Assembly (NCBI GenBank): GCA_949299165.1
Contig: CASFZJ010000001.1
Span: 626 to 64,625, forward strand
Origin: an uncultured bacterium
Lineage (GTDB): Bacteria; Bacillota_I; Bacilli_A; RFN20; CAG-826
Length of the DNA stretch: 64,000 nt
Reading direction: 5' to 3'
The position numbers were made by a program, and so were the translations under genes. Position 1 is the stretch's first letter; each line of letters opens with the position of its first letter. Below, one piece after another: positions 1 to 64,000 of this stretch. A model generated the notes under the pieces. The model did no database searches. It was not told the DNA's origin and saw nothing but the letters and a program-made list of their open reading frames with translations.

Positions 1-910
1 TTCCGTTATTTACATTTTCAATAATTGCTTTTCTTGCTTCTTCCTTATTATTAAAGATTTTAGCTTGAACTAACATAATTGATCCGCTATCAATACACAA
101 GTCAGTTAAATCTTTAGGTCCTCGTCCATGAAGCGTTTCGATGACTTCTTTAACTTCAAGATTATTGCCAACCGCCATACCTAAAGGTTGATCCATATCT
201 GTAACTTCAGCTTTTACATCTTTATTTAAAGCTTTTCCAATATTTACCATAGTAACAGCTAATTTTTTGGCGTCTTTTAAATTTTTCATAAAAGCACCGC
301 TACCGTATTTAACATCGAGCAAGATAGCATCACTTCCGCTTGCTAACTTTTTAGACATAATGCTGCTTGCAATCAAAGGAATTGATGCAACAGTTCCAGT
401 TACATCTCTTAAAGCATAAAGTTTCTTATCAGCAGGATCTAAATCTTCGTTTTGTCCAATAATAGAAATACCAATTTCTCTAACTTGGTGTTTAAATTCT
501 TCTTCGGTTAAATTAATTCTACATCCTGGAATCGATTCGAGTTTATCAAGTGTTCCACCAGTGTGGCCTAAGCCTCTACCACTCATTTTAGCAAGTTTGG
601 CGCCAAGAGAAGCAATCATTGGCCCTAAAACGAGTGAGACTTTATCTCCAACGCCTCCGGTTGAATGTTTATCAACTTTAATACCAGGAATATCACTTAA
701 ATCAAGAGTATCTCCACTATTTTTCATTTCATCAGTTAAATCTGAAATTTCTTGATTATTCATGCCATTTAAATAAATCGCCATTAATAAGGCACTAGCT
801 TGATAATCTTTAATCTCTCCGTTTACATAATTTTTAATGAAATAATGAATTTCTTCTCTAGTGAGAACTTTTTTGTCACGTTTTTTGCCAATAATTTCTA
901 AAATATCCAT
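1..910 (-). CDS. pdp: pyrimidine-nucleoside / thymidine phosphorylase (C-terminus cut by window edge)
   Basis: Reverse-strand translation from the ATG at 908-910 reads MDILEIIGKKRDKK...DKHSTGGVGDKVSLVLGP...SGRGLGHTGGTLDKLESIPG. These are the characteristic Pdp/DeoA motifs. The ORF runs off position 1. Confidence 0.85.
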   Translation of the reverse strand, partial: MDILEIIGKKRDKKVLTREEIHYFIKNYVNGEIKDYQASALLMAIYLNGMNNQEISDLTDEMKNSGDTLDLSDIPGIKVDKHSTGGVGDKVSLVLGPMIASLGAKLAKMSGRGLGHTGGTLDKLESIPGCRINLTEEEFKHQVREIGISIIGQNEDLDPADKKLYALRDVTGTVASIPLIASSIMSKKLASGSDAILLDVKYGSGAFMKNLKDAKKLAVTMVNIGKALNKDVKAEVTDMDQPLGMAVGNNLEVKEVIETLHGRGPKDLTDLCIDSGSIMLVQAKIFNNKEEARKAIIENVNNG

Positions 911-1004
911 ATGTTTTTCCTTTGATAATTCATTATATAAAAAAAGATGGCATATTATAAGAAAATACCTACAAAATTTTTCCTAATTTATCTATTATTT
1001 ATGT

Positions 1005-2294
1005 ATGACTTTTAGAGAAAATTTGTTGGAATATTTACCTGTCGATATTGTTGATTCACTGTTAGACTCACAAGAAGAAGAAAGAACAAGTTCTCTAATT
1101 TTAAATACTCGAAAAATAAAAGCAGAAGATTTTAAGAAAGAGTATCCTAATATTTCGGCACATGATTTTATCGAAAATACATATTATTTTGACAAAAATG
1201 AATATCAATTTGGTAAATCATATATGTTTGAAAATGGTGCTTACTACTTAATTGATACTAGTTCACTACTAGTTTCCTACTATTTACCTACTAATGAGCA
1301 CGATTTAGTACTTGATATGTGCTCGGCACCTGGTGGAAAGACTATTTCACTACTTCTCCAAAACCAAAATAAAAATCTGCACGTTATTGCTAACGATATC
1401 AGTTATAACCGATGTTTAGAACTATCTAAAAACATTGAACGACAAGGGTTTGGAAATGTAGTTGTCACAAATAATGATTTAACGCAAATTTATAAGCACT
1501 ACTTAAATAAATTCAATGCTATCATTCTTGATGCTCCTTGTTCAGGAAGTGCGATGTTTAGAAAAAACGAACAAGCAAAAAAAGAATGGTCAATAAATAA
1601 AGTATTAAAAATGCAAGAAACACAACTTTCATTACTTAATATTGGCTTAATGATGTTAAAACCAGGCGGATATTTAATGTATTCAACTTGTAGTTTCTCT
1701 AAAGAAGAAAATGAAGATGTAATTCTTCAAACTATTGAAAAATTTGATGATATAGAAATCGTTAATATTGAAGCTAAAAAAGAATATTTTAAAAGTGATC
1801 TTTTACCTGAAGCAATACATATTTTTCCTAACATGTATAAAGGAGAAGGCCAATTTTTATGCTTATTGCACAAAAAAGGTACTCCAAATTTCCCGGAAAA
1901 AAGCACAAAAAATACTATTTTTCATAAAAATCTTTGGGAAAAATATAAAATTTCCCAGAAAAATGAAAAAAACCTTAAAAATGAGATTTATTTTTATGAT
2001 GAATTTGTCGATTTTAGCAAATTTAAAGTTATTAGATATGGATTACATTTTGGAAAAGAAGAAAAAAATGTATTTATACCAGACTTTCATTTAGCCCACT
2101 ATTTATCGAATGAAAATTCAATCGTTCTCGATGAATCTAATTTTAAAAAATATATTCATGGTGAAGAATTGCAACTCAATCTAAATTTAAAAAACGACTT
2201 TTACGTCGTTTCATATAAAGGTTTAAATTTAGGCTTTGTTAAATATGTTAATGGAAAACTTAAAAATTATTACCCAAAAGGATTAAGACATTAA
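1005..2294 (+). CDS. rsmF: RsmB/RsmF-family 16S rRNA m5C methyltransferase
   Basis: 429-aa ORF with the SAM-binding CSAPGGKT, DAPCSGSAMFRKN and the catalytic YSTCSFSKEENE. The C-terminal ...GKLKNYYPKGLR tail is typical of RsmF/YebU. Confidence 0.75.
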   Translation: MTFRENLLEYLPVDIVDSLLDSQEEERTSSLILNTRKIKAEDFKKEYPNISAHDFIENTYYFDKNEYQFGKSYMFENGAYYLIDTSSLLVSYYLPTNEHDLVLDMCSAPGGKTISLLLQNQNKNLHVIANDISYNRCLELSKNIERQGFGNVVVTNNDLTQIYKHYLNKFNAIILDAPCSGSAMFRKNEQAKKEWSINKVLKMQETQLSLLNIGLMMLKPGGYLMYSTCSFSKEENEDVILQTIEKFDDIEIVNIEAKKEYFKSDLLPEAIHIFPNMYKGEGQFLCLLHKKGTPNFPEKSTKNTIFHKNLWEKYKISQKNEKNLKNEIYFYDEFVDFSKFKVIRYGLHFGKEEKNVFIPDFHLAHYLSNENSIVLDESNFKKYIHGEELQLNLNLKNDFYVVSYKGLNLGFVKYVNGKLKNYYPKGLRH

Positions 2295-3070
2295 TGTTTT
2301 TCGTTAGCTTTTTCTATTAGATTAAGATTTCTTTCTTTGATTTCTTGCACTCCTTCAAGGCACATTTTGTGCGCTTCTTTACTTAACTCAACAGTCGATT
2401 TTTCTTTATAATCATCAAAAGTAAACGTTTTATTAAACTTTAAAGTAACAGGATATTTCTTATTTTTACATTTAATGTCAAGAATTTTTTGTGTGCCTAA
2501 AAGTGAAAAAACGTTAACATTTATACAAGTTTTCATCGCAGGTTTGAATGTTCCATAATGAAATTGATTTGGTAAATAAACATTAATTTTATTTCTTGTT
2601 CCTTCAGGGAAAATTAGCCAATCTAAATTAGGATATTTTCCCATTTTATTAGCAATTGATTTAAAAACCTTTAAGGATTGTTTTAAATTATCTCGGTCTA
2701 AAAATTCTCCTTCAAGAATTTTAATGATGCGATTTACAAAAGGATAATGAAGAATTTGTATTTTTGCTACTACTGTTATAGGTCTTTTAGCTATTGCAAT
2801 AAAAATTAAAGGGTCAAAATCACTAATATGATTTGCAACAATTAAACGAGATTCTTCATTTTTTAAGGTATTTTCATACTTATCAAGATCAATCTCATCA
2901 AGTGAAACATTAAAAGCTTTCAAGACTTTTTTAATTAATTTTTGAATTTTAAAAAACCTTTTATTTAAGTCATATTTGCTTGGTTTAAGTGAATAACGAA
3001 GCATCCAAGCAAAATAATCCCAAACTAAAACAGGTAATATTTTTAAAATAACTTTAAAATATTTAAGCAT
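2291..3070 (-). CDS. plsC: 1-acyl-sn-glycerol-3-phosphate acyltransferase
   Basis: 259 aa with an N-terminal hydrophobic anchor, the HX4D motif NHISDFDP and the FPEGTR motif. Confidence 0.8.
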   Translation of the reverse strand: MLKYFKVILKILPVLVWDYFAWMLRYSLKPSKYDLNKRFFKIQKLIKKVLKAFNVSLDEIDLDKYENTLKNEESRLIVANHISDFDPLIFIAIAKRPITVVAKIQILHYPFVNRIIKILEGEFLDRDNLKQSLKVFKSIANKMGKYPNLDWLIFPEGTRNKINVYLPNQFHYGTFKPAMKTCINVNVFSLLGTQKILDIKCKNKKYPVTLKFNKTFTFDDYKEKSTVELSKEAHKMCLEGVQEIKERNLNLIEKANEKH

Positions 3071-5219
3071 TTTTCTTCTTCTTTACGTAAACGTTAACTG
3101 AGTGAGGTGCAACAATAACATTTTGAATATAGATATCTGAATTTCTTAAATATCCGCCTTCGCCAATAATTAATCGATAATAATCATCATAGGTAAAATT
3201 AATACTCTTATCAGTTGGATTAAAGATATAAGAATATGTTTCCCCCGCATTTTTAGAGAAAATCTTGAATTCTAATGCACCATTTTCTAGATTTACAAAA
3301 ACGTTAGATTTTGCGATATCTTCGCTAGTTTTGAAGCTATCAAAAGCCGAATCATAGCCTTTACGAGCATGTAATAAACTACTTAAAAAGACACTATGTT
3401 CAAATCTTTCATCTAAAATTCGATAATCAAATTTATTGTATTCATCGCCCTTATTATAGGTGTTATCTTCCATTTTCTTAGATAAACCAATTTCTTGACC
3501 TGCGTGATAAAAAGGAATACCAAGCGAAAATAAAACAGTTGCATTAATCATTTTTAAGATTTTGAGTTTAAATTCATCATCTTTATCTGGGAATGAGCGA
3601 GAAATTTTGTCATAGACTGTTCCATTATCATGGCATTCTACATAATTTATCGATTGTTCCATGCTTAAAAATCTTGGTGGATAACAATAACTTACGCAAC
3701 TTCCAAGCAAAACAAATTTAAAACCTTCTAAGAATGAGGTATTACCTAAAATGTAACCTGGGTAACTATTGTTTTTAAAATCATTGTTGCCGCGAACAAT
3801 ATCTCTAAATGTATCATTAAAGAATGCAATATCTGGTGTCTTAAATGCGTTAAATATCGATGTTTTTTTGTCTGAAGGAAGATTTGTTGCCATATCCCAT
3901 CCTTCACCATAAATCATGCAATCTGGTTTAATTTCGCGTAATTTTTTAACCGCAAGATTCATTGTGTCGATATCAATTAATCCCATCAAATCAAAACGAT
4001 ATCCATCGATTCCATATTCTTTCATCCAGAAAACGAGTGCATCGATAATAAGTTTTCTCACCATTGAACGAGATGTGTCTAAATCGTTCCCACATCCACT
4101 CCCATTACAAAGCGTACCATTACGATTTTTTCTGAAATAATAGTTAGGCACAATTTGTTCAAAAGTTGAAAATTCTGAAGCATAAACGTGGTTGAAAACA
4201 ACATCCATATTGACCTTGATGCCATTTTTATGGAAAGCTGCTACCATTTCTTTAAGTTCGACGATACGAGAATAAGGATCATTTGGATCTAATGAATAGC
4301 TTCCTTCTGGCACAAAATATTGTTGAGGATCATATCCCCAGTTATATTGAAGGTCAGGATTTAATTCATCAACCGTTTTATAATCATAAATTGGTAAAAG
4401 TTGAACATGACTTACTCCTAAAAATTTAATGTAATCAAGTCCAGCAGGATTGCCGCCCTTAGTTTTTCTGCCTTCTTCAGTAAGCCCAACATATTTTCCT
4501 TTATATTTGATGTCAGTATAATCATCAATTGTCATGTCACGGACATGGAATTCATAAACTACTGCTTCTGTGTTTCGAGTTTGTTTAGGCAATTTATCTT
4601 CGTGTAAATCGATTTGAACTCGAGAAAAATCAATAACGGCACTATCTCTCCCATTAGCTGTTGAGCCTTTTGCATAAGGATCAGTGGTAATAAAATTTAA
4701 ACCGCTATTTGTAACAGAATAACGATATAAATATCCATTATAATCGCCATTTAATGTAAGAGAGAAAACACCTTTTTCTCCTCTTTTCATTTTATAAGTT
4801 AAGAAAGTTTCATTAGCTGATTTTCTAATAAATAAGGAAACTTTACTAGCAAGAGGCGCCCAAACTTTAAAAGTTGTTGCTTCTTTCGTGTAAGTTGCAC
4901 CTAAATCATCCCCATCATAATAAAAATCTTCATCAAAAGATGGAAAAGTTGTTGCTTCATTAACATTTAAGGAAGTAAAACCAAAATCACGGCATTGAAT
5001 CACATATTCGTGCCCTAATTCAATCTTATTTTTACTTCTACATTCGTATAAACAAAGTCCATTTAAAAAACTCTGTTTAGCGATTTCAAGAATAATTATT
5101 TTTTCACCATCAACAATTAAATTAAAAGGTGAACTTGTACTTTTATTTACGTCTGAAAAAATTGCAATTCTTATAGTATGATAATCGACTAAGTTTGCTC
5201 CAAAGAAAGTGTTAATCAT
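3063..5219 (-). CDS. amyX: type I pullulanase / debranching enzyme (GH13), cytoplasmic AmyX type
   Basis: 718 aa with no signal peptide. GH13 conserved regions are present: YNWGYDP, DVVFNHV, GYRFDLMG, YGEGWD, YVECHDN. Confidence 0.85.
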   Translation of the reverse strand: MINTFFGANLVDYHTIRIAIFSDVNKSTSSPFNLIVDGEKIIILEIAKQSFLNGLCLYECRSKNKIELGHEYVIQCRDFGFTSLNVNEATTFPSFDEDFYYDGDDLGATYTKEATTFKVWAPLASKVSLFIRKSANETFLTYKMKRGEKGVFSLTLNGDYNGYLYRYSVTNSGLNFITTDPYAKGSTANGRDSAVIDFSRVQIDLHEDKLPKQTRNTEAVVYEFHVRDMTIDDYTDIKYKGKYVGLTEEGRKTKGGNPAGLDYIKFLGVSHVQLLPIYDYKTVDELNPDLQYNWGYDPQQYFVPEGSYSLDPNDPYSRIVELKEMVAAFHKNGIKVNMDVVFNHVYASEFSTFEQIVPNYYFRKNRNGTLCNGSGCGNDLDTSRSMVRKLIIDALVFWMKEYGIDGYRFDLMGLIDIDTMNLAVKKLREIKPDCMIYGEGWDMATNLPSDKKTSIFNAFKTPDIAFFNDTFRDIVRGNNDFKNNSYPGYILGNTSFLEGFKFVLLGSCVSYCYPPRFLSMEQSINYVECHDNGTVYDKISRSFPDKDDEFKLKILKMINATVLFSLGIPFYHAGQEIGLSKKMEDNTYNKGDEYNKFDYRILDERFEHSVFLSSLLHARKGYDSAFDSFKTSEDIAKSNVFVNLENGALEFKIFSKNAGETYSYIFNPTDKSINFTYDDYYRLIIGEGGYLRNSDIYIQNVIVAPHSVNVYVKKKKNA

Positions 5220-5529
5220 AAATTACAACTCCAATACAATAATTTTCTTCATGAGTTAAAGAAGCTGGATATTCTCTATCTAAATAAGAAATGTAAATTG
5301 CTCCTGTTTTTTCTTTAACTACGATAATTTTGTTTAAATTTTCTTCCAAGATTCCTTTTTTCATTGATTTTAAAAAGGCTTCTTTTAGTGCAAATCGACT
5401 TGCTAAATATTTAGCTTTATCGACTGATAAATAATACTCATTTAATTCGCTTTCTGAAAGAACTTTTTTTGCTAAATTTTCTTTATTAACGAATCGTGGA
5501 ATAAAAGTCATATCTATTCCTACTTTCAT
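5212..5529 (-). CDS. acpS: holo-[acyl-carrier-protein] synthase
   Basis: 105 aa. It starts MKVGIDMTFIPRF and contains FALKEAFLKS, the AcpS 4'-phosphopantetheinyl transferase pattern. It overlaps amyX by 8 nt. Confidence 0.8.
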   Translation of the reverse strand: MKVGIDMTFIPRFVNKENLAKKVLSESELNEYYLSVDKAKYLASRFALKEAFLKSMKKGILEENLNKIIVVKEKTGAIYISYLDREYPASLTHEENYCIGVVIYD

Positions 5530-5533
5530 AAAA

Positions 5534-8401
5534 CTAATATTCCTTTTTTGAATAATCCATGGTTGTTACTTCACTTGAACCTGGATTTTCACTTTGAATA
5601 AATGGTTCTTGTGGAGTATGAACTATAACTCTTCTACCTTTTGAATTATTAGTTGCGCTAGTTTCTGATTCAATAATGCCTTCTTCTTCTAATTTTTGGA
5701 ACATCTTTCCAGCACGAGGAAAACCAAGTGAGAATGTTCTTTGAATTTTAGAAATTGAAGTATATTCTTGACTCATTACCCATTTTTTAATGTCTTCATA
5801 AACTGAGTTATAGCTTTCTTCTTTTTGTTGTCCGATTTCTTCTAAACTTGTTGTTGATTTAGTTTTTTCTTCTAAATCTAAGAATTCTGGATCATATTTC
5901 ACAGGATAGCGCTCTTTTAAGAACTCAACGGTTTTTCTAATTTCTTTATTATCAACAAAACAACCTTGAACACGAGCAAATCCTTGTTTTGTAACAAGCG
6001 AACAAGATACGAGCATATCACCATTTCCAAGTAATTTTTCAGCGCCACCTTCTCCTAAAATGGTGACTGAATCTACTGCACTTGAACAAGATAAAGCAAC
6101 ACGTGTTGGGAGATTAGCTTTAATTGTTCCCGTAATAACATTAGTTGAAGGTCTTTGAGTTGCGATAATCATGTGAATACCACTTGCTCTCGCTTTTTGG
6201 CCAAGTCGAACAACTGGTTCGCTACATTTACGATTTGTATCCATTAAATCAGCAAATTCATCACAAATTAAGACAATATAAGGCATTTTTTCTTTGCCCA
6301 TTTCAAGAGCTTCTTGATTGTATTGCTTAATATTGCTCACTCCACAATTTTCAAAAATTTCATAACGTCTATCCATCTCTACGCATAATTTTTGAAGTGC
6401 AATATAAGCTTTATGTGCATCGTTAATTGGTGGGCAAAGTAAATGAGGCATTTCTTTATATTTACCAAATTCAACTCTTTTTGGGTCAATCATTACCATT
6501 TTCAAGTTATCAACTGGATTACGCATGATTAAACTCATAATGACACTATGCATAAAGATAGATTTACCACTACCAGTTGTTCCACAAACAAGAAGATGAG
6601 GGAAATCTTTTAAATCAGCACTAACATAATTTCCACTAATGTCCTGACCAAAAGGAATATAAAGCGAATTTTTCTCACCTTCAGGTAAATGTTTTAAACA
6701 ATCTTTGAAATTAACTAGGCTTACTTTAGCATTGGCAATCTCTATGCCAGAGGTTGATTTTCCTTGAACAATAGGCACAAAACGGCACCCAACTCCGCCA
6801 AGTCTAACCGATATATCATCCATATATTTTGAAATACCATTAATAGAAACACTCTTTTCGGTTTGCAAATCATAACGAGTAACACTAGGTCCAATTGTAT
6901 AGCCAACAATTGAGGCACCAATGCTTAAATCTGAGAAAATCTGATTAATTTTTTCTTTTCTTGAATCACAAACCGCAATATTTTCATCAACTGTACCGCT
7001 TGAATCACGATCTTCTAAAAGATCAACTGGTGGATATTCATATTTTCCAGTGTATTGTTTGTCGTTAGAAAGTTCGACTTTATTTGAATAAACAGGTTCA
7101 GTGTTTTCTTCATAATGAGGTTTAGTCGCCGCAAGTCGATCAATTTCTCTTTGTCTTTCAATCTCTTTTTGTCTTTGAATCTCTTCTAAATTTTGATTAA
7201 TTTCTTGTTTTATTTCTTCTTTTATATATGTAACAGGTTCTTGAGCTTTAACTTCCTCAGCTTTTGATGAAGCCATAACTTCTGGCACAACTTTTTTTGT
7301 ATTCATTGAAGAAGATAAAGTCGCCTCAGTAACTTTGTTTCCATAATCAATAGTTTCAACAAATTTATTTTCTTCTTGTGCATCTTGCGGATAATTTTCA
7401 GAAATATTTTCAGAAACTGAGTTTTCCTCAATTGAAACTTCTTTCTTTTCTTCTTGAACAATAATATTTTCATTTTGCGAAAGGTTAAATTGAGCTTTAA
7501 CTAGACCTTCTGTTTCGTTTGCATTATTAAGATAAGGGCTGGCACGATATGGATTTTCGTGAACTACTTCAACTGGTTTTTGTTCGTTAGTTCTATAGTC
7601 TTCACCTAAAACGTTCTTAAAAATTTCGTTAACTTCAGGTTTTACTTCAGTTTCGTTGATGTGAACTGATTTAGGAACAATATTTTCTCTATTTTCTCTT
7701 ATATTATTAACACTGTTAAAATCATAATTTACATCTTTTGCGACATCATATTGAGGATTCGAATCTTTAATATCTTTTCTGAAAACTTGATTTTTATAAT
7801 CAATAATTAATTTTGTGGCTTTAATGCAAGGTTTCCCAAGAGCGAAAAATAAACCTAGAACAAGCAAAATTGAACCAATAACGTAAGATCCGATATTTGT
7901 CATTCCACTATTTATCAAAGCAACTAAAACCATGCCGATAATTCCAGCGTTTTCATAATTATGAACGTTTGGAAAATCTTCATAAGTAAAGTTAAAATAT
8001 TCACCAAAATTTGAGAAAGTTAAATAACCTAAATTATCATCAACCATTGAGTTTGAAACTAAAATTAAACAAGCAATAACAATGAAAATAATTCCAAAAA
8101 TGGTAAGATTTAAGTTGATTTTTGCACGTTTTTTTGTAAAAAGTATGAGTTTTAATCCATATAAAAATAGGAGTAAATAAACCGCGTAGGCAAGTATTGA
8201 GCCAACAAAAAATGAGACACACCAATTGATAAATTTACTTACATAAATAAATCCATCAGTTACTGGCGCATTTGATAAAGCTCCAAAAATTGCGATTAAA
8301 CAAACTAAAAATCCAAGAGCAATTCTTGTCCAATTAAAATTTATAGTGTCGAGCACTTTTTTCTTAAATTTATCCACGTAAATATTATAAGAAATTAGCA
8401 A
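5534..8401 (-). CDS. ftsK: DNA translocase FtsK/SpoIIIE
   Basis: 955 aa: N-terminal polytopic membrane domain, long low-complexity linker, motor domain with Walker A GTTGSGKS and Walker B LICDEFADL, and a C-terminal gamma wHTH (ISKIQRTFSLGFPRAGK). The ORF-track start is a TTG at 8399-8401 that sits inside the T-tract of the upstream terminator, so the true start is uncertain. Confidence 0.85.
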   Translation of the reverse strand: MLISYNIYVDKFKKKVLDTINFNWTRIALGFLVCLIAIFGALSNAPVTDGFIYVSKFINWCVSFFVGSILAYAVYLLLFLYGLKLILFTKKRAKINLNLTIFGIIFIVIACLILVSNSMVDDNLGYLTFSNFGEYFNFTYEDFPNVHNYENAGIIGMVLVALINSGMTNIGSYVIGSILLVLGLFFALGKPCIKATKLIIDYKNQVFRKDIKDSNPQYDVAKDVNYDFNSVNNIRENRENIVPKSVHINETEVKPEVNEIFKNVLGEDYRTNEQKPVEVVHENPYRASPYLNNANETEGLVKAQFNLSQNENIIVQEEKKEVSIEENSVSENISENYPQDAQEENKFVETIDYGNKVTEATLSSSMNTKKVVPEVMASSKAEEVKAQEPVTYIKEEIKQEINQNLEEIQRQKEIERQREIDRLAATKPHYEENTEPVYSNKVELSNDKQYTGKYEYPPVDLLEDRDSSGTVDENIAVCDSRKEKINQIFSDLSIGASIVGYTIGPSVTRYDLQTEKSVSINGISKYMDDISVRLGGVGCRFVPIVQGKSTSGIEIANAKVSLVNFKDCLKHLPEGEKNSLYIPFGQDISGNYVSADLKDFPHLLVCGTTGSGKSIFMHSVIMSLIMRNPVDNLKMVMIDPKRVEFGKYKEMPHLLCPPINDAHKAYIALQKLCVEMDRRYEIFENCGVSNIKQYNQEALEMGKEKMPYIVLICDEFADLMDTNRKCSEPVVRLGQKARASGIHMIIATQRPSTNVITGTIKANLPTRVALSCSSAVDSVTILGEGGAEKLLGNGDMLVSCSLVTKQGFARVQGCFVDNKEIRKTVEFLKERYPVKYDPEFLDLEEKTKSTTSLEEIGQQKEESYNSVYEDIKKWVMSQEYTSISKIQRTFSLGFPRAGKMFQKLEEEGIIESETSATNNSKGRRVIVHTPQEPFIQSENPGSSEVTTMDYSKKEY

Positions 8402-8429
8402 AAAAAATGATAGACAATAAGTCTATCAT
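8401..8429 (-). terminator. rho-independent terminator downstream of the RNase J-like gene
   Basis: The minus strand reads ATGATAGAC-ttatt-GTCTATCAT followed by TTTTTTT. This is a 9-bp perfect stem. Confidence 0.6.
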
Positions 8430-8444
8430 TTGAAATTTTATGTT

Positions 8445-10133
8445 TTAATCAATTACCAAGATATTTGGTTTTACAACTGGGTTACGGTTGCTACCTCTTA
8501 AAAGATATTTTGCAATAATTCCAGTAATTTGTTCTTCAATCTTTTTGGTATCGAAATCTTTAGTGGTTTCTAACCATTTTTCGACCATATCGATGAACAT
8601 TTTAGTCATTTCTTTAAGCATTACGTCTGCTTCTTTATCTTTTAAGAAGAGGAATCCTCTCATTTGAACATCAGGTCCAGCGATAATTTTTCTTTCTTGG
8701 CGACTTACTGCAACGCCAAATACTGCTACACCATCTTCACTAAGTCTTGTTCTTTCGCTAATAATTTCATTAACGACGTCACCAACACCAATTCCATCAA
8801 TCATGATTTCGCCACAAGGGACTTTCCCACTTGTATTAAAATCAACTTGGGCGCCATTTTCATCAATTAATAATGAATTTCCATTATCAAGAAGGAAAAT
8901 ATTTCGATGTGTAAGGCCAATTCTCATTTCAAAAGCAAGTTTTGCGTTTTCTAAAAGATTGACATAGTATCCTTCAATTGGGAAATAATATTTTGGCTTA
9001 AGTAAGGATAAAAGCATCTTAATATCTTCTTCATAAGCATGCATTTTACCTAAGGATTTTCTTGTTAAATAGTAGACATGGCATCCACTTTTATAAACTT
9101 CATCAATTGTACTTGTTGCAATAACTTCATTGTTATCATTTGCAACGCAACCGATAAAGAAAGTGTCATTTTCTGTGATACGAAGTTGTTTTTCTTCATT
9201 TTCACCATTAGCAAGAAGCGAAATTTTATCAAAAATTCTTTCGCCAACATCAGATAAAATAATAACTAAATCTTGTTCTTTATAACGTAAAATATCTTCG
9301 ATTGCGACGATATTTTTGCTATTAAAATAAGGATCTTGTTCAAATCTACGTAAGTTAAAAATCCATTTAGTTGTCTCATCGTACAAACAAACTTTTTTGT
9401 TAAATTCAGCACAGGCTCTAAAAACTTCATCCATGTGATATAAATTATCACTTGGTACAGCAACAAAAACTCTACCAGGAGCTGCTTTAAATTGGCTGAC
9501 TAAATGGTTATAAATTTTATGATTTGGCGAACAATATCCAGCTTTTGTGGCATTTACTGATTCACCTAAAAGTAAACAAGTTGGATTTTCACTAATTTTA
9601 CCTAAAGTATTTAAATCAAGTTTGAAATATTTGTTGTTTGCATATTCAACAATAAAATCACCACTATAAACAATGTTTCCTAAATCAGTTTTAATGCTTA
9701 AGCCAAAAGTTGAAGGCATTGAAGCGCATGTTGAGAAGAACATAAATTCACGTCCAGAAATGTCAACTTTTGATGGCAAAGTGATGTATTTATAATCGTA
9801 TGTATAGGCAATTTTTCTCTCTTTTGTAAATAAATCGAGATATAAACCAGTAAGTTGTGTGCAATAAACTGGTGCTGGCACTTCTTGAATAATATAAGGA
9901 AGCGCACCAAAGCTATTTGTTTTGCCTTTAGGTAAAATATAAGCTTTAACTCTTTCTTTGTTTTCTTTTAAATAGTCAAAATTAGCGATAATAAAATCGA
10001 TACCTGGTGTAGTTTTAGTTGGATATCTAAAACCAGCACCAATAACAAAAATGTCATCGTTAACTTCGATTACATAAAGATCTTTTCCGTCTTCATCAAG
10101 GCCACCGAGGGCCATTACTCTAATTTTATCCAT
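8445..10133 (-). CDS. RNase J-like protein with a degenerate metallo-beta-lactamase active site
   Basis: 562 aa, collinear with my recollection of B. subtilis RNase J1 (GIDFIIANFDYLKENKERVKAYILP...FGALPYII versus [39 protein letters not shown]). The HGHEDH motif is replaced by KGKTNS (nt 9912-9929). PIHGEY is replaced by PIEGYY. Confidence 0.8.
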   Translation of the reverse strand: MDKIRVMALGGLDEDGKDLYVIEVNDDIFVIGAGFRYPTKTTPGIDFIIANFDYLKENKERVKAYILPKGKTNSFGALPYIIQEVPAPVYCTQLTGLYLDLFTKERKIAYTYDYKYITLPSKVDISGREFMFFSTCASMPSTFGLSIKTDLGNIVYSGDFIVEYANNKYFKLDLNTLGKISENPTCLLLGESVNATKAGYCSPNHKIYNHLVSQFKAAPGRVFVAVPSDNLYHMDEVFRACAEFNKKVCLYDETTKWIFNLRRFEQDPYFNSKNIVAIEDILRYKEQDLVIILSDVGERIFDKISLLANGENEEKQLRITENDTFFIGCVANDNNEVIATSTIDEVYKSGCHVYYLTRKSLGKMHAYEEDIKMLLSLLKPKYYFPIEGYYVNLLENAKLAFEMRIGLTHRNIFLLDNGNSLLIDENGAQVDFNTSGKVPCGEIMIDGIGVGDVVNEIISERTRLSEDGVAVFGVAVSRQERKIIAGPDVQMRGFLFLKDKEADVMLKEMTKMFIDMVEKWLETTKDFDTKKIEEQITGIIAKYLLRGSNRNPVVKPNILVID

Positions 10134-10166
10134 ATTTATAATTACGTGCTTATTATCTTAAAAAAT

Positions 10167-10712
10167 TTAGTTGACTGCAAGAGTTTTTATGAGCTTGTCA
10201 TCTATATCAAATAGAGAAATTACATCTTGGTCAGTGTCATAAATTGCATAAGTTTTAGGATTATTATTTTTTGGTAAAGTTAAACTACCTGGATTTAAGA
10301 CAAAATGTTCATTATTTTCTTCTAAAACATAAATGTGAGTGTGGCCATACATAAAGATGTCACCTTTTTTTAAATCAAAATCGTTTTCTGTAAATAAATC
10401 GCCATGAGTTAAAACCAAATGGTGATTTTTAATATCGAGTTCAATTTTGTCTTTAAATTCGATTCCTAAAACAAATTCATCCACTCTTGAGTCGCAGTTT
10501 CCTCTAACAATTATAAGTTTGTCTTTTAATAAAGATAAATTTTTGCAAACATTAATTGGGTAATAGTCACTTGGCGGCACATTTCTTGCGCCACTATAAT
10601 TTATATCGCCAAGTAAAATAATTTTTTCAAAATTAAACTTATTATCAAGCGAGAGAATTTTCTCGCTTGAATAAGTTGATCCGTGTAAATCACTAGCTAT
10701 TAAAATCTTCAT
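10167..10712 (-). CDS. yfcE: YfcE/MJ0936-family metallophosphoesterase
   Basis: 181 aa with SDLHGS, LGDINYSGARN, RGNCDS, THGD and GHTH metal-ligand motifs. Close collinearity with E. coli YfcE as I recall it. Confidence 0.8.
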   Translation of the reverse strand: MKILIASDLHGSTYSSEKILSLDNKFNFEKIILLGDINYSGARNVPPSDYYPINVCKNLSLLKDKLIIVRGNCDSRVDEFVLGIEFKDKIELDIKNHHLVLTHGDLFTENDFDLKKGDIFMYGHTHIYVLEENNEHFVLNPGSLTLPKNNNPKTYAIYDTDQDVISLFDIDDKLIKTLAVN

Positions 10713-13075
10713 TATTTTTTCTTAAACAATCCAAATAAACCAGATTTTTTCTCTTCTGTTTTGGCTTCAGAAGTTATAGTTTTTTCACTAAAAGCCTCTT
10801 CTTTTTTAAATTCTTTAAAACCTTCTAAATCATCATTTTTTGACTTTTTTTCAGTTTCTACAGGTTTTTTGTTATATGGTTTTTTAGAAAAATCTTTGCG
10901 ATTTGCAGGGTTTTTTCTATTTTCACCATCTTTTTTTGAAGAATTTGGTTTTTCATCATTTTTATTTTCTTCAAATTCACGATGGGATAATTTGATCTTT
11001 CCATGATCATCAATATCGATAACTTTTACTTTTAAAGCATCACCAACTTTGGCAACATCATGAGCGTCTTTTACATATCCCCATGCGAGTTTTGAAACAT
11101 GGCATAAACCTTCTTTATCACCAAATAATTTAACGAAAGCACCATATTCTTCAACACGTGTTACTTCACCTTCAAATTCTTCTCCGACTTCAACTTCACG
11201 CACTATGCCATCAATAATTGATTTAGCTTTTTCGATACTTTCTTTATCGGTGTGATAAATTGTAACTTTTCCATCATCTTCAATATCGATTTTAACTTCA
11301 TTACATCTTTCGATAATGTCGTTAATAACTTTGCCACCACTTCCAATAACATCTTTAATCTTATCTTTATCGATATAGAATGTTTCAAATTTAGGAGCAT
11401 ATTTAGAGAGTTCTTTTCTTGGTTCGGCAATCGCTTTTGACATAACTTCTCTAATTTGTGCTCTAGCAGAATGAGCTTGCATTAAAGCATCATGTAAGAT
11501 TTCTCTTGTAACGCCTTTAATTTTAATATCCATTTGTAAAGCTGTGACACCAACTTCAGTTCCAGCAACTTTGAAGTCCATGTCACCAAAGTGATCTTCA
11601 AGACCTTGGATATCTGTAAGAATTGTATATGGATGATTTCCATCAAGTGGCCCACTTGTAATTAAACCCATTGCAATTCCACTTACCATTCTTTTGATTG
11701 GTACACCTGCTGCCATAAGTGCCATACAAGAAGCACAAATTGAAGCTTGAGATGAAGAACCATTTGATTCACAAACTTCAGCAACACATCTAATTGTGTA
11801 TGGAAATTCTTCTTCACTTGGTAAAACATAACTTAATGCTCTTTCGCCTAAAGCACCATGTCCGATTTCTCTTCTACCTGGTGTGCCCATTCTTCCGATT
11901 TCACCAACTGAGAATGGTGGGAAGTTATAATGATGCATCCAGCGTTTATGATCTTCAGGAGATAAACTTTCAAGAATTTGTTCATCATCTTTAATTCCAA
12001 GTGTACAAGTTGAGATAACTTGTGTTTGACCTCTTGTAAACATTGCAGAACCATGAACTCTTGGTAAGAGATCAACTTGAGCATCAAGTGGTCTGATTTC
12101 GTCAACTTTTCTACCATCAGGTCTAATTTTTTCAACTGTGATAAGTCTTCTAACTTCGTCTGCGACCATTTTTTCAAGAATATCGTTAACCATTAACATT
12201 GTTAAACGATGATCCTTATCATCTTTATATGATCTTGCATCATAGTCATCGATAATTTCTTTTTTAAGTGAATCAATAGCATTTTGTCTTTCTAATTTAT
12301 CAAAAATAGAAATTGATTTGACCATTTTGTCATAAATTCTGTCATAGATGTCTTTTTTAATTGTTTCATCTGGAGCATATAAAGAAACTTCTCTTTTTGC
12401 TTTTCCGATTTCACTAGCAATTTGTTTTTGGAAGGCACAAAGTTTTTTAATTGCTTCGTGACCGAACATAATTGCATCAAGCATTACATCTTCACTTAAT
12501 TCATTTGCGCCAGCTTCAACCATGTTGATTGCTTCTTCGGTTCCGGCGACAGCAAGATTTAAATCGCTCTTTTCTCTTTCTTCAACGCTTGGGTTGATAA
12601 CAAATTCACCATTAACTCTTCCAACATAGACACCAGCAATTGGGCCATCAAAAGGAATATCACTGATTGATAATGCAAGAGATGAACCAAACATTGCGGT
12701 CATTTCAGGTGTTGCATCTAAATCAACACTCATAACAGTGTTAACAATTTGGACTTCGTTTCTAAAGCCTTCAGGGAACATAGGACGAATAGGTCTATCG
12801 ATTAATCTAGCTGTTAAAGTTGCATGTTCTCCAGGTCTTCCTTCTCTTCTTAAGAATCCGCCAGGAATTCTTCCAATAGCATATTGTTTTTCTTCATAAC
12901 CAACAGTAAGTGGGAAGAAATCACCTTCTTTTGGTTCATCACTACAGCAAACTGTAGATAAAACGACAGTATCATTGAATCTAACTAATACTGCACCATC
13001 AGCTTGTTTGGCAATTTCGCCAGTCTCTACAACAAGCTTTTTTCCATAAAATTCAAATTCAAAAACTTTTTTCAT
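10712..13075 (-). CDS. pnp: polyribonucleotide nucleotidyltransferase (PNPase) with a long K/E-rich C-terminal tail
   Basis: 787 aa with two RNase PH domains, KH ([11 protein letters not shown]) and S1 ([15 protein letters not shown]). About 90 extra low-complexity residues follow the S1 domain. Confidence 0.95.
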
Positions 13076-13229
13076 TCTCTTTTTCCTTATATAAACAAAA
13101 GTATTTTATACTTTTTGTTTAAAGATTTCATCTCAAAATTTAGAATAAAAATCACTTAAAAAATTAGGAAAAATTTAAAATTTCCTAGGAATTTTTAATA
13201 TTCTCCTAATTTATTTAAAAAAGGGTATA

Positions 13230-13904
13230 TTATTTAAAAATTTCTATATATTTTTCAAAATTTTCTAAAATTTCTTGAACTTTATTAAAACCATCAGCCA
13301 TAGGGAACCCATCAACTAAAGCATGGGATGTAGTTAAATTTAGAGTCATTTTATAACGATCATTTTCTAAAACATATTTTCCCCATAAAGCTCTCGTGCA
13401 ACTTTGACTCGATTTATCACCATAAATCATTGGATGAGTCATGCCAGCAAAATCCAAAGTAGGTAAGCAAGAAAAATAAAATTCATCATATAAAGAACTA
13501 TCATTATAATCTTCTCGATGATTTATATTAGTTTTTTCGTATTCTTTCACTTCGTAAACTCTTTTATAAAACTCTGAATAGGTTTTTGTATATTCGATTT
13601 TTGCATTGTTATAAGTATTATCAATGCATTTAATTGTAAAAGTTGGATTTATAAAATCGTATAAGCGAATTTCATTATTAACATAACGCAATCTAAATTC
13701 CTCAATTTCATTAAGGGCGACTGTTAAAACATATAAAAAATTAATGAAAAAAGATGTTTTTGTTCTCTTCGAATATAGAACTAAGTTCGTAACATCTAAT
13801 CTGACATCAAGACCATAAGTTGTGTTATCGAACGAGTTAAACCATAAAAATTGTGTTTTTCTATTCCGTTTAGAAACATCAATTACCTTATATTTATTTT
13901 CCAT
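13230..13904 (-). CDS. chloramphenicol acetyltransferase (CAT, type A) family protein
   Basis: 224 aa, collinear with classical CAT. IDVSKRNRKTQFLWF matches VDISQWHRKEHFEAF. The catalytic-His motif SHALVDGF matches HHAVCDGF. Confidence 0.6.
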   Translation of the reverse strand: MENKYKVIDVSKRNRKTQFLWFNSFDNTTYGLDVRLDVTNLVLYSKRTKTSFFINFLYVLTVALNEIEEFRLRYVNNEIRLYDFINPTFTIKCIDNTYNNAKIEYTKTYSEFYKRVYEVKEYEKTNINHREDYNDSSLYDEFYFSCLPTLDFAGMTHPMIYGDKSSQSCTRALWGKYVLENDRYKMTLNLTTSHALVDGFPMADGFNKVQEILENFEKYIEIFK

Positions 13905-13907
13905 AAA

Positions 13908-14810
13908 TTAATTCATTACTCCAGTTGCAAAAAGAATAATTAATAACGCACCTAGGATAATTCGATAATAGCCAAAGCCAATGAATGTGTGTTTTTTAAT
14001 AAATTTCATCAATGTATTAATAATGATTAATGAAGTAATAAATGCGGATAATAAGCCAAAAACCATATATAAGGTCATGTTAAGATCCCGCGTTACGCCT
14101 TCACCCATAAATGAGATAAATTTAACTAAACTTGCGCCAACCATTACTGGTATTGAAAGATAGAAACTGAATTCAGCTCCGCATGTTCTAGAACAGCCCA
14201 ATAAAAGTGCAGTAACAATAGTTACACCGCTTCTTGAAGTTCCAGGAATTAAACTTAAAATTTGCGAAATACCAATTATTAAAATGATAGTGTATGACAT
14301 ATCGCTAGTTGAATGGTATTTAAAATATGTTTGATTTTTGCCAATAAGTCCAATATCTTGACAACTTATAAAGTTTTTTTGATCTTTTTTAAGATGAGTT
14401 TCAAGAAGAATAAAGATAATTCCATAGATAATTAATGCGATAGAAACAACAAGTGTATTATCTAAATAAGAATCTAAACCTGTAATTTGTAAAGCCAAAG
14501 CTACAACTACAACTGGTAAAACTCCAATTATAATTTTTAACCAAGTTTTCCAAATATCATTTCTTTGAGCTTTGTCTAATTTAGGATTAATAGGATTTAA
14601 TTGTTTAAAGAACTTTAAAATTACTGCAAGAATTGCTCCAAGTTGAATAACAACTAAGAAAAAATCCCAAAATTCAGGATAAGTATCTTGTATCTTAAAA
14701 AATCCATCTAATATTATTAAATGCCCTGTTGAAGATATTGGTAGCCATTCAGTTATTCCTTCTACCACCCCATAAAGTAATGCCTGTAAAATAACTATAA
14801 ATATTTCCAT
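13908..14810 (-). CDS. uppP: undecaprenyl-diphosphate phosphatase
   Basis: 300 aa polytopic protein with the BacA/UppP motifs GITEWLPISSTGHL and PGTSRSG. Confidence 0.85.
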   Translation of the reverse strand: MEIFIVILQALLYGVVEGITEWLPISSTGHLIILDGFFKIQDTYPEFWDFFLVVIQLGAILAVILKFFKQLNPINPKLDKAQRNDIWKTWLKIIIGVLPVVVVALALQITGLDSYLDNTLVVSIALIIYGIIFILLETHLKKDQKNFISCQDIGLIGKNQTYFKYHSTSDMSYTIILIIGISQILSLIPGTSRSGVTIVTALLLGCSRTCGAEFSFYLSIPVMVGASLVKFISFMGEGVTRDLNMTLYMVFGLLSAFITSLIIINTLMKFIKKHTFIGFGYYRIILGALLIILFATGVMN

Positions 14811-14900
14811 AAGCGCACCTATTATACCATTAATAAAAATAATTACAAAACTAAAAATCTACTAAAAAACTATCAATTATCAACTAAAAACCTTGCAAAA

Positions 14901-16667
14901 CTAAACTATTTTTGCATATTGTGCATTATAAAGCTCGTAATAGAAACCATGTTTTCCGAGTAATTCTTTGTGATTTCCCGCTTCAATTATTGCTCCATCT
15001 TTCATTACTAAAATAAGATCACTATTAACAATAGTTGATAATCTATGCGCTATAACAAAGGAAGTTTTGCTTTTCATTAGTATGTTAAATGCTTCAGAAA
15101 TTTTCATTTCAGTTCTAGTATCAATATTACTTGTAGCTTCATCTAAAATCATAATTTTAGGATTAACAAGCATTACTCGAGCGATTGAAATTAATTGTTT
15201 TTGACCTACACTTAAACCAGAATAATCATTAATATAAGTGTCAAAACCATTAGGCAAACGCATAATAAAATCATAACAATTAGCTTTACGACACGCTTCA
15301 ACTATCTCTTCTTCAGTTGCATCTTTTTTTCCATAAGTAATATTTTCTCTAACAGTGCCAGAGAAAATCCAAGTATCTTGTAAAACCATGCCAAATGATT
15401 TTCTTAAAGAACTCTTTAGGATGGATTTAGTATCGGTTTCATCAAAAACAATTTCACCACTATTTGGATCATAAAATCTTAATAAAAGATTGATTATAGT
15501 TGTTTTACCACATCCAGTTGGCCCAACTATTGCTATTTTTTGTCCTTGTTCAACTTTTAAATTAAACTCTTTGATAATCTGTTTTTTGCCATCATAAGAG
15601 AAATTGACATCATTAAAATCAATTTTATCGACTACATTCTCGATTAGTTTTTCGCCTTCATTGACATCATTTTTCTCATCTAAAACGATATTAAGTCTTT
15701 TTAATGAAGATAATCCTGTTTGGATTTCAGGTATGCAATTTGAAATTTCATTAAATGGTTTTGCAAATTGATTTGAGTATTGGATGAAAGTCAAAATCGT
15801 GCCAACTGTGCAACTTGCTCCTAAAATCATATTTCCATCTTTATAAGAGAACGCGCATAGTAAGGCAGCTACCATACCAACAATTGCATAAGTCGAATTA
15901 TTGACGAGTCTTGTAACTGGATTTGCTAAACTACCTGCAAATTGAGCTTTTTGACCGACTTTATATAAATCTTTATTTATAGCTTCAAATTCACTAATTG
16001 AATCTTTCTCGTAATTATTAGATTTAATAACATCAATGTTGTTTATGCTTTCTAAACTTAAAGCGCCTAAATCGCCAAAAATTTTGGATTGTGATTTAAA
16101 ATATTTATTAGTTTTATGAGCTAAAGAATAAGAAATAAAGAAACCAAATGGTGTTAAAAACACGACAACAAAGCCTAAAATCCAATTAAAGATAAACATA
16201 ATGATGAAAGTTACAATTATTTGAATAATGCCTTGATAAAATTGTCTAAAGCCACTTACCAAAGCGACATTTAAATTATCAGAGTCATTAATAACTCTTG
16301 AAACTAAATCGCCATGAGGATGTTCATCAATATAAGCAATAGAAACTTCATTTAATTTCTTGAAAACGTCATCCTTAACATTTTTAGTGACTCTTTCTAC
16401 AAAAAGTCCATTAAAATATTCAAACAAAAATTGAAAAATCAAAACTAGAACAATCAAAATTACCGAAATCACTAAATATCTAAAGAAATTAGTATTTAAC
16501 AATGAAATATGCTCTATTATTGCCAAAGTAATTTCATCTATTGCTTTACCAAAAAATAATGGAGTTAAACACATTGAAACAACAAAAATTAAAGCACAGA
16601 TTAAAGAAGAAATTAAAAATCCTGGATATCTTTTTATATAAGAAAATAATCTAGTTAGCTCTTTCAT
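14901..16667 (-). CDS. ABC exporter subunit (TMD-NBD), consensus-site partner
   Basis: Six-TM domain plus an NBD with Walker A GPTGCGKTT, a non-canonical signature LSVGQKQ and Walker B ILDEATSNID. The preferred start is the ATG at 16667 (MKELTRLF), preceded by GGTGA. The ORF extends to 16679. Confidence 0.85.
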   Translation of the reverse strand: MKELTRLFSYIKRYPGFLISSLICALIFVVSMCLTPLFFGKAIDEITLAIIEHISLLNTNFFRYLVISVILIVLVLIFQFLFEYFNGLFVERVTKNVKDDVFKKLNEVSIAYIDEHPHGDLVSRVINDSDNLNVALVSGFRQFYQGIIQIIVTFIIMFIFNWILGFVVVFLTPFGFFISYSLAHKTNKYFKSQSKIFGDLGALSLESINNIDVIKSNNYEKDSISEFEAINKDLYKVGQKAQFAGSLANPVTRLVNNSTYAIVGMVAALLCAFSYKDGNMILGASCTVGTILTFIQYSNQFAKPFNEISNCIPEIQTGLSSLKRLNIVLDEKNDVNEGEKLIENVVDKIDFNDVNFSYDGKKQIIKEFNLKVEQGQKIAIVGPTGCGKTTIINLLLRFYDPNSGEIVFDETDTKSILKSSLRKSFGMVLQDTWIFSGTVRENITYGKKDATEEEIVEACRKANCYDFIMRLPNGFDTYINDYSGLSVGQKQLISIARVMLVNPKIMILDEATSNIDTRTEMKISEAFNILMKSKTSFVIAHRLSTIVNSDLILVMKDGAIIEAGNHKELLGKHGFYYELYNAQYAKIV

Positions 16668-18408
16668 AATCTTCACCATATTGAGAGATATAAATCTCTT
16701 TATAAACTTTGCTCTTCTTTAATAATTCTTCATGAGTTCCAATATTTTCGACTTCACCATGATACATAACGATGATTTTGTCACAATTTAATAAGCTTGA
16801 TACTCTTTGAGCAATGATAATTGTTGTTTGATCTTTGTTTCCAAAAATATTTTGTTTAAGTTCTTTTTCAGTTAAATAATCTAGGGCACTTGTAGAATCA
16901 TCTAAAATCAAGGTTTCTGAATTTTTAACTAAGGCACGAGCGATTGATAATCTTTGTCTTTGTCCGCCGCTTAAATTTTTACCGCCTTCCTCGATTTCAT
17001 AATCAAGAAAATTAGGAAATTTCTTAACAAAATCATAGGAACAAGACTTTTTTAAAGCATCAATCATCTCTTCTTCTGTTGCATTTCTATTTCCAACGAG
17101 TAAATTTGATCTAATTGTACCTTTAAATAAAACTGCTTTTTGATTTGCAATACTGATTTCTTCATGAAGCGCATTTAAATCATAATCTTTTATATCATGA
17201 CCTTTATATAAAATCTCACCAGCACTTCTATCAAAAAATCTATCAATTAATTTAATAAGGGTAGATTTCCCACTTCCAGTGCCACCTATTATACCAACTT
17301 TTTCGCCGCTAAAAATTTCAAAATTTAGATTTTTAACAACATTATTTTCGCCTTCATTATATCTAAAACTTACATTATCAAATTTAATTAAACTTTCGCC
17401 ATTTTTAATAGAAAACCTTGCAAATCTTGGATTATTTTTTAAATCATCTTCGATATTCAATAAATAGTCAACTCTTTTTTTACTAGCAAAAGCCCTTGTA
17501 AAAATAATGACTAAATTGCTAACTGCAATTAAAGCAATAAAGCATTGATTTAAATATTGAATCAAACTTGTTAAATCGCCAGTTGTTAAATCACTATTTA
17601 AAGATTCTAAAATTTGACCAGAAGTAAAATAAATAACAAGAACAATGGTGATATTAATAACAAGAAAAGTTAATGGATTAGTCAAAGCATTAACAAAGTT
17701 AACACTTTTCATTTCGTTATAATAATCACTCGTCTTTTCTTTAAATTTATTAACTTCAACATCTTCGTTATTAAAAGCTTTAATAACTCTCATTCCGTTT
17801 AAAGAATCATTAGTTAAAGTTACTAAATTATCTACCTTTTTTTGAACAGTGATAACTTTTTTCGAAGAAAATCTTAATATAAAGAATAATATTAACGAAA
17901 TCAAAAGAACCACACCTAAAAATATAAATGCTACTTGCCAATCAATAATAAAAGCACAAATCAAGGATCCAATAACAATTGCTGGTGCTCGTAATACAAG
18001 TCTAATCATCATCGCGACTGAAACTTGTAAACGGTTAACATCATTACTTAATGCTGTGTTTAAATTTCCTTTTCCAATAAGTTCAATATTTCTTAAAGAC
18101 ATATTCATGATTTTGCTATAAAGTGCGTCTCTAAGTCTTGTTCCAAATCCTTGACTAGCAATCGATGCAAAATGTTGGCACACAAGAGTTGAGCATAAGC
18201 CTAAAACCGCAAGAGCAAAAATAATAACTCCTGGCACAACAATTTGAGTATAACTTCCATATTGTTGTGCAGCAACTATTCCTTCATCAATTATGTAAGA
18301 CATCAAAAAAGGCATACTTAATTCAAATGCTACTTCAAGCATTTTAAAAGTAGGCCCTAATACAAATTCTTTTTTAAAATATTTAATAAATGAATATGAA
18401 CTTACCAT
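16651..18408 (-). CDS. ABC exporter subunit (TMD-NBD), degenerate-site partner
   Basis: NBD with Walker A GGTGSGKST and signature LSGGQRQR. Walker B is LILDDSTSALD, so the catalytic Glu is replaced by Asp. It overlaps the partner gene. Confidence 0.85.
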   Translation of the reverse strand: MVSSYSFIKYFKKEFVLGPTFKMLEVAFELSMPFLMSYIIDEGIVAAQQYGSYTQIVVPGVIIFALAVLGLCSTLVCQHFASIASQGFGTRLRDALYSKIMNMSLRNIELIGKGNLNTALSNDVNRLQVSVAMMIRLVLRAPAIVIGSLICAFIIDWQVAFIFLGVVLLISLILFFILRFSSKKVITVQKKVDNLVTLTNDSLNGMRVIKAFNNEDVEVNKFKEKTSDYYNEMKSVNFVNALTNPLTFLVINITIVLVIYFTSGQILESLNSDLTTGDLTSLIQYLNQCFIALIAVSNLVIIFTRAFASKKRVDYLLNIEDDLKNNPRFARFSIKNGESLIKFDNVSFRYNEGENNVVKNLNFEIFSGEKVGIIGGTGSGKSTLIKLIDRFFDRSAGEILYKGHDIKDYDLNALHEEISIANQKAVLFKGTIRSNLLVGNRNATEEEMIDALKKSCSYDFVKKFPNFLDYEIEEGGKNLSGGQRQRLSIARALVKNSETLILDDSTSALDYLTEKELKQNIFGNKDQTTIIIAQRVSSLLNCDKIIVMYHGEVENIGTHEELLKKSKVYKEIYISQYGEDYERAN

Positions 18409-18413
18409 AAAAA

Positions 18414-18445
18414 TAAAAAAAGAGACTTTTTTATTATAAAGTCTC
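18414..18445 (-). terminator. rho-independent terminator after rpsO
   Basis: The minus strand reads GAGACTTT-ataataaa-AAAGTCTC followed by TTTTTTTATTTT. Confidence 0.6.
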
Positions 18446-18474
18446 CGTTTCTTAAATTCACTACTTAATTTGTC

Positions 18475-18744
18475 TTATTTTCTTAAGCCAAGCTCAGCAA
18501 TAAGTTTTAAATAAGCATCTCTATCTTCACTTTCTAAATAAGCAAGTAAAGATTTTCTTTGACCAACGAGAATAAGTAAGCTTCTTCTAGCTGTATGGTC
18601 TTTGTCATTCTTTTTTAAGTGAGTTGTTAATTCTTGAATTCTTTTTGTAAGTAAAGCGACTTGAACTTGAACAGAACCTGTATCTTTTTCATTTGCGCCA
18701 AACTTTTTAACGATTTCAGCTTTAACTTTCTTTTCTAATGCCAT
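18475..18744 (-). CDS. rpsO: 30S ribosomal protein S15
   Basis: MALEKKVKAEIVKKFG...HDHTARRSLLILVGQRKSLLAYL. The AAGGAG Shine-Dalgarno spacing favours the ATG at 18744. The ORF-track start at 18750 adds 2 aa. Confidence 0.95.
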   Translation of the reverse strand: MALEKKVKAEIVKKFGANEKDTGSVQVQVALLTKRIQELTTHLKKNDKDHTARRSLLILVGQRKSLLAYLESEDRDAYLKLIAELGLRK

Positions 18745-18968
18745 AGTCATTTCTCCTTTCTCAATATTCGCAATAAACTATGTTAAGCGTTGGAGATTCG
18801 CTAAACATGGTTTAATGTAGCCTTAATAAAATACCAAATGAAGTTATATTTAGCAAGATTTTTTTAAAATTTACAAAATATGCAAAACTTAAGTTTTTTC
18901 AATTTTTCCCAGAAATATTGATATATTTCCAAAAGATTTAATCAAATTTTCTAGGTTTTTTCAAAATT

Positions 18969-18990
18969 CCTAGGAAATTTTGCAAAAAGT
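18969..18990 (+). repeat. dispersed intergenic motif copy (yTAGGrAAwwTTGCAAAAAGT)
   Basis: cctaggaaattttgcaaaaagt, 8 nt before the ribF stop codon. Confidence 0.5.
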
Positions 18991-18997
18991 GCGTTTT

Positions 18998-19903
18998 TTA
19001 ATAATTATATTTAAAGAAATTTTCGCTATTTTCAATATCTTCAGCAATTTTGTTTTTTAATTCTTCTATATTATTAAATTTAACTTCTTCTCTTTCTTTT
19101 TCGTAAAAATATAGTGAAATATTTTCACCATAAATATTTCCATTAAATCCAATAACATAGGTTTCAATAGTTGGCAAAGTTAATTTTTCAATTGTAGGAT
19201 GTGTACCGATATTTGTGACAGAGTTATAAACTTCACCATTAATTTTTGTTCTTGTAAAATAAACACCATTTTCAGGAATTACATAATTTGTAGAAGGTAA
19301 AATATTTGCAGTTGGAAAGCCAATTAGATGGCCATTATCTAGTCCATGAACTACACCACCAAAAAGTTTATAAGGTTTACCAAGGTAACGTGCTGCTTCT
19401 TTAACATTACCTTCTTTAATTAATTCTTTAATTCTTGAACTTGAGATTTTGTTTTCAAAGTGATCATTAACATAACTTAAAACATAAACTTGGCTAAATC
19501 TTTGTTTAAGATAATTAACATCACCTTTTGCTTCATAACCGAATCTAAAATCAGGTCCACAGAATATTTTTGCAGGATTGAATGCTTTTAATACTGTATC
19601 AACAAATTTTACGTAACTCATTTGTTTAAAATTATCATCGCATTCAACAATAAATAGATAATCTACATCAAGTCTTCTCATGGATTCGATCTTGTCATCG
19701 TTATTCGTAAGACAACCTTCAATACTTTTTAGAGGTTTGTCAAAAGTAAAAACACCTAGCGAACCTTTTTTAGTATTTTGTTTTGCGTAGTTAATCAATT
19801 GCATATGCCCAATGTGGACGCCATCAAAAAATCCTAAAACAAGACCCAAATCAGGTATGCCTTGTTTAATATCTGAAAAATCTTTTAAATAAATTACTTC
19901 CAT
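18998..19903 (-). CDS. ribF: bifunctional riboflavin kinase / FMN adenylyltransferase
   Basis: LGFFDGVHIGHMQLI (FAD synthetase) and GFPTANI...TNIGTHPT (riboflavin kinase). The probable start is MEVIYLKDF at 19903. The 10 extra N-terminal residues of the ORF track (to 19933) look like non-coding read-through. A TATAAT box lies 7 nt upstream of this ATG. Confidence 0.85.
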   Translation of the reverse strand: MEVIYLKDFSDIKQGIPDLGLVLGFFDGVHIGHMQLINYAKQNTKKGSLGVFTFDKPLKSIEGCLTNNDDKIESMRRLDVDYLFIVECDDNFKQMSYVKFVDTVLKAFNPAKIFCGPDFRFGYEAKGDVNYLKQRFSQVYVLSYVNDHFENKISSSRIKELIKEGNVKEAARYLGKPYKLFGGVVHGLDNGHLIGFPTANILPSTNYVIPENGVYFTRTKINGEVYNSVTNIGTHPTIEKLTLPTIETYVIGFNGNIYGENISLYFYEKEREEVKFNNIEELKNKIAEDIENSENFFKYNY

Positions 19904-20048
19904 GAAAAATATTATAAGCATAAGCATTTTCAAATTAAATCCAAAAAATCTAATTTTAGATTTTTGTTTATTATTTTTGCTGACTTTGTTCCATATGAAA
20001 CTTTTAAATTTATTTTCAAAGAAAAATTAAACATATATAATTCTAAAC

Positions 20049-21203
20049 ATGGAAGCAATTCGAATTATTTTGGCTTGCATGAAAAAAGCCGATTATGACT
20101 ATAACCTTATAAATGAGAACGATAAAATTGCTATTGGAATTAGCGGTGGAAAAGATTCAATGGCACTTTTATATTCTTTAGTTTTATATAAAAAATTTTC
20201 AAAAATTAATTTTGAAATCGTGCCTATTAATATTGATTTAGGTTTTCCAAATTACGACTCTACCTTAATGCAAGAATTTGTTGAATCTTTTGACTTAAAA
20301 CTCGTAATTGCTGATGGCAAAACCGTTTACGAAATATTAAAAGAACAGCAAAAACTACAAAACAAAAAACTTTTGCCTTGTTCGATCTGCTCAAGAATGA
20401 AAAAAGCAATTATTAACAAAAAAGCTAAGGAATTAGGTTGCAACAAAGTATCGTTTGCTCATCATAAAACTGATGCCATCGAAACATTGTTTTTAAATGA
20501 ATTATATGGTGGAAGAATTGCGACTTTTGAGCCAAAAATGTATTTAGAAAATGAAGGAATTACTTTCATTAGACCATTTATTTATGTAGATGAAAAAGAA
20601 ATCATTCGTTTAATGAAAGAAAAAAATATTCCTATTTTCAAAAGCAATTGTCCAAATGATAAAAAGACTAAAAGAGAAGATATTAAAAATATCATTTTGA
20701 ATTTAAATAAAGAATTCCCATCAAGTTATGACAACTTTTTAACTATGCTCACTAATGAAGAACAATTCAATATTTTTTATCTTCATGAAGAACATAAAGT
20801 ACTGAACAATAACATATATTTTAGAAAAATAGTTGATTTTTGCGGGGTTATTGATGAAAACAAATATATAAAAGTAAAAAATGAAGTATCTAAAAATTCC
20901 ACTCATTACCATCTTTTTAAAGATGATGAGCTAATTGGAATTTTGTTATTATCAAATAAAGATAGAGATTATTTTATTGAAAAAATATGGCTAAAAGATT
21001 ACCAATATTTAATTCCGTTTGTCTTCACTTTATATAAAGAAATTTCTTCTAAGATTAATCCGATCACATTTAATGTTAAACAAAATAAATACATTAAAGA
21101 ATTTAAAAAGATGTATTTTCGCCAAAATGAAAAAGTTTCATATCGACTTGATATGAACCCTCGTAATCTCGATCAAATTCTTAAAAAAGGTAATCTTATT
21201 TAA
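20049..21203 (+). CDS. TtcA-family PP-loop tRNA thiolase-like ATPase with a ~130-aa C-terminal extension
   Basis: PP-loop GISGGKDS, Cys motifs CSICSRMKK and SNCPND. Residues ~255-384 form an extra beta-rich module (ELIGILLLSNKDRDYFIEKIWL). Confidence 0.7.
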   Translation: MEAIRIILACMKKADYDYNLINENDKIAIGISGGKDSMALLYSLVLYKKFSKINFEIVPINIDLGFPNYDSTLMQEFVESFDLKLVIADGKTVYEILKEQQKLQNKKLLPCSICSRMKKAIINKKAKELGCNKVSFAHHKTDAIETLFLNELYGGRIATFEPKMYLENEGITFIRPFIYVDEKEIIRLMKEKNIPIFKSNCPNDKKTKREDIKNIILNLNKEFPSSYDNFLTMLTNEEQFNIFYLHEEHKVLNNNIYFRKIVDFCGVIDENKYIKVKNEVSKNSTHYHLFKDDELIGILLLSNKDRDYFIEKIWLKDYQYLIPFVFTLYKEISSKINPITFNVKQNKYIKEFKKMYFRQNEKVSYRLDMNPRNLDQILKKGNLI

Positions 21204-21579
21204 GTTTTTCTTCTAATTCGTGAATTGATTCAATCTCTTTTTTATCTTTATTTAAAAGAGCTTCGAATCTTGCTTGTTTTTCAAAAGTGTCATCTAAAAC
21301 AAAGGAAATTTCAGGTACTCTTCGAAAATTAACTCTTTTTGCAAGACTACTTCTAACATAGCCTTTTGCACGATTTAATGTTTCAAGACTATGTTTAGCA
21401 TTGTTTAAAAATGATACATAGATTTTACAATAAGAGTGATCGCTACTAACTTCAACATTAGTAATCGTCATAAAGCCAAGTTTCTCGTTAGTAATTTCTT
21501 GAGAAACAATGTCTTTGACGTTTCTTGCGATTAAGCTCTTAATTTTTTCGATATCTTTCGTATTTTTAGGCATTTTCAA
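21196..21579 (-). CDS. rbfA: ribosome-binding factor A
   Basis: 127 aa with ITNVEVSSDHSYCKIYVSF and RRVPEISFVLD. It sits immediately after infB. Confidence 0.9.
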   Translation of the reverse strand: MKMPKNTKDIEKIKSLIARNVKDIVSQEITNEKLGFMTITNVEVSSDHSYCKIYVSFLNNAKHSLETLNRAKGYVRSSLAKRVNFRRVPEISFVLDDTFEKQARFEALLNKDKKEIESIHELEEKLK

Positions 21580-23413
21580 CTTCCTTCATTTCGTAACATT
21601 CAATAATGTCACCTTCATGAACATCATTGAAGTTAGCGACCTTAAGACCACATTCATAGCCTTGTTTAACTTCTTTAGCATCATCTTTAAATCTCTTAAG
21701 AGAATCAATTTGACCTTCATAAACAATTGCACCATCTCTTAAGACACGGCATTTTGCATTCATCTTAATTGAACCATCAGTGACCATACAGCCGGCAATT
21801 TCGCCAACTTTTGAAATTTTGAAAACATTACGAACTTCAGCTTGTCCAATAACTGCTTCAACTTCTTCTTTTTTCATCTTACCTTTGATGGCATCTTCCA
21901 TCTCTTCAGTTAAAGCATAGATAATACGATGTAATCTAATTTCAACTTTTTCTTCTTCAGCTTTTTTTCTAATCATTGCACTTGGTCTAACATTGAAACC
22001 ATAAATAATTGCATCAGAAGCACTAGCAAGTAAGATATCACTTTCAGTAATAGCACCAGCTGCTGCTCTAATAATGTTAACTTTAACTTGTTCGTTATTT
22101 AATTTTTCAAGAGCGCCTTTAACAGCTTCAGCGCTACCAGTCGAATCAGTTTTTAAAACAATATTAATTTGAGCAAGTTGTCCTTCGCTAATTTTTGAAT
22201 ATAAGTCATCAAGAGAAGATACACCATTACTTGCTGCTCTTTCTTCTTGAACTTTTTTGAGTTTTCTTTTTTCAGCAATATCTTTAGCTTGTTTTTCAGT
22301 TGGGAAAGCCATAAATCTATCGCCAGCAAGAGGAACTTCACTTAAACCAATAACACTACAAGGTGTGCCAGGACCAACTTCTTTAATAACTTGTTTAAAT
22401 TCGTTAGTCATTCTTCTAACTTTTCCATAAGCTGTTCCAACAACGACATAGTCGCCATTATATAAAGTGCCATTTTGTACTAAAAGAGTAGCTTTTGGAC
22501 CTTCTCCTTTATCGAGTTCAGCTTCAAGAACAGTACCGATCGCATAACGTTTTGGATTTGCTCTTAATTGAAGCATTTCAGCTTGAAGTAAGATATCTTC
22601 TAATAAATCATCAATACCAATCTTTTTCTTGGCACTAATTTCACAAGTTAAGACATCTCCACCAAATTTTTCAGCAATAACATCATGTTGCATTAATTCA
22701 TTGAGAACTTTTTCAGGATTTGCGCCTGGAACATCAATTTTATTTACAGCAACAATAATTGGAACATTTGCAGCTTTTGCGTGATCAATAGCTTCAATAG
22801 TTTGAGGCATAACACCATCATCTGAAGCAACAACAAGAACAACAATATCAGTAACACTTGCACCTCTACTTCTCATAGCTGAGAAAGCTTCGTGCCCAGG
22901 AGTATCGATAAAGGTAATTTTCTTGCCATTAAATGTTTTTTGATAGGCACCAATTTCTTGAGAAATTCCGCCAACTTCATTTGCGGCAAGATTTGAATTT
23001 CTAATAGCATCAATTAAAGTTGTTTTGCCGTGGTCAACGTGCCCCATTACGGTAACAACAGGAGGACGTTCAACTAAATCGCTCTCTTTATCTTCGATTT
23101 GTGCTTTTTCAAAGTCTTCTTCATTAATAATTTCTTCTTTTTTGAAATCATAACCAAATTCAAGACAGATTTCGCCAATTGTATCATCGTCTAAATATTG
23201 GTTAATAGTAACAAGTTTCTTTTGAAGAAATAATTTTTTAATAATATCACTAGCGTTGATGTTTAATTCTTTAGCAAGTTCGCCAACAGTAAGGGATTTT
23301 GTAAAGACAAAAACACCATTATTGATTTTGTTTAAATTTTGATTAGTGTTTTTCTTAAAAGGAATATTGGTTTCTCTTTGATTTCCTTTTTTATTCATTG
23401 GTTTATTTTTCAA
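21566..23413 (-). CDS. infB: translation initiation factor IF-2 (short form)
   Basis: G-domain [31 protein letters not shown] start at 23411-23413, 8 nt after GGAGGG. Confidence 0.95.
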
Positions 23414-23427
23414 ATCTCAATCCCTCC

Positions 23428-23688
23428 TTATTTCATATTTAAGAAAATGATCATACGATCATAAATCTCATTTGGCACGACTGTTTCAAGTGCCTTGTCT
23501 AAACATTTACTCTTACGCGCTTTTTCAATCGCTTCAAGTGATTTAGAAATATAGGCACCTCGACCATTGGCCTTTCCAGTCATATCAAGAGATATTTCTC
23601 CACTAGGTGATTTTACAACTCTAAATAAATCTTCTTTATTAAAGATTTGATTTGTCGCTAAACATTTTCTAGTAGGTTTCTTTTTCAT
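23428..23688 (-). CDS. ylxR: YlxR/RnpM-family RNA-binding protein (DUF448)
   Basis: 86 aa with RKCLATNQ...GRGAYI, in the conserved position between nusA and infB. Its ATG overlaps the nusA stop codon by 1 nt (TAATG). Confidence 0.85.
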   Translation of the reverse strand: MKKKPTRKCLATNQIFNKEDLFRVVKSPSGEISLDMTGKANGRGAYISKSLEAIEKARKSKCLDKALETVVPNEIYDRMIIFLNMK

Positions 23689-25430
23689 TAACGATCCTCG
23701 TAGTAATCATCGTCATCGTATTCTGAATAATCTTCGTCGTCGTCGTAATCTTCATCAGAATCTTCATTTTCGAAAGCTTCAAGTTCTTCATCGGTGTAGA
23801 TGTCCATTTTTTGAACAATCTTCTTTTCTTCTTTTTCTTCATCTTCATCCGATTTCTTGACTTCTTTCTTCTTTTTCTTGAATGATTTTTTGCCGTTTGC
23901 TTTTTCTTTCTTTTCTTCTTCAAGAGATTTTTCAAGTGACTCTAAAGTTGTTGTAGTTTTAACTTCTTTAAATTCAATTGGTTCCTCTTCTTTAACTTTC
24001 TTAGTTTCAATAACTGGTTCGTTTTCTTCAATAACCTCGTTATTCTCAACTTTTTCTTCAGTATTTTGAACTTCTGTTTCTGGTTCTTCACTTGAAACAG
24101 TTTGAGTTTCTTTAACTTCTTCAACGCTTTCGTGGGCTACTTCTTCACCTAAAGATTCAGTAACTCCTTCATTTTCAGCTTCTTGAGATTCAGTTCTTGA
24201 TCTAATAGCTTCTTGTTGTTTTTCTCTAAATCTTCTTCTTTCTTCTTCTTTAGCTTCGATTTCATAATCTTCAAGAAGTTTATATTCGATATTTTCTTCG
24301 CTTGCTTGAGATTCATCTAAAACCTTAATTTCATATCCGGTAATTTTCTTAGCCAAAACAACGTTTGTGCCTTTAAAGCCGATTGCAAGATTTAAAGAAT
24401 CGTCGTCAGTGACAACCGTGATCTCTTTCTTTTCTTCATCAATATTCATTCCAAGAACTTTACCTGGTCTTAATAATTCACTGACAAAAAGACCTAAATT
24501 TGGATTCCATGTAACAACATCAATCTTTTCTTTGCTATCTTTGGCATTTCCAAGTTGAGAAACAATACTTTGAATTCTATTTCCGTTTTGTCCAATACAT
24601 GCTCCGCTTGGGTCAACGTTTGGATCATTTGAGTAGACACAAACTTTTGCTCTTCTTCCTGGGATTCTTTCGACATATTTAATGGTGACTGTACCATCAT
24701 AAATTTCATGAATTTCGTTTTCGAAAAGTTTTCTTAAGTAACCATTACAACTTCTTGAAATTTTAACTAAAGATCCTTTTTTATCATCTTTTCCGATTCC
24801 TTCAACATAAACTTTGATTGAATCGCCTTGATTAAATTTTTCATCACCAATTAAATCTTTTTTAAATAATGTTGCGGTAGTTCTTCCAAGTTCAACAATA
24901 ACTGAATTAGCGTCGCATTTTTCAACACTGCCAGTAACAATTGTTCCAATTTTATTAGCAAATGTTGATAGTAAAGCATCTTTTTCAGCTTTGTTAATTT
25001 TTTGGGTAAAACATGATTTAAAACGAGAAATATCTTTTTCTCTTAAATCATCTAAAGACAATTCTTCTTCGTAGTAATCGCCTGCTGCAAGTTTAGGATT
25101 TTTTTCTTTTGCTTCTTCTAAACCAATTTCAATGTAATCATCATTTACATCGTCATCATTTACAACAAGCCATTGTCTATAGCAATTGATTTTTGCTTTA
25201 TTTAAATCAATATCGACTCTAATTAAAGCATCAGGTAATTTGTTGATTGCCTTTTCTTTATTTTGAACTGCTTTGACATTTACTCTTTTGTCAATTTTGT
25301 ACTCATCTTCAATTTTTTTTGCAAAAGTAATTCTGAAGCTTTCTTTTAACGCATCAAGTAAAACTTCACTTCCGACACCTTTTGATGTGTCCATTTCTTT
25401 AATAGTTTCAAGAAATCTTTTTTTGTTCAT
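23688..25430 (-). CDS. nusA: transcription termination/antitermination factor NusA with a long acidic C-terminal extension
   Basis: N-terminal domain, S1 (GTIVTGSVEK) and KH1/KH2 (GACIGQNGNRIQ, AIGFKGTNV). About 190 residues of E/K/D-rich tail follow, ending DEDYDDDEDYSEYDDDDYYEDR. Confidence 0.95.
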   Translation of the reverse strand: MNKKRFLETIKEMDTSKGVGSEVLLDALKESFRITFAKKIEDEYKIDKRVNVKAVQNKEKAINKLPDALIRVDIDLNKAKINCYRQWLVVNDDDVNDDYIEIGLEEAKEKNPKLAAGDYYEEELSLDDLREKDISRFKSCFTQKINKAEKDALLSTFANKIGTIVTGSVEKCDANSVIVELGRTTATLFKKDLIGDEKFNQGDSIKVYVEGIGKDDKKGSLVKISRSCNGYLRKLFENEIHEIYDGTVTIKYVERIPGRRAKVCVYSNDPNVDPSGACIGQNGNRIQSIVSQLGNAKDSKEKIDVVTWNPNLGLFVSELLRPGKVLGMNIDEEKKEITVVTDDDSLNLAIGFKGTNVVLAKKITGYEIKVLDESQASEENIEYKLLEDYEIEAKEEERRRFREKQQEAIRSRTESQEAENEGVTESLGEEVAHESVEEVKETQTVSSEEPETEVQNTEEKVENNEVIEENEPVIETKKVKEEEPIEFKEVKTTTTLESLEKSLEEEKKEKANGKKSFKKKKKEVKKSDEDEEKEEKKIVQKMDIYTDEELEAFENEDSDEDYDDDEDYSEYDDDDYYEDR

Positions 25431-25449
25431 AAATCTACCTCTATATTAT

Positions 25450-25905
25450 TTAAAATTTAATTGCTAATCTTGCTTTATCAATATCTTTTCTTGGAATTGG
25501 ACATTTAACAGCTCTTGTTTTGTCCATGTATACCAATAAAATATTTTCATCATCACAACTTTCAAGTGTTCCTTCAAGGATATTTTCTCCTTTATAAGGA
25601 TTTGATAAGTGAATATTTATGTATTTTCCAACATATTTATCAAGTTTATCTACGCTAATCGGTTTTTCAACCCCCAAGGAAGATACATCTAATGTATAAG
25701 CATTTTCCGTAAAATCATGTTCATCTAAATACGAACTAACAATATTTGATACTTCAGTAATGTCGTCTAAATTAATTTCGCTGTCTCGATCAACAACAAC
25801 TTCAAGTGTTTTAGTTTTATTAATGAACTTAAATGAATATAATTCATAACCAACTTCTTGTAGTTTTTGTCTAATTCCACTTTCTACACTGCTTATTTCT
25901 TCCAT
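25450..25905 (-). CDS. rimP: ribosome maturation factor RimP
   Basis: 151 aa. It is the first gene of the rimP-nusA-ylxR-infB-rbfA arrangement, with the typical LEVVVD...LDVSSLG pattern. Confidence 0.85.
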   Translation of the reverse strand: MEEISSVESGIRQKLQEVGYELYSFKFINKTKTLEVVVDRDSEINLDDITEVSNIVSSYLDEHDFTENAYTLDVSSLGVEKPISVDKLDKYVGKYINIHLSNPYKGENILEGTLESCDDENILLVYMDKTRAVKCPIPRKDIDKARLAIKF

Positions 25906-26104
25906 TTAATGCCCCTTTAAAAAAATTAGAATACCCTCAGGTACTCTACGCAGATAATTTCTTATCTGCTAAAAATTTACACTTTTTGATGCTTAATTGT
26001 CAATATAAAATATTAGCTGATAAACAAAATAATGCGCAAAACAACATTTAACAAAATTATTAAAACCAGTATTTTTGTTAAAAATATATACTTTTTTGAA
26101 AAAA

Positions 26105-26126
26105 TATAGGAAATATTGAAAAAAGT
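26105..26126 (+). repeat. dispersed intergenic motif copy
   Basis: tataggaaatattgaaaaaagt, between rimP and uppS. Confidence 0.5.
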
Positions 26127-26177
26127 CCGGGAAAAGCGTCAAAAAGTACCTGTTTTTTGAAAAAAGTAGTACTTTTT

Positions 26178-26900
26178 TTACTCCTTAATCGCGCCAAATC
26201 TTCTATCTCTCTTTTCGTATTCTTTCAAACACTCTTTTAATTTCTCAGGTGTAAAATCTGGCCAACATGTGTCTGTGAAAATAAATTCACTATAAGCAAG
26301 CTGATATGGTAAAAAATTAGAAATTCTTTTCTCACCACTTGTTCTTATCATTAAATCAATTTCGGGTAATCCTTTTGTATATAAATAATCTTTATATATA
26401 TCAGTGTCTAATTTATGGATATCAAGTTTTCCACTTTTTACATCTTCTAAAATTAGTTTTGCCGCGCGAACAATTTCCTGTCTACCACCATAGTTAAGAC
26501 AAATATTAAAAACATAGTCGTCGAAATCTTGTGTTAAATCAATCGCTTCATTAATAATTTTTTGAGTTTTTTCAGGTAAACGAGTAATGTCCCCACTAAC
26601 TTGAATTCTACATTTTTCTTTTACAAATTCTTTTATAAACTCATTAAAGAAATCTTCTAAATATTGAAAAAGCTTACTAATTTCCTCTTCAGGTCTATTC
26701 CAATTTTCAGTGGAAAAAGCGTATAAAGTTACAACTTTAATACCAATACTTCTAACAAAACGAACTATTTCTATTATTCTTTTACATGCAACTTTATGCC
26801 CATAAGTTCTAGGCATCATTCTCTTTTTAGCCCATCTGCCGTTCCCATCCATTATAAAAGCAATGTGTTTAATTGGTTTTTTAAGTGTGAATTCTTCCAT
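26178..26900 (-). CDS. uppS: isoprenyl transferase (undecaprenyl diphosphate synthase)
   Basis: HIAFIMDGNGRWAK, TLYAFSTENWNRP and IRTSGEKRISNFLPYQLAYSE motifs. Confidence 0.95.
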   Translation of the reverse strand: MEEFTLKKPIKHIAFIMDGNGRWAKKRMMPRTYGHKVACKRIIEIVRFVRSIGIKVVTLYAFSTENWNRPEEEISKLFQYLEDFFNEFIKEFVKEKCRIQVSGDITRLPEKTQKIINEAIDLTQDFDDYVFNICLNYGGRQEIVRAAKLILEDVKSGKLDIHKLDTDIYKDYLYTKGLPEIDLMIRTSGEKRISNFLPYQLAYSEFIFTDTCWPDFTPEKLKECLKEYEKRDRRFGAIKE

Positions 26901-26902
26901 AG

Positions 26903-27766
26903 TTAAATCCTCTTTAAATAATCTTTAACTTCATCGATAAGTTCTTTTGGGCAACTAGTTCCACTGAATAAAGCTACTTTTTTGTATTTCTCAAAATCAA
27001 TTCCTTCTAAATCTAAAAGATTTGATATAAAAAGTGTATCATGAAATTTACTTTTTTTAGAAATATCATATAGTTTTGTCGTGTTTGAACTATTTTTGTC
27101 ACCAATTATGATAAATAAATCGTAATCTTTTTCTAAAGAAAGAACTTTTTCTTGCCTAACTCTGCTCGCATTACAAATCTCATCAGTAAAAACGGCATTT
27201 GGAAAATGTTTTTTTATATCTTTATATATATTTTCAATTTCAAAAATCGATAATGTAGTTTGGTTCATGACAACAACATTTTCAGCATCGATTTTTGAAA
27301 AATCTAATCCTTCTTTAATATCATAAAGATAAACTTCATCATTTCTACTTAAACTTGCAATTGTTTCTGGATGACCTTTTTTTCCGATAAAAATAATTGG
27401 CAGCTTACTTGCTTCAATTTTATTTAAACTTAAGTTAACTATAGGACATGTTGCATCAAAAAATTTGACATTATTTTTATTTAAAATTTCTTCATATTTT
27501 TTATCATGACCATGTGCACTAAATATAACAATATCATTAATTTTAAATGAATTTAATAGGCTTTCTGCAGTGTTTTTGTTAAAAACTATGACTTTTACAC
27601 CTTTCTTAACTAGTTGATCCATCACGAATTTATTGTGAACCAACTCACCAAAAAGAATGATATTTTTATCTTTATATTTATCACAAATTTGCTCAACTAA
27701 ATCGATTGCTTTTTTAACACCAAAGCAAAAACTATTTGGTTCAATAACATCAATTGTCATTTTCAA
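26903..27766 (-). CDS. ispH: 4-hydroxy-3-methylbut-2-enyl diphosphate reductase
   Basis: 287 aa with FCFGVKKAI, HGH, DATCPIV, MNQTT and SSNT motifs. It overlaps the dxs stop. Confidence 0.9.
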   Translation of the reverse strand: MKMTIDVIEPNSFCFGVKKAIDLVEQICDKYKDKNIILFGELVHNKFVMDQLVKKGVKVIVFNKNTAESLLNSFKINDIVIFSAHGHDKKYEEILNKNNVKFFDATCPIVNLSLNKIEASKLPIIFIGKKGHPETIASLSRNDEVYLYDIKEGLDFSKIDAENVVVMNQTTLSIFEIENIYKDIKKHFPNAVFTDEICNASRVRQEKVLSLEKDYDLFIIIGDKNSSNTTKLYDISKKSKFHDTLFISNLLDLEGIDFEKYKKVALFSGTSCPKELIDEVKDYLKRI

Positions 27767-29510
27767 TCCTTAAAATATCTTTAACAACAGAATCTACATC
27801 TACTTTATTTAAAATTTCTTGTTCTAAAATATTTCCTTTCCCAACGAAAGAAAGAGGAATTGCTCTAGTATAAATCTTTCCTTTATATCCTAGCTTATTA
27901 AGGGTTAAAACAAAATTGGCAGTAAAGCCGTTTTCAACTCCATAAGGATCAAAAATATATAAATTTTCGTATTTTAATAAATCCTTTATCGCATCAAGTT
28001 CAAAATCTTTTAAAAATAATGCGTTATAGATGCTTACATCATGATTTTTAAGTTCTGAAATTAAATTTAATAGATGAGGACCCATCGAAATTAAAGCAAC
28101 TTTACATGTTTTTCCTTTTTGCAATAAATCGAATTTTCTCTCATTAATTTCGCCAAATTCATTCACTTCAGCTTCATTAAAATCTTTGTAATTAGCTGTA
28201 TATCTTATAGCCATTGGATGTTTATATTTTTTAGCATAATTAAATAAACGTTTTGCGTCTTCTTTATCTTTTGGCATAGCTAAAACAAAATTAGGGATTG
28301 AATAGAAGAATCCATCATCATAAATTCCTTGATGAGTTTCGCCATCGTGCCCAATAAGTCCACAACGGTCAATCAATAAAGTTACATGTTGATTCGTACG
28401 TGCAATATCGTGAATGAGTTCATCATATGCTCTCTGTAAAAAGGTAGAATACATAAATAAATATGCGTGATACCCATTAACAGCAAAAGAATTAGCAAAA
28501 ATTGCTGAATGTTCTTCACTTATTCCTACATCAAACGTTCTATCTTTTAATTCGTTAAATAAATTTCCAAGTTTTGAACCAACAGTCGTTGAAGGACAAA
28601 TTGCGATACTCTTTTCATCTTTTAGCATATCTTGATGTACTAAATCAGCAAAAATCTGCGAAAAAGAAACTAGATTTTTGCCTAAATCAATTTTTGGTTT
28701 TCCTGTCTCTTTATCAAAAGGATTAACAAAATGATATTCACCAGTATGATCTTCTTCAGAATATTTATAACCCTCACCTTTTGATGTTTTGATATGTAAG
28801 ACTACACTTCTTGAACTTTTTTTAGCTTTATCAAAAGCTTTTTTTAGTTGAGAAAAATCATCTCCATCAACAGGACCTAAATATTCAAATTTTGCATCTT
28901 TAAATACAATTTTTACAAAAGGATTTTTTCTAATTCCTTTTAAAACGGCACTTAAACCGCCAGTAGTAGGCGTAATTGACATTTCATTGTCATTAATGAT
29001 GATAATAATTTTTGTATCCGCAATAACTAAATTGTTTAAAGCTTCAAAACAAAGACCATTTGCAAGTCCGCCGTCACCAACAAAAGCAATAACATTATAA
29101 TCTTCATGATTTAAATCTCTCACTTTTGCAAAACCAAGCGCAGCACTTAGACTAGTTGAAGAATGGCCAGCATCATAAACATCGTATTTTGATTCATTTA
29201 TTTTTTGAAAACCATCAATTCCGTTTGACTGACGCAAATTAGTTAAAGGTCTTCCGGTTAAAATCTTATAAGGATAAGAATTATGCCCAATATCAAAAAT
29301 TATTTTATCTTTATCAAAATCAAAAGATCTAAATAGAGCTATTGTTAAATTGGTAATTCCTAAATTACTAGATAAATGTCCTCCAAATTTTGAGCATTGA
29401 TCAATGATTAAATTTTTAATGTTCTGAGATAACTCATTTAATTCATTCTTGCTTAAAAAAGGAATAACATGAAAATCGAAATTTTCATCAAGTTTTAAAT
29501 TTTTTGCCAT
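27750..29510 (-). CDS. dxs: 1-deoxy-D-xylulose-5-phosphate synthase
   Basis: 586 aa with GGHLSSNLG, DIGHNSYPYKILTGR, the ThDP motif GDGGLANG...NDN, and HDGETHQG. Confidence 0.95.
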   Translation of the reverse strand: MAKNLKLDENFDFHVIPFLSKNELNELSQNIKNLIIDQCSKFGGHLSSNLGITNLTIALFRSFDFDKDKIIFDIGHNSYPYKILTGRPLTNLRQSNGIDGFQKINESKYDVYDAGHSSTSLSAALGFAKVRDLNHEDYNVIAFVGDGGLANGLCFEALNNLVIADTKIIIIINDNEMSITPTTGGLSAVLKGIRKNPFVKIVFKDAKFEYLGPVDGDDFSQLKKAFDKAKKSSRSVVLHIKTSKGEGYKYSEEDHTGEYHFVNPFDKETGKPKIDLGKNLVSFSQIFADLVHQDMLKDEKSIAICPSTTVGSKLGNLFNELKDRTFDVGISEEHSAIFANSFAVNGYHAYLFMYSTFLQRAYDELIHDIARTNQHVTLLIDRCGLIGHDGETHQGIYDDGFFYSIPNFVLAMPKDKEDAKRLFNYAKKYKHPMAIRYTANYKDFNEAEVNEFGEINERKFDLLQKGKTCKVALISMGPHLLNLISELKNHDVSIYNALFLKDFELDAIKDLLKYENLYIFDPYGVENGFTANFVLTLNKLGYKGKIYTRAIPLSFVGKGNILEQEILNKVDVDSVVKDILRIENDN

Positions 29511-29621
29511 ACAAAAATTATAGTAAATAGAAAAAGTATTTTCTATTGCTATTTAACATTTTTTTGAAAAATAGCAAGGAAGAAAATACTTTATTTTTTT
29601 GAAAAAGCCAGCAAAACTCAA

Positions 29622-31682
29622 CTATTTTTGAGTTAACAATGAATTTTCTTTAATAACTTTCTCTTTTAATTGATGTGGGACTTCTTCGTAAGAATAGAAT
29701 GTTCTATTGAAATAACCACTACCTTGAGTCAATACTTTTAACTTAGTAACGTAGTCTAAAGTTTCGGCTTCTGGGAGTAAAACTTCAACCATTGTTGTTT
29801 CGTTTTCTTTATCAACAATATTTTGAATTCTACCTCTTCTTGAATTGAGATCATTTAAAACGTCACCTAAATATTTATTATCAATATAAATATTTACACT
29901 AAGAATTGGTTCCAAAATAGTAGGCGCTGCTTTCATATAAGCATCTTTAAACGCAAGAATTGCTGCCATCTTAAAAGCAAGTTCGTTTGAATCAACTGGG
30001 TGATATTTTCCATCTAGAAGTGTTGCTTTACAATTGATGACTGGGAAGCCAGCTAGTAAACCTTCATTTAATGCTTCATAGAAACCTTTTTCAATTGAAG
30101 GGAAATAATTTTTAGGAACGGCACCACCGAAAATTTCTTCGGCAAATTCGATTTTTTCACTAGGTGCAAATTTCATTTCAACAACACCATAGAAACCACT
30201 TCCACCACTTTGTTTAATATATCTTCCATTACCTGTTGCTTCTTTGGTGATTGTTTCACGATAACAAATCTTTGGTTCAACAGTTGTTACTTCAACTGTA
30301 TAGGTTGATTTAAGTTTTGCTAAAACAAAATTAATATGTGTTTCACTTAATCCGCCAAGTAAAAGTTGTTTTGTTTCATTATTTCTCTTAACTTCGAGAG
30401 TCTTGTCTTCTCTAACGATCTTGGCAAGTCCGCTTGACAATTTTTCATCGTCCTTTTTGTCTTTTGTGACTAAAGCTTTGAAATAAACTGCGGTTGGGAA
30501 GCCAATCTCTTTAAATTTAATGTAATTATCTTTGTCACAAATTGTAAATGATGTTTCTAAATCGGTAGTTTTTGTAATTGCACAAATGTCGCCGGCACCA
30601 ACCTCATCAACTGCTGTTAAATTATTTCCACAAATTGTATTTAAACTAGCAATTTTAATTGTTCTATTTAAATTCGGAACATAAACTTCTTGTCCAACAC
30701 TTAATACACCACTATCTACTTTTACAAAATTAATTTGACCTAAATATTGATCGATTAAGGTTTTAAAAACATAACCACTAAATGGCTCATTATTTTCAGT
30801 TTTTCTAGTAACTTCATTTCCATTATTGTCTAAACCAACATAAGGTCTTAAATCATCTGGTGCTGGTAAATAATCGATTAACATTCTAATTAATGTATTA
30901 ATACCAATATTATTGATGGCGCTACCAAAAATAATTGGATAAATTTCAGCGTTTAAAACACCTTTTCTGAGACCATTATGAATTTCTTCACTTGATAATG
31001 GCTCACCAGAGAAGAATTTATCTAAAAGTGAGTCATCTGTTAAAGCAACTGCTTCGCAAATAGAATTATAAAGTTCGAAAACTTTTGCTTTTTTATCTTC
31101 ATAAATGACATCATCTTCACAAGTTTTACCATTATATTTTCTTGCCTTGAGTTCGACACAATTAATGAATCCATCAAATTGATCAGCATGACCTAATGGT
31201 AAAGTAAATGGAATACAGGTTTTACCAAAAGTTTTAACGATTTGATCTAAAATTTCTTCATAATTTGGATAACCTTTGTCCATTTTGTTAACATAAATCA
31301 AAAATGGAATGCCTCTTCTTTTTAAAAGTTTAAAAGCTTTAATTGTGCCAACTTGAATTCCGCTTGAGGCATCAATCATTAAAATTGCACCTTTAATTGA
31401 ATGGGTGACAGCAATTCCTTCACCAACAAAATCATCATTTCCAGGAACATCTAATAAGTTGATTTTGTAATCCTTATAAAAAAGAGGTACGACTGATGTA
31501 GAAATAGATGATAATCTCTTCTTTTCTTCCTTTTGATAATCACTAATTGTGTTACCTTTCTCAATCGACCCTTTTTCCGTTCCGTTTACGGCTGCATAAA
31601 GTGACTCCACCAAAGATGTTTTTCCACTTCCTTGGTGGCCGAATAGAGCCACGTTCCTAATATTTTTTGCTTCATAGATCAT
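29622..31682 (-). CDS. elongation factor G paralogue (EF-G2-like translational GTPase)
   Basis: 686 aa with five-domain EF-G collinearity. G1 is GHQGSGKTS instead of AHIDAGKTT. DVPGNDDF and NKMD are present. Confidence 0.8.
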   Translation of the reverse strand: MIYEAKNIRNVALFGHQGSGKTSLVESLYAAVNGTEKGSIEKGNTISDYQKEEKKRLSSISTSVVPLFYKDYKINLLDVPGNDDFVGEGIAVTHSIKGAILMIDASSGIQVGTIKAFKLLKRRGIPFLIYVNKMDKGYPNYEEILDQIVKTFGKTCIPFTLPLGHADQFDGFINCVELKARKYNGKTCEDDVIYEDKKAKVFELYNSICEAVALTDDSLLDKFFSGEPLSSEEIHNGLRKGVLNAEIYPIIFGSAINNIGINTLIRMLIDYLPAPDDLRPYVGLDNNGNEVTRKTENNEPFSGYVFKTLIDQYLGQINFVKVDSGVLSVGQEVYVPNLNRTIKIASLNTICGNNLTAVDEVGAGDICAITKTTDLETSFTICDKDNYIKFKEIGFPTAVYFKALVTKDKKDDEKLSSGLAKIVREDKTLEVKRNNETKQLLLGGLSETHINFVLAKLKSTYTVEVTTVEPKICYRETITKEATGNGRYIKQSGGSGFYGVVEMKFAPSEKIEFAEEIFGGAVPKNYFPSIEKGFYEALNEGLLAGFPVINCKATLLDGKYHPVDSNELAFKMAAILAFKDAYMKAAPTILEPILSVNIYIDNKYLGDVLNDLNSRRGRIQNIVDKENETTMVEVLLPEAETLDYVTKLKVLTQGSGYFNRTFYSYEEVPHQLKEKVIKENSLLTQK

Positions 31683-31701
31683 ATAGCAATTATTCCTCCT
31701 A

Positions 31702-31715
31702 TGTAAGCGCTTACA
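31702..31715. promoter_or_regulatory. perfect palindromic catabolite-responsive element (cre)
   Basis: TGTAAGCGCTTACA is a 14-nt perfect palindrome that fits the CcpA cre consensus TGWAANCGNTNWCA at every position. It lies 1 nt upstream of the AGGAGG SD of the EF-G paralogue and downstream of a TATAAT box on the minus strand. Confidence 0.5.
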
Positions 31716-31797
31716 CTTATGAATATAGATTATTATAAATAGGAAAAATAATAAAGAAAAAATTTTAAAATGTATGAAAAATATGCGAATAAATCGC

Positions 31798-33324
31798 TTA
31801 ATCTAATAAATCTTTAATGTTTTTAACGCGTAAAATTTCCTTTGGAGAAACTTCTTCTTTTTCTAATGTTTTATTATTAAATTGAGCTTCAATTTGGTCA
31901 AAAATATGGAATAAATTAGAAAGAACTGCACTAAAATCATTTTCATCAAATTGTAGCCCATAAAATAATTTATTTGCTTCGAAAAAATTAAATAAAAATT
32001 TTAAGTAGTCGAAACTAAAATTAATAAGTTCGTTTGCTAAATTGCTATAATCCTTTTCTTTTTTGAAGAGTAAAAAGCCATCGCAATGGGATAAAACAAC
32101 GCTTTCATAATAGCCTTCAAGCAATTCACTTTTTCTATCTTTGAAATTCTTATCGAAAAATTTTTCAACTGAAGTAAAAAAATTATCTTTTTTCATCGTG
32201 ATAATATAACTTGGATTCTGAGCAATTAAATTTATAAAAGCTTGGTAAGACAATTTTGTGTTATTTTTAATTAAATCTTCATAAACTTCTTTCATGTCAT
32301 CTTCGGTCGTATTTTCTTTAAGAAGCCTGAGTTTTGTCATCGCTGATTTAATCGAATACATTGAACAGAAATTATATGCAACATAAATTTTTGATGCTTT
32401 ATCTCTATTTACAAAACGCAAATTATCTAATATTGCTACTTTTTCAATAAAGGTTTTAAATGTAGCAACAATTCCACGATAACTTCCAATACTTTTTAAA
32501 ATAAGCGAAGTAGAAAAATAATTCCAAACCGAATTTACTAAAGTCACATAATAAACTAAAGGTCCATGATGTAAATTGTCTGAAAAAAGAGAAATACTTT
32601 CAAAAGCATCATTCAACCATGGATATTCTTTTTCGAGATTATTTATTACATCAATTAAACTAGTTTTATTCAATTTCTTAATATTTTTCAAAGCTTTTTG
32701 CAATTTTTCTGGATAATAAGTTTTTGTCAATTCAAGAATCAATTTATCAAAATCTTCAAAGTTATCTGATAAAAGGTCTAAATTAGTTTGATGTGATCTT
32801 AGTCCTAAATAATCATAAATAAATGACATTTTATTCGATTCTAAAGTAAAAATTTCTTCAACAAAATTATGATAAGAAAATTCATTTGCATAAACGCCAT
32901 GTAAAAACAAATATTTATTCTCTCTTAAAGCTGAATTAATATCACTTTTTTTAAGATGGAGTATATTTTTAATTTTAGCGCCTTCTTTAAGACCAACTTC
33001 TCTTTTTTGAGCTTGAATTTTAAAAATTTGGAGATTTATTTTCTCAAATAATTTCTTTTCATAAGGCAAATAATAAGCAAGGCATTCAAGCGATCTTCTT
33101 AAAAATAATAAAGTGTCATCGGTTCCACCTGTAATTACTTCTGAAAAATTAAAAAGAGCTAAAGAATAAGCAAATTCATAAATAATTGCATTCTCATAAA
33201 ATTCTTCAAGCGAAATATTTAAATCCTCAGATTTTGCTTCACAAATCTCCATAAGTTCAAGCGCCTTACGGAATTGTTGATTAAATTTTAATTTGCTTTT
33301 TGAATTTTTATCTAAGTTCTGCAT
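31798..33324 (-). CDS. hypothetical protein, all-helical appearance, no recognised motif
   Basis: Uninterrupted 508-aa ORF that overlaps the upstream GNAT gene by 17 nt. I recognise no family. Confidence 0.6.
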   Translation of the reverse strand: MQNLDKNSKSKLKFNQQFRKALELMEICEAKSEDLNISLEEFYENAIIYEFAYSLALFNFSEVITGGTDDTLLFLRRSLECLAYYLPYEKKLFEKINLQIFKIQAQKREVGLKEGAKIKNILHLKKSDINSALRENKYLFLHGVYANEFSYHNFVEEIFTLESNKMSFIYDYLGLRSHQTNLDLLSDNFEDFDKLILELTKTYYPEKLQKALKNIKKLNKTSLIDVINNLEKEYPWLNDAFESISLFSDNLHHGPLVYYVTLVNSVWNYFSTSLILKSIGSYRGIVATFKTFIEKVAILDNLRFVNRDKASKIYVAYNFCSMYSIKSAMTKLRLLKENTTEDDMKEVYEDLIKNNTKLSYQAFINLIAQNPSYIITMKKDNFFTSVEKFFDKNFKDRKSELLEGYYESVVLSHCDGFLLFKKEKDYSNLANELINFSFDYLKFLFNFFEANKLFYGLQFDENDFSAVLSNLFHIFDQIEAQFNNKTLEKEEVSPKEILRVKNIKDLLD

Positions 33325-33817
33325 GGTTTTTCTCGAAAATTAGCGAATAAGTCATAAAATCGCCATAAGGATAAAGTTTTCTTTGTTCAAATTTAAAACC
33401 AAGATTTTCATACATTTTGATTGCTTTAGGATTGATAGGATGAACCATAATGCCACATCCAGCGGCACCTCGATTTTTAGCTTCTTCTAACATTGACTTT
33501 ATCAAAAATGTCGCAACATGTTTTCCTTCAAAACCAGTTTTGACCATTAAACGTGAAAAAGAAAATAAGTTTTCGTGTTTAAAAATTTCTTCGCCAAATT
33601 CTTCAACTGTTTTATATAAAGCTGCAAAAGCAATAATTTCATCATTTTCAGTAACAATTCTTGCAGCTCCACTCAAAATATCTTCCTCGATATGTTTGTC
33701 GCTAGGATATTCCTCATTCCAAATATCCAAGTTTTGTTCTCTTAATCTTTTGATAACTTCATTTTTCAAAACTTGGCACTCTTTTATGTGTTTTTCTTCT
33801 GCTTTTAAATATTCCAT
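33308..33817 (-). CDS. GNAT-family N-acetyltransferase
   Basis: 169 aa with the GNAT core (IIAFAALY...RLMVKTGFEGKHVATFLIKSMLEEAKNRG...NPKAIKMYENLGF). Confidence 0.8.
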   Translation of the reverse strand: MEYLKAEEKHIKECQVLKNEVIKRLREQNLDIWNEEYPSDKHIEEDILSGAARIVTENDEIIAFAALYKTVEEFGEEIFKHENLFSFSRLMVKTGFEGKHVATFLIKSMLEEAKNRGAAGCGIMVHPINPKAIKMYENLGFKFEQRKLYPYGDFMTYSLIFEKNHAELR

Positions 33818-33926
33818 AACTAATTAAATATTTTATACCAAAATCCTGTTTTTTGATATTGTAAAATAATCTAATTCGAGAGTAATAAGGTTCGAATCCC
33901 GAAAAGAAAAAACTTCTACACAAAAT

Positions 33927-33948
33927 AAAAAACCCGCAAAACACGGGT
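33927..33948 (-). terminator. terminator after the tRNA-Asn/tRNA-Glu pair
   Basis: The minus strand reads ACCCG-tgttttg-CGGGT followed by TTTTTTATTTT. The stem is short (5 bp). Confidence 0.5.
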
Positions 33949-33961
33949 ATTTCATTTAAAT

Positions 33962-34038
33962 TGGTGACCTATACGGGATTCGAACCCATGAATGCATGCG
34001 TGAAAGGCATGTGAGTTAAGCCACTTCTCCAATAGGCC
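33962..34038 (-). tRNA. tRNA-Glu (anticodon UUC), CCA encoded
   Basis: Hand fold: acceptor GGCCTAT/ATAGGTC, anticodon stem CATGC/GCATG, loop CTTTCAC, T-arm ATGGG-TTCGAAT-CCCGT, 77 nt. Confidence 0.85.
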
Positions 34039-34044
34039 ATTGCT

Positions 34045-34119
34045 TGGCGCTGACTATAGGACTCGAACCTACAACCGATCGGTTAACAGCCGATTGCTCT
34101 ACCATTGAGCTAAGTCAGC
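34045..34119 (-). tRNA. tRNA-Asn (anticodon GUU), CCA encoded
   Basis: Hand fold: acceptor GCTGACT/AGTCAGC, D-arm GCTC-AATGGTA-GAGC, anticodon stem ATCGG/CCGAT, loop CTGTTAA, T-arm GTAGG-TTCGAGT-CCTAT, 75 nt. Confidence 0.9.
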
Positions 34120-34141
34120 ACAACCAGCGCCCAATAATAGT

Positions 34142-34170
34142 ATCATAAATGATTTAGTGGGCGCAAGTAA
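34142..34170 (-). promoter_or_regulatory. candidate sigma-70-type promoter for the tRNA-Asn/Glu pair
   Basis: Minus strand: TTACTT, a 17-nt spacer, then TATGAT. The -10 ends about 22 nt upstream of the tRNA-Asn 5' end. It is embedded in a GCGCCCA/TGGGCGC inverted repeat. Confidence 0.3.
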
Positions 34171-34199
34171 TTTTTTATGTTTTTTTTGAAAAAATTTTA

Positions 34200-34424
34200 T
34201 TAAGAAATTTTTCCTAAAATTAAATCAAATAATTCACCAACCGTCTTCAAATCTTTTGTTTCTGAAGCGTCGAAAGTAACATTATATTGATCTTCTAAAT
34301 CAAGAAGGAATTCAACTACATCTAATGAATCGAGTCCATAAGTTGCAATAGTTGCATCTCTATCGATTGTTTCAACATGTAATTTAGCTTTAATTAAATT
34401 TTCTAATTCTGTCTTTTTATCCAT
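34200..34424 (-). CDS. acpP: acyl carrier protein
   Basis: 74 aa with the phosphopantetheine attachment motif GLDSLDVVEF and an acidic four-helix pattern. Confidence 0.8.
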   Translation of the reverse strand: MDKKTELENLIKAKLHVETIDRDATIATYGLDSLDVVEFLLDLEDQYNVTFDASETKDLKTVGELFDLILGKIS

Positions 34425-34561
34425 ATTTATCTTTCTCCATGTGTCATTTATTTTAACTCATTTAAATGTAAAGATAAATTATAAATAATAAACAAAGACT
34501 AGAAAGGTTCGATTAATTTGTGATTGAATTCGTTTCTTTTAATATTTTTTGCGATTACTAA

Positions 34562-34753
34562 CTAAAATCTTAATAAATCAGCTGAGTTAGAAACAACCTT
34601 AGCTGCAGCTTCACTAATTTCCGGTTCTGAGCTAATTTTTTCTGCTGTATTAGAAGCTGCTGTTTTAAATGCTCCAAGCAAAACTCCTGCTACTGCTCCA
34701 AAAATAGTAACAACTAAAACGATACCTAATAATTGACCTTTAATTTCTGACAT
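34562..34753 (-). CDS. candidate Flp/archaeal-type pilin (short charged leader plus hydrophobic helix)
   Basis: 63 aa: MSEIKG|QLLGIVLVVTIFGAVAGVLLGAF followed by a short polar tail. It is the last gene of the Tad-like operon. Confidence 0.5.
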   Translation of the reverse strand: MSEIKGQLLGIVLVVTIFGAVAGVLLGAFKTAASNTAEKISSEPEISEAAAKVVSNSADLLRF

Positions 34754-34779
34754 GTAAAAAATCTCCTTTCATAGTCTAA

Positions 34780-35124
34780 TTACCTATATATATTAATCAC
34801 TGCATAGCGCTTGATACTTATACGCAAAGGTTCACTCTCAAAAGCGATTGGCTTGTACTCTTTAATAAGATAATACCCTAATAAAGAACCTTGCTCGTAT
34901 GAAGATGAAGCACCAACAGGCTTAATATCACCATTAATTTCTTGCTTAACAAATGTTTGCAAGTCTTCGTTTATTTCTCCGCTTTTTGAAATCTTATAAC
35001 TAACTGTTGTAGATAATGCATCAAGCGAAGTATACGTTAATTGAATCATCACAAAATCGGATGCGAACAAAAATGCATAAAAGAAAAATAGTAAAGATAG
35101 CATTACACCTAATTTAGAACTCAT
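34780..35124 (-). CDS. TadE-like single-pass (pseudopilin-like) protein
   Basis: 114 aa with an N-terminal hydrophobic segment followed by ASDFVMIQLTYTSLDALSTTVSYKIS, reminiscent of the TadE N-terminal region. Operon context supports the call. Confidence 0.45.
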   Translation of the reverse strand: MSSKLGVMLSLLFFFYAFLFASDFVMIQLTYTSLDALSTTVSYKISKSGEINEDLQTFVKQEINGDIKPVGASSSYEQGSLLGYYLIKEYKPIAFESEPLRISIKRYAVINIYR

Positions 35125-35785
35125 TTGTCATTTCTCCTATAACTGTAACGATCACAATAAGCATAACGAGCATTAAATAAGCACTACCAAAAAGAGTAAA
35201 TAAATTGAGATTATTCATCTTTTTATAGCGATTATTTAAGCTGCCTTCTTCACTTATCTTTCTTAAATTTTCAAAAACAATAATAAATTGATTAATATAA
35301 TTTTCTTGATAACCGCCATCAACCATTTGATAAAGAGCAATCATAACTTCTTCAATCGTTTTGTTTTTAAAATATTTACCAAATTCTAAAAATGGCACAA
35401 TTGATTTATCTTCATCAATTTTGATTAAAAATTCGCTGATTTTTGCGTTCATCTCTTTTGATGTGTATTGATTTGCCTTATTTAAGGCTGTATAAACTGT
35501 TTCCTTATTTAATAAATAGATTCTTAGATAAGAAAATACTTCAACAAACTCTACTTCTAATCTTTTTCTTTTATCACTTTCGATTTGATTATAACGCGAC
35601 AGAAAAAGGTAAGAGAAAAATAAGTCTCCTATCGCGATAAAAAATAAATAATATAAAGATTTATAAATAAAAATTAAAGCAATTCCAACAGCGGTAATTA
35701 CTAAATTACCTATTAAAAATTTTAAAAATTCTTTTTTTGGATCTAGTTTTAGGTTTAGAATTTTTTGTTTTAGTTTCTTTAACAT
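35114..35785 (-). CDS. TadC-like inner-membrane platform protein (T2SS-F family)
   Basis: 223 aa with N-terminal TMs, a helical cytoplasmic domain and a C-terminal TM. The ORF-track start overlaps the upstream gene by 80 nt, so the true start may lie further in. Confidence 0.55.
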   Translation of the reverse strand: MLKKLKQKILNLKLDPKKEFLKFLIGNLVITAVGIALIFIYKSLYYLFFIAIGDLFFSYLFLSRYNQIESDKRKRLEVEFVEVFSYLRIYLLNKETVYTALNKANQYTSKEMNAKISEFLIKIDEDKSIVPFLEFGKYFKNKTIEEVMIALYQMVDGGYQENYINQFIIVFENLRKISEEGSLNNRYKKMNNLNLFTLFGSAYLMLVMLIVIVTVIGEMTNEF

Positions 35786-36488
35786 AGGAATCTCCTTTCG
35801 TCATGAATGAAATATCGTAAATTCTATTCGTCATCATTGTTAAATTGGTTAAGAAAATAAAGTAAAAAACAAAGATCATCATCGGATAATTTTCAATTTT
35901 ATAAACTGAGTTATAAATTGAAGAAATTGAAAATTGTAAGACAAATAAAATTACAAAAGTTATTAGCCAAGAAGTAATAAATTCACGAAATTTTGAGCGA
36001 CTAATACTTTCAAAACGATGTAATCTATCTTCTAGAGCTCTAGAATCACGAATTAAAGCTTGCGACATATCTAAAATATCGCCACCATTAAAAACATATT
36101 GTTTAATGATATTGATAAAAACTCCATAAAGCGGCAATTCGAAATATTTGTATAAATATTCAATTTGCTCTTCAATGTTTAAATGCGAAATAGAATCAAG
36201 TTGCATTTTTAGATTTTTCGAGGCACTATTTCGCGCGTTATCTAATGCATAAACTAAGCTTGGATTGATGCTTAAGGAAATTATGAAGTTATTGATGAAA
36301 TTAATCGCTTCAAAAGATCTATTCATGTTACGCAAATATTTACTTCTACTTTTCTCAAAAAATAGATAGAAAAATAGACAAAATATCGCAAGCAAAATTA
36401 CACTAGTGATGATATTCCAAGTAATTAAAAAATTACTTCCGGCTAAAAATAGCGATATCAAAAAATAAACTAAATACCTATATTTCAT
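35706..36488 (-). CDS. TadB-like inner-membrane platform protein (T2SS-F family)
   Basis: 260 aa with a TM - helical domain - TM layout (FEAINFINNFIISLSINPSLVYALDNA...GGDILDMSQALIRDSRALEDR). It overlaps the ATPase gene by 11 nt. Confidence 0.55.
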   Translation of the reverse strand: MKYRYLVYFLISLFLAGSNFLITWNIITSVILLAIFCLFFYLFFEKSRSKYLRNMNRSFEAINFINNFIISLSINPSLVYALDNARNSASKNLKMQLDSISHLNIEEQIEYLYKYFELPLYGVFINIIKQYVFNGGDILDMSQALIRDSRALEDRLHRFESISRSKFREFITSWLITFVILFVLQFSISSIYNSVYKIENYPMMIFVFYFIFLTNLTMMTNRIYDISFMTKGDSYVKETKTKNSKPKTRSKKRIFKIFNR

Positions 36489-37539
36489 TCTTTAACCCCG
36501 CAAATCTCTTATTAAATTTATTAAATTCAATTAATGACATCTCAAAGAGTGGTCTCATTTGAGTTGGAAGTTTTCGATATGTTGAAGGATATTTATAAAC
36601 TTCTAAATATTTTCCATTATCGTTTGTCGCGATTGTATCAACATATCTTACGTAACACTTTTTCTTATCATCATAGATTTTTTTGATGTAAACAATGAAT
36701 TTAAATTGGTCATATACATCTTCAAGTGTGTCTTTAAAATCTAAATTTTTCGAATTAATCATGCACATTCTGGCAATACGATGATAAACCCCATCAGCAT
36801 TTCGAGCATGCATTGTCGTAATAGTTGGTGCGCCACTCATTGAAGAAGTTAGGCACGCTTTCATTTCTTCGCCCCTTGCTTCACCAACAATTAACCAATC
36901 TGGATTGTTTCTTAAAGCATTTTTTATTAAATCATTGAAACTATTTTTATTAGGATTAACTAGCCAAGTTTGGCTATCTAAATTATCTTTAAAATAATTT
37001 GTTTCAAATTCATTAATGTTATCTATAAGAATTAATCGAGTATTATCGTGCATTCTTGAGATTAAAAATTTTTGGAACTCAGTTTTTCCTGAACCAGTTT
37101 TACCAGCAATTACAATTGAACACTTTTTTTCAATCGCTTCATCAAGTAAGGCTAAAGCTCTTTTTGAGATAAAAGTTCCATCGTCTAATATTCTTAATTG
37201 ATCGTAGCCAATTCTAATTGAAAAATTATAAACATGCTCTTTGTTTTTTCTAGCAAGTGAAGAATGGATTGCACTTATTCTATATTTTCCAACGCTTACA
37301 TCTAAAATTGGCTCGGAATAAGAAAATTGTTGCTCAGTTAAATTCGCTATTTGTCTTAAAAACGAATAAACTTCATCATTTGCAACTTTAATATCACTTT
37401 TTAATCTACCAAGTAAATTATCTTGATAATAAATTGATTCGCCATTATAACTCACATCAGTTATGGTAGGTTTATCTAAAAAATCTTTTAAAAAACTGCT
37501 TTCGATAAATTCTATTAATTTTGTATTCATTACATTCAT
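36478..37539 (-). CDS. CpaF/TadA/VirB11-family secretion ATPase
   Basis: 353 aa with Walker A GKTGSGKT, Asp box LILIDNINEF, Walker B DWLIVGEARGEE and His box PTITTMHA. Confidence 0.8.
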   Translation of the reverse strand: MNVMNTKLIEFIESSFLKDFLDKPTITDVSYNGESIYYQDNLLGRLKSDIKVANDEVYSFLRQIANLTEQQFSYSEPILDVSVGKYRISAIHSSLARKNKEHVYNFSIRIGYDQLRILDDGTFISKRALALLDEAIEKKCSIVIAGKTGSGKTEFQKFLISRMHDNTRLILIDNINEFETNYFKDNLDSQTWLVNPNKNSFNDLIKNALRNNPDWLIVGEARGEEMKACLTSSMSGAPTITTMHARNADGVYHRIARMCMINSKNLDFKDTLEDVYDQFKFIVYIKKIYDDKKKCYVRYVDTIATNDNGKYLEVYKYPSTYRKLPTQMRPLFEMSLIEFNKFNKRFAGLKNEI

Positions 37540-37542
37540 ATC

Positions 37543-37944
37543 CTAAATCATCCTTTCAATTTCAAAGTTTCGATATCCTTCATAAGTTAAATAAGTGCAA
37601 TAATTACATTTAAAATAGATATCAACTTTTTCTGGATACATCGATCCATCAACAACATATTGATCATCCACAATCTTGTAATAACTAAATCGAATTTTGT
37701 ATTTGTCAATGTAGCCATCTAAGTTTTTTACAAGATAAGCATTTACGTTTTTTTCAAGTGTAGTGCGATTATAATGTGGATGAAATTCGCCAGTTTTATC
37801 GACAACACAAACGCTGCTTTCTATCGATGCTAATGGAATATTATTAAATATTCTGTTAATTGACATTCCATGAATCGAAACACCAAGCACAGAACTAAGT
37901 GAACCTATTAACATGAAAGAAAAGAAAATAATCGCACTACTCAT
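37543..37944 (-). CDS. N-terminally membrane-anchored protein of the Tad-like operon
   Basis: 133 aa with one N-terminal hydrophobic helix (AIIFFSFMLIGSLSSVLGV). It starts MSS like the 114-aa ORF. Confidence 0.5.
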   Translation of the reverse strand: MSSAIIFFSFMLIGSLSSVLGVSIHGMSINRIFNNIPLASIESSVCVVDKTGEFHPHYNRTTLEKNVNAYLVKNLDGYIDKYKIRFSYYKIVDDQYVVDGSMYPEKVDIYFKCNYCTYLTYEGYRNFEIERMI

Positions 37945-39059
37945 ACTTCAATTTCATCCATAATTCCATTCCACTTTTTTATGCCTGTTCCTCCAGAGAC
38001 ATAAAAATAATCAGAAAAGAAATTTTCCGCAAAATGTACAACAAATTCATAGCTTATTGTGGCTTTTGCAGCACCAAATCTTATGCAATTAAAACAAAGC
38101 CTCGCATCCTTAAAAATGTGATAATAGTTCTGTGGAAAATATAGCGACAAATTATCTCTAAAATAACTGCTGAATAAACTTCGCGAACTTGCCATCATAG
38201 TGGTTCTTAAATCAACACAATAAGTGATGCTATAACATAACCTTTTTGCTTCCTTATTATTTGAACTTTGGAAAAAAGCAGCTCCACTAGCGTATCTTTT
38301 ATCTTTTTCGTAGCGAATAAAGGCTGAATTAAAGATATAATTTTCATCATACACCATAAAGCGAGCCGCAAGATCACTTCCAGTTCTGTTGTATTTAGTG
38401 ACGTAAGATAAATTAAAATCTGTTAAATCAAATTTATAATAAATATCTTCATAATTTTCTTTTTCAACACCAACAACTGTGACCTGTTCCTTTTCAAGTC
38501 TTAAACTCAAACCATTAAAATGAACTTCAGTAATTAACTCTTCTACATTCTCCTCCATATGAAAGTTCCATAAATTTGTAAATGGTACATCAATATAGTT
38601 AGAGATAGTTTCAAAAGGTAAGCTCGTTATGTCAGTTGAAGCAATTCGAATGAAATATTTATTTCCAATGTCATTGATTTCATTTAAATTAACTTTTACA
38701 TTTACTTCTTTTGAAGTATCATTCAAACTCAAAGAGCCTTGCGCTAAAACGTCTAACATCTCCTTATCTCCGTTTAACAAGAAGAAGTGATAAGCAGCAA
38801 ATACCGGCGCACTTTTTGAAAATTTAAAGTTTAGCGACATTTCTTCTTGCTGATAAAAATCAAGCATTCTGATATCAAAACTTTGAAGTTTCAAATTTCT
38901 GATTGGATTTTGGACTTTAATTACTTCTTCAGTTTCAAACGTTGATGAAGATGAATTTGCTTTTTTCACTTCTCCACTAGTGATAAAATTTTCTTGTGAA
39001 GGAACTGTGTTTACTAGACTAAGAAACGAAAATAACAAACTTAGTAAGAATTTCTTCAT
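37941..39059 (-). CDS. secreted or surface protein, first gene of the Tad-like operon
   Basis: 372 aa with a signal-peptide-like N-terminus (MKKFLLSLLFSFLSLVNTVPSQE) and no lipobox Cys. A strong AGGAGGT SD lies 6 nt upstream. ATGA overlap with the next gene. Confidence 0.6.
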   Translation of the reverse strand: MKKFLLSLLFSFLSLVNTVPSQENFITSGEVKKANSSSSTFETEEVIKVQNPIRNLKLQSFDIRMLDFYQQEEMSLNFKFSKSAPVFAAYHFFLLNGDKEMLDVLAQGSLSLNDTSKEVNVKVNLNEINDIGNKYFIRIASTDITSLPFETISNYIDVPFTNLWNFHMEENVEELITEVHFNGLSLRLEKEQVTVVGVEKENYEDIYYKFDLTDFNLSYVTKYNRTGSDLAARFMVYDENYIFNSAFIRYEKDKRYASGAAFFQSSNNKEAKRLCYSITYCVDLRTTMMASSRSLFSSYFRDNLSLYFPQNYYHIFKDARLCFNCIRFGAAKATISYEFVVHFAENFFSDYFYVSGGTGIKKWNGIMDEIEV

Positions 39060-39065
39060 AAAAAT

Positions 39066-39091
39066 ACCTCCTCATATAATACGAAGGAGGT
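39066..39091 (-). promoter_or_regulatory. potential SD-sequestering hairpin in the leader of the Tad-like operon
   Basis: The minus-strand RNA would read ACCTCCT-(12 nt)-AGGAGGT-ATTTTT-ATG. The 7-nt anti-SD is perfectly complementary to the SD of the 372-aa gene. Confidence 0.35.
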
Positions 39092-39141
39092 CAATTCGAG
39101 AAATGTTAAAAAAATTTTAAAAAAAATTAAAAAAATTTTTT

Positions 39142-39666
39142 ATGATTATTTTAGTCGGACCTAGCGCAAGTGGAAAAACAGCGATTGCTAAGCACTTAAT
39201 TCGATTTGGCTACCAAAAATTTGTCACCACAACAACTCGTAAAAAAAGATTTGGTGAAATTGATGGAGTCGATTATTTTTTCGTGTCGAAAGAAGAATTT
39301 CAAAAATATATTAAAGAAGATTTATTTATCGAACACACAATTTATAACGATAATTATTATGGATCCTTTAAAAAAGAAAATGGTGAAAATAAAGTTTTAA
39401 TTGTTGAGCCAAATGGTTTTAAGTCGTTCCAAGCTTTAAAAGACAAAAACATAGTTAGCTTTTACATTAAAGCAAGTGAAGAAACCCGCATCAAAAGAAT
39501 GAAAGAAAGAGGAGATAAAGAAAACGATATCAAAAAAAGAATCGAAAATGACCGAATCGTTTTTCCTGATAATTTAGAAGTAGATTTTGTTATTGATAAT
39601 GAAAATGAGGATTTAGATAAAATCACTCAAAAAATTATTTCTATATATAAAGAGAAAATTAAATAA
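39142..39666 (+). CDS. gmk: guanylate kinase family protein (short form)
   Basis: 174 aa with the P-loop GPSASGKT, TTTTRKKRFGEIDGVDYFFVSKEEF and YYGS. Confidence 0.7.
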   Translation: MIILVGPSASGKTAIAKHLIRFGYQKFVTTTTRKKRFGEIDGVDYFFVSKEEFQKYIKEDLFIEHTIYNDNYYGSFKKENGENKVLIVEPNGFKSFQALKDKNIVSFYIKASEETRIKRMKERGDKENDIKKRIENDRIVFPDNLEVDFVIDNENEDLDKITQKIISIYKEKIK

Positions 39667-40983
39667 TTATTCTTCTTCCTCTTCTACTTTAACTAATAAT
39701 TTTTCAATTGTTTGTTTTTCGTCAATCGCAATGACTTTCATTGTTAAGTTTTTATATTTAATAATCGTATTTAATTTAGCAAATTTATCATCTAAAAGCT
39801 CAACACAAAAGCCACCAATTGTAACATAATCTGTTTCAATATCATCGTATTCTAGATTAAAAAGCTCGCAAAAGTCCTCTAAATTCATTTTTCCATCAAC
39901 AATATATGAGCCATCATTTTTCTTAATATATGGAGAAGAAATATCATCACTTTCATCCCGAATCTCGCCAACAATTTCTTCTAATATGTCTTCCATTGTT
40001 AAAACGCCTTCAACTCCACCATATTCATCAAGAATAACTGCAAAATGGCGATGAGACTTTTTAAATTCAATCAAAATATCATTAATTTCAGTAGAGCGAG
40101 GGAAAGTTAATGTTTCAATAAGTAAATCTCTTAAAGTGACATTATTATTTTCTAATTTTGATCTAACAAGTGATTTTGTTAAAACATAACCCAAAATATT
40201 ATCGATGCTATCTTCATAAACTGGAATTCGAGAATAAACATAGGTTTCATCATTTTTTAAAATTTCATCGATATCATCGTTTACTTCTACTGCATAAACA
40301 TCAACTCTAGGTGTCATAATTTCATAAGCTTCAGTTTCTGCATAATCAATTGTGCCATGTAAAATTTCTGCTTTTTCTTCGTTAACTAAACCTTTATCTT
40401 CAATTTCGTCAACCATTTCATGAAGTTCATCATCGGATATTTTAACATCTTCAACATTTTTTCTAATTGGATAAGAAACAATGGCACCAAAACCACTTAC
40501 AAAGAAGGTAATTGGATAAAATGCATATTGTAAAGCGTTTAAAACTCGTGAATAAAGTGCTGCGAATTTGTAGTTATAAATTTTGCCAATTGACTTAGCT
40601 ATAATTTCACCAAAAGTAATTTTAATAACTAAGCAAATAATAGAAGCAATAAAGCCCCAGTTTTCACTACTTATACTTGCAAGTTCAGTTTCACCCATTA
40701 CTAAAAAGCAAAGATTAACACCAATTAAAGTTGAAACAGAATCTAAACAAGCATTAACTGTATCATTTAAAAGAAGAATTGTAGAAATTGTTTTATCGTA
40801 ATCTTTAGATAATTTAAATGCGTATTTATTCGCTTTTTTGCTTTCATTTTTTCGATAGATTGCTTCAAGTTTATTAACGTTACAACTACCATAGCTCATA
40901 TCAGCACTTGAAAAAATAAAGCTTAAAAAGACCATCAAAACAAAAACTAGAGTATATACAATAATCGTTACTTCTCTACTCAT
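39667..40983 (-). CDS. CNNM/HlyC/CorC-family transporter (DUF21 - CBS pair - CorC_HlyC)
   Basis: 438 aa with an N-terminal 4-TM DUF21-like domain, a CBS pair (IMTPRVDVYAV...VILDEYGGVEGVLTMEDILEEIVGEI) and a C-terminal CorC domain. Confidence 0.8.
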   Translation of the reverse strand: MSREVTIIVYTLVFVLMVFLSFIFSSADMSYGSCNVNKLEAIYRKNESKKANKYAFKLSKDYDKTISTILLLNDTVNACLDSVSTLIGVNLCFLVMGETELASISSENWGFIASIICLVIKITFGEIIAKSIGKIYNYKFAALYSRVLNALQYAFYPITFFVSGFGAIVSYPIRKNVEDVKISDDELHEMVDEIEDKGLVNEEKAEILHGTIDYAETEAYEIMTPRVDVYAVEVNDDIDEILKNDETYVYSRIPVYEDSIDNILGYVLTKSLVRSKLENNNVTLRDLLIETLTFPRSTEINDILIEFKKSHRHFAVILDEYGGVEGVLTMEDILEEIVGEIRDESDDISSPYIKKNDGSYIVDGKMNLEDFCELFNLEYDDIETDYVTIGGFCVELLDDKFAKLNTIIKYKNLTMKVIAIDEKQTIEKLLVKVEEEEE

Positions 40984-42104
40984 TTTTTGCTAGCCTCTTT
41001 TAAAATGTTGGTTTTCTTTTCGTTAATTTCGCCAACAAGTTCTTCTAAAACATCTTCCATCGTAATCATTCCGACAACTTTTCCATCTTTTTTAACAATT
41101 GCAATGTGTTTCTTTTCCTTATTAAAAGAGCGGAAAATATCGTCAACTTTAGCAGAATAATCAACAAAAAGAGGTTTAGATAAAACGCCTCTTATCTCAA
41201 GATGTGGATCTTTTGTATATTCTTTAAAATAGTTTTTAACAGTCAAAATCCCAATAATATTATCAATCGTTCCATCATAAACTGGGATACGAGAAAATGT
41301 CGTATCTAAAATGATTTTATTTAATTTTTCATAAGTTAAGCCATTGATATCAACTGCAAGAATTTTTTCTCTTGGTGTCAAAACTTCGTTTACATAAATT
41401 GAATCAAAATAAAAAGCACGATTTAAAAGTTGAAGTTCATTTGGTTCGAATAATTCTTCTTCTTTTTCTTCATCATCTTCATTTTCATCTTCAACAACCG
41501 CTTCATCTGCTTGTAAAATAAAATCTTCTTTAGTTAAGATATTGTCTTCTTTAATCTTAAATAATTTATGAACCGCTTTTAAAATTAATTTAAAAAAGAT
41601 TGAGATTGGCGAAAGAATTATACCAATTATAAAAACAGGATAGGCCAAAACATAAACTAATTTATTTGGAATTTCTTTAGAGATTATTTTAGGCACAGTA
41701 TCGCTAACAACATAAACAAGTATTGCCATGACGACTGTAGAAATAAGTGCTTCTAATCCCGCTAAACCATTTGCGTTACAAATATTATAAAAAATCATCG
41801 CACTTAAATAAGACATAAAAGTTTGCATGATATTGTTGCCAACTAATATTGTAATTAAGGTATTATCGAATTTTTCTACGAGTTTTACGATAATTTTAGC
41901 TGTTACTTTGCCTTCATCCGCTAAAACTTTAAAGTGATATTTATTGCAATTTGAAAAAGCATTCTCAGAAGCACTGAATAATGCACTTATTAATAAGCAA
42001 ATAACAATGATTATCCACCAAAAATAATCTGGCATTCCCCAGATTGTATTCGTACTCGGTTGATCTATGCTTTCTACTAAAATTTTTATCGAACTCGGCG
42101 ACAT
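40980..42104 (-). CDS. CNNM/CorC-family transporter paralogue lacking the C-terminal CorC_HlyC domain
   Basis: 374 aa with DUF21-like TMs and a CBS pair (VLTPREKILAV...AIVKKDGKVVGMITMEDVLEELVGEI). It ends right after the CBS pair. ATGA-type overlap with the next gene. Confidence 0.75.
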   Translation of the reverse strand: MSPSSIKILVESIDQPSTNTIWGMPDYFWWIIIVICLLISALFSASENAFSNCNKYHFKVLADEGKVTAKIIVKLVEKFDNTLITILVGNNIMQTFMSYLSAMIFYNICNANGLAGLEALISTVVMAILVYVVSDTVPKIISKEIPNKLVYVLAYPVFIIGIILSPISIFFKLILKAVHKLFKIKEDNILTKEDFILQADEAVVEDENEDDEEKEEELFEPNELQLLNRAFYFDSIYVNEVLTPREKILAVDINGLTYEKLNKIILDTTFSRIPVYDGTIDNIIGILTVKNYFKEYTKDPHLEIRGVLSKPLFVDYSAKVDDIFRSFNKEKKHIAIVKKDGKVVGMITMEDVLEELVGEINEKKTNILKEASKK

Positions 42105-42127
42105 ATGTGTATATTATAGGTCAAGGC

Positions 42128-42706
42128 TTAATCTTTTACAACATGACAATGGCGGCAGCGAGCTTCATATGATTCGCTAGCACCAACCAAAACTACTGGA
42201 TCTTTACGAGAAACTGGCACGCCATTAACCAAACGTTGAGTCATAGTTGCTTCTCTTCCACACACGCAACAAATAGCAGTAAGTTTTGTAACATATTCAG
42301 CTTTTGCAAGAATTGTAGCACTAATAGGAAATGGATCGCCTTTAAAATCACAATCTAGACCAGCACAAATTACTCTTTTGCCTTTATTTGCTAGTTCATC
42401 AATAATTTTAACAATTCCTTCATCGAAAAATTGAACTTCATCAATACATATTACATCAATATCATCTGTAAAAAATTTACAAATTTCTTCGCTTTTTGAA
42501 ATCGCAATTGCTTTTGAACTTCTTTTATTGTGCGAAACAACTTCTGTTTCGCTATATCTATTATCGATTGATGGTTTAAAAACTAAATATTTCTTTTTTG
42601 CATATTTTAAACGATTAATTCTTCTTAATAATTCTTCGCTTTTACCTGCAAACATTGGTCCAGTTATCATTTCGATTGAACCTATTTCTAAATCATCATG
42701 ACCCAT
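42128..42706 (-). CDS. tdk: thymidine kinase
   Basis: GPMFAGKSEELLRR P-loop, IDEVQFF, and a C-terminal zinc motif CxxC...CRHC. Confidence 0.95.
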   Translation of the reverse strand: MGHDDLEIGSIEMITGPMFAGKSEELLRRINRLKYAKKKYLVFKPSIDNRYSETEVVSHNKRSSKAIAISKSEEICKFFTDDIDVICIDEVQFFDEGIVKIIDELANKGKRVICAGLDCDFKGDPFPISATILAKAEYVTKLTAICCVCGREATMTQRLVNGVPVSRKDPVVLVGASESYEARCRHCHVVKD

Positions 42707-42845
42707 AAATTATTCCTCACAAACTTTAATAAATATATCTTAAATATTTTTGTATTTAAAGACTTGTATTATTTAAAAAATATGCTTTTTATCTTTTATT
42801 TAAAATATGCATAATTTTACAAAAAGTAATAGTTTTTAAAGAATT

Positions 42846-42867
42846 CTTAGGGAATATTGCAAAAAGT
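42846..42867 (+). repeat. dispersed intergenic motif copy
   Basis: cttagggaatattgcaaaaagt, between tdk and the 770-aa gene. Two further inverted CCTAG-containing half copies lie at 42886-42915. Confidence 0.5.
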
Positions 42868-42951
42868 AGTACTTTTTTCAATATTTCCCTAGTTTTTGAT
42901 ACTTTTTCCTAGGTTTTTAACAATATTTACTACATTTTTTTCATCATTTTT

Positions 42952-42990
42952 TGTTGAAAAAGAAAACCTCCCGCATTTAACGAGAGGTTT
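42952..42990 (-). terminator. rho-independent terminator after the 770-aa membrane protein gene
   Basis: The minus strand reads AACCTCTCG-ttaaatg-CGGGAGGTT (one mismatch) followed by TTCTTTTTC. Confidence 0.55.
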
Positions 42991-43012
42991 AATTCAATTT
43001 ACTAATTTAGAA

Positions 43013-45325
43013 TTAGTTATTTTTTAATTGGCTTGCCCAGTCGATATTTTCTTCTGGTCCAACTTGTTCGATACCTTTTTCTCTCATACAGTCGTTAATG
43101 AGATCTCTAGCTCTTCTTAAAGAAAGATCCGATTTAACTCTGAAGACGAGTGGTATATCTTTATATACTGCTTTGAAACTTGCATCTCCAACAGGAATTG
43201 CAGAATTCTTATAATCTTTTGGATCTAACGCGATATAAAGTTTGAGATGTTGTCCGCCCATTGTAATTTTACAATAAGTGACTTTACGTAATCTGAATGT
43301 GTCGCCGCTTGAAGATAATCTATCTTTTAAGCCATAGGACATGAGTAAGTTCTTTAAGTTATTGTAAGCAAGTACAATATCACTTCCACCAGTTAATACT
43401 CTTTCAGCAAAGTTAAGTTTAACAACTTCACCTTTTTCAAGAGTAGCTTCTTTTCCTCTAACATCTGGTTGTTTGATTAAAGGTCTCTTTTCTTCAACAA
43501 CAGGTTCTGGTTCTGGTTGAGGTGCTGGAACTTCAACTTCCTTAACTACTTCTTTAACAACTGGAACTTCAACTTGTTTAACGACTTCTTTAATAACAGG
43601 AACTTCTTTAACAACTGGAATTTCCTTGACAACTTCTTTAACGACAGGAACTTCTTTTACAACTTCTTTAACGACTTCTTTAATTTCAGGTTTCTTTTCT
43701 TCGACATAAACTGGAACTTCTTTAACAGTTTCTGTTTCTTCAACCTTAATATCTTTTAAAGCTTCAGCAAGCTGTGTTCTAACTAAAGTTCTTAGATCTT
43801 CTTCAGTGATTCTTTCTTCTTCCTCGACTTCAACTTCAGGAGCAACTTCGACTTTTTCTTCTTTTGCTTCTTCAATTTTTGCAGGCATTGCAACAACGAT
43901 AGGAGCAACAGTTTTTTCTTCAGTGATAGGTTGTACGACTGGAGCAGCTACTGGTTCAGCAACTGTATCTTTTTTAAGAGCTTCACTGACGAGTTTTCTA
44001 ACGTCATCTTTGGTTTCGACGACTTCTTCTTTCTTTTCGCCGACTGTTTCTTTAATAAGTTCTCTTAAATCATCAATAGTTAAGAGATCATAGTCATCTG
44101 ATAAATCTCTTCTTTCTTCTACTGGAGCAACAACAGGAGTTACTGGAGCTTCGATATGAACATCATCTTTAAGAAGGTCATTATCTCTTAAAACATCGAT
44201 AACAGCACTCTTAATATCATCTCTTGTTAAACCTGGGTTTGTTTCAACAGGAGAGACACTTCTTGTACCATATAATCCAGCTGTTTCAGTTTCACGTTTT
44301 GTATGTTTTAATTTTTCTTCTCCACCATTAGTTGTAATGTATTGAACAATTAATGGAGCATTGTTACCAGTTTGAACAACATTACCACCACTTTGTGGAG
44401 CAACAGTTCCAGCAATTGGATAGCCATAAGGAGCATAAGCATAAGGTGCAGGTGCAGGTGCTACACCAGGTTGAGGAGCAACAGGAGCGCCATAGACTTG
44501 TGGAGCGACTTCAGGTGCCTTATTCTTATTCTTTTCATTAATATTCTTGAATCCATGATTCTTGTAATATTTAATCTTTTCTTTTCTTTCTCTTCTTGTG
44601 AGGTAATCGTATTTATGACTTGATGTGTAAACAAATGCTTGAACTAAATAAACAAGTGCACAGATGCAAACGATAACTGCAGAAATGAGAAGACCCCAAA
44701 CACAGGCTACTGCGCAAATAATAGCGAGAACTTGCCACCAATTTTGTGCTTCAAATGCAGTACCTAAATAAGCAATTGATGGACTATTAATCCAGCCATA
44801 AGTTGCAAAATAGCCATTTGCAAATGCAGCTGTTGGAACAACCGCGTCCATTGCTTCTGGACCAAATGCAAGCACACTCAATGCGACAATATTTAATTCA
44901 GTTGCTGCACCAAGAATTATTCCAAAAATACCAATAAAGATTAACTTCCAATTCTTATGTGTAAAGCATTGAATCAAAATAATAATGAAAGCAATTAATA
45001 CAACTGCAAGTACAACAACATAAGCAATAAATGGAATTGCTCTAATGCCACTATCTAATAACGAACCCCAAAGTTCAAAATCACCAATAGCTCTAGCATA
45101 AGATACTACATTTTCATTCCAGAAATTGAATGTCAAATTTAATACTTGTTTAAATGTGCCAAAGAAATCTAATTGACCAGCAACACTACCAATTGTTATC
45201 AATTCTTGGCCACCATTTACCCAACCTTTAAGATTAGAAGATCCGGTAAAAATGGCTAATACAAATGCGATAATTGAAAATATTAAAGCGACTACGAAGG
45301 TTTTGACTAATCTACTTTTTCTCAT
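43013..45325 (-). CDS. 4-TM membrane protein with a P/A- and VKEV-repeat linker and a conserved unknown C-terminal domain (paralogue B)
   Basis: 770 aa. N-terminus MRKSRLV plus four hydrophobic segments. Linker PQVYGAPVAPQPGVAPAPAPYAYAPYGYP and the VKEVVKEVPVVKEV repeats. The C-terminal ~130 aa are alignable with the upstream paralogue (FRLRKVTYCKITMGGQHLKLYIALDPKDY...PLVFRVKSDLSLRRARDLINDCM). Confidence 0.7.
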   Translation of the reverse strand: MRKSRLVKTFVVALIFSIIAFVLAIFTGSSNLKGWVNGGQELITIGSVAGQLDFFGTFKQVLNLTFNFWNENVVSYARAIGDFELWGSLLDSGIRAIPFIAYVVVLAVVLIAFIIILIQCFTHKNWKLIFIGIFGIILGAATELNIVALSVLAFGPEAMDAVVPTAAFANGYFATYGWINSPSIAYLGTAFEAQNWWQVLAIICAVACVWGLLISAVIVCICALVYLVQAFVYTSSHKYDYLTRRERKEKIKYYKNHGFKNINEKNKNKAPEVAPQVYGAPVAPQPGVAPAPAPYAYAPYGYPIAGTVAPQSGGNVVQTGNNAPLIVQYITTNGGEEKLKHTKRETETAGLYGTRSVSPVETNPGLTRDDIKSAVIDVLRDNDLLKDDVHIEAPVTPVVAPVEERRDLSDDYDLLTIDDLRELIKETVGEKKEEVVETKDDVRKLVSEALKKDTVAEPVAAPVVQPITEEKTVAPIVVAMPAKIEEAKEEKVEVAPEVEVEEEERITEEDLRTLVRTQLAEALKDIKVEETETVKEVPVYVEEKKPEIKEVVKEVVKEVPVVKEVVKEIPVVKEVPVIKEVVKQVEVPVVKEVVKEVEVPAPQPEPEPVVEEKRPLIKQPDVRGKEATLEKGEVVKLNFAERVLTGGSDIVLAYNNLKNLLMSYGLKDRLSSSGDTFRLRKVTYCKITMGGQHLKLYIALDPKDYKNSAIPVGDASFKAVYKDIPLVFRVKSDLSLRRARDLINDCMREKGIEQVGPEENIDWASQLKNN
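43520..43700 (-). repeat. in-frame imperfect tandem repeat (about 21 nt; VKEVPVV-type heptads)
   Basis: The plus strand shows repeated aacttctttaacNacNgg units. The translation is KEVVKEVVKEVPVVKEVVKEIPVVKEVPVIKEVVKQVEVPVVKEVVKEVEVP. Confidence 0.8.
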
Positions 45326-45342
45326 AATCTTACCCCTCCTAA

Positions 45343-47514
45343 TTATTCTTCATCGCCTTCGTCGCCATCATCAACAATGGTTTCGTTAGCGAGCTCACTT
45401 GCCCAATCGAATTCTTTGACTTGATCAATTTGTTCGAGACCATGTTTATCCATACAATCTCTAATCAATTCATCAGCTCTTCTTAAGCTAAGTCCACTCT
45501 TAACTTTAAAGACAAGTGGTGTTTCTTTATAAATATTTTTGCTGCTTGCATCTTTAATAGGATATGTTGAATCAACATAATCTTGTGGATCAAGTGCAAG
45601 ATATAATTTTAAGGATTTACCAGCAATAGTAATCTTACAATAAGTAACTCTATGTAATCTGAAGGAATCTCCACCATTAGCTACTCTGTTATTTAAACCA
45701 TAAGATTTTAAGAGTGATTTGATGTGATTATATGCACTCTTTAATTCATCATCAGCATCCATCATTCTAGTTGTAAATGGAACTCTAACAATTTTTGGTT
45801 TTTCTTCAGTAACAACTTGAGCTGCTTCAACTACAGGTTCTTCTTTAGCTGGTTCTTCTACAGGTGTTTCTTCAACTTTTGGTTCTTCTGCAGGAACCTC
45901 TTCTTGAACTGGAGTTTCTGGAATAACTTCTTCAACTTTAGTTTCTTCAACAGGAGTTTCTTCAGTTTTTACTTCCTCAGTTGGGACTTCTGTTTCAGGA
46001 ACTTCTTCTTTAACTTCTTCAGTTACGACAGTTTCTTCAACTTTTACTTCTTCAGCTGGAACTTCTTCTTTAACTGTTTCTACAGGTTTTGTCTCTTCAA
46101 TAGTTGTTTCTTCAACAACTGGAGTTTCAGTTACAACTGGTTCTTCATGAACAACTTCTTCTTTAGTTTCTTCAACTACAGGCTCTTCTTTTGCAGGAAC
46201 TTTAACTTCAACTTGTTTTTCGACAACTTTTTCATGTTTAATGACAAGATCTTTTAAGGCTTCTCTGATTTCACTAGCGATAATATCTTTAACTTGTTCT
46301 TCAGTTAAACCTTTATTAGCTTTTTTAGGAGCTTCTGTTTTTTCAACTTTAACTTCTTCTTTTTCAGCATTAACTTCTTTAACAACTGAAGGCATTGCAA
46401 CGATTATAGGTGATGAATAAACTTTTTCTTCATCTTTTTTGCCTTCAACTGCGGTAGAAACTTTTGCTGGTTGACTTGCAACACTATCAGCATTGGCCTT
46501 TACGATAGCGTTAGCCATAATAGCAGCATTTTTCTCTGCTTTATATTCTTCGACAATTCTTCTTGCTTCAGCTTTTTCAATTTCTTCTCTAATAACTTCT
46601 TTAACTTCAGCGACAGTTAAAGCTTTAGATTTTACAGCTTTTGCAGGATATTCGACACCACTACCTTCAACGAGTGGTCCATAATTGCCATATTTATCAT
46701 ATCTTTTAACAATAAGAATACCTTTTTTCTTTTCAGGTGCTGGTGCTGGTGTTTCTTGAACAGGTGCAGCTTCAACAACTGGAGCAACAGCTTCTTCAGC
46801 AACAACTTCTTCAACTTCTTTCTTCTTAATAGATGCTAATCCAGTGATTGCAATTCCAAAGAATGAAATGATGTAGATAGCAGCAGCAATAACTAAAACC
46901 CAAGTTAAAGCGGTAACAATAATTGCTGGTGTACCTTTTTCCATGATTGCACTATTATGCCATCCATAGAGCAATGCATTAACCCATGCCCCCCAGATAG
47001 TTAAATCACCTGGTCTTCTTGCGGCATCTACTAATCCATCAATTTCAACACCATTGCTGATATAATGCCAATCAACGTGATTTCCAAAGTAATAAGCGTT
47101 TGTGCATAACCATGCAATAATGCCAAATACAAGGAAAAAGATTGCAAAACCAACAAATTTTCCATTTTTTCTCTTGATAGCTTTAGCTAATAAAGCAACA
47201 AAGAAAATAACAACAAATGCTGTTACAGCAATCCAAACAACATTATCAACAATGAAATGTGTATCATTCCAGTTTCCTAAACCTTGACCACTAAATAACA
47301 ATCCGAAAAATTCCCAAATTGTTGTGGTGAAGAATCTAGTACTGAAGACTGGTAACCAAGCAATGGCGGAAAGATTGCTGCTATCAAAATAATGGCCAAT
47401 AAGTTCGTTAGCAGTGTCTCTGAACCAAATGCCTAGTCCTAGTACGGCTAAGGTAAAAATCATAGCGACTACGCCAGTTATTACCCAGTTTCTTAAAACG
47501 CGGCTTTTCTTCAT
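45343..47514 (-). CDS. 4-TM membrane protein with an E/V/P/T-rich linker and a conserved unknown C-terminal domain (paralogue A)
   Basis: 723 aa. N-terminus MKKSRVL plus four hydrophobic segments. C-terminus FRLHRVTYCKITIAGKSLKLYLALDPQDY...PLVFKVKSGLSLRRADELIRDCM. A GGAGGGG SD for the next gene lies in the 17-nt gap. Confidence 0.7.
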   Translation of the reverse strand: MKKSRVLRNWVITGVVAMIFTLAVLGLGIWFRDTANELIGHYFDSSNLSAIAWLPVFSTRFFTTTIWEFFGLLFSGQGLGNWNDTHFIVDNVVWIAVTAFVVIFFVALLAKAIKRKNGKFVGFAIFFLVFGIIAWLCTNAYYFGNHVDWHYISNGVEIDGLVDAARRPGDLTIWGAWVNALLYGWHNSAIMEKGTPAIIVTALTWVLVIAAAIYIISFFGIAITGLASIKKKEVEEVVAEEAVAPVVEAAPVQETPAPAPEKKKGILIVKRYDKYGNYGPLVEGSGVEYPAKAVKSKALTVAEVKEVIREEIEKAEARRIVEEYKAEKNAAIMANAIVKANADSVASQPAKVSTAVEGKKDEEKVYSSPIIVAMPSVVKEVNAEKEEVKVEKTEAPKKANKGLTEEQVKDIIASEIREALKDLVIKHEKVVEKQVEVKVPAKEEPVVEETKEEVVHEEPVVTETPVVEETTIEETKPVETVKEEVPAEEVKVEETVVTEEVKEEVPETEVPTEEVKTEETPVEETKVEEVIPETPVQEEVPAEEPKVEETPVEEPAKEEPVVEAAQVVTEEKPKIVRVPFTTRMMDADDELKSAYNHIKSLLKSYGLNNRVANGGDSFRLHRVTYCKITIAGKSLKLYLALDPQDYVDSTYPIKDASSKNIYKETPLVFKVKSGLSLRRADELIRDCMDKHGLEQIDQVKEFDWASELANETIVDDGDEGDEE
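45800..46260 (-). repeat. low-complexity coding region (EEPVVEET / EEVKVEET-type)
   Basis: The translation is rich in E, V, P, T and K with recurring VEET/EEVP words. The antisense strand yields an artefactual F/N-rich ORF. Confidence 0.7.
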
Positions 47515-47541
47515 AGTGCGTCTCCTCCCTCAATATCTAAA

Positions 47542-48429
47542 TTAAGCTCCCAATAAGGTATTTAGTTTTCCAATACCAGTCTCAACGAAGTCATCGAGCA
47601 TATCGGTAAAGGCATCCTTGAATTGGATAGCTACCTTTTCTCCGTTTTCATCAATAACATCTACTGAAATAATATTGAAAGGACTTAAACCCATATTGTT
47701 TAAATTTTCAAATAACGCTTTGGTGAATGTTGAATTTTCACTGAGTGGATTCAAAACGTTAGTTACAGATTGGATTGTTGATACAATAGTTTCAACATTT
47801 CCTTGAGTTACACTCATACTTGACAATAATTTCATCAATTCACTATTACTATCTTGTAATTGTGGAACGATAATTTGATCAATTGGTACTGCAAGGTTGC
47901 CAGAGAATTGCAATATAACTAAACAAATTGCCCCCATTTCAACCATACCTAGTGCTGCACCAATAATTCTAGAAAGAATGCCTTTTCTAATTCTTTTTGG
48001 CATAATCCATCTTAACAAGACCCAATATAATAAAGTAGATAATAGGAATGAAATGATAATTACAACTAAGAATCCAACAAAACCAATAGTTGCTTTTGTG
48101 AAGCCTTCACTAGTTGCATTAAGTAAAACTGGATTAAGGCCAACGTTTTGAAGTAATAAGAATGCGTCTTTAACGTTAGTTAAGCGGATTGTTATGCCAA
48201 GTTCTTCAACCGGATAAGTTAAACTAAAACCAAATGTTTCGCTTAGGAATTGAAGAGAGTCATATTGAACCCAACTTGCAGCATAATCGAAGAAACCAAA
48301 GTAGAGAACAAGTGAAATAGTTGCTAAAACCAAGATACCAACTAGGCATCTCCGCCAACCACGTATCACGCCCCCAACAAATCCTAACCCAAGGCATATT
48401 ATCAGAACTAAATCTGCCGAGATCATCAT
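47542..48429 (-). CDS. CvpA-like membrane protein with an extended C-terminal region
   Basis: 295 aa. The N-terminus ADLVLIICLGLGFVGGVIRGWRRCLVGIL resembles the CvpA family start. It has 4 TMs and is the first gene of the operon with the two paralogues. Confidence 0.45.
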   Translation of the reverse strand: MMISADLVLIICLGLGFVGGVIRGWRRCLVGILVLATISLVLYFGFFDYAASWVQYDSLQFLSETFGFSLTYPVEELGITIRLTNVKDAFLLLQNVGLNPVLLNATSEGFTKATIGFVGFLVVIIISFLLSTLLYWVLLRWIMPKRIRKGILSRIIGAALGMVEMGAICLVILQFSGNLAVPIDQIIVPQLQDSNSELMKLLSSMSVTQGNVETIVSTIQSVTNVLNPLSENSTFTKALFENLNNMGLSPFNIISVDVIDENGEKVAIQFKDAFTDMLDDFVETGIGKLNTLLGA

Positions 48430-48606
48430 ATTACCTATATTTTAAATTCTATATTTATAAAAATAAAGAAAAAATATTTGATTTTTAAAACTTTTTTTCA
48501 GTAATTTAAAGCGTATTTTAGGTTTTTGGTAATTTATTAGGTTTTGTTTAATTTTTCTTAAACAAAATTTTCTTAATTTTTTGTCGAAAATTTTGAAAAA
48601 AAGTTC

Positions 48607-48635
48607 TTGCACAAAACCTTGCTCTATAGTAAACT
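48607..48635 (+). promoter_or_regulatory. candidate promoter of tRNA-Val
   Basis: TTGCAC, a 17-nt spacer, then TAAACT. The -10 ends 11 nt before the tRNA 5' end. Confidence 0.3.
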
Positions 48636-48646
48636 ATTTGAGCGTT

Positions 48647-48722
48647 GGGTATTTAGCTCAGCTGGGAGAGCATCTGTTTGACGTACAGAAGGTCATAGGT
48701 TCGATCCCTATAGTACCCACCA
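48647..48722 (+). tRNA. tRNA-Val (anticodon GAC), CCA encoded
   Basis: Hand fold: acceptor GGGTATT/AGTACCC, D-arm GCTC-AGCTGGGA-GAGC, anticodon stem TCTGT/ACAGA, loop TTGACGT, T-arm ATAGG-TTCGATC-CCTAT, 76 nt. Confidence 0.9.
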
Positions 48723-48735
48723 AATTAAAAATTAT

Positions 48736-48761
48736 ATCCTCGTTTAGCGGGGATTTTTTTA
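48736..48761 (+). terminator. rho-independent terminator after tRNA-Val
   Basis: ATCCTCG-tttag-CGGGGAT followed by TTTTTTT. Confidence 0.7.
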
Positions 48762-48932
48762 TTTTTATTTACCATAAATAATTGCAAAAAATTCTCTTTA
48801 AAGTTTCGGTGAAAATTTTTGAAGTTTTACATTCATCAACAAGCGACAATTTCTTTAAAATTTATTTATCAAAAATTTTAATCATAAATTTCTCAAATAT
48901 AAATTTTTTCGAAAAATTCAAAATTAAAAATA

Positions 48933-48948
48933 CCTAAGTTTTGCAAGT
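48933..48948 (+). repeat. weaker copy of the dispersed intergenic motif
   Basis: cctaagttttgcaagt, followed by a T-tract, downstream of tRNA-Val. Confidence 0.3.
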
Positions 48949-48956
48949 TTTTTTGA

Positions 48957-48998
48957 AACAAAAAAACCAGGATTTTTACATTTTTTCCTGGTTTTTTA
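48957..48998. terminator. bidirectional hairpin terminator (A-tract / stem / T-tract)
   Basis: AAAAAAACCAGGA-(13 nt)-TCCTGGTTTTTT, located 18 nt downstream of the stop of the minus-strand aminopeptidase gene. Confidence 0.6.
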
Positions 48999-49015
48999 TT
49001 AATTTAATAATTTTA

Positions 49016-50383
49016 TTAACCTTTAATTAAGAATGTTTTGTAAGCGGAATATGCTTCGTATACATCAATTTTACTTACAATTTCCATTGGAGCGTGCATA
49101 TTTAATACTGCAACTCCCGCATCAATAACATCCATATTTAAGTTGGCAAGAATGTAAGCAATTGTGCCGCCACCGCCTTGATCAACTTTTCCGAGTTCAG
49201 AAGTTTGGTAATATACTCCATCTTCATCCATAATCTTTCTTAAATGAGCGATGAATTTTGGTGATGCATCATTACAACCACCTTTACCTCTACTTCCAGT
49301 ATATTTATTAAAGACAATACCTTTATTTAAATAAGCACTATTTTTAAGTTCGTTAACACCTAAGAATAATGGATCAACTCCTGCTGAAACATCACTTGAA
49401 AGCATTCTAGAATTTGTGAGTGCTCTTCTTAAAGCAAGTTCACTATATTCCCCTTTAAGGTTCATGACTTCTGCAATTAAGTTTTCAAAATATCTTGATT
49501 GAGCACCAGTTGCACCAACTGAACCGATTTCTTCTTTATCAACTAAAATGCAGCAAGAAGTTCTTTCTGGGTTTTCAGTTTCTAAAATTGCTCTTAAGGA
49601 TGTGTAGGCACAAACTTTATCATCGTGACCATATCCTGCAATCATACTTCTATCAAGACCATATTCTCTTGCTCTACCAGCTGGAACTACTTCAATTTCA
49701 GCACTTGCAAAATCTTCTTCTTCGATTCCATATTTTTCTTTTAATAATTTAAGAATATTTGCTTTAATTGAGTCTTTTTCGCCTTCTTTGACAGGTAAAG
49801 AACCAACTGTAAGATCTAAATCTTCGCCTTCAATAACTTTTGCTGCTGGTTTTTGAAGTTGATCACCTGCAAGGTGAATTAATAAATCGCTAATACCTAA
49901 AACTGGATCGTTTTCATTGTCTCCGATTGAAACATCTACTTCTGTTCCATCTTTTTTATAGACTGTTCCATAAAGAGAAAGTGGAATTGTAACCCATTGA
50001 TATTTTTTAACTCCGCCATAATAGTGTGTATCAAGTAAAGCGAAACCAGTTGATTCATAAAGTGGATTTTGTTTAACATCTAATCTTGGTGAATCAATAT
50101 GAGCACCTAAAATATTAATTCCGTTTTCAATGTTTTCTTTTCCAATTACGAATAAAGCAATATTTTTACCTCTATTGATCGAATAAACTTTATCGCCGGC
50201 TTTTAGTGATTTGACAGTTTCAATATTTTTAAAACCATATTTTTCTGCTAAAGCGATTGAGTTTTTTGTAAAAATTCTTTCAGTTTTGCTAACGGATAAA
50301 AAATCAATATAGTCTTTTGAAAATTTTTCTAAATCTTCTTTTACTTTGCCTTCATATTTTGAATAAGCATATTTGTTATACAT
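49016..50383 (-). CDS. M18-family aminopeptidase (aminopeptidase 1 type)
   Basis: 455 aa with GAHIDSPRLDVKQNPLY, VDKEEIGSVGATGAQS and LNMHAPMEI motifs. Confidence 0.8.
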   Translation of the reverse strand: MYNKYAYSKYEGKVKEDLEKFSKDYIDFLSVSKTERIFTKNSIALAEKYGFKNIETVKSLKAGDKVYSINRGKNIALFVIGKENIENGINILGAHIDSPRLDVKQNPLYESTGFALLDTHYYGGVKKYQWVTIPLSLYGTVYKKDGTEVDVSIGDNENDPVLGISDLLIHLAGDQLQKPAAKVIEGEDLDLTVGSLPVKEGEKDSIKANILKLLKEKYGIEEEDFASAEIEVVPAGRAREYGLDRSMIAGYGHDDKVCAYTSLRAILETENPERTSCCILVDKEEIGSVGATGAQSRYFENLIAEVMNLKGEYSELALRRALTNSRMLSSDVSAGVDPLFLGVNELKNSAYLNKGIVFNKYTGSRGKGGCNDASPKFIAHLRKIMDEDGVYYQTSELGKVDQGGGGTIAYILANLNMDVIDAGVAVLNMHAPMEIVSKIDVYEAYSAYKTFLIKG

Positions 50384-50513
50384 AATCTTTCTACCTCCAA
50401 CACTAAATTATAATTTATTTAAAATTTTTGTCTTTAATAATGATTCTAAAAAACGCACTTTTTTCAAAAAAGTATCAGTTTTTGTAAAAAAATATTGGAA
50501 AAAATCAAAATTT

Positions 50514-50534
50514 CCAAGGAAAAATGCAAAAAGT
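50514..50534 (+). repeat. dispersed intergenic motif copy
   Basis: ccaaggaaaaatgcaaaaagt, between the two M18 aminopeptidase genes. Confidence 0.5.
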
Positions 50535-50563
50535 CCGGAAAATTGATAAAAAACATAGACTTT

Positions 50564-51910
50564 TTATAAAATCTTAGGGTTTTTATTACTTTTTTCTAGG
50601 AAATTTATTTGATCGTTATTGATTATAAACTCTCTTTCGTAGAAAGTTTTTATTAAATCGAACATATGTTTTGTATCTTCGCTTCCAATTGTTTCATAAG
50701 TCGAATGCATAGCAAGTTGAGGCAAACCAATATCGCAGGTTAAAATGCTTTCTTTAGAAATTGAAATATTTCCAAGAGTTGACCCACCTCTTACATCACT
50801 ACGATTAAAGAAAACTTGATAAGGAATATTTGCATCTTTACATAAAACCTTAACTAAACTTGATGAAAATGCATCACTTGTATAAGCCATATTTGAGTTA
50901 AATTTAATTAAAATTCCTTTATTAAGTTTGCAAATATTTTTATCGTCACTTAACTCAGGGTGATTTGGATGAATTGCATGCCCATTATCAGCACTTAAAA
51001 CGAACGATCTCTTACTAGCGCTCAAGCTTTCTCCTTTATTTATATTAAAGGAAGATTCTATTCTTCTTAAAGTAGAGGAAAGCAAATCACTATCTGCTCC
51101 AGAAAAAGAAAGGGAGCCAGTTTCTTCATTATTAAAGAATGCACCAATAATAAAGGAATTTTCATTATTTTTACTATATATTAAAGACTTTAGTGATAAA
51201 AATGCTGCTGATAAATCATCTTCTTTGGCGCCACATATAAAATCATCATTAATTCCAACATATTGAGCTTTCTCAAAATTATATAAATAAAGGTCATAAG
51301 ATAATAATTCTTCAGTCTTATTTAAGAAAGATTGAATATATTTATCAAAATATGTATTTTCTTCTTCATGTGTACCGACAATTGGCAATAAATCAACTTG
51401 AGGATTATAAATAAATCCATTATTGATGTTTCTCTTTTGATGAATTGCAACATTTGGAATAATTGCAATGGCTTTTTTAGAATCAACAAGTTTAGTTCTA
51501 ATTATATTGTTTTCTCTTGTTACAATTCTTCCTGCAACACCAAGAGGTCGATCAACATAAGTTGAATTAATAAGCCCACCATATACTTCAACTTTCCATT
51601 TTTCATAAAAATGTGCAAGATTTGCAGGGTTTTCTTTTAATTTTAGTGCAGGAGAGTCTAAATGCGATGAAATTATTTTATTATAATATGTTAACTTATT
51701 TAATTTAATTGGCGTTTTAAAAGCGACCAGCGAATTTAAATTTCTCAAGAAAAAGTATGAGCTATTTTCTTTTAATGACCACGTTTCATTTTCTTTAAGT
51801 TCTTTAAAACCATTTTTCAAAAGAATATTTTTTATTTCGCATGCAGCAAAATATTCATTGTGACTTTTATTTAAAAATTCAATCAATTCATCATTTAATA
51901 CACTTCTCAT
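50564..51910 (-). CDS. M18-family aminopeptidase paralogue
   Basis: SHLDSPALKLKENP, NNEETGS and LAMHSTYE. The preferred start is the ATG at 51910 (MRSVLND), preceded by AAGGAG. The ORF-track start is 51934. Confidence 0.8.
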   Translation of the reverse strand: MRSVLNDELIEFLNKSHNEYFAACEIKNILLKNGFKELKENETWSLKENSSYFFLRNLNSLVAFKTPIKLNKLTYYNKIISSHLDSPALKLKENPANLAHFYEKWKVEVYGGLINSTYVDRPLGVAGRIVTRENNIIRTKLVDSKKAIAIIPNVAIHQKRNINNGFIYNPQVDLLPIVGTHEEENTYFDKYIQSFLNKTEELLSYDLYLYNFEKAQYVGINDDFICGAKEDDLSAAFLSLKSLIYSKNNENSFIIGAFFNNEETGSLSFSGADSDLLSSTLRRIESSFNINKGESLSASKRSFVLSADNGHAIHPNHPELSDDKNICKLNKGILIKFNSNMAYTSDAFSSSLVKVLCKDANIPYQVFFNRSDVRGGSTLGNISISKESILTCDIGLPQLAMHSTYETIGSEDTKHMFDLIKTFYEREFIINNDQINFLEKSNKNPKIL

Positions 51911-51920
51911 AAACACTCCT

Positions 51921-52520
51921 TTACATAGTTTCAACTAGCATTCCTGAATAAGTACTAACCACTGTAAATATCGTAACAATCGTTAGTATTAAAGTAGCGA
52001 CCAACACTAAATTTAAAATCATGACAACATTTTGCGATATTTTAAATTTTGGAATATATCTTGTCATGATTAATCCAAGAGCTAAAATCAATCCAATTAA
52101 ATCAAAAGCAAAAGTAATAATTACAAGTGGATTGCCGCTTTCCATCAAAATCGAATTAAAAGAAAATACTTCGATTGCTCCACTTGAATAAGTAATTGAA
52201 AGCGAAGGAATAAACGCAACTATAATAAAGAAAACATAGATAACAGCATTTAAAACAGCAAAAATCAGATTGTTTATAGATTTAGAAACCGAAATTTTTG
52301 TGCTCTCTTTAATCGTTTCATCATTCACAATTTCTTCAAACGGAACTTCAAAAACTTTAGCTAATTCATTTAATTCTAATTTAGAAGGAATAAGCATGTC
52401 TTTTTCGATTTTGTTTAATCTTTTAACATCAATTTTTGATTTTTCACTTACTACCTCTAATTTAAGTTCTCTATTTTCTCTAAGATTTTTAATTTTTTCG
52501 CCAATAGTCATAATTTTCAC
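51921..52520 (-). CDS. XRE-family HTH protein fused to a multi-TM C-terminal domain
   Basis: 199 aa. The N-terminus IGEKIKNLRENRELKLEVVSEKSKIDVKRLNKIEKD is a Cro/C1-type HTH. Three or four hydrophobic helices follow. Confidence 0.75.
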   Translation of the reverse strand: MKIMTIGEKIKNLRENRELKLEVVSEKSKIDVKRLNKIEKDMLIPSKLELNELAKVFEVPFEEIVNDETIKESTKISVSKSINNLIFAVLNAVIYVFFIIVAFIPSLSITYSSGAIEVFSFNSILMESGNPLVIITFAFDLIGLILALGLIMTRYIPKFKISQNVVMILNLVLVATLILTIVTIFTVVSTYSGMLVETM

Positions 52521-52556
52521 CAGGACTCATTATACATTAATTAAATAAAAATGATT

Positions 52557-52571
52557 ATATCTATAAGATAT
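52557..52571. promoter_or_regulatory. palindrome at the -35 position of the XRE-TM gene promoter (candidate operator)
   Basis: ATATCTATAAGATAT is a 15-nt palindrome. An extended -10 TGTATAAT (minus strand, 52529-52536) lies downstream of it. Confidence 0.3.
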
Positions 52572-52603
52572 AACCGAAAGGTGGAGAAACTTTAAAAAAT
52601 GCA

Positions 52604-53263
52604 TTATTTATTTTTTTGCTTTAAATTCGTTTCACCTTTATAACTTGTTCTATATCCAGGATTTTCGCCTGGTCGATAGGCATTTGGGTAAATAATATCA
52701 GCTTTTATATCATTTGCGATTCTTTGAAGTTCGCTATAAATGTAATAAGGATTTTCGATATCTTCAATCATTGATTTCCCGTTTGTTGAAACGATATAGA
52801 TATCGCCAACTTTACACATTTTTTCGATTAAACCAATTCTTAAATTGATACTTGTTATCGAAGAATAGTAAACGCTAACAATATTTGGAGCTAAAAATCC
52901 CGATTTTATAATTATCCTTTTATCGGTAAAAGCATATTCTTCAATTTTTAATCTTCTAAACGAACTAATTATATTAAAGATGTATATCCATACTGGTAAA
53001 AGATGGAACAAAAAGAAAATTGAAAAAATTAAATAAAACCACCATTCAAGTTCCATGAAAAGAATCGCGCATACAATGAAACTGATATCAATCCCAGCCC
53101 ATATAATTACTATTGGTAGCATTTTAAAAACAGCAGAAAGAATAAAAGATTTTTTAAGTGGTTTTCCCCTCCATAAAATTTCTTCACCATTATTTAAAAC
53201 AGTTTCAATTGTCTCGACTACTTTTTTGTCTTCAATAAAATAATTATTTTTTGGCTTTTTCAT
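52604..53263 (-). CDS. bacterial PH-domain (bPH_2/DUF304, YdbT-like) membrane protein
   Basis: 219 aa with EILWRGKP, two TMs, then YAFTDKRIIIKSG...VYYSSITSINL, which is typical of the family. Confidence 0.7.
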   Translation of the reverse strand: MKKPKNNYFIEDKKVVETIETVLNNGEEILWRGKPLKKSFILSAVFKMLPIVIIWAGIDISFIVCAILFMELEWWFYLIFSIFFLFHLLPVWIYIFNIISSFRRLKIEEYAFTDKRIIIKSGFLAPNIVSVYYSSITSINLRIGLIEKMCKVGDIYIVSTNGKSMIEDIENPYYIYSELQRIANDIKADIIYPNAYRPGENPGYRTSYKGETNLKQKNK

Positions 53264-53549
53264 ACTTTCATTTTATAGAAAGATTCTCAAATAAACAATC
53301 TATACAATGTGCATTATTTAGGAAAGGCAAGTATTAAAAAGAATAGATATTTGTGCAACCATCCATGACTTGATAAATCGTTTCAATTTAAATATTTTTC
53401 AAAAATAGTTGACTTTTGCATAGTTTTTGAAGAATTTACATAAATTTAAATTTTAAAAAATTAACTTTTTAACAAAAATTGAAAACAAAAAAATCAGTAA
53501 TCCAAATCATAATTTTGATTTACAATATAAAGAGAAGAAGGTGATTAAG

Positions 53550-54059
53550 ATGAGATTTAACAAAAACAATATAACTGACCCAAAGCATAATAAAACAAGA
53601 AAAATATTGAAAATAATAGGACCGATTGTATTAGGAATTGGAATAATATTTTTCTTAATTGGAATTGTTGATTTCTTCTCTGCATTTAACGGGATGGGTA
53701 TGCCTTCTTTATTTTGGGCTTGCTTTGTTGGAATTATATTTATCGGAATTGGCGGCACTTTAACAAGCTTTGGTTTTATGAAAAATGTTGGAGGTTATGT
53801 AGCAAGTCAATCTGCTCCTATATTAAGTGATACAGTAAATTATGTTGCTGATAATGTATCAGATTCAATCGCTGATGCCACAAATAAAATTAAGAAAAGT
53901 TCTTCTAAAACTTGTCCAAAATGTGGTGCAATCAATGATGAAAATTCCAAATTCTGTTCGAATTGTGGCACATCGCTAATTAAAAAATGTGCTAAACGTC
54001 ATAACGAAAATGATATTGATGCAAAATTTTGCTCTAATTGTGGCGAAAAATTAGATTAA
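53550..54059 (+). CDS. membrane protein with a C-terminal double zinc ribbon
   Basis: Two TMs, then CPKCG...CSNCG and C...CSNCG. The preferred start is the ATG at 53550, 5 nt after GAAGGTGA. The ORF-track start is a GTG at 53541. Confidence 0.7.
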   Translation: MRFNKNNITDPKHNKTRKILKIIGPIVLGIGIIFFLIGIVDFFSAFNGMGMPSLFWACFVGIIFIGIGGTLTSFGFMKNVGGYVASQSAPILSDTVNYVADNVSDSIADATNKIKKSSSKTCPKCGAINDENSKFCSNCGTSLIKKCAKRHNENDIDAKFCSNCGEKLD

Positions 54060-54523
54060 CTAATAACTTTTTCAATTTCAGTTTTACTTATACCTTTATT
54101 TAGCAAAAATCCTTTTGTGAATTTTAAATTAGGATAAAGTTTTTTGAGGTGATTTACACTTCCATCAACAGAACTTCCACCACTTGTAGCAAAAGGAACA
54201 ATTATCGCATTTCCCAAATTGTTTGACTCAAGAAAGGTATCAATACAACGTGGTTCAACATACCACCAAATTGGATATCCAATCATAACAACATCATAAT
54301 TAGCTGTGTTAAATTTTCCTTTTACTATTTGAGGTCTAGAATTTTCATCTTTCATTTCTAGACTCGATCTAGAATTTTTATCCATCCAATTTAAATCAGC
54401 ATTGGTATAACGTTTAATAGGGACAATTTCGTCTAAATCAGCGTTAAATTCTTTAGCTAAATCTATAGCAACTTTTTCTGTAACACCACTTGCTGAAAAA
54501 TAAACAACTAAAATCTTTTTCAT
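54056..54523 (-). CDS. flavodoxin-family protein
   Basis: 155 aa with KILVVYFSASGVTEK, YPIWWY and FATSGGS. Confidence 0.8.
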   Translation of the reverse strand: MKKILVVYFSASGVTEKVAIDLAKEFNADLDEIVPIKRYTNADLNWMDKNSRSSLEMKDENSRPQIVKGKFNTANYDVVMIGYPIWWYVEPRCIDTFLESNNLGNAIIVPFATSGGSSVDGSVNHLKKLYPNLKFTKGFLLNKGISKTEIEKVIS

Positions 54524-54542
54524 TTATTAGCACCTCTCAATT

Positions 54543-55228
54543 TTATTTTGTATAAATTAAGTGAACAGTATTTCCTTCGCATATTTTTGCTTCTTTTATC
54601 TTATAATATTTAGGAAAACGAGAAATATCGGTCGTTCCAATGAAATTTAATTCTTTTCTTCCGCCTTGGATACCAGGACAAATAACTAAACTAATTTCAT
54701 CAATTAAATCTTGTTTCATAAACACGGAATTAATTTCAGCTCCACCACAAAGCATAAATGACTCAAGACCATATTTGCTAAGACAGTTTTTCTAAGAAAA
54801 TTTTTGGGTCAAAATATTCTTTTCCAGCGAAAATATAGCCAATACCTTTTGAATCTAAATAAGTTAAAAACGTCTATCAACACTTTCTGTTAAAACAAAA
54901 ATAAAACGATTTTTTTACCATAATAATCATTGTATGGTTCTTTGAAAAATAATTTCCCTTTTCTATCAAAAGCAAAACAATATAAATAATCTTTAACAAA
55001 ATTATCATTTAATTCGCCTTGTTTTGATTCGTATTTTCTTAAATCAACATTTTTATCTGACAAATACTCGAAGGTTTCCCTACCACAACCCCAAGCGTTA
55101 GAAGTTGCGAATGTATAATTATCATAAAACTCTCCAGCTTTCTCGCAATCTGGATAACCTTGCAAGTCTATGACAATTTTTCCGTCAATAGTTGTATACA
55201 TATGAGAAATTATCTTAGTTTTTACCAT
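54543..55228 (-). pseudogene. decayed RibD_C / dihydrofolate-reductase-family gene
   Basis: An N-terminal 112-aa ORF (MVKTKIISHMYTTIDGKI...) and a C-terminal 70-aa ORF (LCGGAEINSVFMKQDLIDEISLVICPG...) are separated by about 135 nt. In that gap the homologous reading (VLTESVD / TYLDSKGIGYIFAGKEYFDPKIFLEKLS / KYGLESF) needs at least three frame changes or stop read-throughs. Confidence 0.75.
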
Positions 55229-55462
55229 ATTTTAATAGTTAGTCTCCAATTTCTAATAAAATTATAAATCGGAAAAATATTTAAGCGTAAAAGTAATTGT
55301 CAATTTATACAATTTGTCAGTTATTTTAAAAAAGATTGGAATAAAATTTAAATGGTAATGCGTTTATATACCTCTATATCAAGTCTGACAGCACATTTTT
55401 TTCATTCGTCCATTAGTTCGAACACAAACAACCGATTATATCAAGCTAATTACGCGGGCATT

Positions 55463-55485
55463 AAAAAAGTCCGATACAATCGGAC
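55463..55485 (-). terminator. terminator after tRNA-Gly
   Basis: The minus strand reads GTCCGA-ttgt-ATCGGAC followed by TTTTTT. Confidence 0.65.
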
Positions 55486-55497
55486 AAATTCGTATAC

Positions 55498-55571
55498 TGG
55501 AGCAGGTGACGGGAATCGAACCCGCGTAATTAGCTTGGAAGGCTAATGCTCTACCATTAAACTACACCTGC
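55498..55571 (-). tRNA. tRNA-Gly (anticodon UCC), CCA encoded
   Basis: Hand fold: acceptor GCAGGTG/CACCTGC, anticodon stem TTAGC/GCTAA, loop CTTCCAA, T-arm GCGGG-TTCGATT-CCCGT, 74 nt. Confidence 0.9.
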
Positions 55572-55640
55572 GTGCTTGATTATTCTATAAGAAACCAATA
55601 CAATAATCAAGCAGAAAATATAAAATTAGAGGTAAAAATT

Positions 55641-56240
55641 ATGTCAAAAACACTTGAAATATGCGTAGCAACCAACAACGATCATAAAATGGGCGAACTA
55701 AAAGCAATTTTTAAAGATTACAATATCAAACTTTACTCATTGAAAGAATTAAATATAGTTGTTGATCCAGAGGAAAACGGAAAAACATATGCAGAAAACG
55801 CATTCATCAAAGCAAGCGAAGTTGCTAAATATACAAAATTACCAGTTTTAAGTGATGATTCTGGAATTGAAATTGATGCTTTAGGTGACCATCTTCCAGG
55901 AATTTATTCTCATCGCTTTGCAGTTGAACATGGAGGTCAGCTAAAAACCAATACTTTAATTGTTGAAAATCACCCTGGTTCAAAAGCTCATTTTACGGCA
56001 CATTTTGTTTTATTAAATTTAGAACCAAATGAAAGATTAGATTTTGAAGGGATTGTAAATGGTAAAATTGCTGACAAAATAAATGGTGAAGGTGGATTTG
56101 GTTATGACCCAATCTTTATTCCTGAAGGTTATAATTGCACTATTGCTGCTGTTTCAGCTGACGAAAAAAATCACATTTCGCATAGATATAGGGCAGCAAT
56201 TAATATGTTAAATTACTTAATTGAGAAAAAATACTTGTGA
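55641..56240 (+). CDS. rdgB: non-canonical purine NTP pyrophosphatase (RdgB/HAM1)
   Basis: MSKTLEICVATNNDHKMGE..., DDSGIEIDAL, GFGYDPIF and SHRYRA. ATG at 55641 after AGAGGT. The ORF-track start at 55572 lies next to the tRNA. TGA stop. Confidence 0.9.
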   Translation: MSKTLEICVATNNDHKMGELKAIFKDYNIKLYSLKELNIVVDPEENGKTYAENAFIKASEVAKYTKLPVLSDDSGIEIDALGDHLPGIYSHRFAVEHGGQLKTNTLIVENHPGSKAHFTAHFVLLNLEPNERLDFEGIVNGKIADKINGEGGFGYDPIFIPEGYNCTIAAVSADEKNHISHRYRAAINMLNYLIEKKYL

Positions 56241-56260
56241 TTTGCAGGGTTTTTAAGAAA

Positions 56261-57136
56261 TTAACGACCTTTTAAGAACTTTTGATAATAAACAATATAA
56301 ACTATTGCACCGAGCACAAAAGGTATAATCATAAAATAATAAAACATTACATTAACAGTAACGCCTAATATCAAAAATATAATTAAAAGAAGAGCAAAAA
56401 ATAATTCAACTCCCATTACTAAACGATAAATTTTGAGTGATTTTGTATCGATAATTATGATGCGATTGTCACTTAATTCTTCTTCGTTATTCAAAACTTC
56501 ATGATGAATTTCTTTAAGTTCTTTTACTTTATTTTCAAGTTTGTCAAGTTGCTCGTTTAAATTTGTTTCTTCAAAAAATGTATTTTTTTCTTCTTCAGAA
56601 CAAAGAGCAATCCCATCTCTAAAATAAGAAATTATACCTAAAATGTCATCTAAACTTTTTTCGTAATTATTTAAATATTCACGTGATAGACATTTTCCAT
56701 CTTTAAACAATCTTTCATTTGCTTCTCTTAAATATTTATTCGTTTCTTTAATTACATCTTCAACAAATGTTAAAAACAAAAAAGTATTTTCAGCATTTAA
56801 CGAAATTTCATATTTATCAATAATTGGAATAATTTTATCAAAATTTAAATTTTTAAAGTCTTGTTTATAAAGTGTGGCTAAAGCAATTCCAATAATAGCT
56901 TGAAGATCATTTTCTACAATTGTTAAGCATTGTTCGTAAAGATCAATTGCACGGTCATAATCGCCTTTTTGAGTTAAACAAGTAAAAGCTTGATTAGTTA
57001 AAGCACCATATTGTCTTTCAAAAATCTTTTTGCCTTGTTCAAGTTCAAAATTTGCTGAGCATTCTGAACAAAAAACAATGTTTTTATCTCCTCTTGTTTC
57101 TATCAAATGACCACATTTAGGACAAATTACTTTCAT
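56261..57136 (-). CDS. zinc-ribbon / TPR-like helical / coiled-coil protein with two C-terminal TM helices
   Basis: 291 aa with CPKCG-x13-CSEC at the N-terminus and a helical repeat region (GDYDRAIDLYEQCL). A coiled coil (LDKLENKVKELKE) follows, then two hydrophobic helices. It starts 9 nt after the helicase stop. Confidence 0.65.
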   Translation of the reverse strand: MKVICPKCGHLIETRGDKNIVFCSECSANFELEQGKKIFERQYGALTNQAFTCLTQKGDYDRAIDLYEQCLTIVENDLQAIIGIALATLYKQDFKNLNFDKIIPIIDKYEISLNAENTFLFLTFVEDVIKETNKYLREANERLFKDGKCLSREYLNNYEKSLDDILGIISYFRDGIALCSEEEKNTFFEETNLNEQLDKLENKVKELKEIHHEVLNNEEELSDNRIIIIDTKSLKIYRLVMGVELFFALLLIIFLILGVTVNVMFYYFMIIPFVLGAIVYIVYYQKFLKGR

Positions 57137-57145
57137 ATAAACTCC

Positions 57146-60100
57146 TTATTCTTGATAAAAAATGTTGTCTCCATCAATTCTAATGAATTCTTTAATTTGA
57201 GCAAAATCAATTGCAGTGTTTACTACTTCTTTCATTGCGTCACCAACTTTGTTGAAACCAAAAGCAGAGACAATATATTTTATAAGTTCGTCTCTATTTA
57301 ATGAAAGCTTTATTTTCATAATATCTTTAATTGCAACAAGAATTTCTTCTTTAGGAATATCGATGAATTCACGATATTTAGAACCAACTCTATAATAATT
57401 AACATTATTTTTATCTTCTTCTTTATCCCGATAAAATTTTACATTATTTGTGAAATTAGAAGGCTTATTGTATAAAAGCTCATTAAAAACAGCTTTTGTT
57501 GATTTTGTATTTTTAGAAATCGAAAATTGATTTAAAACCTTCTTGAAGAGTAATCTTTCGCTGATCGGTCCTTCATTTCTAATGAAAAATTCGATGACAT
57601 TTCTAGTTTTAGTTTCTTTATCTTCGAAAAATAAGTCACTATCAGTTTCTCTTTGAGGGTAACTTGATGGTACATAATCAATTGAATGATTAAAATTATT
57701 TTGATTATCTTCTTTTTCAAAAACTATTTTCCTTTTTTTGTTTCTTTTTTCTTCATCATTAAAATTTGGATTATTAATTGCTTCAACGATTTTATCAATT
57801 ACAAGGTTTGGTGAATCAAAATAATCTAAAGACCAAATTCGAATAATTCTCCAACCAAGCTGATTTAAAACATCAGTTTGTACGACATTACGGTCTTTGC
57901 TAGTTTTAGAATTAATATAACTTCTTGAATCACAAAGAACACCTAAAATATATTTATTTTCGTCACTTGGATCAACTACACCAATATCGACTCTAAATTC
58001 GCTTGTGCCAATATTTGTATTAACTTTATAACCTCTTTTCTCTAGGTCACGTGCAATAAATTTTTCAATTCCTTCTTTGTATTCTTTTTGTTCACCATTT
58101 TTAATAATAATGAAATTTCTTCCATTATAAGCATAATCTAGGAATTCTTTTAAACCTCTTGCGCCTTTCCCTTGGGCACGATTAGTGTCAATTTGGCCAC
58201 TTAAAAGCGAAGAGAAAACAATCATTTCTTCTCTGGCTCTTGAAACAGCAACATTAAGTCTTTTTTCTCCTCCAACATTGGATAATGGTCCAAAATTAAA
58301 TGAGATTTTTCCATCTTTATTTGGTCCATAACAAATCGAGAAGATAATAACATCTCTTTCATCTCCTTGGACACTTTCAAGATTTTTAACAAAGAGCTCT
58401 TCTTTTCCAGAATATGCTTTATTTTCTAGTTCAGGATGTTTTCTAAACGCAGTTTGAAGCATATCTAAGATTAAAGTTTGTTGAGAAATTGAGAAAGTTA
58501 CAACGCCAATACTCTTTTGAGATAATTTTTCATCACTTAATCTACGAATAATTTCATCAACTATCGCTTTTGCTTCGACTTTATTTTTTCTATCTTCATA
58601 AAGTCCATCTGAACAATATCTAAACGAGATTGAACTATTTAAAGAACGAGGTGAAGGGAATGTCAAAAGTTTATTGTCGTAATATTCAACGTTTGAAAAT
58701 GCGATTAAACTTTCATCTTTACTTCTATAGTGCCAAGTTAAATATTTTTTAGGCATTGAAATATTTAAACAATCTGATAAAACACTTTCCCCATCTTCAA
58801 TAAAGAAGTCATCTTCATCACTAGTGTCAGCCTCAAAAAATCTTGTTGGTGGAAGTTGCTTTTCATCTCCAACAATTACGACACTTTTACCTCTAGCAAT
58901 GGCGCCAATTGCATCACTTGTCGTAATTTGACTAGCTTCGTCAAAAATAACAATGTCAAATTTCTTATGAGTAGGGTCAAGATATTGAGCAACACTAAGA
59001 GGAGACATTAAAAAACAAGGGCAAATTGTATGTAAAATATTTGGTGTAGAATCAAATAAATTACGTAAACTTATACCTCTTCCATTTGATGAAATAGCTT
59101 TTTTAAGAATCATAAATTCTTTTGCTTTTTGACTCGTTTCATCTTCTTTAGAGAAGAAAGTACTCGTGCCTTTTGATAAACGATATGCAACTTCTTTAAT
59201 AGTTAATTCATTATATTTATCGATTAAAGTACGATACTCTTCGATTTTTTCGTTTTGCGAACGGCCGCTGAACATGTTAAGTTCTTTGTCGCTTTCTACA
59301 TCCATTAAAGCTAAATTGTAAGAAACATTCTTTTGATAAATTTTTGGTAAATCTTCTTCTTTAATTTCACCTTTTAAATTTAAATCAATAATATTTCCAA
59401 CATTGATTTTCTTAATTTCATCAACTTCATTTTTGAAAATAATATAATCTTTTAATCTTTCATTACGATTAATTACTCGATCTACTTTTTCAATACTTTC
59501 GGTTAAATTATATTCATCAAAAAGCGATAAAACATTAGAGTTAAAATCATTTAAAAGAGTATCTTGTAAACTTAAAATCTCTTCATAAACATCGTAAATT
59601 TCTTCATATTTTTTATCGGCTTCAATAATAAGTTTAAACGTTTTTTCGCGTTCCATATTATCAAAACTATCAAGATATTTAATGAAATTTTGAGTTAATT
59701 CAACGTTAGTTAAAATAACGTCAGAATTAGTATCAAATTTAAGATAATCATCTTCAAAAGCAAGTTTCAAATCTTGCTCATTGTCGTTAATATTATTAAG
59801 CACATCGATAACTTTGGATAAATCATTTAATAAACTTTCGATATTCTTCTTGTTTATCTTTTTAGGGAATAAAGAATAGCTTCTTAAGTCTAAAACAATA
59901 TTTTTAATTGTTTTATTTTTTACAAAAAAACCTAAGTTTTGCGCTTGTTTTAATCTAAATAACGAATGTTTGTAATTATATTTAAAGATTTCTTCGTTAA
60001 AATTTTCTTTAAAATATTGGTATAAATCTTTGGTAGCTTTTATTCCATCAATTAAAGAAATTAAATCAGAAATATAACCCTCACTTTTATTTAATAAAGA

Positions 60101-62845
60101 GAAATAAATATTATCTTTATTTGAGTTAAAATATTTTAGTGAATTAATAAATTCAGTGAAATTTTTAGAATTAAATGTCAGTTCTTCATGGCACGAATTA
60201 TATAAATCTTCGCTGATAGTTTTAAATTCAATTAAAGAAGATTTATATTTTTTAAGTTCATTAACAAATTTATTTCTAAGTTCAATTGAATATTCATTTA
60301 AATTAATAAAATCAAAAAGTTTGATGTATTCTTCGCCAATCTCTCTTTTATAATTAATGTATTTTTGAATCTCATTTAAAGTTTCAAAATAATTTGTTTT
60401 GTTGATTTTAGAATAATCAATTCCTTTTACTTCTACATCTTTAAAATCATTTTTATATTCTTCGTAAGATAAAATATTTTCGTAAAGATCAAACCCGTTT
60501 TTAAATGGCTTATGAAGTTTTTTAATGATTTCGTTAAGCTCGTTTCTTTTGCCTAAAACATCGTTTGCGCACTTCTCATATTCAAATGGTTTTTTAAGTT
60601 TTCCAATCTCTAAAATATGATTAATTTGTTGCAAAACATCTGACTTTTGCGCTTTATTTGAATGAAGTTCAATACAAAACATGCCAAGGCCAGTTTCGTC
60701 GAGTCTTCTTTTAACTACTTCAAGTGCAGCCATTTTTTGTGCAACAAAAAGAACAGTTTTTCCATTATACAAACTGTTTATTATCATGTTTGTAATGGTT
60801 TGACTTTTTCCTGTGCCAGGAGGACCATTTAATACAAAACTTAATCCTCGTGAAGCATCTAATATGGCTTCGGTTTGGCTACTATCTGCACTTAGAGGAA
60901 TAGCAAATTTATTTGGCAAAAGCAAAGAGTCTAAGTCTACGGCTTTAGTTGGTTCAATCTTGTTTTTAAAAGCGTATGTTGGATCGACAAGAGCATGAAC
61001 AATATCATTTTTGACTAATTCTTTTTTGTGATTTCTTAAATCATTCCACATGATAAAACGTGTGAAACTAAAAATTCCTAAAAACGATGATTCAGAAAGG
61101 ATAAATCCATCATATCCAGTAATCTTGCTTCTTAATGTATTAAAATATTTTTTAATATCATATGAATCTTCTTCCGAATCATAAGGAAGTTTTAATAAAC
61201 CTGAGCAATCGATATCGTAATTAATTTTAAAATATTCATATAAAGTTTGGTTAATAACGATGTCTTCATCTCTAAAAGATAAAACATAGCTCTTACCTTC
61301 TTTTCCACGAGCAATATTTACTGGTAAAAGTAAAACAGGCGCGTATTTTGTCTTGCCTTTATCTTTATAAATAATTGTGCCAATTGTTAAAAATAACGTA
61401 TTGCTTCCACTTTCTTCAATGCTACTTTGAGCATCTCTCATAAGTTTTTTAATAATAGTTAAAAGTCTTTTTTCGCTTACTAAAATACGAATTCTATCGT
61501 TCAAAATGTCATTATTAAATAATTCTTTGTCTTCTTCATCGCTAGTAATATAGATTTTGTTACTTGAATCTAACTTATTGAGAGTAGTAGAAGCATGAAG
61601 AGTAACATCGTTATGAATTATTTCATTAAAAAGCTTAAAAATATCAGTTGAGAAAATTTGAAAATGTTGACTATTTGGAGTAAAACTTACAAGTTTATTT
61701 CGTCCATTTAAATCAAGTAATTTTTTCTCCCAAATATCGAAACGATCTTTAACGTGTTCTGTTTCTAAAAAACCTGAATCATCTAAATCGTAATTTTCTT
61801 TTTCCGCTTTTAGTGGCGAATTATCAACAACATATTTTCCTTCTTCACTAATTTTAATAGGTAAAGGTTTAATTGAAGAATTTCTAGCGCTCTTTACATC
61901 AATTGCATAAAAATGATTAGTCTTTTTATAAAGATTTTTACGCCCACTTTCATAAATCTCTTTAAAAGTGACTTGATTAGAATTTGCGATTAAAGTCGTT
62001 TCAAGAAGAATTAAATTTTGAGCCGCACTTTGATTTATTAAATAAGCTTCATCTTCAATTACAACACTTGGATAAACAAATTGATTGAGCCACACTCCAA
62101 CAAAAGCATGTCCATCAATTAAAATAACTAAAGGATTTAAGCCTATCGCTTCAAGAGCTCCCGCCATAAATAAACTTGTATCGAGACATGTTGAAAGTTT
62201 TGTGTTTACAATTTCAAGAGGTAAACGAACTTTTTGGCCATCTTTTTCAAAAGATGCTTTAGGCACGCAATAAGAAATATTTAATGATTTTAAAGCATAA
62301 AATACACTTGAAATTTGATTTAAAACATCTTCTTTATTAGCGGTTTGATAAGCTACAAATTGAGCGTTATTATTTGTTAATTTTGCTAAATATTCTTTTG
62401 CAATATTAACGATATTTTTTACTTCTTTATCATTTGGTAAAACAAAACTCGCTAAATGTTGTACCCCACAACTATTTCCATCCCGCTCATCGTAAGTTAA
62501 AATTTCTGTATTATAAGTTTGTTTTACAAGTAACTCTTCATCTTTAAATAACTCAATTACAATTGAAGCAACAAAAGATTCATTAAGTGAATAAAAGTAT
62601 TCGAAGTTAATTGGAGCAACAATATTTTCTTCTTTAATTTTTTGATGTTTGCCAATAAAAGAAATGCCAAAACTAATAGGAGTTAAAAATTCAGGAAGAA
62701 ATGAAATTTTACAAATTAAATCTTTAAAATCTTCTTCACTATCATTTTCAAAAATAATATTTTCAATTACTTTTTTACCAGAATTTAATAAGGAATAGTT
62801 AATTTTTTTCAAATATTCCATTGAAATTTTTAAGGCATTATTCAT
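57146..62845 (-). CDS. giant Upf1-like SF1 helicase with a C-terminal PD-(D/E)xK-like nuclease and a DUF3320-like tail
   Basis: 1899 aa. It contains LLDLNGRNKLVSF (DUF4011-like), GPPGTGKSQT, VIFDEASQ, VGDEKQLPP, VQGDERDVIIFS and RLNVAVSRAREE. It also has FRVDIGVVDP...GVLCDSRSY...GWRIIRIWSLDYF (Vsr/DUF559-like) and a C-terminal FIRNEGPISERLLFKKV region. Confidence 0.85.
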   Translation of the reverse strand: MNNALKISMEYLKKINYSLLNSGKKVIENIIFENDSEEDFKDLICKISFLPEFLTPISFGISFIGKHQKIKEENIVAPINFEYFYSLNESFVASIVIELFKDEELLVKQTYNTEILTYDERDGNSCGVQHLASFVLPNDKEVKNIVNIAKEYLAKLTNNNAQFVAYQTANKEDVLNQISSVFYALKSLNISYCVPKASFEKDGQKVRLPLEIVNTKLSTCLDTSLFMAGALEAIGLNPLVILIDGHAFVGVWLNQFVYPSVVIEDEAYLINQSAAQNLILLETTLIANSNQVTFKEIYESGRKNLYKKTNHFYAIDVKSARNSSIKPLPIKISEEGKYVVDNSPLKAEKENYDLDDSGFLETEHVKDRFDIWEKKLLDLNGRNKLVSFTPNSQHFQIFSTDIFKLFNEIIHNDVTLHASTTLNKLDSSNKIYITSDEEDKELFNNDILNDRIRILVSEKRLLTIIKKLMRDAQSSIEESGSNTLFLTIGTIIYKDKGKTKYAPVLLLPVNIARGKEGKSYVLSFRDEDIVINQTLYEYFKINYDIDCSGLLKLPYDSEEDSYDIKKYFNTLRSKITGYDGFILSESSFLGIFSFTRFIMWNDLRNHKKELVKNDIVHALVDPTYAFKNKIEPTKAVDLDSLLLPNKFAIPLSADSSQTEAILDASRGLSFVLNGPPGTGKSQTITNMIINSLYNGKTVLFVAQKMAALEVVKRRLDETGLGMFCIELHSNKAQKSDVLQQINHILEIGKLKKPFEYEKCANDVLGKRNELNEIIKKLHKPFKNGFDLYENILSYEEYKNDFKDVEVKGIDYSKINKTNYFETLNEIQKYINYKREIGEEYIKLFDFINLNEYSIELRNKFVNELKKYKSSLIEFKTISEDLYNSCHEELTFNSKNFTEFINSLKYFNSNKDNIYFSLLNKSEGYISDLISLIDGIKATKDLYQYFKENFNEEIFKYNYKHSLFRLKQAQNLGFFVKNKTIKNIVLDLRSYSLFPKKINKKNIESLLNDLSKVIDVLNNINDNEQDLKLAFEDDYLKFDTNSDVILTNVELTQNFIKYLDSFDNMEREKTFKLIIEADKKYEEIYDVYEEILSLQDTLLNDFNSNVLSLFDEYNLTESIEKVDRVINRNERLKDYIIFKNEVDEIKKINVGNIIDLNLKGEIKEEDLPKIYQKNVSYNLALMDVESDKELNMFSGRSQNEKIEEYRTLIDKYNELTIKEVAYRLSKGTSTFFSKEDETSQKAKEFMILKKAISSNGRGISLRNLFDSTPNILHTICPCFLMSPLSVAQYLDPTHKKFDIVIFDEASQITTSDAIGAIARGKSVVIVGDEKQLPPTRFFEADTSDEDDFFIEDGESVLSDCLNISMPKKYLTWHYRSKDESLIAFSNVEYYDNKLLTFPSPRSLNSSISFRYCSDGLYEDRKNKVEAKAIVDEIIRRLSDEKLSQKSIGVVTFSISQQTLILDMLQTAFRKHPELENKAYSGKEELFVKNLESVQGDERDVIIFSICYGPNKDGKISFNFGPLSNVGGEKRLNVAVSRAREEMIVFSSLLSGQIDTNRAQGKGARGLKEFLDYAYNGRNFIIIKNGEQKEYKEGIEKFIARDLEKRGYKVNTNIGTSEFRVDIGVVDPSDENKYILGVLCDSRSYINSKTSKDRNVVQTDVLNQLGWRIIRIWSLDYFDSPNLVIDKIVEAINNPNFNDEEKRNKKRKIVFEKEDNQNNFNHSIDYVPSSYPQRETDSDLFFEDKETKTRNVIEFFIRNEGPISERLLFKKVLNQFSISKNTKSTKAVFNELLYNKPSNFTNNVKFYRDKEEDKNNVNYYRVGSKYREFIDIPKEEILVAIKDIMKIKLSLNRDELIKYIVSAFGFNKVGDAMKEVVNTAIDFAQIKEFIRIDGDNIFYQE

Positions 62846-63020
62846 TGGCGCTCCTCCAAAAACTATCTCTATTATTTTAACATTGCTAAATGCTTTTTTA
62901 ACTATATTTATAAAGATTTATAAATAAATTTCGTGTGCTTGTTGCGAGTTAAATTCATCTATTATTGTTTAATAATTTTTTAGGAGTATGCCACTATTTA
63001 AGTCAATCATAATATAGCTT

Positions 63021-63060
63021 AAAAGTGGGATCAAATTGTGATAAAAACAATTGATTCCAC
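63021..63060 (-). terminator. hairpin terminator after mgsA
   Basis: The minus strand has a 14-bp stem (GTGGAATCAATTGT / ACAATTTGATCCCAC, one bulge) followed by TTTT. Confidence 0.55.
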
Positions 63061-63087
63061 TAAAGTTTTAAAATAAGTAAATAAAAA

Positions 63088-63492
63088 TTAATCCTTATCT
63101 ATATCCTTAACATGCGAAACAAAAGTACCAAGTCTAATTGCGTCAAGCATGACGTGTGCACTTGATAAATTTGTTGCAAGTGGAGTGTTCGTAACATCAC
63201 AAAGTCTAAGTAAAGCGTTAACATCTGGCTCATGAGGTTGCGCTGTTAATGGATCACGTAAAAATATAACAAGATCAAGATCACTATCTGCAATCATTGA
63301 ACCGATTTGTTGGTCGCCACCAAGTGGACCACTTTTCATACATTTAATTTTTAAATCAGTTGCGTTAGAAACAAGTTTTCCAGTTGTTCCTGTTGCAAAA
63401 AGTTCATGCCCTTCTAATGCATCTTTATATTTAATGCAAAGAGCAATCATATCTGGCTTTTTTTGATTATGTGCAATTAAAGCAATTTTCAT
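63088..63492 (-). CDS. mgsA: methylglyoxal synthase
   Basis: 134 aa with [26 protein letters not shown] and [12 protein letters not shown]. Confidence 0.95.
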
Positions 63493-63657
63493 AAATTGAG
63501 TTCTCCTACATGAAAATATATTACAACTTTTGGCACATTCTTAAAATAATAGTTAACTTTATTTTTTTCTCTTAAAAAGTTTAATAAACCTATTAAAAAT
63601 AGAAAAATTAACTCGGTTAATTTTTAAATTTTTCTCTGAAAAATTTGCCACTAGCAA

Positions 63658-63714
63658 GTGATACGAGAATCGAACTACTAATACCGAAAGCATGGAGCCG
63701 TTATACCATTTTAG
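63658..63714 (-). other. tRNA-derived fragment (D-loop to T-loop), not foldable as a tRNA
   Basis: The minus strand reads ...AAATGGTATAACGGCTCCATG...TATTAGTAGTTCGATTCT... It shares 20/21 and 18/18 nt blocks with the plus-strand tRNA-Thr at 63756-63829. The acceptor, anticodon and T stems do not pair. Confidence 0.5.
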
Positions 63715-63755
63715 TGTTGCAGTTTGTTTCATTTTCGATTATGATTATGAAGTTA

Positions 63756-63829
63756 GCCAGTTTAGTTAAATGGTATAACGGATCCATGGTAAGGATTTAT
63801 TAGTAGTTCGATTCTTCTAACTGGCACCA
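63756..63829 (+). tRNA. probable tRNA-Thr (anticodon GGU), CCA encoded
   Basis: Hand fold: acceptor GCCAGTT/AACTGGC, D-arm GTTA-AATGGTA-TAAC, anticodon stem GATCC/GGATT, loop ATGGTAA. The T-arm AGTAG-TTCGATT-CTTCT has one U-U mismatch and the variable loop is 4 nt. Total 74 nt. Confidence 0.6.
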
Positions 63830-63840
63830 CATTGAATATA

Positions 63841-63867
63841 AAGAGCTGAGAAATCAGCTCTTTTTTC
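63841..63867 (+). terminator. rho-independent terminator after tRNA-Thr
   Basis: AAGAGCTGA-gaaa-TCAGCTCTT followed by TTTT. Confidence 0.75.
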
Positions 63868-64000
63868 AATTGGTGCCAGTCATTTCTTTTTGCGGATGGA
63901 CTCGTTTTCCGAGAAAACTCGTAAAGCCAATTAAGTTAAATAGTTCGAATTTTCGTTAAAACTTTTTGATAAGAGAGTTCAATTATTAACTGAATCTTCA

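Follow-up and report, generated by a model that had tools for sequence, protein, structure and literature searches.

A putative stripped-down pilus operon at a conserved chromosomal position in uncultured, AT-rich gut Bacilli

Seven co-oriented genes in an uncultured, AT-rich, small-genome lineage of gut Bacilli probably build a very stripped-down, pilus-type filament of an unclassified branch. The operon is inherited vertically, as a core feature of this lineage. Judged from sequence, it appears to hold the three components central to type IV filament (TFF) machines: a T2SSE ATPase, two paralogous platform proteins, and a pilin-like protein. Denise et al. (2019) speak of a generic TFF where there are an ATPase, an inner-membrane platform, and a pilin, and accept that the peptidase may lie elsewhere (PMC6668835); having an ATPase, a platform, and a pilin-like protein, the operon falls under this definition. 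Its nearest relatives are an uncharacterized gene block of Gram-positive conjugative plasmids.

The seven ORFs are tightly packed on one strand of the window, by which we mean the whole 64-kb stretch of DNA analyzed (Table 1). Recomputed from the coordinates, their packing is as an earlier, sequence-only reading had described it, with overlaps of 4, 11, 80, and 11 nt and gaps of 3 and 26 nt. A strong Shine-Dalgarno sequence stands upstream of the first gene of the operon, and another, AAAGGAGA, upstream of the pilin-like 63-aa gene. Since at least 12 related loci keep all seven ORFs in the same order, we consider the ORFs real genes. The host that had been guessed, an AT-rich, reduced, Mollicutes-like member of the Bacilli, fits both the GC content, 27 to 35%, and the titles of the closest genomes, which are MAGs recorded as "uncultured Bacilli," "Bacillales," or "Mollicutes bacterium UMGS238."

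Table 1. Positions in the window of the operon, its genes, and neighboring features
Feature	Position	Strand	Basis
Operon (seven ORFs)	34562-39059	-	
372-aa gene	37941-39059	-	ORF listing
133-aa gene	37543-37944	-	ORF listing
353-aa ATPase gene	36478-37539	-	ORF listing
260-aa gene	35706-36488	-	ORF listing
223-aa gene	35114-35785	-	ORF listing
114-aa gene	34780-35124	-	ORF listing
63-aa gene	34562-34753	-	ORF listing
tRNA-Asn	34045-34119		
tRNA-Glu	33962-34038		
gmk	39142-39666		Pfam match of syntenic counterpart
CNNM	39667-40983		Pfam match of syntenic counterpart
Thymidine kinase	42128-42706		Pfam match of syntenic counterpart

In every relative, the operon sits between gmk and ACP, and this synteny is retained from 98% down to about 19% identity to the platform proteins of the window. 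Such placement argues for ancient vertical inheritance and not for an integrated element, and we count it in favor of purifying selection on the operon. The neighboring tRNA genes had earlier been taken as a hint of horizontal mobility, which the lineage-wide synteny with housekeeping neighbors contradicts: the operon is not an island, and the locus is not horizontally mobile. The remainder of the window consists of core housekeeping genes. A Pfam scan of nearly all non-nested ORFs of at least 90 aa (the scan left out gmk, CNNM, and thymidine kinase, which were assigned through their syntenic counterparts) found no A24 prepilin peptidase, ParA/TadZ, or secretin in the window, and a search of the window for the G.GD.K peptidase motif was negative as well. 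The absence of these components from the window, as originally claimed, thus holds.

The 353-aa protein belongs to the T2SSE superfamily (Pfam E value, 4.4e-19), as had been proposed, and its translation contains all three expected motifs: Walker A GKTGSGKT, Walker B/Glu DWLIVGEARGEE, and the His box TTMHA. Against NCBIfam models it scores 110 bits for VirB11, 93 for the TadA family, 85 for TrbB, and 73 for FlaI, each equivalog score being far under its cut-off (250 bits for VirB11). Its PDB matches are HP0525 VirB11, AfGspE, FlaI, and CpaF, with E values of 1e-15 to 1e-9; the similarity to AfGspE (4e-15) and FlaI (2e-12) is comparable to that to VirB11. By tblastn, the protein reaches 90 to 135 bits against a Gram-positive plasmid group versus 56 to 73 bits against canonical VirB11, TrbB, and CpaF, and its bit scores place CpaF no nearer than VirB11. 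In a simple neighbor-joining tree, where outgroups are few and the archaeal sequences partial, it forms a clade of 100% bootstrap support with the "VirB11-like" ATPases of Gram-positive plasmids (pLS20 gene 37, pXO2, Listeria pLM5578, and Paraclostridium). This clade is separate from VirB11/TrbB and also from CpaF, which the archaeal ATPases join at 72% bootstrap. The sequence-only reading had named clustering with conjugative VirB11 proteins as evidence against a pilus. Nominally, the ATPase does cluster in this way, in that its nearest annotated relatives are conjugative-plasmid ATPases labeled VirB11-like, but these lie outside canonical VirB11/TrbB and in the same pilus-like gene block.

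Hydropathy bears out the topology claimed for the 260- and 223-aa proteins, with a helical domain between TM regions. Weak but repeated T2SSF signals point to the 260-aa polytopic membrane protein as a T2SSF-like first subunit of the platform. Its AF2 model (pLDDT, 80.6) is all-helical and runs from two TM helices through a six-helix domain to two further TM helices; the best Foldseek matches are the cytoplasmic domains of OutF (5nbg; TMt, 0.62) and PilC (2whn; TMt, 0.57 to 0.61), at E values of about 2. In hhalign, the 260-aa family (267 clusters at 50% identity) aligns with TadB across the T2SSF domain (74.5%; E, 2.7e-5). PF00482 matches 4 of 31 family members below threshold, covering nearly the whole model, and the family consensus gives an E value of 0.0043 over model positions 1 to 120 of 125; the T2SSF Pfam E values for the family are 0.004 to 0.14. 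The T2SSF link of the platform, which the sequence-only reading had anticipated, comes from three independent weak lines, each sub-threshold taken singly: Foldseek, the TadB alignment, and PF00482.

The 223-aa membrane protein is the likely second platform subunit. The alignment of its family with the 260-aa family (hhalign, 83 to 85%; E, about 6e-6 to 1e-5) shows the two to be paralogues, and it is through this paralogue only that the 223-aa protein is tied to T2SSF, there being no significant direct match to TadB or TadC. Both proteins have equivalents on the plasmids. The 260-aa protein aligns with the gene-38 family of pLS20 and its relatives (93.7%; E, 1.8e-7), and the 223-aa protein aligns with the gene-39 family (62 to 74%; E, 2.7e-5 to 7.5e-5) and, by blastp, with a pLS20-like 245-aa protein (E, 1.4e-5).

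The 63-aa protein is our candidate for the major subunit, Flp-sized and pilin-like. It has the leader MSEIKG, a Gln at +1, some 22 hydrophobic residues, and a C-terminal tail that is variable. MSEIKGQLL is invariant in eight orthologues, and even the remotest loci keep it as MSE[IL]KGQLL; the leader is class-III-like. Neither a +5 Glu nor the Flp E5/Y6 (G/XXXXEY) motif is present, and no protein of the operon has a Pfam match to Flp_Fap or TadE at an E value of 1 or less; nor does the 63-aa protein match any other pilin family of Pfam. The 114-aa protein is a candidate minor pilin: its six-residue leader closes with an invariant Gly (MxxKxG), and it also has a hydrophobic helix along with a domain rich in beta structure; the leaders of both proteins match the published class III geometry (PMC3875500). 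Among the small genes of the operon, that for the 114-aa protein is the best conserved, at 82 to 86% identity, and G6 is retained in the most distant orthologues. Its position is that of pLS20 gene 40, to whose family the protein aligns weakly over the full length and colinearly (hhalign E, 0.0018), with the motifs Y-x-I-x-[KR]-x-G and, C-terminally, IK..A....R in common. The 133-aa protein is conserved in all related loci, has its TM at residues 1 to 25, and matches no family. In agreement with the sequence-only reading, hydropathy gives it and the 114-aa protein one N-terminal hydrophobic segment each; neither has significant homology to known minor pilins. The 133-aa protein may help in assembly or be a minor subunit, and since its profile similarity to the gene-36 family is not significant (hhalign E, 0.033 to 0.26), we equate it with pLS20 gene 36 by position and topology only.

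The 372-aa protein carries an ordinary Sec-type signal peptide and is encoded by the fastest-evolving gene of the operon: orthologues share 33 to 36% identity where the ATPases share 77 to 79%, and they are lost to BLAST once ATPase identity is 53 to 58%. Searches of Pfam, NCBIfam, PHROG, and PDB profiles gave no match. In its AF2 model (mean pLDDT, 61), residues 43 to 190, approximately, reach 73 to 93, and Foldseek returns only generic Ig/FnIII-like sandwich domains (E, about 2e-3), so the N-terminal domain is modeled as an Ig-like beta-sandwich. This fold and the rapid evolution of the protein suggest that it may be an adhesin, or else a tip or anchor component. Its gene sits where a thioester adhesin gene, tie, stands upstream of the plasmid module.

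We propose that the 353-aa ATPase, as a hexamer, would dock on an inner-membrane platform that the 260- and 223-aa proteins form as a heteromer, and would drive the membrane extraction and polymerization of the 63-aa protein, once a prepilin-type peptidase encoded elsewhere had removed its six-residue leader. Minor or priming subunits could be supplied by the 114-aa protein, whose leader is of like geometry, and perhaps by the 133-aa protein; an adhesin displayed on the filament, or working with it, could be the 372-aa protein. Production of a filament or pseudopilus, leader cleavage, and the roles of these three proteins are all putative; a filament has yet to be observed, be it in this lineage or for the plasmid module. 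Adhesion to cells or to the host is the role we favor, and DNA uptake or surface-protein display is possible.

DNA uptake or display would be the main task if the operon made only a short pseudopilus, either ComG-like or, with the 372-aa protein as a possible substrate, for protein export or surface assembly of the kind known from the T2SS or the archaeal bindosome. We regard this as unlikely, if deserving of serious thought. An ATPase, a platform, and small pilin-like proteins are common to ComG, T2SS, and Bas, and the 353-aa protein weakly matches the ComGA and BasE models of NCBIfam. The module is very small and has no retraction ATPase. The host lineage is described as genome-reduced, so scavenged DNA could be of benefit to it. 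However, ComEA, ComEC, and ComFA are absent from the 64-kb window, the platform is made of two separate single-domain proteins and not of a two-domain ComGB/GspF, the Flp-sized pilin-like protein lacks the globular domain of ComGC/GspG, and the 372-aa protein, with its Sec signal, could be exported without the machine.

We give still less credence to a remnant or domesticated block of Gram-positive conjugation genes, a T4SS accessory whose VirB11-like ATPase would support DNA or protein transfer between cells with no filament. The closest annotated relatives of the ATPase, published as putative VirB11, are all on conjugative or mobilizable Gram-positive plasmids, VirB11 is its best NCBIfam model, and the gene order of the operon is that of the start of plasmid conjugation operons, which run on into VirD4. 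Against this, the Pfam scan found no VirB4, VirD4, VirB6, VirB8, VirB1, or relaxase across the window, and there are no T4SS genes among the Pfam-annotated genes of related loci. The gmk-ACP position and the separation of the ATPase clade from canonical VirB11/TrbB also speak against a remnant. A canonical Tad/Flp (type IVc) locus merely diverged in an AT-rich genome, as the sequence-only reading had it, is rejected as highly improbable: split platform genes like TadB/TadC, a Flp-sized pilin, the ATPase match to the TadA-family model, and the best alignment of the 260-aa family to TadB favor it, but the ATPase falls outside the CpaF/TadA clade, no TadZ, TadV, CpaB, or TadE/F/G was found in the window, the Flp motif and any Flp_Fap/TadE match are missing, and the locus is not mobile.

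A pilus-type filament of an unclassified branch, the reading we prefer, nevertheless keeps part of the Tad claim: the core of ATPase, two platform proteins, and small pilin-like protein is Tad/Flp-like, but not strictly Tad/Flp. Several observations tell against a filament: no prepilin peptidase lies in the window, the T2SSF signals are sub-threshold, the 223-aa protein has a T2SSF link only by way of its paralogue, the pilin-like protein is short of a +5 Glu and of pilin-family matches, and the 114- and 133-aa proteins show no significant homology to known minor pilins. As in Tad systems, the gene of a T2SSE ATPase precedes two distinct platform genes, each with a single T2SSF domain, and the pilin is very small, with little beyond one helix; monoderm Tad loci have no secretin, and their peptidase can be unlinked (PMC6668835). 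Unlike in Tad systems, the ATPase is without the longer N-terminal region of CpaF, TadG is missing, and the platform proteins are about 60 to 90 residues shorter than the TadB/TadC examples compared (314 to 329 aa). Archaeal EppA-dependent (Epd) pili have short class III leaders ending in Gly, a +1 Gln, and cleaved pilins of about 55 to 60 residues (PMC3875500), all features that the 63-aa protein, with its predicted cleavage, shares. Archaeal type IV pili differ in that they have just one platform gene and ATPases of greater length (about 510 aa), Methanococcus maripaludis pilins keep the +5 Glu, and an EppA-like peptidase was not found in the window. Canonical VirB11/TrbB proteins are close in size to our ATPase (315 to 342 versus 353 aa), and VirB11 models are its best single NCBIfam and PDB scores. 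VirB11 systems, however, lack neighbors such as the two T2SSF-like platform genes and the Flp-sized pilin-like gene.

The closest likeness is to pLS20 genes 36 to 41, with equivalents on pXO2/pAW63-type, Listeria pLM5578/pLM80-type, and Paraclostridium plasmids. There, in the same order, stand an N-anchored protein of about 126 aa, a T2SSE ATPase, proteins of about 267 and 245 aa, an N-anchored protein of about 120 aa, and a pilin-like protein of about 47 aa, and a surface protein gene again lies upstream. Both platform proteins are homologous at the profile level. Yet the plasmid block is part of a mobile conjugation operon with VirD4, VirB4, VirB6, VirB8, and VirB1, whereas ours is chromosomal and stands alone. 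ATPase identity is only about 32%, with lengths of 353 aa here versus 402 to 443 aa; the pilin-like leaders are MSEIKG|Q versus MLDQN[AT]DR...; and the upstream proteins, an Ig-like orphan and a thioester-domain protein, are unrelated. In the literature, gene 37 of pLS20 is a "putative VirB11," and genes 36 and 38 to 41 are "Unknown" (PMC8557374); according to reviews, conjugation systems of Gram-positive bacteria do not produce pili (PMC8557374, PMC11730352, PMC12857230). Possibly the plasmid block is a TFF module in its own right, and this would further weaken the case for a conjugation remnant.

The seven ORFs lie on the minus strand exactly where the sequence-only reading had placed them, and the spacing recomputed from their coordinates agreed with it as well (overlaps of 4, 11, 80 and 11 nt and gaps of 3 and 26 nt). 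The same holds for the ATPase motifs GKTGSGKT, DWLIVGEARGEE and TTMHA, which we found in the translation, for the topologies, which were reproduced by hydropathy, and for tRNA-Asn and tRNA-Glu downstream of the operon. Strong Shine-Dalgarno sequences precede the 372-aa gene and the gene for the pilin-like 63-aa protein. A promoter and terminator scan of the locus gave counts no higher than those of shuffled sequence; the sole strong terminator follows tRNA-Glu. The block recurs in identical order in every related locus we fetched, and the seven ORFs are real genes. Six of them are without a family, their proteins giving nothing above threshold in Pfam, NCBIfam or PHROGs; the exception is the ATPase. 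The overlap between the 260- and 223-aa genes varies, being 80 nt in the window and 53, 32, 20 and 4 nt in its equivalents in related loci L007, L009, L025 and L027, and several family members (239-243 aa) lack the Lys-rich C-terminal tail that the 260-aa protein has. We therefore take the 80-nt overlap to be, in all probability, an extension specific to the lineage and not a conserved feature. In the most distant relatives, an extra gene (L025 7178-7540) heads the operon, before the gene for a 364-aa secreted protein; it encodes a 120-aa non-membrane protein with no Pfam match and is absent from the window.

Features of the window, with amino acid identity to the counterparts in relatives L002-L006
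Feature	Coordinates	Strand	Identity
372-aa ORF	37941-39059	minus	33-36%
133-aa ORF	37543-37944	minus	52-59%
353-aa ATPase ORF	36478-37539	minus	77-79%
260-aa ORF	35706-36488	minus	63-69%
223-aa ORF	35114-35785	minus	69-80%
114-aa ORF	34780-35124	minus	82-86%
63-aa ORF	34562-34753	minus	70-84%
Overlap of 260- and 223-aa genes	35706-35785		
Terminator after tRNA-Glu	33932-33948		
Flanking gmk			58-65%
508-aa protein gene	31798-33324	minus	
GNAT acetyltransferase gene	33308-33817		
CNNM/CBS paralogue 1	39667-40983		
CNNM/CBS paralogue 2	40980-42104		
770-aa membrane protein gene	43013-45325	minus	
723-aa membrane protein gene	45343-47514	minus	
M18 aminopeptidase 1	49016-50383		
M18 aminopeptidase 2	50564-51934		
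1899-aa protein gene	57146-62845	minus	

The closest genomes are metagenome-assembled genomes from human and animal gut, labelled "uncultured Bacilli", "Bacillales" and "Mollicutes bacterium UMGS238". GC content along the window is 27-35%, with no local anomaly at the operon. We scanned nearly all non-nested ORFs of at least 90 aa with Pfam and found genes for RsmB/F, FtsK, RNase J, PNPase, BacA, UppS, RimP-NusA-IF2-RbfA, S15, RibF, IspH, DXS, EF-G, ACP, Gmk, two CNNM/CorC proteins, thymidine kinase and M18 aminopeptidases; for gmk, one CNNM gene and thymidine kinase, the assignment comes from Pfam matches of their syntenic counterparts. The operon region is core chromosome. Pfam found no A24 prepilin peptidase, ParA/TadZ, secretin, VirB4, VirD4 or relaxase in the 64-kb window, confirming the earlier observation that peptidase, TadZ and secretin are absent from it, and a motif search for a prepilin peptidase, together with the Pfam scan of every membrane ORF, was negative too. 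The operon sits in a conserved order: thymidine kinase, CNNM, CNNM, gmk on the opposite strand, the seven genes, ACP. This order is kept in loci whose ATPases are 98%, about 78%, 58% and 53% identical to that of the window, and also where the platform protein is only about 19% identical. Since it held at all these distances, we regard the operon as an old, vertically inherited feature of the lineage. A horizontally mobile locus beside tRNAs, as had been suggested, is contradicted by the conserved housekeeping synteny and uniform GC; a genomic island is ruled out on the same grounds, and the adjoining tRNA genes are incidental. Identities for each gene were computed against five relatives (L002-L006) that share 77-79% ATPase identity with the window.

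Several other genes in the window deserve mention. Two adjacent large membrane proteins (770 and 723 aa), with roughly four TM segments at the N-terminus of each, had no Pfam match at E <= 1e-5; at the same position, relative L007 carries 563- and 660-aa genes that also lack Pfam matches. The 770- and 723-aa proteins are possibly a lineage-specific surface or transport pair. The 1899-aa protein has a large helicase-nuclease architecture (DUF4011, AAA_11/AAA_12 helicase and REase_MTES_1575 nuclease domains) and is possibly defence-related. Downstream of the operon, a 508-aa protein gene with no Pfam match overlaps a GNAT acetyltransferase gene by 17 nt, and the two are kept together there in relatives, at 39-48% identity. 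Tandem paralogues occur twice in this supposedly reduced genome, as M18 aminopeptidases and as CNNM/CBS (CorC-type) membrane proteins; the latter pair stands beside the operon in all relatives.

The 353-aa protein is a T2SSE-family ATPase (Pfam PF00437, E 4.4e-19, 68.8 bits against a cut-off of 24.9) with Walker A, Walker B and His-box motifs all in its sequence. It reached no specific NCBIfam equivalog cut-off, scoring 110 bits with the VirB11 model TIGR02788 (cut-off 250), 92.7 with the TadA-family model (373), 85 with the TrbB model TIGR02782 (305) and 73 with the FlaI model (550). Among solved structures, it is about equally far from H. pylori VirB11, archaeal AfGspE, FlaI and CpaF (E 1e-15 to 1e-9). 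Its best matches in a plasmid collection, at 90-135 bits, were all "CpaF/VirB11 family" proteins of Gram-positive plasmids, including the Bacillus pLS20 family, Listeria pLM5578-type plasmids, pXO2, pXO1 and a Paraclostridium plasmid; canonical VirB11, TrbB and proteobacterial CpaF gave only 56-73 bits. A neighbor-joining tree was computed over 277 trimmed columns (200 bootstraps), using few outgroups and partial archaeal sequences taken from PDB alignments. The window family and the pLS20, Listeria, pXO2 and Paraclostridium ATPases formed one clade (100%), apart from VirB11/TrbB (65%), and CpaF and the archaeal ATPases grouped separately (72%). The sister relationship of the window family to the ATPases of Gram-positive plasmids is robust, the deep branching of so simple a tree being less secure. 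By clade and by its TadA-family score, the ATPase falls outside the CpaF/TadA group, part of its first designation as CpaF/TadA/VirB11-type. Nor does it belong with VirB11/TrbB: its scores are below the cut-offs, its clade is separate, and neither the window nor the Pfam-annotated genes of related loci include VirB4, VirD4 or other mating-pair-formation genes. A VirB11 identity thus fails on score, clade and partners. PF27713 (named UCP018868) is a precomputed match in many ATPase homologues, including that of related locus L027; the Pfam scan gave none for the window ATPase.

Immediately after the ATPase gene come two polytopic genes that are paralogues, as expected of TadB/TadC-like platform genes, and the product of the first aligns to TadB. 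An exhaustive profile search returned 267 clusters of 260-aa relatives at 50% identity, and all those examined lie within the same operon. The 260- and 223-aa families are paralogous to each other (hhalign 83-85%, E 6e-6 to 9.5e-6), as TadB and TadC are in Tad systems. Three independent lines, each below its own threshold, connect the 260-aa family with T2SSF, the GspF/PilC/TadB platform domain. Against a profile built from three annotated TadB proteins, hhalign gave 74.5% and E 2.7e-5 over 136 columns that coincide exactly with the T2SSF domain, GG motif included; the same region matched TadC at E 0.0015. For the AlphaFold model (pLDDT 80.6), Foldseek ranked OutF/GspF (5nbg) and PilC (2whn) first, by their cytoplasmic domains, with TM 0.57-0.62 and rmsd 3.6-3.9 Å, but at E about 2. 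Finally, PF00482 came up repeatedly at E 0.004-0.14, its model almost fully covered, in the family consensus (best E 0.0043), 4 of 31 members, a distant orthologue, the consensus of the plasmid gene-38 family, and the pXO2 and pXO1 proteins. A PDB profile search with the 260-aa family HMMs returned nothing. Taken together, the 260-aa family probably carries a T2SSF domain. The 223-aa protein is tied to T2SSF only through this paralogy, its profile comparisons with TadB and TadC being non-significant. The proposed platform pair is probable: the 260-aa signals are consistent with one another, but each is sub-threshold, and the second member follows by paralogy.

The 63-aa protein starts MSEIKG/QLLGIVLVV..., with residues 1-9 invariant in 8 orthologues; the most distant loci keep this start as MSE[IL]KGQLL. 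About 22 hydrophobic residues follow the leader, and then a variable tail. The pattern MSEIKG/QLLGIVLVVTIFGAVAGVLLGAF, invariant or near-invariant across the lineage, has the geometry of a class III (prepilin) signal, with cleavage predicted after the Gly. In substrates of M. maripaludis EppA, the leader is 5-13 residues long, ends in Gly and is followed by a +1 Gln (PMC3875500). Flp and most bacterial pilins carry a +5 Glu, whereas the predicted mature N-terminus here, QLLGIV, has neither E5 nor Y6. No pilin HMM matched the protein, PF04964 included (none at E <= 1 in Pfam), and, with the G/XXXXEY processing motif missing as well, it does not qualify as an Flp pilin. In the 114-aa protein, the leader is equally long and also ends in an invariant Gly (MxxKxG); a hydrophobic helix and a beta-rich domain come after it. 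The likeness of the two leaders suggests that one peptidase may process both proteins. No TadE Pfam match was obtained for the 114-aa protein, against the earlier description of it as TadE-like. The 133-aa protein has an N-terminal hydrophobic segment only.

The 372-aa protein carries an ordinary Sec-type signal and has no relatives detected beyond the lineage in Pfam, NCBIfam, PHROGs or a PDB profile search with the family HMM. AlphaFold, run on an 11-sequence alignment, confidently predicted a beta-sandwich in the N-terminal part (residues about 43-190, pLDDT 73-93), whereas the C-terminal half came out without confident structure. Foldseek matched the model to generic Ig/FnIII-like domains only (glycosidases, complement, transglutaminase, RbmA and ScpB; E about 2e-3). 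Because the protein evolves fast, has an Ig-like predicted fold and is encoded just upstream of the machine, we infer that it is a candidate surface-exposed adhesin or filament-associated protein.

The plasmids with the nearest ATPases, namely a pLS20-like B. subtilis plasmid, Listeria pLM5578, pXO2 and the Paraclostridium plasmid, share a block that runs in order an N-anchored protein of 119-129 aa, the ATPase, proteins of 267-277, 240-257 and 118-120 aa, and one or two of 47-80 aa. A gene for a thioester-domain adhesin is usually upstream, and VirD4 is further downstream. In pLS20, these are genes 36-41. We compared the families by profile, using shallow alignments of 3-4 sequences for the plasmid and Tad proteins. 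The 260-aa family matched gene 38 (hhalign 93.7%, E 1.8e-7) and the 223-aa family gene 39 (62-74%, E 2.7e-5 to 7.5e-5; blastp E 1.4e-5). The 114-aa protein aligned end to end but weakly with the gene-40 family (E 0.0018), the two sharing the motifs Y-x-I-x-[KR]-x-G and, at the C-terminus, IK..A....R. Profile similarity was non-significant between the 133-aa protein and the gene-36 family and, with very shallow alignments, between the gene-38 family and TadB. Gene order, together with homology of the ATPase and of both polytopic proteins, places the operon with the pLS20 gene 36-41-type modules, which are uncharacterised and, by these comparisons, its closest relatives. The published list for the pLS20 family has "putative VirB11" for gene 37 and "Unknown" for genes 36 and 38-41, and Gram-positive conjugative elements are said to form no pili (PMC8557374). 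The lack of a pilus is stated again elsewhere (PMC11730352), and these systems are described as universally without VirB11 (PMC12857230). In the literature we searched, we found no pilus-type reading of genes 36-41, though one could exist elsewhere.

The plasmid modules vary. That of pXO1 (L023 3809-8396) is fuller, with a ParA/MinD-like (TadZ-like) ATPase before the T2SSE ATPase and a 310-aa protein with a weak T2SSF match after it; its 67- and 68-aa proteins have a long leader ending ...ENG before a hydrophobic helix, resembling Flp prepilins. In pXO2, a TrbC/VirB2-family gene follows the module (L013 9517-9795). The gene-41-type gene, for a 47-aa pilin-like protein, is tandemly duplicated in the B. 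subtilis plasmid (L011 11131-11274 and 11300-11443), where the copies are identical, and in Paraclostridium (L014 10247-10650), where they are near-identical. Such duplication fits a highly expressed structural subunit.

A "generic" locus of the type IV filament superfamily (TFF) is defined by an ATPase, an inner-membrane platform and a pilin, with a peptidase that may be encoded elsewhere (Denise et al. 2019, PMC6668835). The operon probably qualifies under this definition, its platform assignment being itself probable. We consider it reasonably likely that the operon encodes a minimal type IV filament machine; the steps that go beyond gene content, homology and conservation are inferred. The ATPase hexamer would act on a 260/223 hetero-platform, which would extract the 63-aa subunit after processing and polymerise it. 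Minor or priming subunits would be the 114-aa protein and perhaps the 133-aa one, and the 372-aa protein would be an associated adhesin. We favour a role in adhesion to host or partner cells. The main functional rival, to which we give a small yet appreciable chance, is that these components form a ComG-like DNA-uptake pseudopilus or a bindosome-like surface assembly. We think a remnant conjugation function unlikely, as neither the window nor the Pfam-annotated genes of related loci include a T4SS gene. A canonical Tad locus, of which the sequence-only reading rightly recognised the two platform-type genes after the ATPase, is not supported and seems very improbable, since the ATPase clade, the Flp motif and TadZ/V/E/F all fail: Pfam on the window and NCBIfam on the operon proteins gave no TadZ/CpaE, TadV/CpaA peptidase or TadE/TadF pseudopilin. 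The published TANB77 pilus belongs to another Tad locus, which is fuller and has CpaB, TadZ and a fused TadBC, and the literature searched held no report of pili or Tad in RF39-type Bacilli. As the operon fails both the Tad and the VirB11 tests and its nearest kin are the pLS20 36-41 modules, we rate this putative filament machine as an unclassified, minimal branch of the TFF superfamily.

More tentatively, and with somewhat less than even confidence, we propose that the operon and pLS20 genes 36-41 form one unrecognised TFF branch confined to Bacillota, which would supply a mating pilus or pseudopilus on the plasmids and a stand-alone core filament for attachment to host or partner cells in the gut Bacilli. 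If true, this would overturn the view that Gram-positive conjugation works without pili and without VirB11-type ATPase function. The "unknown" essential-region genes of pLS20, pXO2/pAW63 and Listeria pLM80-type plasmids would be reread as a pilus-type module, a proposal directly testable in the genetically tractable B. subtilis. If the filament reading is right, a large uncultured gut lineage with small genomes carries a surface filament that is conserved yet goes unnamed by every annotation pipeline. This would give a way into the question of how such bacteria attach to hosts or partner cells, with the 63-aa subunit and the hypervariable 372-aa protein as candidate surface antigens. A deep minimal branch would also help reconstruct the relations of Tad, archaeal pili and VirB11 ATPases. 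The interest of the locus is twofold: it is a core operon in gut bacteria that are uncultured, and it suggests a testable reinterpretation of a conserved plasmid block. As far as its genes tell, the proposed machine would work much like a Tad or archaeal-type pilus. The pLS20 gene 36-41 module lies in a conjugation operon on a mobile element, whereas the window operon stands in the chromosome among housekeeping genes and is conserved by vertical descent.
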